This document shows, in pieces, positions 1 to 64,000 of a stretch of DNA of 64,000 bases (position 1 is its first letter; each line of letters opens with the position of its first letter). Both the position numbers and the translations under genes were made by a program. The notes beneath the pieces are model-generated. The model was not told where the DNA came from, made no database searches, and saw nothing but the letters and a program-made list of their open reading frames with translations. This DNA comes from Heterodontus francisci (taxonomy: Eukaryota), in the NCBI RefSeq assembly GCF_036365525.1, contig NC_090385.1:59044581-59108580 (forward strand), written 5' to 3'.

Positions 1-729
1 CAGGTACATACCCACAGAACAGATCATTGGACTCTTCAAGCTTCTAGAGGTTGGTCATAAAGTACACAAGCCCAGAAATAAGTTTTCCCTGTCACTGGAA
101 CAAGGATAATGTGGTGGAACTAGGGCCAGCAGGGAAGAGATAATGCATCCAAAAATAAACGTAATTTCACGACCTCATATTTAAGATCACTCTCTTCATT
201 GTACCATATCATCAGATTCATGTAGAGCATAAATATGGACCAATTGGGCCAAAGGACCTGTTTCTGTACTGCAAATTCTAGGTAATCCCCTCAGTTATTG
301 TTAAAAATTACTTTACTGTGTATTCAAGTGAAAGTTCATATCATTCAGATGAGAGGTATCTAAAAATGTTACCACTGAAATCTGAACTCTCATACATTCA
401 AGAATGATTTAACTTACAAGGTCATCTCTGATGGCAAGACAACTACTGGAAGCAAACCAGCCAACACTTGTGGCATTAAAGACACCAGGCTAGCTATGAA
501 AGGGGTTCTTTACTAGTGCTTCCAATCACGATTATAAATAGTATGAATAATCTCAAATATAAATAGTTGCCATCAGTGGTACTTAAGTCACGTTTTCCTA
601 TTTATCATCTGGTCCCAACCCACTTGCACAAGTCACCAATGGCACAAGTGCATTGCTGTTTTGCATAGATGTTCCAGTGAGGAAAATGACAGTTCTAGAC
701 TGGCAAAGTTAGAAATGTGTATTTTGTAA

Positions 730-1680
730 ACATATTCATATAGCACCTTTAACATAATAAAACGTCTCAAAGCACTTCGCGGGGAAGCGAGATAAAACAA
801 AGCTACAATAGGATGTATTAGGTCAGATGACCAAAAGCTTATTCAAAGAGGTATGTTTTAAGGAGTGTCTTATAGGAGGAAAGAGAGGTGGAGAGGTGTA
901 GGGAGGGTATTCCAGAACTTGGGGCTGAGGCAACTGAAGGCACGGCCACCAATGGTAGAGCGATTAATATCAGGGATACACAAGAGGCCAGAATTAGAGG
1001 CGTGTAGATATCTAGGAGGGCTGAGAGGCTGAAGGAGATTACAGAGATAGGGAGAGGCAAGACCATGGAAGGATTTGAAAATAAGGATGAGAATTTTAAA
1101 ATCAAGACGTTACTTGACCGGGAGCCAATCTAAGTCAGTGAGCACAGGGGCGATAGGGGAACGGGCCTTGGCACGAGTTAAGACATTGCCAGCAGAGTTT
1201 TGGATGACCTCAAGTTTATGGAGAATAGAATGTGGGAGACCAGTCAGTAGTGTATTTGCAGAGTCAAATCTAGAGGTAACACAGGCATGAATGAGGGTTT
1301 CAGCAACAGATGAGCTGAGAAGGGGAGAAATCAGGCAATAGTACGGAGGTGGAAGTAGGTGGTCTTAGTGACGGCATGAATGAGGTCGGAACCTCATCTT
1401 GGGATCAAATGTAACACCAAGGTTGCGAACAGACTGGCTTAATCTCAGACTGTTGTCAGGAAGAGGGATGGAGTCGATAGCGAGGGAACGGAGTTTGAAG
1501 CGGGAACCGAAAACAATGACTACAGCTTTCTCAATATTTAATGGGGGGGAAATTTCTGCTCATCTGGTACTGGATGTCAGATAAGCAGCCTAATAAGTTA
1601 GTAACAGTGGAGCAGCTGAGGGAAGTGGTGGTGAGGTGGAGCTAACTGTCATCAGCATACATGTGAAAACTAACACCATG
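730..1680 (-). mobile_element. L2 LINE 3' fragment (RT C-terminus and tail), inside the SIAH2 intron
   Basis: Minus strand reads PVLTDLDWLPVK*RLDFKILILIFKS (L2 HWLPV..RI.FK motif) near 1070-1150. The L2-type 3' tail (plus-strand atagcacctt...aaagcacttc) is at ~738-780. Confidence 0.85.
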
Positions 1681-4622
1681 CTCAGTTATTCACTGCCACT
1701 GAATTTCACAAATATAAACAGGATAAATTTGACAAACAAACTTGGTTACATAATATCCCTTTTATACCAGCAAGAAACCACACTCAATTTTGTAACAAAT
1801 GCCACAGGCAGAAGCCGCTTATATTTACTGCAGTGTTGAGGCAATTTGAATCAAAACGTAAATCTAACAGTATAAAGCTACAGTAATTTCCACAATATCC
1901 TATGGCACATAAATCCTGAGACTTATCACTGTTCACATTATTTAAACCAAGATGAATTTAGCTGGACTAATTATCTTAAGACATTTTAAGCAGCTCTACA
2001 CCCAACTGCTAATCAAACACAAACTACCCATCTCAAATCCGTTCAAAACATTACCATCAACTCCCACTCAAAATCAAAGGGCCAAGCCCACCCCGCAAAA
2101 ACAATTACCAGGCTGGTTTGGTTTAATAAATGCAAGGCTCAGAAAAAAAAAATCAATGAGAAGAGGAAATAGGAAAAGAGTTACAAAAAGATCACAGGCA
2201 TAGTCATGTTCTCTATTGGATGGCTGCTTCCCAAGCTTTCCTTGCCTGCTTCTTCCTTCCACAACAATGCTCTTTGACTAAATCAAAAAGCAGAATTGTT
2301 CCAAGTGTACTTAAGAATAGTTTTAATATGACAATTTTATTTAAAATTTGTTACCAAAAAAATTTCAACACTGGCAAAGTTCTAAACAAAGAACAGTACA
2401 ACACAGGAACAGGCCATTCGGCCCTCCAAGCCTGCGCCGATCTTGATGCCTGTCAAGATCAATTCTCAAGCATTAAAAAGAGTACTCTGGTTTCAATACA
2501 GTCTGTTTAAAAATGCAGTCCTGCTCTGCAATAACTTCAGCAGCTTCACAATTGTACTTTTGATCCTCCAATTTATCACTTCTACAAGTACTGTATATAT
2601 ATTTACACAAAAAGGGAAACAATCTTCACATCAACCTAGACAGTCAATGCCAGCTGGCTATTCAATTATTAAACATCATAAAATAAGCCCAATTCATGTC
2701 TCACGTACCATCCATGCACATTCAAGCAGGAGTCAAAGGACAGCAATCAGGAGAAGGAATCTGGCCTGTTTCTGCGTTCAGGTACGTTGAATTTACTTAC
2801 TGAAATCAGTTCGACTCAAAACTGGGCATCAAATCTGAAATTTTCTGGCCTGGGAGGCTCAGTTTCACAATACAGCTTCCAAATTGGCTTGATAGTTATA
2901 TTTGCATCATGGACCACTCCTACTAAAGCAGAAATAATTATTGCAATTTGCTAGTGGCACACTCATGGCATTAGTCATGGTAAGTTGGAACGACAAAAGC
3001 ATCAGACCATGTAACACAATGTATTACTCTATGAACATGCTCAATCTGGCCATTCCTTTTGCAATCTCAAAATCAAACTACACTGATAAGGTACATCCTG
3101 AGGGCAATTAGCTTTTTTTTTTTAGATTTGCTTGTTTACTGGCAAGTATCCTCTCTGCTGAAAGGTGATTTGTTTCTATTCTCTAAACTTATTTCAGCAA
3201 AGTACAAAATTGCTCCAAAGTCTTGGCAGTGCCATCTTGTGCCTCAAGCACACTATACTTTTAAATGGAAAGCGTCTCTACGTGGATTAATTCATTTTAA
3301 ATGAGCAAAGTGCAACTTGTATGAATATCTCTGCAACTTGGTTTAGAGGCACATGCATAGCGAGTTTTTGCACATGCTAGACACGTGGTTAACAAAATGT
3401 CATTTGCTGCTTTAGATCAAGATTCAATTTGTAAGCTCAGTTCCACCCAGATGATATCAAAAGATAGCAAATTCCTGGAGGAAAACAACTTACTACCTCT
3501 GACTTCGTTAAAGTCACATAGTTTTACTTCATTGTCCTCAACTACATTTTTAAAAGTTTCTCAATCTGCTTTTTAAAAAAAAACCTCAAACCCAATGTAC
3601 TTTTTAAAATTCCCAACTTAAACAGCTTCTGTCAAGGGCCCTGAAAGACTTTCACTTTTAAAATACTCAACTGGAATGCCTGGGAGCTCCAGTATGAACT
3701 GGAAACAATCTAACAAATCATGTGTGAAAAATAGATGGGAGGACACAGCACAACATAGTCCAGTTTATACTCAATGTTGGAGCTGACATTGCAATGCCTA
3801 GAACATTAACAAGTAACCACTAAATTAATTTTGAGATTGCTTCAGTAATTTGAAAACATAATACTTGAAGTTGCAAGCATTTATATAGTGAAATGCTTCA
3901 GCGCTCTGTATCAGGAGTAAGAATCATCAGCACACTTTGGCAACAAGTTACTAAAACAGCAAAGCCATTACAACATGATATTTTGCATGAATAGGATTAA
4001 GTATGCACACTAAGAGATGCTACACAATACAGAGACCATGAATTTTATTTCTATGTGCTGTCACTGTACATAATTCACCAATGTTTCTTTTAAGATTTGT
4101 GAACATTGCTGTTCAATCTTCTGTGTACCACAAGCAGACTTTCTGCTCTATTAACACAAGTTCCTGAGACTCCATATTTTACAATGGGGATTATCGAAAC
4201 TCCGTCATTCATGTTTGCTTCAGAAAGCCTACACTCCATCTTTCAGATAGTGCAGAACTAAGAATAGATTGAATATGAATCTTGAAAAGTTCTCTTCGGA
4301 CTTGGGCTACAAGCTTCGATTCCAAGACTGCTCTGAAGAAAATACTTCATAAGGATAAGACTATATTACATATCCATAAGCCACTCCACTCCTGATATTA
4401 GCTGAGCTGCTATGACAAGCTAGCCACTTCCCCAGAGGAGTGAGGTTAGGCTGAAAGCAAGGGGCTGGGCAAGGAGTTGGTTTTGGGCAGCCTAATTGTG
4501 GGATCAATAAAAGGCTGCTAACTACACAAACATATTAATAGTGTCCAGCAAGCAATCATTCCCCATGAGCAGCAAAATGTTATCAGATGAATGACAGGCA
4601 TATGGTTTCCATAGCTGGGTCT

Positions 4623-5045
4623 CAGCTTGGCTCAGTGGTTACACGCTCACCACTGAGTCAATAGGTCGAGTTCAAGACCCATTCCAGAACATAATCTAGG
4701 CCGATACTTCAATGCAGCATTAAGGGTGTGCTTCATTGTTTGAAGTACTCTCTTTCAGATGAGATATCAAACCAAGGTCCTATCTGCTTGTTCAGGTGAA
4801 CATTCAGAGATCTCGAGACATCATTTGAAGACAACCAATGGAGTTCTCACCCACGTCCTGGCCAACATTTATCCAATCAATAGCACCAAAATTAGATTAA
4901 ATGATCAACTATCTCTGCAGTTTGTGGGACTGTGCTGTGCAGAAATTGGCTGCCATGCTTCCCAAGCACAAACAGAAATCATTGACTCTGAAGTACTTTG
5001 GGAAATCTGGACACGAAAAGCACTCTATAAATGGAAGTTTCTGCT
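4623..5045 (+). mobile_element. tRNA-derived Deu-domain SINE (SacSINE1/AmnSINE-like) with L2-type tail
   Basis: A-box tggctcagtgg and B-box gagttcaagacc; core tttcagatgagatatcaaaccaagg; tail aagtactttggga...ctataaatg. Second copy at 6455. Confidence 0.75.
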
Positions 5046-5554
5046 TGCCTTTCTGCCATCTTCAGATTAGAAGTGAGCAAGTAATGCAGGGCTGATGACT
5101 GCAACGTAAATAAATCTGTATCTTATTTAAAATTTAATGTCTGCACACACTTCCTATTGAACACTACTTCCTGTTATGTTCCTAGTCACAGTTTTGTATC
5201 AACTTTTTGCACTACAAATTCCTATGTTCCTATTTGCAATGGAAACACCCAATGTAAACTCACCAAATTGTAATTACACCCTCCAACTCGTGATGATGTA
5301 AGTACCTGAGAGAAGAGACACAGCAAAGATGGGGTTTTCCACGATTACGTCCTTGTCGCCTTTCCCCTTACCTGCTCATAACCCCTCCAACATCTCCCTT
5401 TGTGCAAGGGAAAAGCAGGTTTCGCCCGGAGTTGCGTTCCACCATTTTTCTTCATCTCAAGGATTGAGATTGTCCTCAGGGCTATGGTGGAACCAGGCCA
5501 TGGGCTAGTACCAGCTTTCTTTCCATCACTGATACATCCAAAAGGGAATTCGGA

Positions 5555-5910
5555 ACAAACTTCTTTACCCAGAGCGTGTTGGGAATGTGGAACTCACTAT
5601 ACGAACATACATATCAACATACGAATTAGGAGCAGGAGTAGGCCACCTGGCCCCTTGAACCTGCTCCGCCATTCAACAAGATCATGGCTGAACTGATAAC
5701 TCCACGTTCCTATCAGAGTGTGGCTGAGGCAAATAGTACAGATTCATGATATTTAAAGGGGAAGCTAGATAAGCACAGGAGGCAGAAGGGAATAGAGAGA
5801 ATTATGCTGAATGAGTTAGATAGGATGGAAGGAGGCTCAAGTGGTGCATGAACAGCGTCGTGGACTGGTTGGGCCTAATGGCCTGTTTCTACGCTATATA
5901 TTCTATGTAA
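5555..5910 (+). mobile_element. CR1 LINE 3' end, interrupted by an inverted CR1 tail (~5602-5712)
   Basis: Segments ttctttacccagag...tgtggaactcact, tttaaagggaagctagataag, and tail gggcctaatggcctgtttct. Confidence 0.7.
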
Positions 5911-6454
5911 CTTTATAGCACAAGAACATGTCAGGAATATACCTTAGCCAGCCAGGAAGGCTGGAGAGGAGTCCAGTATTCACCAAATGGTCAGAAATTC
6001 TGGGGTGTGGATGCAAATCAAGAAGTCCAGGGTCTGTTTTAAGATTGGGAATACTCAGGGTTCGCAAAAAAATTAAATGGCAGCTAGGGTCTACATGCCA
6101 ACTGGAGTGTAGACTAGGAACTATATAACAACCAAGAGCAAGTCAAAAGGTAATTCAATGATATAAAGTGGTTGGAGCACATTGTTGTAATCTAGGGTAA
6201 CAATATGGAGCCAGGAATCAAAGTGTTGCAGCAGAGAATAGTCCCATCAACAGAAGAGTTCCTGGTGGTCCAGGTGAACAGCACAGTCAAGAAATTCAAG
6301 AGTGGCTAAAGACGGAAAAAGCATCCAAATGAATTGGTCAAATTGCAAATAACACCAAACTAACTGAGGCAATGGCAGCAGGAGGCAGATCAGAAATTAC
6401 AAAACGATTTGGAAAGAGAAATGAACAAAACAATGCGGATGAAATTTAACATGT

Positions 6455-6920
6455 CAGCTTTGGCTCAGTGGGAGCCATCCCCCCACTGAGTCAGTCACTC
6501 GTAGATTCAAGCCAATCCATTTACTTGAGTACATAACCTTGGCGACACAACTAACATACGACTGAGGGAATGCTATACTGTCGGAGGTGCCATCTTTCAG
6601 ATGAGACGTTAAACCGAGGTCTCTTCCCCCCCACCCCGAGGTTGACTTAAAAATCCCATAGCACCATTCAAAGAAGAGCAGGGAGTTCCCCTGTGTCCTG
6701 GCCAACATTTATCTTTCAACCAACATCACTAAATCAGATTATGTAGTCATTTATCTCACTCCTCTTGTGGGACTTCACTCTGCACAAACTGCCTGACATA
6801 TTTCTCTATGCCAGAACAATAAACAGTGAATATACTTCAAAAATACTTCATTGGCTGTGAAATATTTTGGGACATCAAGATTGGGAAAAGTGCTATATAA
6901 ATGCAAGCTTTTATTTTTTT
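6455..6920 (+). mobile_element. Deu-domain SINE, second copy
   Basis: tggctcagtgg head; ctttcagatgagacgttaaaccgagg core; L2-type tail gtgctatataaatgcaag. Confidence 0.8.
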
Positions 6921-7194
6921 TTCAATGTATGGATGCAGCACTGCTCAGGCACAGGAGGAGAAGGCATGTGGGAAGATGTAGGATCAGGTTGGGAAAGCTA
7001 GGAATGGAACAAAAAACTGATGCCACAGTTAACAGTAGAGGTAGAGCAGCAGATGGCCTACAATGTTGAAGAAATTGAGCATGGCAGGAAGGGATACTGA
7101 ACTGCATTCACCAGGATAATAGTAGCTAAGGCAAAGTCAGTGTGGTGGGCAAGTTAGAAATCAGTGGAACAGAAATGATGAGAGATTAATGATG

Positions 7195-9250
7195 TTTACA
7201 GGGCAGGAGGAGGCCATTTCATCCCATCATGTCCATGCCACTTCATGGCAGGAACAATCCAAAACTAGTCCCACTGCCCTGCTCTCTCCCGATAGCCAAG
7301 TATATTTCACCACTTCATAAAATGAATCCACCGTCCCCTTAAATTATCTAATGGTCCCTGCTTTAACCACTCTAAGACAAATCAATCTATGCTCCAACAA
7401 CCCTCTGCAAAAAGAAATGTCTCTTAAGCTCTCTCCTCCTTCTCAGTGACCATTTTAGATTCCTCAGCCTCCCCCCGCAATGTCCTTTCTATAATCAAGG
7501 CGCCCAAAAATTGTACATCAGTAGTCTAAAATTAATTCAACAAATGTTTTTTTTCCAATTTATCAGTTGGATCTTCTGGGGCCCCCATTTGTAAAATCCA
7601 ACATGTCGTTAGCCATTTTAACGGTGTTATCTACTTGTACTTAAATTCAAGCATTTGACCCCCAGATCTCTATCAACCACATCCTTCAGTGTCTTTCTGT
7701 TGAGTATATACTCCCATTCCTTGTTCTTCGTCACAAAATGTATTCACCTCACACTTGATTACCGCCTGCCATCCTACTGACCCATCTGTCTCCTGACGTC
7801 CGTCGTAGACCTTATCACCGTTTACCAAAACCCCTTACTTAAACATCAGCAAACTTTTAAGACTGTGCTCCCTAAACTCAAATCACCTGTACACAGACAA
7901 GCGGGAAACCAGCACAGACTCCCAGAGCATACCACTCCCAACATTTCTTATATCCAAGCAACGCCCAATTACGGTCAACCAACTTTCTATCCATGCTGCC
8001 ACATTTCCTCTTCTACGATCGTCCTGAATTTTTCAAACAAGCCTCATGAGACACTTTACCGAATGCCTTCTGAAAATCCACATGCACTACATCCACTGCA
8101 ATTCCTATTTCACTTGGCTACTTTCTCTACTAAAAAAAAATGTTGAACATGACTTGCCATTAGCAAATCCATGCTGGTTGTCTAAATGCTCACTAATTTT
8201 ATCTTGAACACTGTTTCTAAGAGTTTGCTCGCAACTGAAAAACTAACGGATCTATAATTAACAAAGGCATTGCATCTGCTACTTCCAGTCCCATGACAAT
8301 TTGCAAGTCCATCAAAAAAGACTGGAAAATTCCAGCCAATGCCCCTTCGATCACCACGGATTCTTTTCAAAGTGTGTAATTTGAGATTTATCCTCTGGTT
8401 CTGCTAATTTCTTCAAAATTCAATTTTTACAGTTATCTCTAACAATTGTTCCATATCCTCAAGTACTTCTCACTTCTGTCATTTGTAAAAACAGACAAAA
8501 TATTTAATATTTCTAATACTCTTTCATCCTCCACAAGTAAACCCTTCATCTTTCAGTAGTCTTGCCCTCTATTTCAACACACTTATTGAAGCCCTCATTC
8601 GACTTGTTATCTGACCGTCTTTAATATTAGATTTCGAATCTCCTTTTTCTCACCTACACTATGTATATTCACGATTTTCATTAGTATTGTTAGCCCTAAT
8701 TTTACCACTTTTTAGTTTTAGTTTTTAAATCGCTAGTTACCCACAGAACTGAATTCTTTGATGTTCTACATTTTCACCGTCGAGGAATATAACTATTTTG
8801 TACTGTTGATTTTTCATCCTTTTTGCTAGCTCTCCTGTCCAGTTAATTTGGGCCAGATCCCTTAAATTTGCCTTTTTCCAGTCCAGAGTCTGCAGCTTTT
8901 GCTCAACTTTTTTTTCTTAAACTGAACACAATGTTCTGATTCCTACTGCCCAATTGTTTTCCTACGCTCAGTTATTTTCTAGAAAAGAAATCAAGCAATG
9001 CGTCTTTTTTCATGGAACTTGAAACATACACGTTACATGTATTCCTCACTCATATCTTTATTATATTCTCTCTTGGGATAGTTAAAATAATCCATTATCC
9101 AACAATTCTTAGATCTCCCTGAACTGGCTGCAGATCTCCCTCATCTCCGAAAACTTTCCCTCCCATTTCTTAACTCTACCCATAAGCACCCTCACAGCAT
9201 CCTTATGTTCTAGCATTGTTATAGAATTCTTTAATAACACTGCAATTCCA
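7195..9250 (-). mobile_element. Old, heavily decayed CR1 ORF2
   Basis: CR1 tail (caggaggaggccatt) at ~7205 and degraded RT/endonuclease segments throughout; no intact ORF. Confidence 0.6.
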
Positions 9251-10149
9251 ACCCTATTTTCACCTCCCTAACTCTAATATCGTTATAATCAGCCATATTC
9301 AGTTCACAATGAGATTGTGGATGGGGATGGTCATGCTTACAAGGTATTTTGTAGACTGATAAAGGGAGAGTGGGTTGAAGGTTAGAAAAGTTAGGTGAGG
9401 AAGAGGAAGAAAATGAGGCAGTTTGCACCGTTTGGTGCAGCAAAGACACCATTGTAGATGTGGAGCACAACTGAATGCCCAGGAGAAACCTGGGATGCTG
9501 CCATCAGTGGAGGAGAGCAAACAGCAAAATCCAGGAAAGGAACAGTGGAATCATGTCATGAGGAACAAAGAACTCAGAAAGGAGGATAGAGTTCAAATCC
9601 ACTGCAACAACCAGGCATGTCAAAAGCTGTGACAAAGAATTACTAATTGATAATGGCAATAATGAATTTATTACAGCATCAAAATCTCTCACTAAAATCC
9701 CAAGACATGTAGCCATCCATGGAAAAACTGGATTCACTTGTAAATATATCTCACTTCAAATAATTTCAGAACAGGCAACCATTAGTTCCATCCACAATCA
9801 TAGTAACTGATGCCATATCAACGCCAGGCAATGCATTTTTATAGGCTTTAATATAAATCTTCAAAAAAAGGGGGGGGGATTTCAACTTGAGAAAGTCGAA
9901 ATCAGGACATTACTGACATCGAAACTACACTTATCACCAAAACGGTTATACAGCTAGATTCCATGGAATATAAATATATCAAACTACAGCGCAGGTATCA
10001 TATATGCAACGATAAGAAGCATACACAGTAGGCTCGCAATAGAACTCCAGCATTAAACCATTTAGAGCTTCTATCTGGTTGCAAACGACAGGAACTTAGA
10101 AACACACCTGATGCAGGCCAGCATGCACTGCCCAAGTTTAACACAACTA

Positions 10150-11110
10150 CCCCTGAAAGTTGCCGGTCGCTCCTCGGCGCATGCACGGACTCACCTTACA
10201 TGGGAAAGGGATGGTGGAAGCCACCTTCTCCATGGCCAGGTTCCTGATGCTGGGGCTAAGTGGGCCTCTGCAGGTCGGGCAGCAGGAAAGTTTCTGCCGG
10301 CACTGGTTACACACCAAGTGCCCGGCCTGGCACTGCAGGATGGGCGGCAGCACATAATCAAAACAAACGGGGCACTCGAAGAGGGAAGTGAGTTCGGGTT
10401 GAGGCGGGGTGGATCCTCCAGCTGCTGCGGCCGCTATGGCTGGATTGCCGCTCCCTCCTCCACTCGCTGCTGCCGCCGCCACGGCCGCCGCCGTCGCCGT
10501 GTGCTTCCCCGTTTTCCCGCCGCCAGCTGACGACGGTCTGCTCATGGCGAACGACGGGTCAGCCGACAGCACATTCAAAATAACGGCGAATTCGAGTCAC
10601 TCTCAAAAAGAAGGCAAAACAAATTCCCCAGCTAAACTGCGCCGCGAACCGCTGTGCCTCGTTCTTTCCTTGTTATTAACGCCATTATTATTATTATTTC
10701 TGAAGCCAGCGTCCCATCGCACGACCGTGCGTCAATATGGCGGCAGCACTTGGCCGTGCAACCGAATGAGGGGCGGGGCTTATTCCCTTGGTTACTACCG
10801 CCAATCAGAGTCAGTCTGGCCGGACAACAGAGTCTCTGAGTGGCTCGGAGCGGGGGTGGGGGGAGGGTTGTGAATGGTATCGAAGCATCACGCGCGTGGG
10901 AGACGTCAGTCCGGTCGACGCGCAAAGCCTCCCGGGAGTTGTAGTTCGGAAGGAACTGTTCGGTTTATATTTGGTTCGAGGGCCGTTCGTGGAAGGACGC
11001 CAACTCCCAGAGTGCGTGGAATCAACGCGGTTGGTGTCCCACGTTTCAACTTTGTTGTCATGTGGAGTCACTTGACCCCTTTCGCTGTGGAGTCATGCGT
11101 AACGAGGAGT
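10150..11110. promoter_or_regulatory. CpG island and SIAH2 promoter
   Basis: Dense CpG against a CpG-depleted background. Motifs: YY1 AATATGGCGGC (~10735), GC box GGGGCGGGG (~10770), CCAAT (10801), CRE-like GACGTCA (10902), ZNF143/THAP11 AACTACAACTCCCGG on the minus strand (~10932-10947), and a second AACTCCCAGAGTGC on the plus strand (~11002-11015). Confidence 0.85.
10195..10545 (-). CDS. SIAH2: E3 ubiquitin-protein ligase SIAH2, coding exon 1 (117 codons, RING finger); exon 2 lies outside the window
   Basis: MSRPSS...[67 protein letters not shown]. The Siah RING carries SIAH2-type residues (MSRPSS start, [18 protein letters not shown]). The ATG is in GCCATGA context. A phase-0 donor AAG|GTGAGT at 10195/10194 matches where mammalian SIAH2 is interrupted after FPCK. 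No exon-2 ORF appears in 1-10194. Confidence 0.95.
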
Positions 11111-11879
11111 TACTGCATTTTAAAGATAACAAATTTGTTGGTCCCTTTGGGAGTTATAAAAATAACAGATTAAAGTGTAAAAGATTGATTCGCTTGCTAA
11201 TAGTTACTATTCAAAATGTAAAAGGAGCCTATTTGGAAATATTGTGGTTATCATGTTTACTCAAACAAAATGTGTATGTCAGCCATTAGTTTTTAAAGCT
11301 GAAAGTCAGTTTCAGTCATTTATCAATTGCTAGTATTTTTTCAGTTTTTACCCCACTAGTATTGGAGGTTATCATTACGAACAGTCAGTTGGGAACAACA
11401 CTGCCACTTGCTAATCAGATGTCACTTTCTCCTGCCGCTGGTTGTGCATGAAAGTGAGGAATGTTTTAAGATGAGCTGATGATTTCTGAGTTTTATTTAC
11501 TATTTATCCTTAAAGAAATCATGCATAACTAATTAGCTGCGAAACGGCAGTTTAAAAAATTTTCCTCAAAGGAATATTTTGGCTACGTCTGGCTGAAATC
11601 TTATGTTAAGGTTTATTTTCTTTAAAACTAGTTCCAGCTGTTTTATGCAATAAGAAGGGGGTTGCCCAATGTCTGCATTTACTGGTTTTATTGGGACATT
11701 GCTGGAATTGCCAGGGTTGGAAATAAAATACTAACTGGTGATCAGTTTTACTTGCGTTTAAAAAAATTGCGCTGAAATTGCTGGTATGGACTTGATGGGC
11801 CGAATGTCGTAATGTCGTAATGACTCTGACTCCTATATTTACTACTGTGGTGAGTATTGTGGACTTTTAGCTTATTTGT

Positions 11880-12603
11880 GTGCGACATCTTAATTTTTAA
11901 ATTATCATCTGTGTTTTTATATCTTCCATAACCTCACCCCTCCCTGTCTCTGTAACCTCCTCCAGCACGACAACTGTCCAAGATCATTGTTCCACCATTG
12001 GTCAGCATACCTTCAGCTGCCAAGGCCCTATGGGGAGATGGTGGCATAGTGGCAATGCCAGAGCTAGTAATCCAGAGACTCAGGTTAATTCCCTGGTCAC
12101 ATGGGTTCAAATCCACCCCAGCAGCTGGTGGAATTTAAATTCAATTAAGTAAAAATCTGGAATTGAAAGCTACTCTCAGTAATGGTGCCATGAAACTATC
12201 ATCGATTGTCGTAAAAACCCATCTGGTTCACTTTCGGGAAGGAAAGCTACCATCCTTACCTGGCCTGGCCTACAGGTGACTCCAGACCCACATCCTTGTG
12301 GTTGAGTCTTAACTGTCCTCTGAAATGGCCTAGTTGTCAAGGGCAATTAGGGATGGGCAACAAATGTTGGCCTTGCCAGCCAGACCCACATCTGATGAAA
12401 GAATAAACAAAAGCTCTGGAATTCCCTGCTGAAATCTCTTTGCCTTGCTACTGCTCGCTCTTCATTTAAGATGCTCCGTAAAACAACCTTCTTTACCTGT
12501 CCTCATATCTCCTTATCTGACTCAATATGAAATTTGTTTGATAATCTTTTTGTGAAGCACCTTGAGGTGTTTTATTATGTTAAAATTGCTAATATAAATG
12601 CAG
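11880..12603 (+). mobile_element. L2 3' fragment split by a SINE (12031-12412)
   Basis: ttttaaattatcatc...ctctgtaacctcctccagc; resumes at ctctggaattccct (12413); L2 tail aagcaccttgag...tataaatgca. Confidence 0.75.
12031..12412 (+). mobile_element. tRNA-headed bipartite SINE (tRNA head, LINE 5' UTR, CR1-like 3' tail)
   Basis: A-box TGGCATAGTGG (12042) and B-box GGTTCAAATCC (12104). The middle (12235-12335) matches 61834-61952. The tail caagggcaattagggatgggcaacaaatg... matches the LINE tail at 31656-31730. Confidence 0.85.
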
Positions 12604-13400
12604 TGGTCACAGTGATCTGTAGAGCTGCTTCTCAGATATCAGCATACTAAGACTGTAACCTGGATCTCTTCAATTGAACTGGGATTTGTTTAAAGGCGGG
12701 GTCGGGGAACTTGCATCACTGGGGACAGGGCTGTCTCATAGGAAAATCATCGCTAATGACATATCCGTCCTTTGGCTGATACGTTGCTGTCTATTAATCA
12801 CTTCAACCAGTACAGCGACTGAAATTAACAATAACGATATTGACATCAACATTGATCCGTCCTGCAGCTCCAGTCAATTTTAAATTCATTCTTCTTGTTG
12901 TGACTAGGCAGTAGAGACTGTGTTGAAGAAATTGCTTCACAGTCTCAGGCTGTTTCTCAATTAAGACACAGCTGGTGGTTTGAACAACGGCTTTTGACAG
13001 TTCGAGAAATGGTGCCTCGGTGTTTCAACTGTTAGATTTATCAGCAGTGATTCCCATAGGATTCATCCACAAACACCAGTGGCTGTCTTGTCTTCTGCGG
13101 ATGTCTTGGCTCCAGCAACAACTGTTTCAATGCGGCCACAGAAACTACTGATTTTGGAATATCAGCCTCATTCACCTGTCTCGGCGTCTGGTTATCAATT
13201 CGTCGCTGATTTCACTACACCAACTTTATTAACCACTGACTTTAAATCTAGTTTTACCCACATGTTGTTCTCTACTCCCCAAGCATTTTTGAAGTATAGC
13301 TATCGTGATCTAGCATGTAATCACGCCGCCTATGTAGTTTAGTATCCATTCGCGTGTGCGTTTTGGCTGCTCCTCCAGATCAAAGCCTATAACTTCTATT

Positions 13401-14120
13401 ATAAATAAAAACAAGAAATGCTGGAAGTACTCAGCAGGTCTGGCAGCATCTGTGGAGAGAGAAGCAGAGTTAATGTTTCAGGTCAGTGACCCTTCTTCAG
13501 AACTGGCAAATATTAGAAATGTGAAAGGTTATAAGCAAGTAAAGGGGAGAGGGGTGGGGCAAGAGATAACAAAGGAGGTGTAGATAGGACAAGGTCACAG
13601 AGAATAACTGACCAGAAGGTCATGGAAAAAAGGCAAATAATATGTTAATGGTGTGTTGAAAGACAATGCATTAGTACAGATAAGGTGTTAACGAACTGAA
13701 AATTGAACAGGCGCAAGTACAAACATGAAAAAAACAATGGGTAAGCAAACTGAATAAACTAAGATGAAGTAAAATAAAATAAACATATTAGAAAAGAAAA
13801 ATAACGAAAAATAAAAGTAAAATGGGGGGCCCGTCATGCTGTGAAATTATTGAACTCAGTCCGGCAGGACTGTGCCTAATCGATAAATGAAATGCTGTTC
13901 CTCGAGCTTGCGTTGATGTTCACTCGAACTGCAGCAATCCCAGGACAGAGATGTGAGCATGAGAGCAGGGCGGAGTGTTGAAATGGCAAGCAACAGGAAG
14001 CTCGGGGTCATGCTTTCAGACTGAGCAGAGGTGTTCCGCAAAGCTTTGACCCAGTCTGCGTTTGGTCTCCCCAATGTAGAGGAGACCACGTTGTGAGCTG
14101 CGAATACAGTATACTACAGA
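13401..14120 (-). mobile_element. Penelope-like element 3' part (GIY-YIG endonuclease and terminal repeat)
   Basis: Minus strand reads VVYCIRSSQRGLLYIGETKRRLGQSFAEHL...PELPVACHFN...RKLEEQHFIYRLGT. The terminal region carries a hammerhead-like core. Confidence 0.85.
13468..13504 (-). ncRNA. Minimal hammerhead-ribozyme-like motif in the Penelope repeat (probably degenerate)
   Basis: AGTT-CTGAAGA-A-GGGTC ACT GACCT-GAAAC-ATT-AACT: CUGANGA and GAAA core, stem II, stem I AGTT/AACT. The expected GAAACGU reads GAAACAU, consistent with CpG decay. Confidence 0.6.
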
Positions 14121-16569
14121 TAACCTATTACTTCTATTTCCTATTTTCCCTCCCTTTTCATCTTTTCTCTTTACCCCACCCCAACATCATGCCTTCTTTC
14201 TTTTCTCTGCGCTCAGGTACACTACCTCTACAAATCCAATTCTTCAGGACTCATCATCTTTCCGATTCTCATCCCACTGTCACAGGCTTGACTCCCTCTT
14301 AAATTCCTCCTAAATAATTCTACAGCTTCCCTCTGTCCTCCTCTTGGCAAACTCTGAAAGCTCCACCAAGAGATTTATTGCAGCCTCCTAACGAGCAGCA
14401 ACCCCAATTGCCCCATTCTATTCTCTACCTGCCCTGCCCTGCCCTGTTTGGCTGCCAGTGGCTAATATCAACCTCCTCTGTGTTCCTCACATTAATCCAA
14501 GCTCTGTCTCTGTGAACTCTTCCAGTAATTCGGATTTTATTGCTCCTCTCCACATCTCCCTCCAGAATTGTAGTTTGTCTCCCTACTCCCCTGGCAACTT
14601 CTCCTCCTTTGAGCATCTCACCTTGTCCACCCTTCACACCTCTCATTTAAAATCCTTGTTCCGATCACCCACCCAAATATCACTCCAACTTTCTCACTGA
14701 GATATCTTCTCTGCGTTCCTCCCTCAGTCTCTGCACTGAGTGACTTCTCATCCCTGGTGATTTCAACCTTTATCTAAACTATTTTTGCTTTCTCTCCTCT
14801 GAGTTTACTGGCCTCCTATCCTCCCTAAATCTTTTCCTCCATATAAACGATCCTACTCATATTCCCAGCCATCCCCTTTTATCTTGACATCTCACATGGC
14901 CTCACTATTCCTATTGTTATGATCACTGTTAAGGCAAGCTCTGATCATTTTCTTGTATTGCTGTCTGCCCATATTACACTTCCCCCTCTCAACCCCACTT
15001 CCTCGTTGTCCGCTCCTGTAAAAACACTCACTCGAGTCACTTACTATTGCACTTTCAAAGTCCCAGAAATCTACCCTTTGGTCTAAAATTCACGATGACA
15101 TCTCATCAACTACTGATTTGCTAAATCACACCTTCCCCATCACCTTTAACGCCCTTGCTCTAATAGAACTATTATTTCCTCTCGCCTTAATCAGTCTCCC
15201 AGTACACCCCTCACCTTCACTCCCTTAAGTCCAAGGGATGCAGATTTGAAGGTCTTTGGCAAATGACTTGTTCCACCATCCATCGCCAGATCTAGCTAAA
15301 CCACTTAAAAGTATTATTGGGGTATGATCTCCATCGCTAAAACTGCTCACTATTCAAAGATCACCCAGGAATCCAAAGAAAATCCCCACCTCCTTTTCTC
15401 CACTACAAACCATCTTCTTAAACTACTCTCCCCTGTCTCCTCCATCCTCACCTCCAACAATACATGTGAGGAGCTCATGGACCTTTTTGTCATTAAGATG
15501 GAGGCCATCTGTTCAGCTGCCTCTGCCGCTTCCCTCCCTTCCCCAGTCCTTCAGGACAAATTTCCCCAATTGTTCCCCGCTGCCCTAGTCCTGAACTCAA
15601 ATCTTCCCCTAGACTCTATCCTGCAATGCTTTCTCCGACCTCATATTGTCCACGAGAACCATCTCCTGCTTCCTCGATCCTGTTCCGTTCAAACTGTTGA
15701 CCACTCATTTCCCTTACTGGGTCCTATGTTAGCTGATATTGTTAATGGTTTCTCCCTGCCCACCCAATTCAAATCTGCTGTCACCACCACCATCTCTGTC
15801 CTAAAAAAAACCTACTCTTGACCCCTCTGTACCTGCAAACTATCGCCCCATTTCCAACCTCCCTTTCCTCTCCAAAGTCCTTGGATGCATTGTCACATCC
15901 CAAATCCCAGCCCATCCTTCCCACAATTCCATGTTTTACTCCCTCCAATCAGTTTTCCAGCCCAGCCACAGTACTGAAATGGCCCTTCTTAAAGTGACAG
16001 ATGGCATTCTTTTGATTGTGTCCATGATAAACTATCCCTTCCCATCCCTCTAGACCTGTCTGTAGCCTTCAACACGGTTGACCACACCAAACTCTTTCAA
16101 TGTCTCTCCTCCATGGTCCAGCTCAGTGGAACTGCGATGGCTTGGTTACATTCTTATCTATCTAATCATAGCCAGAGGATCACCTCTAACGTCTTCTCTT
16201 CGCACTCTCGTACTGTTATCTCTGGAGTTCCCCAAGGACCTATCCTCGTCCCCTTTCTAGTTCTCATTTCCATGCTAGCCCTTGGCGACATCATCTGAAA
16301 ATACATCAGGTTACACATGTATGCCGACAACACTCAGGTCTATCTCAGCACCACCTCCTTGGACCCTTCACTGACTCTGATTTGTCACACTGCTTGTCTG
16401 GCATCCAATATTGGATGAGCAGAAATTTCCTCCAACTAAATACTGGGAAGACTGCCCACCACAATCTTTGTTCCCTGTCCGCTGTTTCCAGCCTTGGTAA
16501 CTGTCTTAAGCTGAGTAAGACTGTTGACAACATTGGTGTCATGATTGACCCCCAGATGAGTTTAAAACC

Positions 16570-17035
16570 ATAGAACAATTACAGCACAGAAGAAGGCCAT
16601 TCAGCCCATCATGGCCGTGCCAGCCAAAAAAACTAGCCACCCAATCTAATCCCACCTTCCAGCACCTGGTCCTTGCCAGTTACAGCACTTCAGGTGCATG
16701 TCCAGATATCTTTTAAAAGAATTGAGGGTTTCTGCCTCCACCACCATTCCTGGCAGTGAATTTCAGACACCCACCACCCTCTGAGTGAAAAAAGTTTCCT
16801 CATGTTCCCTCTAATCCTTCTATCAATCACCTTAAATCTGTGCCCCTGGTAATTGACCTCTCCGCTAGGGAAAACAGGTCCTTCCTGTGTACTCTATCTA
16901 GGCCTCTTATAATTCTGTACACCTCAATTAAGTCACCCCTCAGCCTCCTCTGTTCTAAGGAAAACAACCCCAGCCTATCCAATCTCTCCTCAGAGCTGCA
17001 ACTTTCGAGCCCTGGCAACATTCTTGTAAATCTCC
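16570..17035 (-). mobile_element. CR1 3' fragment inserted in L2
   Basis: ORF 16827-17060 reads RFTRMLPGLE...RLDRLGLFSLEQRRLRGDLIEVY; CR1 tail at 16570. Confidence 0.9.
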
Positions 17036-17612
17036 GACCAAATATCTGCACCATCATCAACTGTCTACTTCCACCTTTGTAACATCACTCAACTCTGTTT
17101 CAACACATTTGCTGCTGAAACACTCATCCATGCCTTTGTTCACTCTAAACTTTCCAATGCTCTTCTGCACCATCTCCCATCTTCCACCCTACATAAACGT
17201 GCTGTTGCAAAACTCTGCTGCCCTTAGCTTAACTCACTCCAAATCTCAGTCACTGACCTTCTCTCCGATTTTAAAATCTTCATCCTTGGTTTCAAATCCC
17301 TCCATGGCCTTGACCCCCTTTATGTCTCCTCCAGCCCTACAAACCATCAAGATCTCTGCACTCCTCGAATTCTGGCCTCTTGTACATCCCTGATTTTAAA
17401 TGCTCCACATTGGCAGCCATTGCTTTCAGCTGCCTTGGGCCTAAGTGCTGAAATTCGCTCCCTAAACCTCTTGCATTTCTACTTCCACTCTTTTAAGATG
17501 CTCCTTAAAACCTACCTCTTTGATCAAGCTTTTGCTCATCTGTGCTGATATCTCCTTCTAGAGCTTGGTATCAAAAATGTCCAAAATGTTTTTATTGATA
17601 TTGCTCTTGTTA

Positions 17613-18216
17613 GGAACATAGGAGCAGGAGTAAGCCATTTAGCCCATGGAGCATGCTCCATTATTCAATTAGACCATGGCTGATCATCTACCTCAACGCC
17701 ACTTTCCCACGCTCTCCCTTGATGTCATTAGTATCCAGATAGCTATTGATTTTCTGTCTTGAACATGCTCAGTGATTGAGCTTCCACAGCCCTCTGGGGT
17801 AGAGAATTCCAAAGATTCATCGCCGTCTGAGTGAAGAAATTCCTCCTCATCTCTGTCTTAAATGGCCTGCCCATTATTCTGAGACTATGTCCCCTGGTTC
17901 TAGACTCACCGGCTAGGGGAAATATCCTAACTACATATACCTCTGCAACATCACTTGACTCTGTTGCTGAAACACTCATCCATGCCTTTGTTATCTGTAG
18001 ATTTTCCAATTCTCTTCTGCACTGTCTCCCATCTTCCACCCTACATAAACCTGTTATGCCCTGTAAGAATTTTGTAAATTTCAATGAGATTGCCTCTTAT
18101 TCTTCAAAGTTCTAGAGAATACAGGCCCAGTTTCTTCAATCTCTCCTCATAAGACAATCCCGCCAACCCTCCATTACACTCCCTCTATGGCAAGTATATC
18201 CTTCCTTATAGAAGGG
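17613..18216 (-). mobile_element. CR1 3' fragment inserted in the L2 tail, TSD CTTGTTA
   Basis: Reads SRTRGHSLRIMGRPFKTEMRRNFFTQ...WNSLP. CTTGTTA flanks it at 17606-17612 and 18217-18223. Confidence 0.85.
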
Positions 18217-19636
18217 CTTGTTAAGTGCTTTGGGATGTTTTACAACATTAAATGTGCTATATAAATGTAAGTTGTTGTTGTTGAGTCACAGTGCCCAGTT
18301 ATGTTCTGAAACTTTGAAAACAGTTTTCAGTTTATTTAAACATACATTTGAAGGTCCCTTTGTTACTTTGGAGTAGCCGGAAGAAAGCCTGCAACATCCA
18401 TATCAGAGCAGTCAACATGCACTGAGAAATGTAAGATGCAACATTAATAACAAAGAAGAGTACAATAGATTGCAAACTTCAGATTTGAGGCAGTAAGTCA
18501 CACAATATTAAGCTTGCTATGCCTGTTCTAGAAAATCACAATTTCATGCACTTTAAAAAAAAATTGTAACGTGCATTGAATTTTAGACCTAGTGCAATGA
18601 AATAAATCATTTTGATATTTTGAAAAGAGCAATATACACCAACATGATTGTTGTCAATGATAGTCTATGAGTGCTGAACATGTTTGCTTGACATTCCTCT
18701 ATCTGCTATTTTAATAGGGGATGTTAATCTGTTTATTTTAATTTTATCTTATGAAGTTGTACAGAATTCAAAGTGACTACTTATTTAAAATAACTGTAAA
18801 CCTTCCAAGAAAAGTTATCTTTGAAAGATAGAATTACAGTAGGCTTCAGCATGATGGAAGTGCATCAAAGTGTTAAAAAAGCAAAACTTTCTGGGTGTCA
18901 TATTTCCAGAAGCAGGAGAAAATAAATCTCGTGCCTTCAGGACTCAAATCCACTTCAGCAATTTCCAAATCACCAGTACTGCCAACTGCATTTCTATCTG
19001 ATTTTTGTTTATTCACTGGAATCTTGGGTATGCCTATAACTGAAATTACAGTAGACACGTGTTTCATTGCACTTCTAATATCATCTTCAGGTATCATACA
19101 TTCTGTGCTATTTTTGAGTTGTAGGCTTTTCTGGCCCATATGAGCCACGCAAAGCTATTAGTCAGCTTTTGCTAGTTTTCTACGTTGGCAATTATTTGTA
19201 ACCAAACAAAATTATACATTTTATATTGTATTACATTTATGTTCTTTAACAAAAACATATGCAGTAATATCATGGCCTTTGTGAAGAAATTTTAAACTTT
19301 GTTGCATTGTTATGCATAGTATAATAATTATGGATATATATATAGTAACAAACCCAGTAACCTTCTGTACAAAAATAATCTGTTAATCATGTGATCGTAC
19401 TAATGTATTAACTAAAGCTTAAGGCAGCAAATTAAATATAGTATCAAACAAAAACAATGTGTACCTTAGCTATGTAAAATATTAGCAAGTGATGAAGTAA
19501 ATCTAATTTTCTGATTGCTTGCATACAGCAGTCATTAATTTAACATAAAGGCTTTTAAACATTGAGTTTTTAAACAGTCATGAATGAAAACAAGTAATAT
19601 GGTAAAAATTCAAAATTATCATAAATGAGAAGAAAA

Positions 19637-19983
19637 TGGCAGAGTGGCGCAATAGTTAGCACCGCAGCCTCACAGCTCTAGCGACCCGGGTTCAGTTCTG
19701 GGTACTGCCTGTGCGGAGTTTGCAAGTTCTCCCTGTGACCATGTGGGTTTCCGCCGGGTGCTCTGGTTTCCTCCCACAGCCAAAGACTTGCAGGTTGATA
19801 GGTAAATTGGCCGTTATAAATTGCCCCTAGTGTAGGTAGGTGGTCGGAGAATTGAGGGAAGGTGGGGATGTGGTAGGGAATATGGGATTAATGTAGGGTT
19901 AGTATAAATGGGTGGTTGTTGGTCGGCACAGACTCGGTGGGCCAAAGGGCCTGTTTCAGTGCTGTATCAATAAATAAATAAAT
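19637..19983 (+). mobile_element. V-SINE (HE1-type)
   Basis: tRNA head gtggcgcaatagttagcaccgcagcctcacagc...gggttcagttc; V-domain gtttgcaagttctccc...ggtttcctcccaca; CR1 tail with (taaa)n. Confidence 0.9.
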
Positions 19984-20557
19984 GTAAAACTCGTTCATCT
20001 AGATCATGTACTAATAGCTGAAGTGAGTGATCCAATAAATGCTAATAATGCTATAAAGGATCTTGTAGGCAACATAAGTCTCCATTCATATAGCTTTGTC
20101 CCACAGACCAGCACAAGATCTCTTGCTTCATTCAGTATCACATTAACAGGGACGAAGTACCCCGAAACCTACTGCTAGGTGCAGTCTATTATATCCTATA
20201 TAATATTAGTGTATTTCCTGTGCAATTACTCTTGGAAACTCTTGGCTTCTGTTTGCTATTCAAGAGGAGAGGTATGTGGAAGCAGAATGACTGATTCCAA
20301 ATATGAAACATGAGTGCTTTTTGACTGGTTTAAATTCTCTAGGATTTAAAAATAAAAGTGATAGACATTTTGTGCTATGGACAGATTTAAAGGGTGATGC
20401 TTGCTATACTTGAGACTTTGAATATAATGGTAATTATAATAACTATATGAACAAGAATGCTACTCCCCACATTTAAATAAAACCCAGAGTCATGTGACAT
20501 AAAAATTAATGATTATCTATCATTAACACACCATTTGGCAATGGACATGGACAAAAG

Positions 20558-21175
20558 GGGCTGCATTTTAAGAGTCTGCCGCTGAAGTAGGTGGCGGACA
20601 TAAAAAAAATGTGCCCCGCCCGCAATGGCACCGCGTCACGGAACCACCATGATTTCAAACGTTGCAGCTCATTTGCATGACCGTGACGCCCATCCCCCGC
20701 GATGACGTGGAGGGGGGCGGGTGAGCCGTCGCTGCCGCCATTTTTAAAGGGCTTATAGCCCTCAGTGGAGATTCAAAAATTCAAGGGCCAGATCAGTTCA
20801 ATTACCACAAGACACAATTAAATTATCTTTAAAAGCATTTTCCCACCGTCCCCCACCCCCCAACCTCAATGACATTTTCAGACATTCGTGCTCTTTTGCC
20901 CCCGGAATTCGAATAATGAGACAATCGTCAATGGTTTCATGGTCACCATTAGACTAGATTTTAATTCCATTAATTGAATTCAAATTTCACCATCTGCTGT
21001 GGTGGGATATGAACCCAGAGCATTAGCCTGGGCTCTGGATTGCTAGTCCAGTGACATTACCTCTATGCCACTGCTGTCAGGGTCGGTGGCAGGCCTCCAC
21101 CGCACAGATATTCATTGCCCCCCACCCCACCACCGTCACCGTTCCCGACGGCCGAGGGGCTTTAAAATCCAGCCC
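20558..21175 (+). mobile_element. Non-autonomous Harbinger/PIF-type element (MITE), containing a SINE head fragment (~20915-21076, minus strand)
   Basis: TIRs GGGCTGCATTTTAAG and CTTTAAAATCCAGCCC; internal motifs shared with the copies at 27150, 29015 and 40771. Confidence 0.75.
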
Positions 21176-21669
21176 AAAAAGTCACTCTACATTGTTCAGA
21201 CTAAAAGATACTGGAGTCTGTTCCAAGGGAATGACACACCGAGAGATTGAGATGACATTAATAAATTGTTCATGCTTCAATCTTGTATTATGACACATCT
21301 TAATCCTTAATTTGTTGCAGCTTTGTAACATAATTCACACTGTCTTACATAAAAGAAAGATGCTATTGCATGATTATCGTTCCAGCGGGAATAGCAGACC
21401 TTGCAGAGATCTTTCAGGCAACACCTTATTCAATGTTATTTGACTTTCTGGTTCTCTTACTTAGGTTTTTTAATTGATGCAGTGAACAAGCATGGGAGTA
21501 TCATTCAAGTTTTAGGTGTTTTTTTGTCAGATGGAAAATGCTATTCTGGATGAATGCCTTAATTTTGTTTCAATAGGTCATAATCAATGTTTCAGGGAGA
21601 AAAACTGGGGCCAAATTCCCTCAGCCATTCTGACAGAATCCCTTAGTAACTTCAGTTGGAGTCTGGCAG

Positions 21670-21990
21670 AACAACACTTGCATTTACAAAGCATCCTTAT
21701 CATAGATCCCAAGGTGCTTCACAGGAGCATTATCAAACAAAATTTGACATTGAGCCACATATGAAGATATTAGGACAAATGACTACAAACCTGCCCAAAG
21801 AGGTAAGTTTTAAGTTGCATCTTAAAAGAGGAGGGAGAGGAAGAGAGGCTTAGGGAGAGAATTTCAGAGCCTGGACCCTTGCTAGCTGAAGGGATGCTCA
21901 CCAATGGTGGAGTGATTAAAATTGGGATGCGTAAGAGGCCAGAAATGGAGGAGCGCAAAGATCTTGGAGAGCTGTAGAGCTGGGTGGCAG
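21670..21990 (-). mobile_element. L2 3' fragment
   Basis: Reads RSLRSS...SFKMQLKTYLF and carries the L2 tail. Confidence 0.75.
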
Positions 21991-22336
21991 ACATGTTAAC
22001 CCCACCATCTCATAAATCAGGAGACAAACTCATAAAAGTGAAGCGATTTGGTATTAAAATCATGAATTTCTATTTTTCAAACACACATAGATTGACAGTT
22101 TGTTTATAAACCTCATTAGAGGATTATTTATTTTGCAACAGATCAGAGCTCTTTACAAAAACTATATTACAGCATCCAAAAATGCTTTTTAAAAAAACTT
22201 TTTTAAAATCCTACCTCATCACCATGTTGGTATGCATCTCAGCTCCGAGAAATTTCTTTTACTAAAATATGTTTCTTTGGAAAAAAATAGTGCACACTAT
22301 TACAAGACAAATAGAAAAAAATAAAGAACTTTCATT

Positions 22337-22696
22337 TAGATTAGATTATAGAGATACAGCACTGAAACAGGCCCTTTGGCCCACGGAGTCTGCGCTGACC
22401 ATCAACCACCCATTTATACTAATCCTACATTAATCCCATATTCCCTACCACATCCCCTCCTACACTAATCCCATATTCCCTACCATTCTCCTACCTACAT
22501 TAAGGGCAATTTACAATGGCCAATTTACCTATTAGCCTGCAAGTCTTTGGCTGTGGGAGGAAACCAGAGCACCCAATGGAAACCCATGCGGTCACAGGGA
22601 GAACTTGCAAACTCCAGACAGGCAGTACCCAGAACCGAACCCAGGTCACTGGAGCTGTGAGGCTGCGGTGCTAACCACTGCACCACTGTGCCGCCC
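22337..22696 (-). mobile_element. V-SINE (HE1-type), second copy
   Basis: Reverse complement of the 19637 element; head gggcggcacagtggtgcagtggttagcacc. Confidence 0.9.
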
Positions 22697-23914
22697 ATTA
22701 TTTATATAGCACCTTTCATGACCTTTGGACAACCAAATGTTTATACAGATTATTCAAATGTTTCAAGATATTTTAAAAAGTGCATTGCCATCTTGTACGA
22801 CAAAAACTCTACCAAGTCAAATTGGTGATATCCAAAAATGTAGGCAGCAGTTTATTCCTTTAATTTCAGTAGATCTGTTTTTGAACAATTTCAAAGCTTA
22901 CATCTTAAGTCAGAAATTGTCAGTCGTACTGATATTCGGAAAATAAAAGTGGACATAATGCTATTACATTGGCTAACATGAATTTGTTTCTATTGAACTT
23001 TTCTCCTGCACTTTTAAAAATGGTAACATTTTTTACAATAGGATTGTCTTAATTAAATCTGCAGAACCATAAAAGTCAAAAACTGAAACAACCAATTGTA
23101 AACTAAGGTGGTGGACTTCCAGAAGATTACAAGAGCCATTTATAATAAAATATTCACATTCAAATGGGTAGAAGCTGCTAATTAAGGTGTACTCTTTCCT
23201 CCAGTGTAACAGATCTTTGGTCTTATTCCTGTGGTCAGTGAATTCTGCACGGATCTATTTTGATTTATTGTGCTGTGACTGTTTTTCTGTTTTAAATTAG
23301 AAGTAGATGCAGGACTAAACACTGGTACATCCTGTACAAGCCTGACTCTATGGCAACAATCAAGTTATGAAACTACCACGTGGCTTTTCTAAAGATGGGA
23401 TATCCTGTGCAAATTAGAATCTCTCAAGTCAACCCATTAGAGGTGTCAAGGTCAGAATAATTTTCACTGAGACCATCAGGTGAAACAGGCCTACCCCCAG
23501 AAGGGGGTCCACAATATCTCCAGTAGAGCAAGAATTTAAAGTTTTAAAACCCATGTATATAGAAAAGTAGAATTAAGATTCAATAGTTTAAAAAGTCTGA
23601 TATGTTCAGCTCAGTCCAGGCTGCTAGGGGCCAATCCTCTGTCTGCAAATTGAAAGGCTGCGTTTCCAGCCCCAGGGATTGCCTGTGTTGGCCAGGCACC
23701 GGGCCCCTCACAATGAGCTGAACATATTTGTAAAAAGAAAAGTAAGTGGCCACAGTGGAAGGTGCCTCTTTAGGCCTCTTACCCCAAGGTGGACACTTTT
23801 CTGTAAAATCCTGAGATTTCAGAGCTATCTAGCAAGATTGCGAGAAAGTCTTAATTTTACTGACAAATCATGTTTCTCCCGATAGTTTTATGAGAGTTGG
23901 CATGTCTGAGAGGT

Positions 23915-24260
23915 TACAACAATAGGGAGAGATGTGGCCATGGAGAACTTGAAAACAAGGATGAAAATTTTAAAATCGAAGTCTTGCTGGACCGGGAGCC
24001 AATGCAAGCACATTAGTGATGAGTGAACGGGACTTGGAGCAATTTGGGATGCAGAAAATAGAGTTTTGGGTAAATTCAGGTTTATGGAGGGTGGGAGGCC
24101 AGCGAGTAGAGTATTGAAATCATCAAGCCTAGAGGTAACAAAGGCATATGGGTTTCAGTAGCAAATGAGCTGAGGCAGTAGCAGAGTCAGGTAATGCAAC
24201 AAAGGTGGAAGTATGTGTTCTTAGTGATGGAGCAGATATGTGGTGGGAAGCTCATCTCAA
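23915..24260 (-). mobile_element. L2 RT C-terminal fragment
   Basis: Homologous to 1040-1400 (gatgaaaattttaaaatcgaag...ccgggagccaatg). Confidence 0.75.
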
Positions 24261-24379
24261 GTTCCAGTGAGATGAAGCACACCAACCTGCAGAATGGCAC
24301 AAATGAGTCCCACCACGTGGTCTAACGCAGAGAAGGGAAGTGGCTAGACCCTCAGAATTGAGGGCAATTCTTTTAAAAA

Positions 24380-25100
24380 TATTGTGTCAATCTCCTTGTT
24401 AAGGTGATCACCAGAGGAACAGATAGGTTTCTCCGGGAGGGAAATGCCCTGGATGACGGCCAGAGTTTCTGACAGTATTGGGTTGGTGAGCACCTAAGAT
24501 GCACCTGTAGTAGCACGTTGTCTGTCAACTTCAATCAAATCAGATGTCTTCTGACTGACCTCACATACTCAAACAAGATACGTGTTGGAGGGCCGTTGCA
24601 GGTTTATGACCACCGGATTCTTGGACCCCGTTTGCCAAAATGCCATACTTCCAGGATTGTTTCAAGTGCAGGGTGTTATAGACCTTACACACCTTTAAAT
24701 ATGTATATTCTGTGCACACGCTAACTGGAATTGGTTTCCCTTTTCTACTATGTAACAGGATGTGGTGCTCTCAGTGAAATATCACAGAACATTGCTGCAT
24801 TCATTCATCCTTAAGATATCTTTCAGAAGTTAATGTTTACAGAGGATAACTTATTAACCAGATTAATTTTGAAGCATTGAGTATCCATTCAAGTTATGGT
24901 TGATGGCACTTGTTCAAAGATCATACAACAGTGATGACACAAGCTCAAATGGCAGTGCCATCAGTTGTGGAATGCTCCTTTAGAATGCTTCAACAGAGAC
25001 TGAGCTATATGAATAGCTTTGCCTTTTAATAAACCCTGAAGGAAACCTATGAGGTCTTTGCTGTTTGCAACACAGATTGAGGAGGACCAATTCATAGATT
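24380..25100 (+). pseudogene. Very old Harbinger (HARBI1-like DDE) transposase relic
   Basis: LLVKVIT (~24392), VQGVIDLTH (~24666; compare QGAIDCTH) and VVECSFRMLQQRL (~24964; compare VIERTFGMLKQRF). Confidence 0.6.
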
Positions 25101-25295
25101 AAAAGTGAAAAATATGAGCTACAACTGCCTGCATCAGGGTTTATCTCATGAAATGTCACAAATCATTTAATTGAAAATCACTGCACTTGAAGAATGAAAG
25201 ATATCCCTTTTTCTGATTACTGTTAAGATACTTTGCTGAATGTTTCTTCCTATATGTTGTTTACATTTTGTTATATGAACACAAAATCATAGCAT

Positions 25296-25486
25296 GGCCC
25301 TAAATTCCCGGGGGGGTTGTTTGATTGTCTGATTTCCCACTGTTACTTTGGCAGGAGATTGGCTGAATTCCAGGAGAAAAAGCATAAATGTTTTCAGCTA
25401 TTTACACCATTTCTCCAGAGTTCTGCTGCTCTCCCAATGAAGTTGTGGCAGGAGATTGAGAAACCCCCCCAAGGCAATTCAGGGCC
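25296..25486. mobile_element. Palindromic ~190-bp MITE
   Basis: Ends GGCCCTAAATTCCCGGGGGGGTT and AACCCCCCCAAGGCAATTCAGGGCC; the internal arms also pair imperfectly. Confidence 0.7.
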
Positions 25487-26039
25487 TGTATTACTATTAT
25501 ATAGGCATTAACACAATATCAAAATATTATAATGTGAAATATATTTGCATACATGTTTTGCTGTTAGGGGCTCTAGAATGTCAGCGTGTGCTAGTGAAGC
25601 ACTGGAACCCCAAAGGGTCCTTGTTACAACAATAAAATTAGAGGAAGAAGTTACATCAAGAGTGGAAGTTTAGCTTACAGGGCGCAACTAATGGTACAGC
25701 AGCAATACCAACTGATAAATAGGTATTCAAACAAGTCACAAGAACAATTTTCCAATGGTCCACCTTAACTAAGGTGAGTGTTGAGGGCCGGAGGTTGGGC
25801 AGTCATCATGGTTGCCACATCTGCACCATAATTCATGTTGTGCCTTTCCAGTCATGCAGTTTGCACAGAAATAGACAGGAGCTTCTTTTTATTTGCTAAT
25901 TTATTGAAATTAACCATAATTTACAGCACGCAATTTCAAGGCTTTCATGCCAGGAAGGCACTCAGTGTTGGCCATACTTACCGAAATTTAGCTTGCCGAG
26001 AATGAGTAACAGATAGAGCAGCAACACTGGTTGATAACT

Positions 26040-26700
26040 AGGTATCAGAACAGGTCAGAACCTGATGTACAGGTAAAGTGACACCTACTTGGATTTTTCA
26101 GAGGAGCTCTTTATTGATAGAATGCAGTTCAACAGGGAGACTAGGATAACGCTGTACAGCATGTTGGACCCCAACAATACTCCACCACTGGTTGTCAAGG
26201 TCACCTCAGTCCTGAACATTTACATCTCAGGCTCTGACCAGTGTGCCAGCCAGAGCATCAGCAACATCAATAATTTGCAAGTGTCTGATCTTTTCTAAGC
26301 AACTTCATCACATTCCTTCAGAAATGAGAATGAGAGGGTACTGCACATATTCCAAATGGTGGGATACCACAGTTGTGGAAGAAGTAGTTTCAGTCGCTGT
26401 TCTATTTCAGGGTCCATGAAACTAGATGCATTCCCCCACATAAAAGTTGCAAATTCATGAACCATCAACAACTATCACTCCATCGACTTGCAGCTTTTTT
26501 GTGAACATCAGCAAAAGTCAATGCCCATTTACCAGGCAGCAAGCATGATATTTTAATTTTAAAGCAATCTACAATGCCTTCTACAGAAAAAGTACATGGT
26601 TGGCTCTTCTAGAGCCCTGACACCTCAACAACAGCCACTAACAGTTACTGAGCACAGGTATCATGCAACAACTAAAAGCAATAAAGATCACCCGATAATC
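26040..26700 (+). pseudogene. Harbinger transposase relic
   Basis: YLDFSEELFIDRMQFNRET, PLVVKVTSVLNIYISGSDQ, YHSIDLQLFCEH, VNAHLPGSKHDILILKQS and HGWL: the HARBI1-family motif order, with frameshifts. Confidence 0.75.
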
Positions 26701-27149
26701 AAGGCCAAAGGCTTCTATTAAATAGAGAATGTTGCAAAAAGAGCTCAGTCTTCTGCATGGTTTTCAACTGCTCTTTTTGAGGCTGTAGCAATGAACATTT
26801 TCATTCGGCCTATGGCTTGTATGGAGGAAGAGTATACACGTATACAAATAAATTTACATTTACCTTGGAAATTTCCTGACGCCATTGAACATTTTCCTCA
26901 TTTTTTCTTGGGTATGGCAGACCTAAAACACTGTATTCCCATGCTCAGCAACCTTCATCTATGCAGGTCTTCCCTGGGACTTTAGAGGTGAGTGTCTTTT
27001 GACACTAAACAGGGTCAGCATCCTTCTTTGTATTTCTAATTTGGAAGGCAGGACTCTGGTGGAACCTTCATTGCACACCTGATGTTTACAAATCAGTTTC
27101 TCTCTTCAGAAAAAATAGAGGCATCTCCCCCCTTGAAAGAATGAATTCT

Positions 27150-27881
27150 TAAAAAAAAAGGCGTCCCGCATGTTCAGGCCACGTGCCGCCACGCCACCAC
27201 AATCTAGTGCGCGGCGGCTCATTTTCATACACAGGTCGGTCCGTGCAGCCCCCCCCCCCACCATCACGTGGCAGCGGTGGGCTTTGCAACGCCGACAACG
27301 GCGTCATTTTCATAGGGCTGCCAGACCTGCACAGAGGATACAAAGTTCAACCCCAGAACTCCCCCACCCCACTACACCAAACTTAAATGTGTGACTTGTT
27401 CCCCCAATACACAAAAAATAAATGGTAGTCCTGTTCCCCCCCCCACCAAAACACTTAAATTGAAGAGTTGACCTCTCTTTCCACAACTACACAAAGTGCA
27501 GAGGTCACCCCTTCCCCTTCCCACACTAGAAATGCAGAGTTGACCCCATTCCCCACTCCCCTTCCCCACCTTGGTGGCGCCAGCTTTCTCTGGATGGGAA
27601 AGTGAAGGCACGAGTGCCGGCTGTCACATGGAAGATTACGGACAACAAATAAAATCGAGGGGAATAGTATGTTAATTTATTCATGTCCTTTATTTCAATA
27701 TTTAAAGTTGGGTCCTGTCACTGAGCGGCAGGGTGGGGTGGGGCTACCACAGAGCCTTGCCGCTGCTGGGAACGTCAGGTCCGGCAATCCCAGCATCGGG
27801 ATCCATGGCAGGCGCTGCCGGTACGATCTTCCGGCCTCCCCCTATGAACCCCGATGGCGGGAGCTCAATAAAATATAGCCC
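27150..27881 (+). mobile_element. Harbinger-type MITE, 5'-truncated
   Basis: Right TIR TAAAATATAGCCC followed by TAA; body homologous to 40771-41614. Confidence 0.7.
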
Positions 27882-28849
27882 TAAGAGTGAGCAGCAGGCC
27901 TATATGAACTGCTGGCTCTCCCAATTTTACAACTTTCAGTGCTGAATTTCTTACTCATGTTTACCATGTGCAAAGAGTCTATTTAAATGGAAGGGAGGGG
28001 TTTGCCTCACAACATTCAGTGGGGCCAGGCATAGTCATTGCTGGTGCAGACCCAACAGCACTATAGATGAGTGCAGCCTTCATTTTGCTGGACTCAAAAA
28101 AAAATAATTCCGCCTTTATCATATTCACTATTGTAACAGAACTGTAGAGAATATGATCTAGGTGTGGGAATGTATTTTTATGTGATACTTTCAGAATGCA
28201 AAGCATTAAATAATAAGATACTTTTAGAACACTCTGGGAAATTACTTCAACAACTAATATGTTGTGTTAATCTGAAGTGGGGTCCGCGGAGTATTCTAGA
28301 GCATTGAATCACAGACAAAAAAATAGTGATTGAACATCAAAAATTTTAGTTGCTTGTTACTGGATCTCACAGCTATTTTGCAAAAATGTGAAAATCTCCA
28401 CATACTGTGAAGACAAACACTGCAAATATTCACAGGATTGCAGTATTATTACCAGATCTGTGTGGGTATTGGCACTATACGTAAGAACCATAGAATGGTT
28501 ATAACACAAAAGGAGGCCATTCGGCCCATCGAGTACATGTTGATCTCTGCAGGAGCAATTCAACTAGTCTCACATCCCCACCATTTCCCTGTAACCCTGC
28601 AATTTTTTTCTTCAGGTGCTTATCCAATTCCCTTTTTGAGACCCACAATTGAATCTGCTTCCATAGCCTTCTCAGGCAGCGCATTCCAGATCCTAACCAC
28701 TCGCTGTGTAAAAAAATGTTTTCTCATGCCACCTTTAGTTCTTTTACCAATCACCTTAAATCAGTGTCCTCTGGTTCTTGATTCCTCCACCAAAAGCGAA
28801 CAGTTTATCTACTCTGCCTAAACCCCTCATGCTTTTAAACAGTTCTATC

Positions 28850-30162
28850 TGTTATGAACGCTGAACCTTGTAACATGATTGTCTTAAAAATTGTGATTTA
28901 AAAAAAAAAGTTCATGATGGCGTTTGGAAGGTCAGGTGACCTCACCTCCAGTCTGCAAAAGGTTACCAGGACAACAGAAAACACAGGTCAAAGACTGTCT
29001 TTTGAAAAAACAGAGGGCTGGATTTTATTCACGTGCCGCGCTCCATGGCAGCGCGCTTTGAACTCGGTGGCCTTCCGACATGGAAGGGCTGCCGCACAGC
29101 GCCCGCAACATTATGTGCGGAAGCTGATTTAAATAGAGGGGCAGAGCGGCTGTCCCCGATGACGTAGAGGGGGCAGCCGCCATGTCCCTAGGAACGGTGT
29201 CTGTGCCACCGTGCAGGCACGGCGCCATTTTTAAAGGGCTTTAAGCCCTTAGAAGTAATTTCAATATTTAAAGGTACAGTATTAGTTATTTTTTATTAAC
29301 AAATAATAAAGATATGGAGACCTTTCACCAAACCCCCCCCCCCCCCCCGCCCCCCCATGGTCAATTCATTGCCCAATATTACCAACACTTGCCTTTTTCC
29401 CCCTAAACCTTCTAACTTTTGCACTTCAACCCCTTCACACCATCCCCACAGCCAATAAACAGTGTTTTCCCCACTCCCCCACCCCGCCCACCCTGAAACT
29501 TTTTTATCCCTCCTGCCTCTCCACCAGGTTCTCACCCATACAATCGGTGTGGGACATCCGCCGTCTGCAGCGAAGTTCATTTACATATCTTTATTGTTAA
29601 TTTGAATATTAAGATGAAGGGCCAGCTGCCAGGTGGAGGGAGGGCTGCACCGAGTTCCCTTCACCAGCGATAATATGCAGCAGGCCCTTTTCAACATTGC
29701 TGGTTGAGGTGGGTCCCTCCCTGCAGAATTTTACTGCCCCCCCCCCCTCCCACCACGACCCACTGTGTCGAGGGCTGGTAAAATTCAGCCCAGAGACTAC
29801 AGCTACTAACAATGGGTTTCACTCTGTCAGACTTTTGGATCTTAAAACAAGGAGTCAGTAATTGGGAAAATGCTAATGTACCATGCAGGTGTTAACACCT
29901 GGGGATAATAGAAAGGCCCAAGTGGCTTTGTGAACCCAGACTTCTGGTACCTGCATTTTGGAGCAGAACAATAAGCTAATGACTTGTGAGCGCATATAAA
30001 TTTAACAGACTTTCTGAAGGCAAAAGGGCTGTAAGAAGGGAACCCATCAGGGTGCAGCCTCAAGGAAAGAGAGAGAGGCAACACCTGCTCGCCAAAGATA
30101 TATAGCCAAAGGCTGTGAAGACTCGTATTGTTCACATTAATGATCTCCCTGAGGTCATAATA
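28850..30162. mobile_element. Solo LTR (~530 bp net) containing a MITE
   Basis: Termini TGTTATGA...TCATAATA; 4-bp TSD TATC at 28846-28849 and 30163-30166. Confidence 0.7.
29015..29791 (+). mobile_element. Harbinger-type MITE, complete
   Basis: TIRs GGGCTGGATTTTA and TAAAATTCAGCCC; 3-bp TSD AGA on both sides. Confidence 0.85.
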
Positions 30163-30545
30163 TATCAAATCTCTCCTCAACCTTCTCTAAGGAGAACAAC
30201 CTCAGCTTTTCAAATCTATCCTCATAACTGAAGTCCCTCATCCCTGGACCATTCTTGTAAATCTTTTTTGCACCCTCTCTAACAACTTTACAGCCTTCCT
30301 AAAGTGCAGAGCCCAGAATTAGACACAATACTCTAGTTGAGGCTGAACCAGTGCTCAATAAAGGTCTTCATAACTTCCTTACTTTTGTACTCTATGCCTC
30401 GATTTATAAACCCCAGGATCCTGTATGGCTTATAACCACTTTCTCACATGCCCTACCAACTTCAATGATTTGTGCACATATACCCCCATGTCTCTCTGTT
30501 TCTTCACCCCTTTTAGCAATGTACACTTTTGTTTATATTGCCTCT

Positions 30546-31455
30546 TGTCACAGCCACATGGTGAAGTTTGGGTAGTTCCCACTATTCAACTCCCACCTGA
30601 CTGCAGCAAGTGTGTTTTGTTAATAGGGTTTAACACCTTTGTGTTTTATTTGTCAAATTATTAGACAATGACAGGTTTTCTCGTAGGTTTAAAACAGAAA
30701 ATTAATTGTTTATTGATCTATACAACTTATCCTGAAATTTTCACAACCACATCCATTCACACATTTACTCACACATGCATAAGATGAGACAGATAGAGAG
30801 AAAAAAAAGGAGTAGGCAATTATAACTGGGAGGTAGGTTTTGAGAGGGGTCACGATAACCTGGTGAATTCTCTTGGAAGTCATGTTCTTGTTGGTTGCAG
30901 GCCTGAGGTGATTGTAGGTTTCTCTCTTGGTTGAAAGCTCAGTTGAAGTCAGTGGATCACTTATAATTCACTGCTGTACAGATGTAGACATAGGATTCTG
31001 CAGCAGGGCATGTGCCTTCCGGTTTGCTGGAGACAAGCTTCTTGGATGCTGCTTTCTGGGTGTCCCTCTCCAAACTCTCTCTCTAGGCTGCTTTTTTAAG
31101 GTAAAGTTATGTTACATCTCGCCTCTGGTAAGGGATGCCTTGATCTCTCCTTGTTGATCACGCAATGGCCCAGGACATGCTACTTCACATCTTCTTTGTT
31201 TCAGAAGAACATATTCAATTGTGGAATATTTTAGGATGGGTGCAATTGACACCTCTTAGCTTTGACGATTTTCATTTCTCCCTGTCAGACAGTTATAATA
31301 TACAAAGGCTAAAACCCTATTCCTTCAGCGGCCATTATGGAGGATTGTTCTCTTTTTAAAAGAAAGGCCTTTTTTAAAAAGACAAAGTCATTTTTTATAA
31401 CTCTTTATATTTTGTCCATAATTTTTGTATTGTTGTACATCTTGTGCCCGTGACA
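30546..31455 (-). mobile_element. Solo LTR (910 bp), distant relative of the Gmr1 LTRs
   Basis: Termini TGTCAC...GTGACA with TSD CTCT/CTTT. The segment ttttctcgtaggtttaaaacagaaaa...tttatt resembles the polyA region of the element C LTR. Confidence 0.7.
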
Positions 31456-31655
31456 CTTTCCTCATTCTCCCTTCCAAATGTATCACTTCACATTTAACTG
31501 CACTAAATTTGATCTGCCACTTGTCTGTCCATTCCACCAACCTGTTTATCTCCTCCTGAAGTCCATCACTATCCTTCTCACAGTTCACAATACTTCCAAG
31601 TTTTGTGTCATCTGCAAATTGTGAAATTGTGCCACTACACCCAAGTCTCAGTCAC

Positions 31656-34600
31656 TTTTTTTTTATTCGTTCGTGGGATGCAGGCATTGCTGGCTAGGCC
31701 AGCATTTATTGTCCATCCCTAATTGCCCCTGAGAAAGTTGTGGAGAGCTGCCTTCTTGAACCGTTGCAGTCTATGGGGTAGGTACACCCACAGTGCTGTT
31801 AGGAAAGGAGTTCCAGGATTTTGACCAGTAACAGTGAAGGAACGGCGATATAGTTCCAAGTCAGGATGGTGTGTGATTTGGAGGGGAACTTGCAGGTGCT
31901 CGTGTTCCCATGCATCTGCTGCCCTTGTCCTTCTAGATGGTAGAGGTTGTGGGTTTGAAAGGTGCTGTCTAAGGAGCCTTGGTGCATTGCTGCAGTGCAT
32001 CTTGTAGATGGTACACACTGCTGCCATTGTGCGTCAGTGGTGGAGGGAGTGAATGTTTGTGGATGGGGTGCCAATCAAGCGGGCTGCTTTGTCCTGGATG
32101 CTATCGAGCTTCTTGAGTGTTGTTGGAGCTGCACCCATCCAGGCAAGTGGAGAGTATTCCATCACACTCCTGACTTGTGCCTTGTAGATTGTGGACAGGC
32201 TTTGGGGAGTCAGGAGGTGAGTTACTCATCACAGGATCCCTATCCTCTGGCCTACTCTTGTAGCCACGGTATTTATACGGTTATTCCAGTTCAGTTTCTG
32301 GTCAATTGTAACTTCCAGGATATTGATAGTGGGGGATTCAGCAATCATAATGCCTTTGAATGTCATGGGGAGATGGTTAGATTCTCTTTCGTTGGAGATG
32401 GTCATTGCCTGGTACTTGTGTGGCGCAAATGTTACTTGCCACTTATCAGCCCAAGCCTGGATATTGTCCAGGTCTTGCTGCGTTTCTACATGGGCTGCTT
32501 CAGAATCTGAGGAGTCACGAATGATGCTTAACATTGTGCAATCATTAGTGAACTTCTCCACGTCTGATCTTATGACAGACGGAAGGTCATTGATGAAGCA
32601 GCTGAAGATGGTTGGGCCTAGGACACTACCCTGAGGAACTCCTGCAGTGATGTCCTGGAGCTGAGATGATTGACCTCCAACAACCACAGCCATCTTCCCT
32701 TGCACTAGTTACACCTCCAACCAGCGGAGAGTTTTCCCCCTGAATCCCATTGACTCCATTGTGCTAGGGCTCCTTGATGCCATACTCGGTCAAATGCTGC
32801 CTTGATGTCAAGGGCAGTAACTCTCACCTCACCTCTTGAGTTCAGCTGTTTTGTCCATGTTTGGACCAAAGCTGTAATGAGGTCAGGAGCTGAGTGGCCC
32901 TGGCAGAACCCAAACTGAGTGTCACTGAGCAGGTTATTACTAAGCAAATGCCGCTTGATAGCACTGTTAATGACACATTCCATCACTTTGCTGATGATTG
33001 AGAGTAGACTGATGGGGTCGTAATTGCCTGGGTTGGATTTGTCCTACTTTTTGTCTACAGGACATACCTGGGCAATTTTCCACATTGCAGGGTAGATGCT
33101 AGTGTAGTAACTGTATTGGAACAGCTTGGCTAGGGGCACAGCAAGTTCTGGAGCACAGGTCTTCAGTACTATTGCCGGAAATTGTCAGGGCCCATAGTCT
33201 TTGCAATATCCAGTGTCTTCAGTCATTTCTTGATATCACGTGGAGTGAATGGAATTCGCTGAAGTCTGGCATCTGTGATTCTGGGTGGATGGATTATCCA
33301 CTTGGCACTTCTCACTGAAGATTGTTGCAAATGCTTCAGCCTTATCTTTTGCACTGATGAGCTGGGCTTGCCCATCATTGAGGATGGGGATATTTGTGGA
33401 GTCACCTCCTTCAATTAGTTGTTTAATTGTCCACCACCATTCACGATTGGATGTGGCAGGACTTCAGAGCTTAGATCTGACACGTTGGTTGTGCAATCGC
33501 TTAGCTCTGTCTATCACATGCTGCTTATGCTGTTTGGCATGCAAGTAGTCCTGGGTTGTAGTTTCACCAGGTTGATACCTCATTTTGAGGTATGCCTGGT
33601 TGTCATGCAGGACCCCACCTGTCAAGATTGAGGCACACTGGTTTTGTCATATGCACATTGATTTTGAACTGCTGCTGGTTCAAGGAAATGACTTGTTGAA
33701 CAGATCAGCCTTGGCTGGAAAAAACATTTGCATGCTAACAAACGGTGCTTGTGTAGACAAAGGACCATTCCCTGACACATTCAACCTATAATGGATGTTG
33801 ATCACCAGGAAGTAAGGGGATGGGGAAGTGCATTCCAGGGTCTGCTGGGGTGATGCAATACATAGGGGCCACGACTGGTTGGATCTGCTGTCACATGACT
33901 AATTGACTGTTCCAGGGTTTTTTGAACTCGCCACAGAAAATTTGAGGGGAAAGACTGTTTCCTCCTGGACTGAGAAGATCACTCCTGTCTGCTTCCATCG
34001 CTTTCTCACAAGCCTCTGAATCCACTGAAGACATATGAACCCCGGGAGAGAAAAGTCTCCTATAGTGAACAAGGTTTAAGAAGAATACTGGGTCCCAAAG
34101 AAAAGCAAGAACTATCTAAAATCAAGGACTCTACAGTGAGCTCGAAGAACCATAACAAACACTGTTCCGATATAGCCTCAAACCTTTCTGTTTTATTTTT
34201 TCTTCCGCTCGTTTCTATCTTTATTTGCATGTGTATATCATGTATGCATGCTAGCGCGGGCATGTTATGTATCTGTAGGCATTAACCGAATTGGAGTTTA
34301 AGTTTAATAAATTTAAACTTTTCTTTAAACCTAAGAAAACCTGTTTGTGCTGGTTTCTTTGTCTTATAATTGGAAAGTGGTGAATAAGGATTCACCAAGG
34401 TAGAGCTAAAAACGCAGTGTGTTTAAAATTAAACCCTGTTATAGTAAGACTGTGTGAAGGCTGAAAGGGATCCCTAGACCCCTTTCTCACTGGGTCTTAA
34501 CAGAAATTTGGGTGCTAGCATCCAGAATTGACCCACAGACAAACGAGAGTAATTGGAAGTGGGAAGCCAAATTGTTCCCAATTAAAAAAGAGCAAGATTT

Positions 34601-37600
34601 CAATACAGGTTTTCTTGTGGTTGTGTGTGCTTGAATATGTCTGCAACTGAAGCTAGTAGCTCCCCAAGCCAGGGTCAAGTAACTTGGGATAAGTTAAAAG
34701 AACTGTCTATGCAGGAGTTGAGGAAAATGGCTGAGCAGTGTGGGATCACTGTACGTGGCAAGGCTAGAAAGTCTGAACTGCTAAGGCTAGTGGCCAACCA
34801 TTTTTCCCTGGAATCTGAAGAAGCAGAAGCAGGGTTAGAAGTAGACCCCGACAGGGTATTGCTAGCAAAGATGCAATTGAAACAAAGGAAACTTGAATTA
34901 GAAGACAGGGAAAGTGAAAGGGAAAGACAGGAAAAAGAGAGAAAGAGGCAGGAGAGGGAGAAAGAAAGAGTCTTCCAGAAGGAACATGAAGACAAAGAGC
35001 GGCAGAAGAGAGAGAGAAAGAATGCGAAGAAAGAGAGCTGAAGCGGCTTGAGTTAACTAGGAGGCAACAGAGTAACCATCGTGAAAGCATGGACAATATG
35101 GAGGATTGTAATTCAGGGCTGGGTACAGAATTGTTAAAACTAGCTCAACTAATTCCAAAGAACTTTTTTTGTCCTTTGAGAAACTGGCAAGGCAGCTAAA
35201 ATGGCCAGCTGAGACCTGGCCTCTTTTATTCCAAAGCAAGCTAACTGGAAAAGCCCATGATGTTTTTCCCTGTTGCCAAATGAGAGTTCATTAAATTATG
35301 AACTGACAAAAAATGCTATCCTTGGGGCATATGAATTAGTACCTGAAGCTTATAGCCAAAAGTTTAGAACCCTCAAGAAGCAAGCGAATCAAACATATTT
35401 GGAGTTTGAAAGAAGTAAGCAGCTGGCCTTTGACCAGTGGCTGAGGGCTCTTTAAGTACAGCTCAGTTATGAGAATCTCAGAGAAGTAATTCTGTTGGAG
35501 GAATTTAAACACTCCCAATCTCCATAAAGACCCTGTGGAGGAGCAGAGGGTTTAGAGAGCCCGGCAAGTGGCCGTTCTGGCTGATGAGTTTGCTTTAAGT
35601 TATAGTAACCCCAAAAATTAAAAAAGGACAAAGGGTGGGAAGATGATAGGAGCCCAAGCAGCCTTGGGAGAGAAAGGAAAGCAGGAGACACAGGTGACCC
35701 TCCGCCAGCCAAAAATGAAGGTGCCATGAGCAAGAATGAGACCTGGAGACCTGTGTGCTTCCATTGTAATAAAGCAGGCATTTAAAAGCTGACTGCTGGA
35801 AACTAAAGGGTTAATCAGGGCACACCCTCACACTGAAGAAGTAAACCTGATGGAAAGCAAAGCCGAACAAGCTGTGGCTTTGACTGCAGTAAGAGTGAGA
35901 TGCAAGAAGTCTACTGCTGCAAATGCAGGAAAAGTTAAGAGGATTCCTGAAGATTATCAGGGATTTGTGTCAGAAGGGAAAGTAACCCCATACTCCTTGA
36001 GTGGGACAAGCAAGCCCATAGTAATTCTCAGGGGCCACTAGATCCCTTTTACTGGGAAAAGACCTGACCTTTCCCCCAGAGAGTGCAGTGAACACCAAAA
36101 TGGTGGTGAATGGTATTGGAGGGCAGTGTATGCCTGTACCTGGGTGCACCTGGGTTGCGACCTAGTTTTGGGACTGGTGACTGTAGGGATTGTCCCTAGT
36201 TTGCCTGTGGTCGGGGTTGACCTGCTCCTAGGTAATTATCTGGTGGGGGTGAAGGTGGTAGCCCCCCCAGTAGTGAAAGATAGGCCGCAGGAGGTGAGAG
36301 ACAGGGCCGTGGCAGGAGACCAACGCCTACAGTTCCCTGAATGTGTGGTGGATCAGGCCATGATCAAACCAGGTCCCCCAGAGTAGACTGAATTGGCACT
36401 GTAGGCAGATGACCAGGTCTGTCTGACTTTCTTTGGAATGTTAGGAGACCCAGGGAATGAATTAAATGGATTTTCCCTAGCTGAGGTTCAGCAAGCCGAC
36501 CCAGTATTGCAAGAGTTAGCACAGGCTGCCCAGTCTGAAAGTGAAGCAGAGGGAGTCCCTGATTGCTACTATTTAAAGAATGAGATACAGATGAGGAAAT
36601 GGAGTTCTCCTCACAGACCTGGGAGCAAGGAGTGGACAGTAGTTCACCAGTTAGTGGTGCTGCAGAGGTACCAGAGAGAAATATTAAGAAGGGCCCACAA
36701 GACTACAGTGGCTATATATGCCGGTATACAAAAGACCAAAGCCTGCATCAGACAGCAGTTTAACTGGCCAAAACTCCGCAAAGATGTAGTGGAGTACTAC
36801 AGGAGTTGCCACATGTACCAGGTTGAGGGAAACCCCAACCTACAGTGAAACCTGCACCCCTAAGTCCTGTACCAGTGTTAGGAGGACCCCCCAGCAGAGG
36901 GCTGGTGAACTATAAGGGACCTCCACTGAGAACAAAAGGGGGCAGACAGGCACAAGGCTGGCAAAAGTTAGACAGGGAAGGGGGAAAGAATGACCAAGAG
37001 GGCAGGTTAAAGGAAGTCCAGGAGGAATCCCGGATGAAAATCCCTACTGTTCAGTCAGCCAACTCTGAAAAATGTGAAAAGTTGGACCCCACATCCTCCT
37101 ATGTAAATGCAGACACTAGGAGCAACCCACCAGAGTTGCTAACAGCATACACAGGATCATACAGAGACAAAAAAAGACTTCTCGAGTGCAGAGAAACCAA
37201 GGGTGATGCCTCACCTAGTCAAAGTGTCACAGGGACGTGCAGTAGAGTCTGCACAAATACCTGCAGGCAGATGTGTCCCAGAGGACAAAGGGGAAATTAG
37301 CAAAGAATCCTTCCCCACAGTCAGAAAAAAGGAGAACCATTCATCCCCTGAAGTAAAAAGCCTTTGCATGACTCAGCAAAGCACTGAAAGAGAGTCCCGG
37401 ATAGATCCACGCATTACTGGCTCTCCTGAAAAAAAAATTCCAACTCAGGGCTAATTAAACCTAACCATCTCAAAGACCTTCGGCATTCATGGAAATGGGC
37501 AAAGTGAAGAAAAACTTCCCCAAAGAACCACACGTTTACTCGGATGCCAAAAAGGGGGCAATTAAAGCAACACTGGCACCATGAAAAGACTGGCTGTATT

Positions 37601-39180
37601 AAGTTTTAGGATTTATGAATAAATGGAAATGAATGAGAGAAATGCATGCTTGTTTTTCTGTATCATATTTCCTCTCAACCCTTTTAATGAAATGCTCTTG
37701 TCTCAAATTGCATTTCATTCTGCTGGGTGTGGAGGTGTCATGCAGGCCCACACCTGCCAAGATTGAGGCACACTGGTTTTGTCATATGAGCATTGATTTT
37801 GAACTGTTGCTGGAGCAAGGAAATGACAGGTTGAACAGATCAGCCTTGGCTGGAAAAAACATTTGCATGCTAACAGATGATGCTTGTGTAGACAAAGGAC
37901 CATTCTCTAACACATTCAACCCACAAAGGATGTTGATCATCAGACAGTGAAGGGATGGGAAACGCATTCCAGGGCCTGCTGGGGTGATGCAATCCACAGG
38001 GGCCACGACTGGTTGGACCAGCTGTCACATGATTAATTGACTGTTCCAGGGCTTTTTGAACTAGCCACAGAGAGTTTGAGGGGAAAGACTGTTTGCTCCT
38101 GGACTGAGAAGATCACTCCTGTCTGCTCCCATCTCTTTCTGACAAGCCTCTGAATCCACTGAAGACACATGAACCCCAAGAGAGAAAAGTCTCCTACAGC
38201 GAACAAGATTTAAGAAGAATATTGGGCCCCAACGAAAAGCAAGAACTATCTAAAATCAAGGACTCTACAGTGAGCTCGAAGAACCATAACAAAAATTCTT
38301 CAGATATTGCCTCAAACCTTTCCATTTTATTTTTTTCTTCTACTCTTTTCTGTCTCTATTTGCATATGCGTATCACGTATGCATGCTAGCGTGGGCACGT
38401 CGTGATTCCGTAGACATTAACCAAATTAGAGTTTATGTTCAAGTTTAATAAATTTCAACTTTTCTTCTTTAAACCTAAGAAAACCTGTTTGTGCTGGTTT
38501 CTTTGCCTTATATTTGGAAAGCGGTGAACAAGGATTCACCGAGAGCAAGCTAAAAACACGGTGTGTTTAAAATTAAACCCTGTTACAGTAAGACCGGGTG
38601 AAGGCTGAAAGCGAACCCTAGACACCTTTTTCACCGGGTTGTAACACTGGTGCTGCTCCCAGCATGTCCTCCTGCACTGTTCATTGAACCAGTGTTGTTC
38701 CCTGGGCTTGATGCCTATGGTAGAGTGGGGTAAATGCCAGGCCATGAGGTTACAGATTATAGTTGAGTACAACTTTGCTGCTGCTGATGGCTCACAGTGC
38801 CTCATGGATGTCCAGTTTTGCATTGCTGGATCTGTTTGAAATCTATCCCATTTAACATGGTGGTAGTGTCACACAACACAATGGAGGGTATTACGTCTCC
38901 ACAAGCACTGTGTGGTGGTCACTCCCACCAATACTGTCATGGATAGATGCTTCTGCGGCAAGCAGCTTGTTGAGGACAAGGTCAAGTATGTTTTTACCTC
39001 TTGTTGGTAACCTCACCACCCGCAGACCCAGTCTAGCAGCTATGTCCTTTAGGCCTCAGCCAGCTCATTCAACAGTGGTGCTACTAAGATACTCTTGGTG
39101 ATGGACATTGAAGTCCCCACCCAGAGTACATTCTGTGCACTTGCCACCCTCAGAGCTTCCTCCAAGTGGTGTTCAACAAG
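31656..39180 (-). mobile_element. CR1-like LINE, T4-free family, copy 1 (31656-33600 plus 38652-39180), interrupted by Gmr1 element A
   Basis: Reads GVPQGSVLGPTIFSCFINDL, ALDIKAAFDRVWH and GDFN (~39110). The sequence is continuous across the TSD CTGGT; A-rich tail at 31656. Confidence 0.9.
33601..38646 (+). mobile_element. Gmr1-like Ty3/Gypsy LTR element A, non-autonomous (Gag-SCAN-CCHC, PR, IN zinc finger; no IN core, RT or RH)
   Basis: LTRs 33601-34502 and 37736-38646 (TGTCA...TAACA); 5-bp TSD CTGGT; tRNA-Pro-like PBS at ~34508; PPT gggtgtggagg. Reads PEAYSQKFR...ILLEEFK (SCAN), CFHCNKAG and NWPKLRKDVVEYYRSCHMYQ. Confidence 0.92.
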
Positions 39181-39199
39181 TGTTCACACCCAAGACAAA

Positions 39200-39316
39200 T
39201 TAAGGGCCTGGGGAGCGAAAAATCCTGGCCTGGCTCCCCGGGCTCGATGAAGGTGGGCTCACCACTGACTTTTCTGCCGGTGGGTGGGGCCTCCCGCCCA
39301 ACATAAAATTCCAGCC
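39200..39316 (+). mobile_element. Terminal fragment of a Harbinger-type MITE
   Basis: GC-rich, ending TAAAATTCCAGCC, like the right TIR of the other MITEs. Confidence 0.5.
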
Positions 39317-39317
39317 A

Positions 39318-39772
39318 CTGATCAAGAAAATTCTTCTAAATACATTTCAGAAACTCTTCGCCCTCTCTGCCCTTTACACTATTGCTATTCCAGTTTATAT
39401 TAAGTTAATTAAAGTCCCCCATTATTACTGCTCATAGTTCTTACGCCTCTCTGTAATTTCCCTGCAAATTTCCTCCTCTATATCTTTCCCACCTGGCCAA
39501 TAGTGTAATGGCACCTCCATTTTTTCTTAACTCTAATAAAATAGATTCTGTACTTGGCCGCTCCAGGACATCCTCTCTCTCCAACACTATTATTTTCCTT
39601 ATTAAATATTGCCACCCCTCCTCCTTTCTTTCCTTGCCTATCTTCCGTGAACACATTGTATCCAGGGATATTCAGTGCCCTCTCCTGCCCTTTTTTGAGC
39701 CAGGTCTCCTTTATCGCCACAAGATCACATTCCCATGTGGCTATTTGCACCTGCAGCCCACTAAACATTTTT
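39318..39772 (-). mobile_element. CR1 endonuclease fragment
   Basis: Reads DLVAIKETWL...NIPGYNVF.EDRQGKKGGGVAI, with GDFN at ~39410-39421. Confidence 0.85.
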
Positions 39773-39774
39773 AA

Positions 39775-40250
39775 AAGTTGTTCTTGGGATGTGAACATCA
39801 CTGGTAAGGCCAGCAATTATTGTCCATCCCTAATCACGCTTTAAAAGTGGTGGTCAGCTGCCTTCTTGAACCACTGCAGTCCATGTGGTGTCGGTACACC
39901 CACAATGCTTTTTTCTGTAGTGGTTTGATACAACTGAGTGGCTTGCCAGCCCATTTCAGAGAGCAGATAACCACAATTGCTGTGGGTCTGGAGTCATGTG
40001 TAGCCCAGACTGGGTAAGCATGGCAGGTTTCCTACCCTGAAGGACATTAGTGAACCAGATGGGTTTTTACAACTCTCTGGTAGTTTCATGATCATTAATG
40101 AGACTAGCATTTTATTCCAGATTTATTAATTAATTGAATTTAAATTCCCCCAGCTGCTGTGATGGGATTTGTACTCATGTCTCCAGAACATTAGGCCAAG
40201 TCTCTGGATTACCAGTCCAGTAATATTACCATTATGTTACTGTTTCCTCA
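39775..40250 (-). mobile_element. tRNA-headed bipartite SINE with a different (longer) LINE junction than the 12031 copy
   Basis: Same head and middle as 12031. It extends to gttgtatcaaaccactacagaaaaa, then joins LINE ORF2 C-terminal sequence gcattgtgggtgtaccgacaccacatggactgcagtggttcaagaaggcagc and the tail. Confidence 0.8.
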
Positions 40251-40770
40251 GCCCTGCACCCCCCCACCCCAACTATTATTTACCATACTCTGTGCATTTA
40301 TGTATATGCGCTGTAAACCTGAATTAGATCCTATTGTATTTCCTTTTAGTCTGACCCCGCAAAACACCTGAATATTTCTTACACTAGTGCTATCTGCTAA
40401 TCGAGATTTTTTTTCCCACTAGGAGGCTGTCAGTACTTTTAAACTTTTAAAGCCCAGAAGATGCATTGCTTTAAAGTTAAGTAGTTGCACAAAATCTTGC
40501 TGATCAATTCCCTCTAATGTGAAAGACTATTAGCTAACAAATATTGATTTTCCATTAATATACTGTGCATTTTTTCAATTTATTTTTAATGATAGCAAAT
40601 CTCATTTGCCACGTATTGTTAAACCATGTAATTATCTATAACTAAACAGCTTAACTCTGGGAGAACCAAGATATTGTTTGTATACCAGGGTAAATACATC
40701 AGTAACTTTCTTTTATTTAAGAGAATACTGAAGGACCCCCTACAAATAATGTATAAACTTTAGATTATTA

Positions 40771-41614
40771 GGGCTGAAATTTATACTTCGATTACGGTGG
40801 CGGACATAAACAATGGTGGTCTGCCCGCTCGGGCCACATATCGTGGAGTCACCGCGATATTAAGCGCAGCGACTCATTTAAATTGCCGGGATGGACTGCC
40901 CCCACCTCCCCGCCTGATGATGTGGAGAGGGCGGGCTGTCCATCCCCGACAATGGCATCAGCTGCCTTTGTGCAGGTGCTGATGCCATTTTTAAAGCGTT
41001 TCGAGCCCTATTCAATTTAAATATTTAAAGGTAAATTATAAAAACATTTAAATCCATTTAAATTGCCCCTCTCCCACACCCCAAAAACCATAAAATTAAT
41101 TACTTGCCCTCTCCCAGCCAAAATACTTCCCCTGCCCACCTGACCTCCACCCCCCCAACAAAGTACATAAACTTTACCCTCTTAACCCTTCCCACCATCC
41201 CTACACCAATGATATTATTCTGACGCCGCAACCACCACACCCCCCAACACTGAGAAACTTACCTGCTCCCCCCTCCCCATTAGTGTTATGCCTCGATTCC
41301 CTGGACGAGGATTTGAAGGCATGGGAGTGATGGCCACTGGCACGAAGATCGCACCAGGACCAACAGTGGAAGTGTGAAGGTATTTAATTCATTCATTTAC
41401 ATCAATTTAAATATTTCAGTTGTGGTCCTGTTAACGAGTGGCGGGGGGCGCGGGTGGGGAAGGGTGGTCGCCACGAGGCCTCGCCATTGCCGACAATATC
41501 AGGCCGGGCCTTCCCGGCGTCGAGTTCCATGACTGGCCTCTCCCAGAGGCATTTTCCGGCTCCCTCGTCACGACCCCAGACGTCCGGGTGGGGGAGGTCT
41601 GTAAAATTCTCCCC
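40771..41614 (+). mobile_element. Harbinger-type MITE, complete
   Basis: TIRs GGGCTGAAATTTA and TAAAATTCTCCCC; 3-bp TSD TTA on both sides. Confidence 0.85.
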
Positions 41615-42429
41615 TTAGTTGGAATGTCAGTTAATTTTCTTAAAGTAATGACACAGACGGGAGTAAACATTCCAAATTGGTCCATACTGGTGCATTGTCT
41701 ATTAGCATCGTATCAACAGTAGGGTGACAAGACGTTTGGATCAGGAAACAGATAGATTTCTGAAACAAATGTGCTGGAGGAGAGAACTCTCCTTTCAATC
41801 AGAAGTTTGCCACTCTACCATAATGATTGCACATATGTTAGAAAGCAGGTAGACCCACACTCCTCCAACTGCTGCAGAGGTGGTGAAACCCGCAGCTATA
41901 CAATCTCATGCTCCTGTCCACATAGGTTGAGCACCACTTCAATGCCAAAAGGCTGTCACAAATGCACAGCAGATGCCACTGAGGGAACATGTAGAAATAG
42001 CACAAAATTAGGTTGTAGAACACATTAGATGCACCTAAGGAATGGCAAGAGGTAATAATGCCCATAGTTCCCATGTAATGTAGTAAAAATTGGTTGCACT
42101 GGGTTGGATTTTGCTGCTCACAGTTGCATTCCAGTGGGACATGGCTTCTACTTGTGGAATTCTTTCAAGCGGACACAGGTTCAGGCTAATAAACGTCAGA
42201 TTTAGAACTGAAGTTCTATCAATACATAGAATGAACTTCTAGGTAGTTCAGTACAGACAAAAGCCCTAGAATCATTTCAGAACAAAATTAGATGCTGCAA
42301 TCGGAGGGATCGGGGGATTATACAACTTTTACGCATAGATGAAGTAAGATGGGCCAAAAGCCCTCCCTCATCCATAATTACCTTGCGAACAATATAAAGA
42401 GATACATTTCTGCAGACACGAGGCAAACA

Positions 42430-42640
42430 ACTTCAAGGTGTTAAATTATTTTTACATCTGGGCTGTTGACCTTCTGAGTTCAGGCAAAGCGTTGACCTGC
42501 TCCATCATTTTGCCTGAACAGCAGCCCTCTGAGGAAGGTGATTCTTTGAAACAAAGATAACAACCCTTCATTGCCTCTCCTTCTGGAACAGTCCCTCCAG
42601 TGCTCTGAAAAGGAAGCAGTCATTCCACCTCTGGGTCCAT
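42430..42640 (-). pseudogene. Myb/SANT-like DNA-binding protein relic (Harbinger second ORF)
   Basis: With frameshifts, reads ASFS/ALEGLFQKERQ*RVVIF.../EQVNALPELRRSTAQM*K*FNTLK, matching the FS..LE.L....RR..LF...VNA....R...Q..KKFN.L pattern. Confidence 0.55.
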
Positions 42641-43239
42641 ATAGACTCATCTCTCGTTTGAGGATATCTGCTTGGCTTAAAGGGATCCAGAAGGTGAACA
42701 TGGAGAAAAAAAAATTACTGTAAGAATATAAATGAAGCAAGTCAAAGAACCATGCAGCAAAATGCAATTCACATGGGTGCAAGTAGGCAATGCTTGTCAC
42801 TAGTGTTTAGTGGTTATGCTGCATGAGTCGAGGATGATAGTCTGAGTTTAAGAATGAATATCTGTGTGAATCTCTTGTGGGGCTTGAGTACAGAATCAAA
42901 TCACATGCTATAAGGCAATGGAAGTGATAATCTATAAATTAACAATTTATTTTTAAGAAAATTTTGTATTTATTCGTCCAATTCAGCTTTTTAAGTTGTG
43001 TTTATCTGTATTTTTAGTATAATTTTAAATATAACTGATAGCTTTTAATATTTACTGAGCAGTTAACTGTCAATCAGCTGAAAGTGGCTTTCTGAATAAG
43101 TGTTAATTACTGTAGTAGAAAGCTGACTTAGCTGTTGTAACTTGGGTGAGTCATTAGCTCTCTATAAAAGTAGACAGTGTTTGCTACCACACAGAATGAT
43201 CTGGAAACAGAGTGTTTTGTGGTCTTAGTGCTAACTTTG

Positions 43240-43767
43240 GAATTTGGTCCACATGGGAATTTGGTGCATAGTGGAACAAAGTGCAGCTTTTTATTCTTTT
43301 GTTTTACCCCCAGTAGTTGTTGAGCTTCAATTGTCTCCAAGCTAGTCGACTGTAACTTCCTATTACTTAACCTAAATAAATTAGTAACTAATTAACTAAT
43401 AAAATAAATAATACGTTTACACAGACTTTGCAGCGCTTGAGTAGTGCTGTGACTGCAACATGTGGCAATCCTGGACAAGCATATCTGTGGCAAGTGTCTG
43501 TAGCTTGAGCATCTTCAGCTCACAGTTGCTGAGCTGGAGTCTGAGTTGCAGACATTGTGGGGTATCAGAATGGAGGAGAGTTAGCTGTGCACTTTGTTCC
43601 AGGAGGCAGTCACACCCCTTAAGTTAAGTAGAACTTTAGAGCTGGTCAATGAACACAAGGGTGTGACTGCGAGCCAGCCATGTATGGGAATCCAGCATAT
43701 AGTGATGGAGGAGCCTCAGTCCTTGACTTACACCAACAGGTACAAGGTGCTTGCTACCTGTATGGAT
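43240..43767 (+). mobile_element. CR1 5' UTR and ORF1 N-terminus
   Basis: Reads CCDCNMW...HICGKCL*LEHLQLTVAELESELQTLW...LFQEAVTP...TNRYKVLA (zinc finger and leucine zipper of CR1 ORF1). Confidence 0.75.
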
Positions 43768-46258
43768 GTCCTGTATCGGAAGGTTTTGCTTTCATTTTGG
43801 ACCCTTTAAAAAGCCAGTGAGGTGGACAAAGAGGAGGCATTTGAAATTAGGTTTTGATCTGCCTGGAGATCAGAGAGCAAGATCCAGAAAGAATGTTACC
43901 TCTCTCTGTAAAGGAATCCTGCATCTTATGAAAAGAAATCCTGTATTTCAAAGGTGGCAGATTCCTATTGCCTCCTGTCTCTGAAGAATTCCTGCATCAA
44001 GTATGGTCCTGTAGCCTCCTGTGTTTTAAGAAATCATGAAAGCTGAAGAAATCTTCTTTTGTTATCCTGCTGCTGTAAAACCTAAGAAGACTTGTTGCTA
44101 CACCCCTGATGAAAGACCTATGTGAAGCCTGCTGCAGTTGAATTTCCTTGAACACCTACTCTTCACACACTGTTCAACCTCACCTGGAGAGACTTTGAGT
44201 GACATTTGACTATTTGACTCTGGGACACCTCACCAAACCGAAGAACTTCCTACCAGAATGTGACAAACTGTTATTTTATTATTCCTTCTATTCCTATGAA
44301 ACAGCTGTAAACCAAAATCCTTTTCCCCTGGTTAACCTTTTTTTTTGAATGTATGTGTGTGTGCATGAGGCTCGGTAAATAAGGAGCTTTTTGTATACAG
44401 ATTTATCTCACTATTGGATAAGACTTGTTCTTATAAGTAGTTAATTTTGTTGTTGATTAAAGAAACCTGGTTGGTGTGCTTTATTCTGTGGGACAAATAG
44501 AGTATGTAATTGGCTGGTTTTCGGTAGGTGGGAAAGTTTATTGATATACTGTGACCCGTGGAGAAGTGGGACTGAATTAACAGTGCACTCCTCCCACCTC
44601 GGTCATAACATATGAATTGCGGGCTCTTGTTGGGATCAAATTCAATGCTGATAATGCTAATTGTAAGGGGAATAATAGTAAAATGAAAGAGAAAATTAAA
44701 AAAGCAGGTTTCTTGTGTAATAGGGTAATGTCTACATCACTGGAATGGCATTAGCAGTTGCTGCAGCCTTTCTGGGAAAGGAGAATGTGTCCCTCAGTGA
44801 CTTGGAAACTTTAACCAAGGTTAAACTAAAAGAATTGGCAGCATAATTAGAGTTAGAATTGAAATCAGGTGCTAAAAAAGCAAAGATAATTGAAGTAATA
44901 GCCCAACATTTGAAATTGAAAGAAGAAGATAGTAAGTCAGAGGGCAATGCAGTTGAATTAGTTAAAATTCAGTTATAACTGAAAAAACTTGAGCAGGAAC
45001 AAGAAATAGAAAAACTTAGGCTTCAACAGGAAAAGGAAAAAGCAATAGAATTGAAAAAAACTTGAGGCTGAGAAAGAATTGACAATTGAAAAAACTTGAA
45101 TTTGAAAAAAAGGAAAGGGAGAAAGAGAGCATTACAGAGCCAAAGTGAAAAAGAATCAAGAGAATTCAAATTAAGAGAGATGGAACTAAGAAAAAAGGCT
45201 AGGCTTGACTTCAGGGAAAAGTCTGGTCAGGAAGAATCTGAATCCAGTCCAGCATCCAGCGAAAAGCTGTTTAAATTTATACAAGCTCTCCCTAGGTTTG
45301 TGGAAAGGGACGTAAGGGCATTTTTCATTTCTTTTGAAAAAATAGCCAAACAAATGAAATGGCCAAAGGAAAGCTGGACACTATTTATACAAAGCAGGTT
45401 GATGGGCAGAGCTCATGAAATTTATGCCATGCTTTCTGACGAGGCTCCTGCAGATTATGGGATGGCAAAAAAGATTACTCTCGCTGCGTTGTGAGTTGAT
45501 CCCTGAAGCTTACTGACCGAAGTTTCAGAACCTCTGAAGTTGGCTGGGCAGATTTATGTAGAATCTGAGAGGGTAAAGCAAATTAATTTTGATCATTAAT
45601 TCTCTTGGAAGAGTTTAAAAATTCAATCCTTCCAGTAGTGAGAACTCAAGTAGGGAACCAAAAAGTTTCAAAAGCCAGATAAGTAGTGAAAATTGCTGAT
45701 GATTTTGAGCTTGTGAATAAGCCAAAACCCTTTGTCCATCACCCCCACAAACCCGAGAAATATAGGGAGAGAGAAAGGAAGGCAAGTAGCCGGGGACAAG
45801 AAGGGACAGCTGGGAACGCCCCAGGATCCTCTCCTCAGGCCAGAAAGGAAGGTGCTGAGGGTAGGAGTGAGGTCCACAAGCCAAAGTGTTATCATTGGCA
45901 CAAGGTAGGACATCTTCGTTCAGAATGCTGGAAGTTGTGAGGTATACCCATGGGACCTGTCAGGGTACACAAAGCTAATGCAGAGAAAAGGGCTCTGACT
46001 GAGTGTACAGCTGATCAGGCTGCAGCTTTGACGACAGCTGTAAAACCAGATAAAAAAAAACAAAGTGAGTGTAAGGGTTGAGAATAAGATACCTGAGAGT
46101 TATAGGGACTTCTTGTCGAAAGGAGAAGTAACTCCTTATCCCTCAAGTGAGGCAGACAAACCTATAGTTACTCTTAGGGATACAGAAGCAACCAAAACTC
46201 TTGCTGGGGAAAGGTATAATATTTCCACCAGAGAGCGCACTGAATGCCAATGTTTTAG

Positions 46259-47020
46259 ATAATGTTCTGATATCGTTTATCGTGAGAGGAATTGAATCCA
46301 AAAGTAGGGAGGTTATGCTTCAGCTATACAGGGCATTGGTGATACCACATCTGGAGTACTCTGTACAGTATTGGTATCCTTATTTAAGGAAGGATATAAA
46401 TGCTATGGAGGCAGTGCAGCAAAGGTTTACTAGACTAATACCTGGAATGGATGGGCTGTCTTACAAGAAAAGATTGGACAGGCTAGGCTTGTATCCGTTG
46501 GAATTTAGAAGAGTAAGAGGCGACTTGATTGAAACATATAAGATCCTGAGGGGTCTTGACAGGGTGGATGTGGAAAGGATGTTTCCTCTTGTGAGAGAAT
46601 CTCAAACTAGGGGTCACTGTTTAAAAATAAGGGGTCGCCCATTTAAAACAGAGATGCGGAGAAATGTTTTCTCTCAGAGGGTCATGAGTCTTTGGAATTC
46701 TATTCCTCAAAAGGCAGTGGAAGCAGAGTCTTTGAATATTTTTAAGGCAGAGGTAGATAGATTTTTGATAAGCAAGGGGGTGGAAGGTTATAGGGGGTAG
46801 GTGGAAATGTTCAGCCATGAACTTATTGAATGGCAGAGCAGGCTCAAGGAGTCAAGTGGCCTACTCCTGTTCCTAATTCGTATGTTTGTATGATGAAAGG
46901 TCACTGACCTGAAACATTAATTCTGCTTCTCTCTCCACAGATGCTGCTGGACCTGCTGAGTATTTCTAGCACTTTTTATTTCAGATTTCCAGCATCTGTA
47001 GTTTTTTGCTTTTATTTTAG
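46259..47020 (+). mobile_element. CR1 3' end fused to a Penelope terminal repeat, inserted in the protease of element B
   Basis: CR1 (PHLEYSVQYW...RGDLIETYKIL...WNSIP) runs to ~46890, then tgatgaaaggtcactgacctgaaacattaa... The whole insert is flanked by TTTTAG; removing it restores ESALNANVL|VNGIGGE. Confidence 0.85.
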
Positions 47021-50000
47021 TTAATGGTATTGGTGGGGAGTATATACCCATCCGTTTGTATCAAGTGCACCTAGAGTGTGACCTAAAGTCTGGGATGGTA
47101 ACTGCAGGAGTTGTCCATAGTTTGCCAGTAAGTGAAATTAACCTACTCCTCGGGAATGGTTTGGCTGGAACAAAAGTCTCACTTTCTCCTGTAGTCACAG
47201 AGAAACCAAGTGAAGTGAAAGAAACAGAACAATTACAGGAACAAGTTCCAGGAATATTTCCTACATCTGTAGTAACCTGAGCAATGGCTAAACAAGTTCC
47301 ATTGTTCAAGGTAAAATTGTCACCACAGACAGATAGACAAATATCTGAAACTTTCCTTGGGGATTTAGATAATCCAAGTGAGATGTTTAACAAATCTTCT
47401 TTAATCACAGCACAACAAGCTGATCCAGAGTTACATAAAATAGCAAATCAAGTCTGACAGAAGCTGAGGTGACAGGAGTTCCAGAAGGCTATTATGTTGG
47501 AGACAGGGTTCTGATGAGGAAATGGAGACTGCCTCATAGATCTGCGGACGAAGATTGGACAGTTGTTTGGCAGGTAGTAGTACCACCTAAATATCGCCAG
47601 GAATTATTAAGGTTACCACATGACATTCCTATAGCAGGACATGTGGGGATCCAGAAGACCAAATCACGTATAAGTCAACATTATTACTGGCCAGGTCTTA
47701 CTAAGGACTGTGGTGCAGTTTTGTAAAACATGCCATCTATACCAGACTGTGGGAAAACCACAACCTGCCTTAAAACTGTCACCTCTAATACCCATGCCAG
47801 TTATTGAGGAACCATTTAGTAGGGTATTGGTAGACTATGTAGGACCTTAACTGAAAACAAAAGTGGGACACCGATATATACTCACTATCATGGATATGGC
47901 TGTTCGATTTCCAGAGGACATTCCCTTGAGGACAATTACTGCTAAGGTAGTAGTAGAGAAGTTATCCTAATTCTTTACGAGATATGTATTACCTATTGAA
48001 ATTCAATCCGATCAGGGTTCCAATTTTATGTCTAACATATTTCAAGAAATTATGGGTAATTTGAGTATTGAACAATTAAAATCTTCAGTATATCATCCAC
48101 AGATACAGGGAGCTTTAGAAAGGTACCATCAAACTCTCAAAACAATGGTTTAGGGCATACTGTCATGAATATCCCCATGATTGGGATAAAGGGCAAGATT
48201 TTCTTTTATTTGCCACCAAAGATTCACTGAATGAGTCTACAGGTTTTAGTCCTTTCGAATTGGTTTACGGATATGAGATAAGAGGTCCACTAAAACTAAT
48301 CAAAGACAGGTTCTTAGAACAGAGTTCTGTACTAATCTTCTGCACTAGACAATGCATCTGTGTTCCGGGAAAGGCTCACGAAAACTTGCAATGTGGCTCA
48401 GGAACACCTTAAAACATCCAAAACCACTATGAAAAAATGGGCAGACAAGAACGTAAAGACGCAAACTTTTCAACCACGGGATGAAGTGTTAGTATTATTA
48501 CCTTTACAGGATGAACCATTAAAAGCACGGTTCAGTGGTCCATATAAAGTGGTCAAAAGAGATGGTAAAGTAAATTATTTGATTGACACCACAGATTGCT
48601 GGAAAAAGAATCGGCTGTGTCATATCAATATGTTAAAGCAATATTATCGCAAGGAGGAGGAAAAGCCAGTACAGGTATGTCAGGTAATAGGGACAGTGAG
48701 GAATGAAAGAGAGCATGAAGATGAGGCAGAAGGAGGCCTAGACAATTCTCAAATTGAACCTGCTACTATCCGGTTAGCTAATACAGAATGACTAGGAGAA
48801 TTGGACAACATGCTTTCGTACTTAGATACAGAACAACGAGAAGATCTAACAAGGCTACTCACAGCACTTAAAAGAGTCTGTAGGGATAAGTCAGGATGTA
48901 CAACCTTAGCCACACATGTTGTGGATGTAGGGGAATACATTCCTGGAAAACAGCATCTGTACCACTTAAGTCCAGAAAAACAGGCCAAAGTAAAAGCAGA
49001 AATCCAATACATGCTGGAAAACAATTTAATTGAACCTAGTCAAAGCAGCTGGAGCTTACCATTAGTATTAATGCCTAAACCTGATCAGTCAACCAGACTT
49101 TGCATATACCACAGAAAAGTCAGTGCAATAACAAAGGCAGACCCCTACCCAATTCCTCGCTTGGAAGACGTGTATTAAAAGAGTGGGCGGTGCCATATTT
49201 CTTACAAAGATATATTTGTTAAAGGGATACTGGAAAGTTCCTTTAACACCCTAAGCTAAAGAAATATCAGCTTTTGTTGCACTAGACAGTCTTTATCAGT
49301 GCAGAGTGATGTCATTTGGGCTAAAAAATGCCCCAGCAATCTTTCAGAGACTAATGAATTAAGTCAGTGTTCCCAACTGTGTAGTATATCTTGATGTACT
49401 AATATACAGTAACACTTGGAAGGAACACTTAAAACAGCTAGAAACTCTTAAAAAAATTAATAGTAGCTGATTTAGTGGTAAATCTGGCAAAAAGCGAATT
49501 TGCAAAAGCAAGAATGACCTATCTCGGGCATACAGTGGGGGAAGGACAAGTGTTGCCGAGAGTGGCAAAAGTACAAGTCTTGGTGGAGTTCCTTATCCCT
49601 AAGACTAAGCGTGAATCATGAGGTTTTTGGGAATGTGTGGTTTCTACAGAAAATTTGTTCCAAATTTCTGTACTGTAGCTCCACCATCAGATTTGCTACA
49701 GAAAAAGAAAACCAAGGTAGTGTGGTCAGGGGAAAACTGGGCATCTTTTGAAAAGCTAAAGGCAATTTTGACTGATGAACCAATGTTGGCTGCTCCAAAT
49801 TTTACCAAGCCCTTCAAGGTAGCGATTGATGCTAGTGACCTGGGGGTTGGTGCACTCCTATTACAAGATGACAAATTGGGCATAGAAAAACAAGTGGGAT
49901 ACGTTTCAAAAAAACTGAATTGCCACCAAAAACGTATTCCACCCTGGAAAAAGAAACTTTAGGCCTATTGGTGGCTCTCAAACATTTTGAAGTATATGTC

Positions 50001-50297
50001 TGCCATGACTACAGAGAAATACTGATATATACTGACCATAATCCATTCACCTTTGTAGAAAAATTTAAAACCCAAGATGCCAGAATATTCCGATAGAGTG
50101 CACTATTACAGCCTTATCACATAAAGACTGTACACATTTTGGGAAAAAAACAATGTTATTGCAGATGCTTTGCCACAAGTTTAACTTTGTTGAGTTACAT
50201 GAGTAAAGATGGTACAAAGCAAAACTCTATTAACCACAAGTACAGTGAATGGGGACATGAGTGAAAAAATATGTTTAAAATGTTTTCAACTTCTGTT

Positions 50298-53200
50298 TGT
50301 TACAACCAGGTGAGAAAGGTGTCTAGGAGTCCTTTACTGTCTTCACCTGGTCTTATTGTAACAGGGTTTGATTTTTAAACACACTGTATTTTGAGCTCCC
50401 CCTTTTGGTCAATCCTTGTTTACCACTTTCCAATTATAAGTCCAAGAAATGAGCACAACCAGGTTTTTCTTAGGTTTAAAGAAGAAAAGTGAAATTGATT
50501 AAAACTTACTTAAACTCTAATTCGGTTAATGCCGTCAGATACACGCTGCATGCATTTGCGATACACACATGCAAATAGGGACAGAAAAGAGCAGAAGAAA
50601 AATAAAATGGAGAGGTTTGAGGCAATATCAGAAGAGGGTTTCTTGTTACTGTTTCTGTGTTTCCAGCTCACCGTAGAGTCTTTGATTGTCGACAGCTCTT
50701 GCTTTTCGTTGGAGCCCAATATTTTTCTTAAACCTCGTTCACTGTAGGAGACTTTTCTCTCTTGGGGTCTTCAATGGTTTCCGAAGCTGGTGAGAGCGAG
50801 ATGAGAGCAGACAGGAGAGAGATCTTTTCCAGTCCAGGAGCGAACAGCCTTCTGAGTTCAAATTCCCTGTTGGAAGTTCGAATTCAAAAAACTCCAACAG
50901 TCAGCCAGTCATGTGACCAAACTGGTCCAACTACGTCTGTTTGTGTATTCGGACATTTTAGCAGTTAATCTGGAATGCTAACCTTTCCACCTTCAACGTC
51001 TGGTACCCAAAAATCCATTGCAGATTAAATTGGAGCAGGGAATAGCTCATTTGTCCTTTGAAATGCTTGTCTTTTGATATGTTAATGTCTCTCTCCAGCC
51101 AAAGTCTCCAATTGTTTTTTAAAGCAAGTTCTTTCTTCCACCAACAATCATTTAAAATCCATGTTCATGTGGCGAAATTAATTTTCCTCATTCTTGGCAG
51201 GTGGTGGGCTTGCCTGACACCTCCACACAGAGGGGAATGAAATGTGATTTGAAGAAAAACGGCACATTTCATTAGAGGGTTTTAGAGAAATATAAAATAC
51301 AGAAAGAAAAACCATGCCTAGCAAAAATGGTCTTTTCTGGGTGAAAGGGCTGTTTTAATTTCCCCCTTTTTTTTCTCAGGAGAGTTAGTAGTGGGCGTGT
51401 CTATCCTGAACTCTCTGAGTCATGCAAAGACTTTTGAGTTCAGGGGATGGGTAGTTCCCTTTTCCTCTGACTGTGGAGGAGGAGTCTTTGTTACTATCCC
51501 CTTTGTTCTCTGGGACACTCCGACCTGCAGGTTTTTGTGCAGACTTAACTGCGCTCTCCTGTGACACTTTGACTAGGTGAGGCATCACCCTCACAGTTTC
51601 TGTGACCCCTAGAGTCTCTCTTTGTCTCTGCAGGTTCCTGTAAATGCTGTTAGTAACTCTGGTGGGGTGCTTCTAGAGTTTGCATTTACATAGGAGGATG
51701 TGGGGTCTAACTTTTCACATTCTTCGAGGTTAATTGACTGGACTGTAGGGGTTTTTCATCCAGGATTCTTCCCGGGCATCCTTTTAAGCTTCCCTCTTGG
51801 TCACCTTTTCTCCTCTTTCTAAACTTTTGCCAGCCATGTGTCTGCGTGTCCCCTTTTGTTCTCAGCGGGGGTCCCTTACCGTTCATCAACCCTCTGCTGG
51901 AGGGTCCTCCTAACACCAGTACAGGACTTAGGGGTGCAGGTTTCACTGTAGGTTGGGGTTTCCCCTCAACCTGGCACATGTGGCAACTCGTGCAGTACTC
52001 CACCACATCTTCTGGAGTTTTGGCCAGTCAAACTGCTGTCTTATGCAGGCTTTGGTCTTTCATATACTGGCATGTACAGCCACTGTAGTCTTGTGGGCCC
52101 TTCTTAATATTTCTCCCCGGTACCTCGGTGGCACCACTAACTGGTGAAATACTGTCAACTCCTTGCCCTCAGGTGTGTGAGGAGACCTCCACTTCCTCAT
52201 CAGTACCTCAATCTTTAAATAGTAGCAATCAGGGACTCCCTCTGTTTCACTTTCAGACTGGGCAGCCTGTGCTAACTCCTGCAATACTGGGTCACCTCGC
52301 TGAGCCTCAGCTAGGGAAAATCATTTCATTCATTCCCTGGGTCCCCTAACTTTCCAAGGAAAGTCTCGGACAGGCAGACCTCATGGTCATTTGCCTGCAG
52401 TGCCAATGCAGTCTCCTCTGGTGGAGCTGGTTTGACCATGGCCTAACCCACTACACATTCAAGGACAATGCAGGGGATTGTCTCCTGCCATGGCCCTGTC
52501 TCTCTGACCTTCTGCGGTCTTTCTTTCACTACTGGGGTGGGGGAGGGGGGGCTACCACCTTCTCCCCCACCAGATCATTACCTAGGAGCAGGTCAACCCC
52601 AGCAACAGGCAAACTAGGAACAATCCCTACAGTCACCGATCCCAAAACTAGGTCACACACCAGGTGCACCCAATGTACAGGTACAGGCATACACTGCCCT
52701 CCAATACCATTCACCACCATTCTGGAGTTCACTGCACTCTCTGGAGGAAAGGTCAGGACTTTTCCCAGTAAAAAGGATCTTGTGGCCCCTATGTCCCTGA
52801 GAATTACTATGGGCTTGCTCTCCCCACTCAAGGGGTATGGGGTTACTTTCCCTTCAGACACAAAACCCTGATAACCTTCAGGAATCCTCTTAACTTTTCA
52901 TGCACTGGCCATAGTAAGCTTCTTGGGTTGCACTCTTAATGCAGTTAAAGCCACCACTTGCTCTGTGCTTTCCATCAAGGTTCCATCTGCACTGAGTGGG
53001 TGTGCCCTGATTAACCCTACAGGTTTTCCCTTTAGATTCCAGCAGTCAGCTTTTAAATGCCCTGCCTTATTACAATGGAAGCACACAGGTCTCCGGGTCT
53101 CACTCTTGCTCACAGCACCTTCCTTTTTGGCTGGAGGAGGGCCCCCTGTGTCTCCTGCTTTCCTTTCTCTTCCAGGTTTGCCTGGATGGATATCACCTTC

Positions 53201-55359
53201 CTTATCTTTCTCCTTTTTGGATTTGTGGGGGTGATTAGGAAAGGTTCTCCCCTGGGAAACCAACTTCTAAATTAAAGCAAACTCATCGGCCAGAACTGCC
53301 ACTTGCCGGGCTCCCTGAACCGCTGCTCCTCTACATGAGTCTTTATTGAGAATGGGAGAGAGTTTTTAAATTCCTGTAACTGGATTACTTCTCTGAAAGT
53401 CTCATAGCTGAGTTGTATTTTTAAAGCCATCAGTCACTGGTCAAAAGCCAGCTGCTTACTTCTTTCAAACTCCAGATAAGTTTGATTGGCTTGCTTTTTG
53501 AGGGTTCTAAACTTTTGGTAATAGGCTTTGGGTACTAATATCTATGCCTCGAGGATAGCATTTTTGGTCAGTTCACAATTTGATGAACTCTCATCTGGCA
53601 ACAAGGAATAAACCTCATGGGCTTTTCCGGTTAATTTGCTTTGCAATAAGAGAGACCAGGTCTCAGCTGGCCATTTTAGCTGCCTTGCCAGTTTCTCAAA
53701 AGACTCAAAAAATGCTTCCACATCTTCCTCATTGAATTTTGGAATTAGTTGGGCAAGTTTTAGCAGTCTTGTCCCCAGCACTGAATTATGCTCCTCCATA
53801 TTGGTCATGCATTCACTGGGGTTAGTCTGTCGCCCCCTAGCTAACTCAACCTGCCTCAGCTCTCTCTCTTCAGATTCTTTCTGGAATATTCTTTCTCGCT
53901 CTCTCTCTTTCCTTCTCCTGTCTTTCTTTCTCTTCACGTTCCTGTGGAAGGCTCTCCCTTTCTCTTCCCTTGCTTCTGGAAGGCTCTCTCTTTCTCCTCT
54001 CCTGCCTCTCTCTCTCTTTTTCCTGTCTCTTCCTTTCTCTTTCCCTGTCTTCTAATTCAAGATTCTTTTATTTCAGTTGTATCTTTGCTAGCAGTACCCT
54101 GTCTAGGTCTACTTCTAACACTGCTTCTGCTTCAGATTCAAGGAAATAATGGTTGGCCACTAGCCTTAGGAGTTCAGACTTCCTAGTTTTGCCCCATACA
54201 GTGATCCCACACTGCTCAGCCATTTTTCTCAACTCCTCCATAGACAGTGCTTTTAGCTTATCTACACCCTGGCTTGTAGAGCTGCTAGCTTCAGTTGCAG
54301 ATATGTTAGTATGCAATCACACACAACCACAAGAAAACCTGCATTAATTTGTTCTTTTTGATTGGGAACAATTTGGCTTCCCACTTCCAATTTCACTTAT
54401 TTGTCTGTGGGTAAAATCCCGGATTAGCCCCCAAATTTTTGTTACAACCAGGTGAGAAAAGTGTCTAGTGGTCTTTTACTGTCTTCACCTGGTCTTATTG
54501 TAACAGGGTTTGATTTTTAAACACACTGTGTTTTGAGCTCTTCCCCTTTGGTGAATCCTTGTTTACCACTTTCCAATATTAAGACCAAGAAATGAGCACA
54601 ACCAGGTTTTTCTTAGGTTTAAAGAAGAAAAGTAAAATTTATTAAAACGTACTTAAACTCTAATTCGATTAACGCCGATGGATACACGCTGCGCCCCCTG
54701 CTAGCATGCATACGCGATACACACATGCAAATGGGGACAGAAAAGAGCAGAAGAAAAATAAAATCGAGAGGTTTGAGGCAATATCAGAAGAGGGTTTCTT
54801 ATTACTGTTTCTGTGTTTCCAGCTCGCCATAGAGTCTTTGTTGACAGCTCTTGCTTTTCATTGGGGCCCAGTATTCTTCTTAAACCTTGTTCACTGTAGG
54901 AGACTTTTCTATCTTGGGGTTTGTATGTCTTCAATGGTTTCTGACGCTGGTGAGAGCGAGATGAGAGCAGACAGGAGAGAGGTCTTTTCCAATCCAGGAG
55001 CGAACAGCCTTCTGAGTTCAAAATCCTTGTTGGAAGTTCAAATTCAAAAAAACTCCAACAGTCAGCCAGTCATGTGACCAAACTGGTCTGACCATGTCTG
55101 TTTGTGTGTTCGGCTACCTTAACAGTTAACATGAAATACTAGCCTTTCCAACTTCAACGTCTGGTACTCAAAAGTCCATTGTGGATTAAATTGTCCTTTG
55201 AAGTACTTGTCTGTTGATATGCTAATGTCTCTCTCCAGCCAAGGTCTCCAATTGTTTTTTTAAAGCAAGTTCTTTCTTCACCAACAATAGTTTAAAATCA
55301 ATGTTCATGAGGCGAAATTAATTTTCCTAATTCTTGGCAGGTTGGGGGCTTGCCTGACA
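50298..55359 (-). mobile_element. Gmr1-like element C, non-autonomous, nested in the 3' UTR of element B
   Basis: LTRs 54440-55359 (5') and 50298-51219 (3'); TSD TGTT; PBS TGGGGGCTAATCCGGGATTT (tRNA-Pro-like). Reads CFHCNKAGHLKADC, ILRDIGAT and EYCTSCHMC; same architecture as element A. Confidence 0.92.
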
Positions 55360-56514
55360 TGTTTTACATTGTAATGAAATGATTTCAAAACTAGCGTTTC
55401 ATTTCACCAAGGGCAGAGGTGTTACATGGTTTTTATTTTTGTATTAAAAACTTAGAATACTGTGTGTTTTAAAAAACTGAAAAAGGATTTTTTGGTGGAC
55501 ATTGACACCTGTAAATAGCTGAAATCTTTGGATGTTTTGAAAGGAAGCCGACTTTGCATACAAGGACAGGAAAGCAGGCAATTTCAAGGAAAGCAGCAAG
55601 GGGTTTGACCTCCTCAGGGCCACTCTTTGAATGACAAGGGAGACTCTATGTCTGGACATGTGACCTGTTTAGGAAGGTTTTGCTTTCATTTTGGACCCTT
55701 GAAAAAGCCAGTGAGGTGGACAAAGAGCAGGCATTTGAAATTAGGTTTTGACCTGCCTGGAGATCAGAAAGGAAGAGCCATAAAACGTGAGACCTCTCTT
55801 TGTAAAGGAATCCTACATCTCTTGAGAAGAAATCCTGTATTTCAAAGGTGGCAGATTCCTATTGCCTCCTGTCTCTGAAGAATCCCTGCATCAAGTATGG
55901 TTCCTGTTGTCTCCTGTGTTTTAAGAAATCATGAAAGCTGAAGAAATCTTGTTCTGCTATCCTGCTGCTGTAAAACCTAAGACAACTTGTTGTTGCACCC
56001 CTGATGAAAGACCTATGTGAAGCCTGCTGCAGTTGAATTGCCTTGAACATCTACCCATCACAGACATTTCAGTAACCTCGTCTGGAGAGACTTCGAGTGG
56101 TATCCGACTATTCGACTCTGGGATACCTTACCAAACTGAAGAACCTCTTACCAGAACGTGATAAACTAAGTTATTTTATTATTCCTTCTATTCCTATGAA
56201 ACAGCTGTAAACCAAAATCCTTTCTCCCCAGTTAACCGTTTTATTAAATGTACGTGTGTGTGTGCATGAGGGCTAGGGAAATAAGGAGCTTTTTGTATAT
56301 AGATTTATCTCACTATTGGTTAAGACTTGTTTTTATAATAAGTAGTTAATATTGTTGTTGATTAAAGAAACTAGTTGGTGTGCTTTATTCTGTGGGACAA
56401 ATAGAGTATGTAATTGGCTGGTTTTCGGTAGGTGGGAAAGTTTAGTGATATGTTGTGACCCGTGGAGAAGTGGGACTGAATTAACAGTGCACTCCTCCCA
56501 CCTCGGTTGTAACA

Positions 56515-57378
56515 AAAGGAAGTGACTTATAAGGTCACCAGAAAAATTGGTAAGCCCGAGGATTGGGAGCAATTTAAAATCCAACAAAGAAGGAAGAAAC
56601 TGGTAAAGAAAGGGAAAATAGATTATGAATGCAAGCTAGCTAGTAACATAAAGGTGGGCTTTAATAGCTTCTTAAGGTATGTGGAAAGGAAAAGATTAGC
56701 AAGGATGAATGTGGGTCCATTGCAGGCAGAGTCAGAAGAGTTTGTGGTGGAGAATGAGGAAATGGCAGAGAGACTAAACAATTACTTTGTGTATGTCTTC
56801 ATGGAGGAAGACACAGAAATTCTCCCAAAATACGAGGGAACCAATGGACTTGTAAAAATGAGGAACTGAAAGAATTAGTATCAATAAAGAGGTACTGCTC
56901 AAAAAGTTATTTGGATTGAAAATTGATAAATCCCCTGGACCAGATGAGCTACATCCCAGAGTACTGAAGGAGGTGGCTATAGAGATAATGGATGCATTGG
57001 TGGTTATCTTTCAAAATTCTATAGAATCTAGAAGGTTTCCTGCAGACTGAAAATTAGCAAATGTAACCCCACTATTTAAGAAGGGAGTGAGAGAGAAAAC
57101 CCGAAAATACACTCCTGTTAGTTTGATGTCAGTAGTAGGGAAAATGATAGAATGTATTAATAAAGGATGAGATAACTGGACACCTAGAAAATAATATGAT
57201 TGGGCAGAGTCAACATGGATTTATGAAAGGGAAATCATGTTTGACAAACATGTGGAGATTCTTGAGGATGTTACTTGCAGCATAGATAAAAGAGAACCAG
57301 TGGATGTGGTGTGTTTGGATTTTCAAGAGGCTTTTGATAAGGTCCCACACAGGTTAGTGAAAAAAAAAGCACATGGGA
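56515..57378 (+). mobile_element. CR1 ORF2 mid fragment
   Basis: Reads KSPGPDELHPRVLKE, ANVTPLFKKG and VDVVCLDFQEAFDKVPH. Confidence 0.9.
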
Positions 57379-58660
57379 TTTTTTTTTCTATTCGTTCATG
57401 GGATATGGGCATCGCTGGCTAGGCCAGCCCACCCCTGATTGCCCGTGAGAAGGTAATGGTGAGCCACCTTCCTGAACTGCTGCAGTCTTCGGGTGTAGGT
57501 ACACCAACAGTGCTGTTAGGAAGAGAGTTCCAGGATTTTGACCCAGTGACAGTGAAGGAATGGTGATATAGTTCCAAGTCAGGATGGTCTGTGGCTTGGA
57601 GGGGAACTTGCAGGTGGTGGGTTGCCAATCAAGTGGGCTGCTTTGTCCTGAATGGTGTCGAGCTTCTTGAGTGTTGTTGGAGCTGCACTCATTCAGGCAA
57701 GTGGTGAGTATTCCCATCACCCTCCTGACTTGTGCCTTGTCGATGATGGACAGGCTCTGGGGAGTGAGGAGGTGAGTTACACGCGACAGAATTCCTAGCC
57801 TCTCACCTGCTCTTGTAGTGACGGTATTTATATGGCTATTCCAGTTCAGTTTCTGGTCAATAGTAATTCCCAGGACGTCGATAGTGGGGGATTCAGCGAT
57901 TGTATAGCCATTGAATGTCGAGGGGAGATGGTTAGATTCTCTCTTGTTGGAGATGGTCATTGCCTGGCACTTGTGTGGCGCGAATGTTACTTGCCACTTA
58001 TCAGCCCAAGCCTGAATATTGACCAGGTCTTGCTGTGTTTCTACACAGACTGCTTCAGTATCTGAGGAGTTGCGAATGGTGCAATCATCAGTGAGCATCT
58101 CCACTTATGACTTTACGATGGAGGGAAGGTCATTGATGAAGCAGCTTAAGATGGCTGGGCCTAGGACACTACCCTGAGGAACTCCTGCAGTGATATCCTG
58201 GAGCTGAGATGATTAATCTCCAACAACCACAACCATCTTCCTTTGCGCTAGGTATGACTCCAACCAGCAGAGAGTTTCCCACAGATTCCCATTGACTTCA
58301 GTTTTGCTAGGGCTCCTTGATGCCATACTTGGTCAAATGCTGCATTGATGTCAAGGGCAGTCACTCTCACCTCACCTCTTGAGTTCAGCTCTTTTATCCA
58401 TGTTTTAACCAAGGCTGTAATGAGGTCAGTAGCTGAATGTCCCTGACGGAAACCAAACTGAGCGTCAGTGAGCAGGTTATTGCTAATCAAGTGCCACATG
58501 ATAGCATTGTCGACTACACCTTCCATCACTTTACTGATGATCGAGAGTAGACTGGTGGGGCAGTAATTGGCCAGGTTGGATTTATCCTGTTGTTTATATA
58601 CAGGACATACCTGGGCAATTTTACACATTGCCGGGTAGATGCCAGTGTTGTAGCTGTACT
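57379..58660 (-). mobile_element. CR1-like LINE, T4-free family, copy 2
   Basis: Reads QFGFRQGHSATDLITAL, ALDINAAFDQVWH and WADKWQVTFAPHKCQ; same tail as 31656. Confidence 0.9.
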
Positions 58661-58669
58661 GCAGTTGTA

Positions 58670-60650
58670 GCTGATGAACATGACACCACCTGGGCAGATG
58701 TCTTTTTGATAAAGGTAACTGCCAGGGGGTGGAAGGATTCCAATTGGCTTAAGTGACTATCATGTTCTGGACCAAAAGCGTAGCACACCATATTGTGTGG
58801 ACTATGATTGTTGGTATACCAGCTTTGGATAAATAGCGAGGGAAGGAGGGTCCCTTCAAACGATAGTCGGCAACCCACCGAGGAGAGGGAAACTTTGAAT
58901 CCAAACCTACGGCTCGGAGACCTCACTGCTGTCATCCCAGTTCACTGGGCCATGACAGATGAGCTCTAGGCTTAAAGGGTGGGGTCAGTCAGCACAAACT
59001 GTACTCCACCTTAAGGCACCACTGCGCAGGCAGGAAGGAAATCCATCCACCCCAACTATACCTCAACAAGTAAGTCCTGTAGTGACGGGAAAGGGGTGAA
59101 AATGCAGGTGTAAGATGGCAAAGGCAGCCGCAGTTCCAATCCTGCATGCAGGCGGCTCAGGATATTGTTCATTTTGATAATACTTTGAGATGACATCATC
59201 ACCCGGTAGCACCCTGAGCGACCAAGCAGCCTTTTTGAAGGACAGCACTGCTTGCTCCAAAATTGGAGAGGGGCCTAGAAAAGGTGGCCTAAACAAATGC
59301 TCATCTCCATACCACCCAGTTTACTGTTGGCTTGCCGTGGTCAACGGGCCTCTCTTAATGCGGTCAAACTACGACAGAGAAGGAAATGCAAACTCCTAAC
59401 CTCGCTTCAAAAGGTGAGAAAAGAAGCAAAATTCTGAAACTTGCCTGCTCGAACATGAGAACAATGCCCAACTCTGGTGACAACAGCTTCCCTCAATGAC
59501 ACTCAGCCCTGGTGGCCCATGAGCTAGCCAGACGAGACATTGATATAGCGGCACTGAGTGAGGTCTGCTTCTCAGAGTAAGGTAGCCTAACAGAACACAA
59601 CGCTGGCTACATCCTCTATTGGTCAGGTAGACCTCAAGGTGGACAACGCCTCTTCGGTGTTGGCTACATGGTGAAAAGGACTTTAACCACTAAACTTTCA
59701 AGCCTGCCCATCAGCCATTCTGAACGCATCATGTCCCTGCGCCTGCCCCTCCAAAACCAGCAGCATGCAACCCTCAGCAGCATTTATGCTTCAACTTTGA
59801 AGGCTAACCCAGCTGACAAAGATAAGTTCTACACAGATCTCCATGATCTCATCCAGGATGCCCCTCCCAAGGCCAAAATTGTTGTCTTTGGCGATTTCAA
59901 TGCCATGGTGGGCCATGACAGCCTGGCATGGAAGGGAGTGCTCGGAAACCATGGAGTTGGAAACTGTAATGAAAACGGACGCTTACTCTTGGAACTCTGT
60001 GCTGAAAAGCAGCTGTCCATAACCAACTCCTCTTTCAACAAAAAGATCGCTTCAAGACCACATGGAAGCATCCCCGCTCTAAACACTGGCACCTGATAGG
60101 TTACATCTTGGTGTGCCAGTGTGACCTAAAGGATGTCTTGCATATTAGAGAGTCATGCCCAGTGCTGACTGTCATGCAGAACACCAACTTGTTTGTTCAA
60201 AGCTGAACTTCCACTTCAAGCCTAAGCCCAAGAACAGGCCTAGAGATAACGCATCAAAGAAATTTTGAGTCAACAACCTGCAAACCTCATCTTGCAGAGA
60301 TAGATATCAAGCAACTTTACAGACTAGACTGGAAGATCCTGATCTCACTGCTGATTCTACTCCAGAAGAACTCTGGGAACACATCAAAGCTGCAGTACTG
60401 GATACTTCCAATGAGGTCATTGGGCCCAGCAACAAGAAGAATAGGGACTGGTTTGATGAAAATGACAAGGAAATTCAAGATCTGCTAAAAATAAAACGTC
60501 AGCTCATCAGGCTGACCTGGCTCAGCTGGCCAGCTAAGGGAAAAAGACAGCCTAAAGTCAAGCATGCAGCACCCTTCAACGTAAACTGAGGAACATCCAA
60601 AATTACTGGTGGATCACACTTGCCGAAAAAACTCAACTGTACGCCAGGTT
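58670..60650 (+). mobile_element. RTE-clade LINE, 5' UTR and endonuclease, 3'-truncated
   Basis: Reads ALVAHELARRDIDIAALSEV...YWSGRP...GVGY...SERIMSLRLPL...GDFNAMVG...GVGNCNENGRLLLELC...DWFDENDKEI. Confidence 0.9.
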
Positions 60651-61249
60651 TTTGATGAAAAGATATCCTGACAGAGACATATGGAATACATTTTCTTAAC
60701 TGCACTCTATCCCAGACACCTGTGCTAAGTAAAAATATTGGACTGCTTTTTTTTTGGGCTAAACTAAAGGAAAACTGAGTGCGCGAAATTTATTTCTGTA
60801 GGACTGCTTCTAGCTCTAGTGCTGCTTTGCAGGTCTACCCGCAGAGTTGTAGCACATGAGGTGCTACTGACCGCTTCCTGCACGGCATGAGGCAGTTGGA
60901 GCCCAAAGTCACAGAACGTGTGCAATCATGATGTCACTGACACCAACCGGCTGATATAACACTACAGTACCAAAATTGGCTAACGAATGTTCAGGCAACG
61001 CCTTCCTCATTCACTCCTGAAACAACACGCATTAGAAAGCAAGATGGGCCTGTTCTGGAGCTATTTAAAGGGCCACTCAACAAGTTGCAGCTGAGCTGCT
61101 TTTGACTTGTGCTCAGGCAATGTTGGTGGAAGCATTGTAGTGAATTGCTGGAGGAGTATGAAGGTTTCTGCTGACCACAGAAAGGTAGAAAATAACATTG
61201 CCTTGCATCGGTATGCGGACAGTAGTTGCAGGGACACTTGATCTGCAGC

Positions 61250-61833
61250 ACGAGCAAGACATTCAGAGGAGGAGGCAGAGAGAGGAACCACTTTGAGGAG
61301 GAAGGAGGAGGAGGGTTTTCCTTAGAAGGTGCTACCCCAATAGAATCTTCCAGAAGCACCAGTCCTTTGTTGGGATGAGCCAGTAGCAGTGCCTTAGTGC
61401 ACTTTGCTTCACTAAGCGGGTAGTGATGGAGTTGTGTCACCTCCTTCATGATGACCTGGAGCCTCAACCCAGGGGAGTACAGCCTTCCCAGTGGCTGTGA
61501 AGATCAACATCACCCTTTGTTTCTATGCAACGGAATCCTTCCTGCTGGGAACCAGTGACACCAGCAGCGTGTTGTAATTTGCTCTCCACAGAAGCATCCG
61601 GGAGGTAACAGAGGCGCGGTATACGAGGAGAGGGGACAACAATCTCTTCTCCCTGGGCAGGAAAGACCAGGATGAAAAGGCAAGTGGGTTTGTTAGTATA
61701 GCAGTTTCCCAATGGTGCAGGGCACCATCGACTGCACACATGTGGTTCTGTGCGCCCTCAAGTCAATGGGGAGTGGTACCACAATTGCAAGTGTTACCAG
61801 TCTGTCAATGTGCAGTTTGTATGTGATCAGCAT
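61250..61833 (+). pseudogene. Harbinger transposase N-terminal relic, cut by a LINE insertion
   Basis: Reads RRCYPNRIFQKHQSFVGMSQ*QC, LPVAVKINITLCFYATESF, FPMVQGTIDCTHV and VQFVCDQ. Confidence 0.85.
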
Positions 61834-64000
61834 TAGGGAAGAAATCTGCTGTCCTTACCCAGTCTGGCCTACATGTGACTCCAGATCCACAGCAATGTGG
61901 TTGACTCGTAACTGCCCTCTGAAATATCCTAGCAAGCCACTCACTTGTATCAAACTACAACCGAAAAGTCAAATAACTGGATGGAACACTTGGCACTGAC
62001 CCAGGCACCGGATATGATAAAGGCACAGCCTATCCAGTTGACGCTGCAAAGTCTTCTTCACTAACATCTGGGTACTAGTGCCAAAATTGGAAGAGCTATC
62101 TGACAGACTAGTCAAACAACAACCTGTCAGTCATACTCACCAAATCAGACCCTACAGCCAATGCCCCAGACTCCTCCATCATTCCTGGGTATTTCCTGCC
62201 CTGTTGGCAAGACAGACCCACCAGAGGTGGCAACACAGTGATATACAGTTGGGAGTGAGTGACCCTGAGCAACCTCAACATTGACTCTGGACTCCATGAA
62301 ATCTCATGGGATCAGGGATGGGCAACAAATGCTGGCCTTGCCAGCAACACCCATGTCCCATGAAATAAATAAAAAAGAGTCAAACATGGGCAAGGAAACC
62401 TCCTGCTGATTACCACCTACTGCCCTCACTCAACTGATGAATCCATACTCCTCCATGTTGAATACCACTCGGAGGCACTCAGGGTAGCAGGGTACAGGAT
62501 GTACTCTTGGTGGGGGACTTCAATGTCCATCAATCATTAAGAGTCACTTGGTAGCGCCACTACTGACTGAGCTGGCAGGTGGTAAGACAACCAACAAAAG
62601 GGAAAATCCTACTTGACCTCTTCCTCGCCAATCTATCTGTCACAGATGCATCTGCCCATGACAGTATTGGTGGGCGTGACCACCACACAGTCCTTGTAGA
62701 GACAAAGTCCTGTCTTCACACTGAGGACACCCTCCATCATGTTGTGTGGCACTACCACCTTGCAAAATCGGATAGAATCAGAACAGATCCAGCAGCTCAA
62801 AACTGGGCATTTATGAGGCACTGAGGGCCATCAGCACCAGCAGAATTGTACTCCTTCATAGTCTCTAACCTCATGGCCCAGCATATCCCTCACTCTACTA
62901 TTATCAAGTCAAGGCACCAACCCTGGTTCAATGAGGAGTGTAGGAGAGCATGCCAGGAACAGCACCAGGCATACCCAAAAATGAGGTGCCAACCTGGTGA
63001 AACTACAACACACGACTACATGCATGCTAAACAGTGGGAACAGCATATGATAGACAGAGCTAAACGATCTAGCAACCAATGGATCAGATCAATTGACTGC
63101 AGTCCTGCTACATCCAGTCACGAATGGTGGTGGACAACTAAGCAACTAACCGGAGGAAGAGGCTCCAAAAACATCACCATCTTCAAGGATGGTGGTGCCG
63201 AGCACATCAGTGCAAAAGACAAGGCTGAAGCATATGCAACCATCTTCAGCCAGAAGTGCCGAGTGGATGTTCCATCTCAGCCTCCTCCTGATGACCCCAG
63301 TATCACCAAAGCCAGTCTTCATTTAATTAAATTCACTCCATGTAATATCAAGGTACAACAGAGTGTATTGAATAGAAAAGGTACTGGGCCTCAAAAGCAT
63401 CCTGGCTGTAGTGATGAAGACGTGCTCCAGAACTAGACGTGCCCCGAGCCAAGCAGTTCCTGTACAGTTACAACACTGGCATCTACCCAACAATGTGGAA
63501 AATTGCCCCAGGTCTGTCCTGTCCACAAAAAGCAGGACAAATCCAATCCACCAATTACCACCCCATCAGTCTACTCTCAAACATCACCAAAGAGATGGAA
63601 GGTGCCATCAACAGTGTTATCAGTCAGCACTTACCACTAACCCACTCATCGATGTTCAGTTTAAGTTCTGCCAGGACCACTTGGCTCCAAACCTCAGTAT
63701 AGCCTTGGTCCAAACATAGACAAAATAGATGAATTCCAGAGTTGAGGTGAGAGGTACTACTCTTGACATCAGGCAGCAATTAACTGATAGGATCATTAAG
63801 GAGCCCAAGTAAAATTGAATCAATGGGAATCGGGGAAACACTCCACTGGCTGGAGCCAAACTTAGGACAAAGGAAGATGGTTGTAGTTGTTGGAGGCCAA
63901 TCACTTCAGCCCCAGGACATTGCTGCAGGAGTTCCTCAGGGCAGTGTCCTCGGCCCAGCCATCTTCAGCTGCTTCATCAATAACCTTCCCTTCATCATAA
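61834..64000 (+). mobile_element. CR1-like LINE, T4-free family, copy 3 (5' UTR, EN, start of RT); runs off the window
   Basis: The 5' UTR is shared with the SINE middles. EN starts at ~62050 (TNIW.LVPKLEEL...GDFN...DH); GVPQGSVLGP at ~63928. No ORF1 lies between the UTR and EN. Confidence 0.9.

Follow-up and report, generated by a model that had tools for sequence, protein, structure and literature searches.

A CR1-like LINE with a tRNA-type head and few T clusters in Heterodontus francisci: a candidate protein-coding transcript of RNA polymerase III

Family copies in the 64-kb window

The window, that is, the whole 64-kb stretch of DNA that was analysed, holds three copies of one CR1-like LINE family (A, B and C, with approximately 79-91% identity to one family majority), together with shorter pieces carrying the same ends (Table 1). 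Copy A is 5'-truncated at element position 209, with loss of the head, and extends approximately 300 nt beyond the window end, up to element position 2715. Its 5' part matches the bodies of the two bipartite SINEs of the window, and the endonuclease begins approximately 100 bp behind this SINE-like segment, as the initial annotation had claimed. The two parts of B correspond to one copy interrupted by an LTR element (33601-38646).

Table 1. Copies, fragments and derivatives of the tRNA-headed LINE family in the window
Feature	Position	Strand	Element positions	Basis or remark
Copy A, tRNA-headed LINE, old subfamily (L049)	61833..64000	+		79-81% to family majority
5' UTR segment common to family SINEs	61833..61963	+	209-339	sequence match
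Family in-frame AUG-GCC-UAG site in copy A	61924..61932	+		AUG decayed, stop retained
Decayed single frame, APE endonuclease then reverse transcriptase	62060..64000	+		Pfam PF03372, PF14529, PF00078 on natural copies L042, L034
3'-tail fragment of same family, inserted in copy A	62302..62376	+	3223-3298	
Copy B, 3' part, young type	31656..33600	-	1335-3301	91%
Copy B, 5' part	38647..39178	-	784-1339	split from 3' part by LTR element
Copy C, 5'-truncated	57380..58661	-	1835-2890 + 3044-3302	
Bipartite SINE: tRNA head and body fused to tail	12033..12412	+	1-310 fused to 3222-3300	
Second bipartite SINE	39781..40234	-	~1-339 fused to ~3155-3300	old-type head
Head-only fragment	20921..21074	-	6-177	

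The sense strand of these copies, counted over 61834-64000 (+), 31670-33600 (-), 38652-39180 (-) and 57390-58660 (-), contains no run of four or more T (T4) in a total of 5,898 nt, which nevertheless include 19 TTT runs and 30 A4 runs. The comparison LINEs of the window do contain sense T4: three in the CR1 at 46259-46890, two in the CR1 at 56515-57378, and just one in the 1,251 nt of the RTE at 59400-60650. These counts bear out what had been noticed by eye, namely the lack of sense TTTT in the three copies, their common A-runs and the presence of TTTT in other LINEs; the figure of approximately 5.9 kb stands as a count, but it does not amount to 5.9 kb of independent evidence, because the three copies belong to one family.

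Other features were recorded in the window. LTR retrotransposon copies with broken gag/pol-like frames, nested with LINEs, occupy 33601-38646 and 43767-56514, with paired LTRs at 33601-34502/37736-38646, 43767-44610/55661-56514 and 50296-51219/54438-55359. An open frame at 10147-10596 (-) displays an Ala-rich start and a RING-like Cys pattern, and presumably resembles the first exon of a Siah E3 ligase. Directly upstream of copy A, at 60860-61830 (+), lies a decayed coding-like stretch whose sequence gives the impression of a transposase-derived nuclease.

Anatomy of the full-length element

A block of approximately 3.3 kb is shared across 20 extended loci. The majority of 19 copies is composed of a tRNA-type head with A and B boxes, a SINE-like body of approximately 300 nt, a 944-codon frame encoding endonuclease and reverse transcriptase (RT), a short 3' UTR and an A-run. 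The frame has 975 codons in the majority of another set of 29 copies, in which a stop due to CpG decay is resolved. The 5' end is sharp; the A box begins 9 nt from it and is followed approximately 65 nt later by the B box, both being recognised with what we take to be the A/B-box consensus; neither ARAGORN nor Rfam called a tRNA in the head. Only 440 nt separate the 5' end from the endonuclease, and the ORF1 of canonical two-ORF CR1 elements is absent, with no other long frame and no other shared 5' end, which agrees with the initial annotation on the lack of an ORF1. Natural copies match APE endonuclease (PF03372/PF14529) and RT (PF00078) in Pfam, in one frame.

The copies are dispersed and 5'-truncated, with a common 3' end and an A-rich tail; the A-run contains AATAAA. 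Target-site duplications were not evident in 21 full-length copies, and none of the 19 copies examined is fully intact, the longest frame having 685 codons. Young copies lie 3-6% and old copies 10-16% from the young majority, and the old and young majorities differ at 208 of 3,251 sites. Depending on the query, a first look at the 6.0 Gb genome gave 9,077-17,709 candidates, which are not copy numbers. An extra G often precedes the 5' end, but a templated G-run, which is likewise present in the SINE, would look the same. As a separate observation, several CTAG sites are transversion hotspots at their T (T>G, T>A): at five of the 14 (element positions 140, 307, 387, 1820 and 2186) such changes affect 12-31% of copies, compared with a mean of 1.6% over T sites; genomic mutation bias or copying error may be responsible.

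The head as part of the LINE

The 5' ends were surveyed in 58 copies selected by mid-ORF coding queries, which are the best-scoring copies and not a random sample. Twenty of them begin within 10 nt of the first base of the head, two inside the head, and 36 at scattered positions beyond it; thus the question of whether full-length copies start with the tRNA head, posed by the initial annotation, is answered affirmatively, the remaining copies being truncated. No alternative 5' end is shared, and the 55 upstream flanks gave six pairwise matches with unrelated distances and orientations. When the young head was used as query, all 29 other matches were found to run on into the LINE, two of them across a large internal deletion, and none lay on a short SINE. 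Both the old and the young subfamilies carry the head, and head variants track the LINE subfamilies; divergence between old and young heads reaches 23% over positions 46-110, compared with 5.7% in the ORF, yet the core of the B box is preserved. The head is part of the LINE, as all copies that reach the join share it in identical, collinear form, and the single-ORF LINE with a tRNA-type head that had been inferred from truncated copies is the actual architecture of the full-length 3.3-kb copies.

The same arrangement could in principle arise as an artefact, through SINEs inserted upstream of truncated LINEs or repeated template switching, with the absence of T4 due to chance. Many SINEs carry this head (a first look gave 14,253 candidates) and the absence of T4 is not significant when taken alone, as would be expected from such an account; conversely, it is opposed by the invariant join, by the young head variant being seen only on LINE copies (29/29), by the tracking of subfamilies by head variants, and by the significant depletion of TT and TTT described below. 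The 5'-end survey and the young-head matches have already largely refuted the artefact, which we consider extremely improbable.

SINE derivatives

The SINEs at 12033 and 39781 consist of the first 310 or 339 nt of the LINE joined to its last ~80 or 145 nt, respectively. The latter represents a family, 29 of 29 other loci examined being composed of these two parts with a nearly identical junction, while a junction equivalent to that of the SINE at 12033 is present in contigs of three of four runs. Because there are two different SINE junctions, the data are best fitted by internal deletions of the headed LINE, which would have produced two or more SINE families that share its head and tail, although a truncated LINE may first have captured the head of a SINE. 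Two headed copies with large internal deletions were also noted (L234, 422 to 2318, and L237, 427 to 3105), and are possible intermediates in the birth of new SINEs.

Depletion of terminators and T clusters

T4 is absent from both the young and the old subfamily majorities, in agreement with the purged consensus that the initial annotation had predicted. Finding no T4 in the family majority has a probability of P=0.012 when bases are shuffled and of P=0.08-0.23 when codons are shuffled (0.09 for a synonymous shuffle and 0.20 for a CpG-aware codon shuffle); the absence of T4 by itself is therefore modestly beyond chance, a weak signal that does not reach significance against codon shuffles.

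T clusters in a wider sense were analysed mainly by a CpG-aware synonymous codon shuffle of the ORF. In the young ORF, TT was observed 76 times vs 88.0 expected (P<0.0005), TTT four times vs 10.4 (P=0.0015), and windows with T at 4 of 5 positions once vs 6.4 (P=0.010). The old ORF gave similar figures (TT, 75 vs 86.9; TTT, 3 vs 9.8; 4-of-5-T windows, 1 vs 5.5), which are not independent of the former because the two majorities differ at so few sites. Windows with A at 4 of 5 positions are not depleted (40 observed vs 41.9 expected), making general homopolymer avoidance unlikely, and neither pyrimidine tracts nor AGGT are depleted, T clusters alone being affected. All four TTT of the ORF are Phe codons, none lies across a codon junction, and the TTA codon is not used at all. 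The possibility that the remaining TTT codons result from post-insertion CpG decay was rejected, as three of them are fixed in both subfamilies. A junction-TT test gave P=0.02-0.03 with CpG decay removed, vs P=5e-7 with decay included. After insertion, copies acquire T4 by drift: the 66 young rows (192,676 nt) hold 38 T4 vs 886 A4, although a few rows may represent one locus counted twice.

The shortest working terminators measured in HeLa cells are TTTT, TCTTT, TATTT and TGTTT (PMC8466645). TTTT, TCTTT and TGTTT are absent from both majorities, and TATTT is absent after position 60; approximately half of the young copies carry a TATTT at position 56, between the A and B boxes, this sequence being a partial terminator in the same report. 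Control majorities were built likewise from 19 copies each of a CR1 (L162-L180) and an RTE of the same genome, and hold 20 and 14 overlapping minimal-terminator matches, respectively. The RTE control displays no depletion (TTT, 25 vs 19.1 expected; T4, 5 vs 4.5), and the CR1 control has TTT as expected (42 vs 41.5), but under-uses T4 (5 vs 11.0, P=0.006) and 4-of-5-T windows (34 vs 44.2, P=0.018), which counts against T4 scarcity as a trait specific to the tRNA-headed LINE.

The element was further compared with 78 metagenome relatives (80 loci minus two with frames under 400 codons). The observed-to-expected ratio of TTT is 0.38 (young) and 0.31 (old) vs 0.81-1.23 in these relatives, and the density of 4-of-5-T windows is 0.35/kb vs 7.2-60/kb, the two control LINEs also having at least 7/kb. 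T4 is present in 77 of the 78; the sole T4-free relative, L125, was discarded as a second purged case, as its GC-rich frame is incomplete and contains the expected amount of TTT (10 vs 10.5). A pattern search gave no A and B boxes in the 78 relatives, many of whose contigs may miss their 5' ends. Taken together, the claim of a coding region purged of terminators stands as regards the absence of T4 and the depletion of TT and TTT, which goes beyond base composition and codon usage, whereas T4 counts alone do not sustain it, neither against codon-preserving shuffles nor in comparison with the T4-poor control CR1. The architecture and the T-cluster depletion of this LINE are real and unusual.

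Protein, selection and translation start

The old and young ORF majorities differ by 101 synonymous vs 52 non-synonymous codon changes. The ORF has evolved under purifying selection, and thus the frame was translated along the master lineage. Phe constitutes 1.9% of the protein, vs a median of 4.3% in homologues of at least 800 aa. Four homologues (P0003, P0004, P0007 and P0009) are equally Phe-poor, with 1.65-1.85% Phe and no FF; these are single-ORF LINE proteins on contigs of 3.4-3.6 kb, and form their own clade near the tRNA-headed LINE, in a weakly supported grouping. The DNA of these homologues was found neither in metagenome contigs (best match 43% among the matches listed) nor in viral contigs. 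Their clade is a candidate second terminator-purged lineage; since its members are headless or of unknown 5' end, low Phe may predate the head. The closest named protein, the shark P0001, annotated as an aldo-keto reductase, is 86% identical over approximately 215 residues (43% of the query), and is likely an annotation chimera or an exonised copy.

From stop to stop, the frame has no Met before the endonuclease, the first one being at codon 284, and the only in-frame upstream AUG sits two codons before the UAG that opens the frame. This family AUG has G at -3 and +4, which we take to be a favourable start context, and lies in frame with the endonuclease in 8 of 12 old and 48 of 66 young copies, at a modal distance of 144 nt (6/12 old and 39/66 young copies). 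The corresponding leader of 48 codons is basic and frame-conserved, and is similar to the Met-started leaders of homologues, most of which are annotated with a Met shortly before the endonuclease. CAA directly follows the in-frame UAG, a context presumed to favour read-through. Several out-of-frame or short-frame AUGs lie upstream of the proposed start. Among them, an AUG-led overlapping uORF of 47 codons in young copies is unlikely as a required start because its AUG is missing in 9 of 11 old copies.

The T of the in-frame UAG is altered in 13 of 78 copies, mostly by T>G or T>A, and these copies are scattered on the tree. A special RNA modification or a selected sense codon at this site was considered and rejected, as these transversions recur at other CTAG sites and no convincing linked alleles are common to the variants; CTAG being a general hotspot, TAG is the master state. 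A conserved IRES-like fold in the 5' region was not supported (z -1.16, with almost no two-sided changes), and a structured 5' element or ribozyme was likewise discarded, with no fold support and no significant Rfam family in the 5' region.

Classification and closest known systems

The element displays the features of APE-type LINEs of the CR1 group, namely an APE endonuclease followed by RT in one frame and dispersed 5'-truncated copies, and has the single endonuclease and RT ORF of CR1-Zenon (PMC6740152). In a FastTree analysis of 83 rows, which left out homologues under 880 aa and had no named Zenon reference, it falls on a long branch within a 51-row group that includes lepidopteran proteins, in its own subgroup with 89% support; unnamed lepidopteran proteins are found among its homologues at 34-39% identity. 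By the box consensus that we assume, it also has the 5' tRNA-derived head with A and B boxes of SINE2 elements; conversely, only its two deletion derivatives, and not the 3.3-kb LINE, are short and non-coding as SINE2 elements are.

CR1-Zenon-like LINEs have been reported in the whale shark (10.1101/443036). CR1-Zenon and its SIDE Persaeus (PMC6740152) resemble the present case in their single endonuclease and RT ORF and in the internally deleted derivatives made of 5' and 3' parts; however, Persaeus keeps the Zenon 5' end without tRNA homology or a Pol III promoter, while here the LINE itself is headed. The sampled relatives differ further in retaining T4 runs.

In a survey of SINEs built on bipartite LINEs, only RTE and Vingi 5' parts reportedly feed SINE bodies. 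Such SINE2 families (CoeSINE4, SINE2_Gav and SINE2-1_EC; PMC5786205) similarly join a tRNA head to LINE 5' and 3' parts, but there the head is placed on the SINE only, whereas here it is common to the coding LINE. The same report mentions a LINE consensus in Repbase containing tRNA-like sequence, RTE-1_DAn and relatives, which differs in belonging to the RTE clade and is presented in one sentence that gives no position, promoter role or terminator analysis.

The shark pair formed by the HE1 V-SINE and the HER1 LINE (PMC3747384) is also a tRNA SINE and a CR1-like LINE with a common 3' tail. Identity with HE1/HER1 was rejected, as the V-domain motif taken from the supplement of PMC4824008 has no match at 3 mismatches in the head of L033 and only one chance-level match outside the element, while the motif is present in another SINE of the window. 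This separate tRNA SINE, with copies at 19638-19968 (+) and 22353-22692 (-), carries a V-domain-like motif, has a tail similar to the 3' end of the CR1 at ~46800, and is probably of HE1 type. Regarding the Deu domain of DeuSINEs (SacSINE1), one 17-nt motif from the bivalve BivaMD alignment, a single motif of non-shark source, is absent.

R2 retrotransposons are LINEs co-transcribed by Pol I within rDNA, whose ribozyme-released, uncapped RNA is translated without a conventional AUG start. If transcribed by Pol III, the tRNA-headed LINE would resemble R2 as a non-Pol II LINE with uncapped RNA translated without a conventional AUG, while differing from its Pol I transcription and ribozyme release; no Rfam family reached significance in the 5' region of the tRNA-headed LINE. 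The engineered Pol III coding reporters (PMC8223928; Gunnery and Mathews 1995, cited therein) similarly combine an A/B-box promoter with an ORF freed of TTTT, and a terminator-free reporter behind type 2 Pol III promoters yields protein in cells (PMC8223928); these constructs differ in being artificial and short. No description of a tRNA-headed CR1-like LINE or of a Pol III-transcribed LINE was found in the literature searched, a search whose reach stopped short of most subscription journals, Repbase and Dfam.

Transcription and translation: proposed mechanism and alternatives

In its sequence, the element has the layout of a type 2 Pol III unit, its 5' end lying just upstream of the A box and both T4 and TVTTT being absent up to the 3' end, the TATTT at position 56 excepted. 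We infer that this autonomous single-ORF LINE of the CR1/Zenon-like group is probably transcribed by Pol III, a reading favoured because the start is fixed in front of the A box, the B box has been retained, no other promoter is present, T clusters have been lost in a strand-specific manner and the head is common to SINEs; the 3' end, with its AATAAA-containing A-run, fits Pol II as well. TFIIIC and Pol III would start at the tRNA-derived internal (type 2) promoter of the head, and Pol III would read the whole element, since terminators would have been purged, and stop at the first T-run in flanking DNA. The uncapped RNA would be translated at a low level, most simply from the in-frame AUG with subsequent read-through of the UAG, or else by re-initiation at a non-AUG codon, and the protein would copy its own RNA by target-primed reverse transcription.

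Alternatively, the RNA could be made by Pol II, the captured SINE head being a mere 5' UTR or a Pol II promoter, and T clusters being scarce for other causes, for example because the protein was Phe-poor by descent, because U-rich elements of splicing or polyadenylation are avoided, or because copying is biased in this lineage. This would accord with the normal status of LINEs as Pol II transcripts (PMC5786205), with the ability of some Pol III promoters to recruit Pol II (PMC8223928), and with the equally Phe-poor homologues, the under-use of T4 by the control CR1 and the AATAAA at the 3' end. On the other hand, it leaves aside a 5' end fixed 9 nt before the A box with no other promoter region, a B-box core retained in a fast-evolving head, a depletion that touches T clusters only and spares pyrimidine tracts and AGGT, TTT at or above expectation in both same-genome controls, and the same head leading non-coding SINEs. 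We judge transcription by Pol II to be unlikely.

The RNA data bear on a second alternative. Twenty-three of the 24 runs listed, from seven organisms and a metagenome, hold part of the element, and four presumed RNA assemblies cover it completely or almost completely, with coverage rising toward the 3' end; these are contigs, which carry no start, strand or cap information. Labour could thus be divided, Pol III making the template RNA and the protein being supplied in trans from capped Pol II read-through of some copies. Such a division accounts for the head and the terminator purge with no need for uncapped translation, and the whole-length, 3'-rising coverage is what host read-through of truncated copies predicts; nevertheless, purifying selection and an unbroken frame in the master lineage are easier to explain if the copied RNA encodes its own protein, and a capped RNA would meet the same upstream AUGs and in-frame stop. 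We regard this division as quite unlikely.

Returning to Pol III as the polymerase that makes the coding RNA, the separate parts can be joined in a broader reading, which we consider about evenly poised: a natural, autonomous coding retrotransposon transcribed by Pol III from end to end from a tRNA-derived promoter, whose 2.8-kb ORF would have been recoded, including its Phe residues, to escape terminators, and whose uncapped RNA would be translated through an in-frame stop. It would be an abundant shark LINE and the parent of SINEs by simple deletion, and a Phe-poor sister lineage elsewhere may do likewise.

Significance

That eukaryotic protein-coding RNA is made by Pol II, with LINEs relying on Pol II and SINEs on Pol III, is a rule with few natural exceptions. 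If the proposed mechanism is true, this LINE would constitute a 3.3-kb coding Pol III unit, in which a whole enzyme gene was recoded by selection for Pol III read-through, and it would indicate that uncapped RNA can support autonomous transposition; should both Pol III transcription and translation of the same RNA hold true, the finding would be close to categorically new. Furthermore, the headed LINE offers a short route to new SINEs, which lie one deletion away, and allows the origin of one SINE body to be tested directly.
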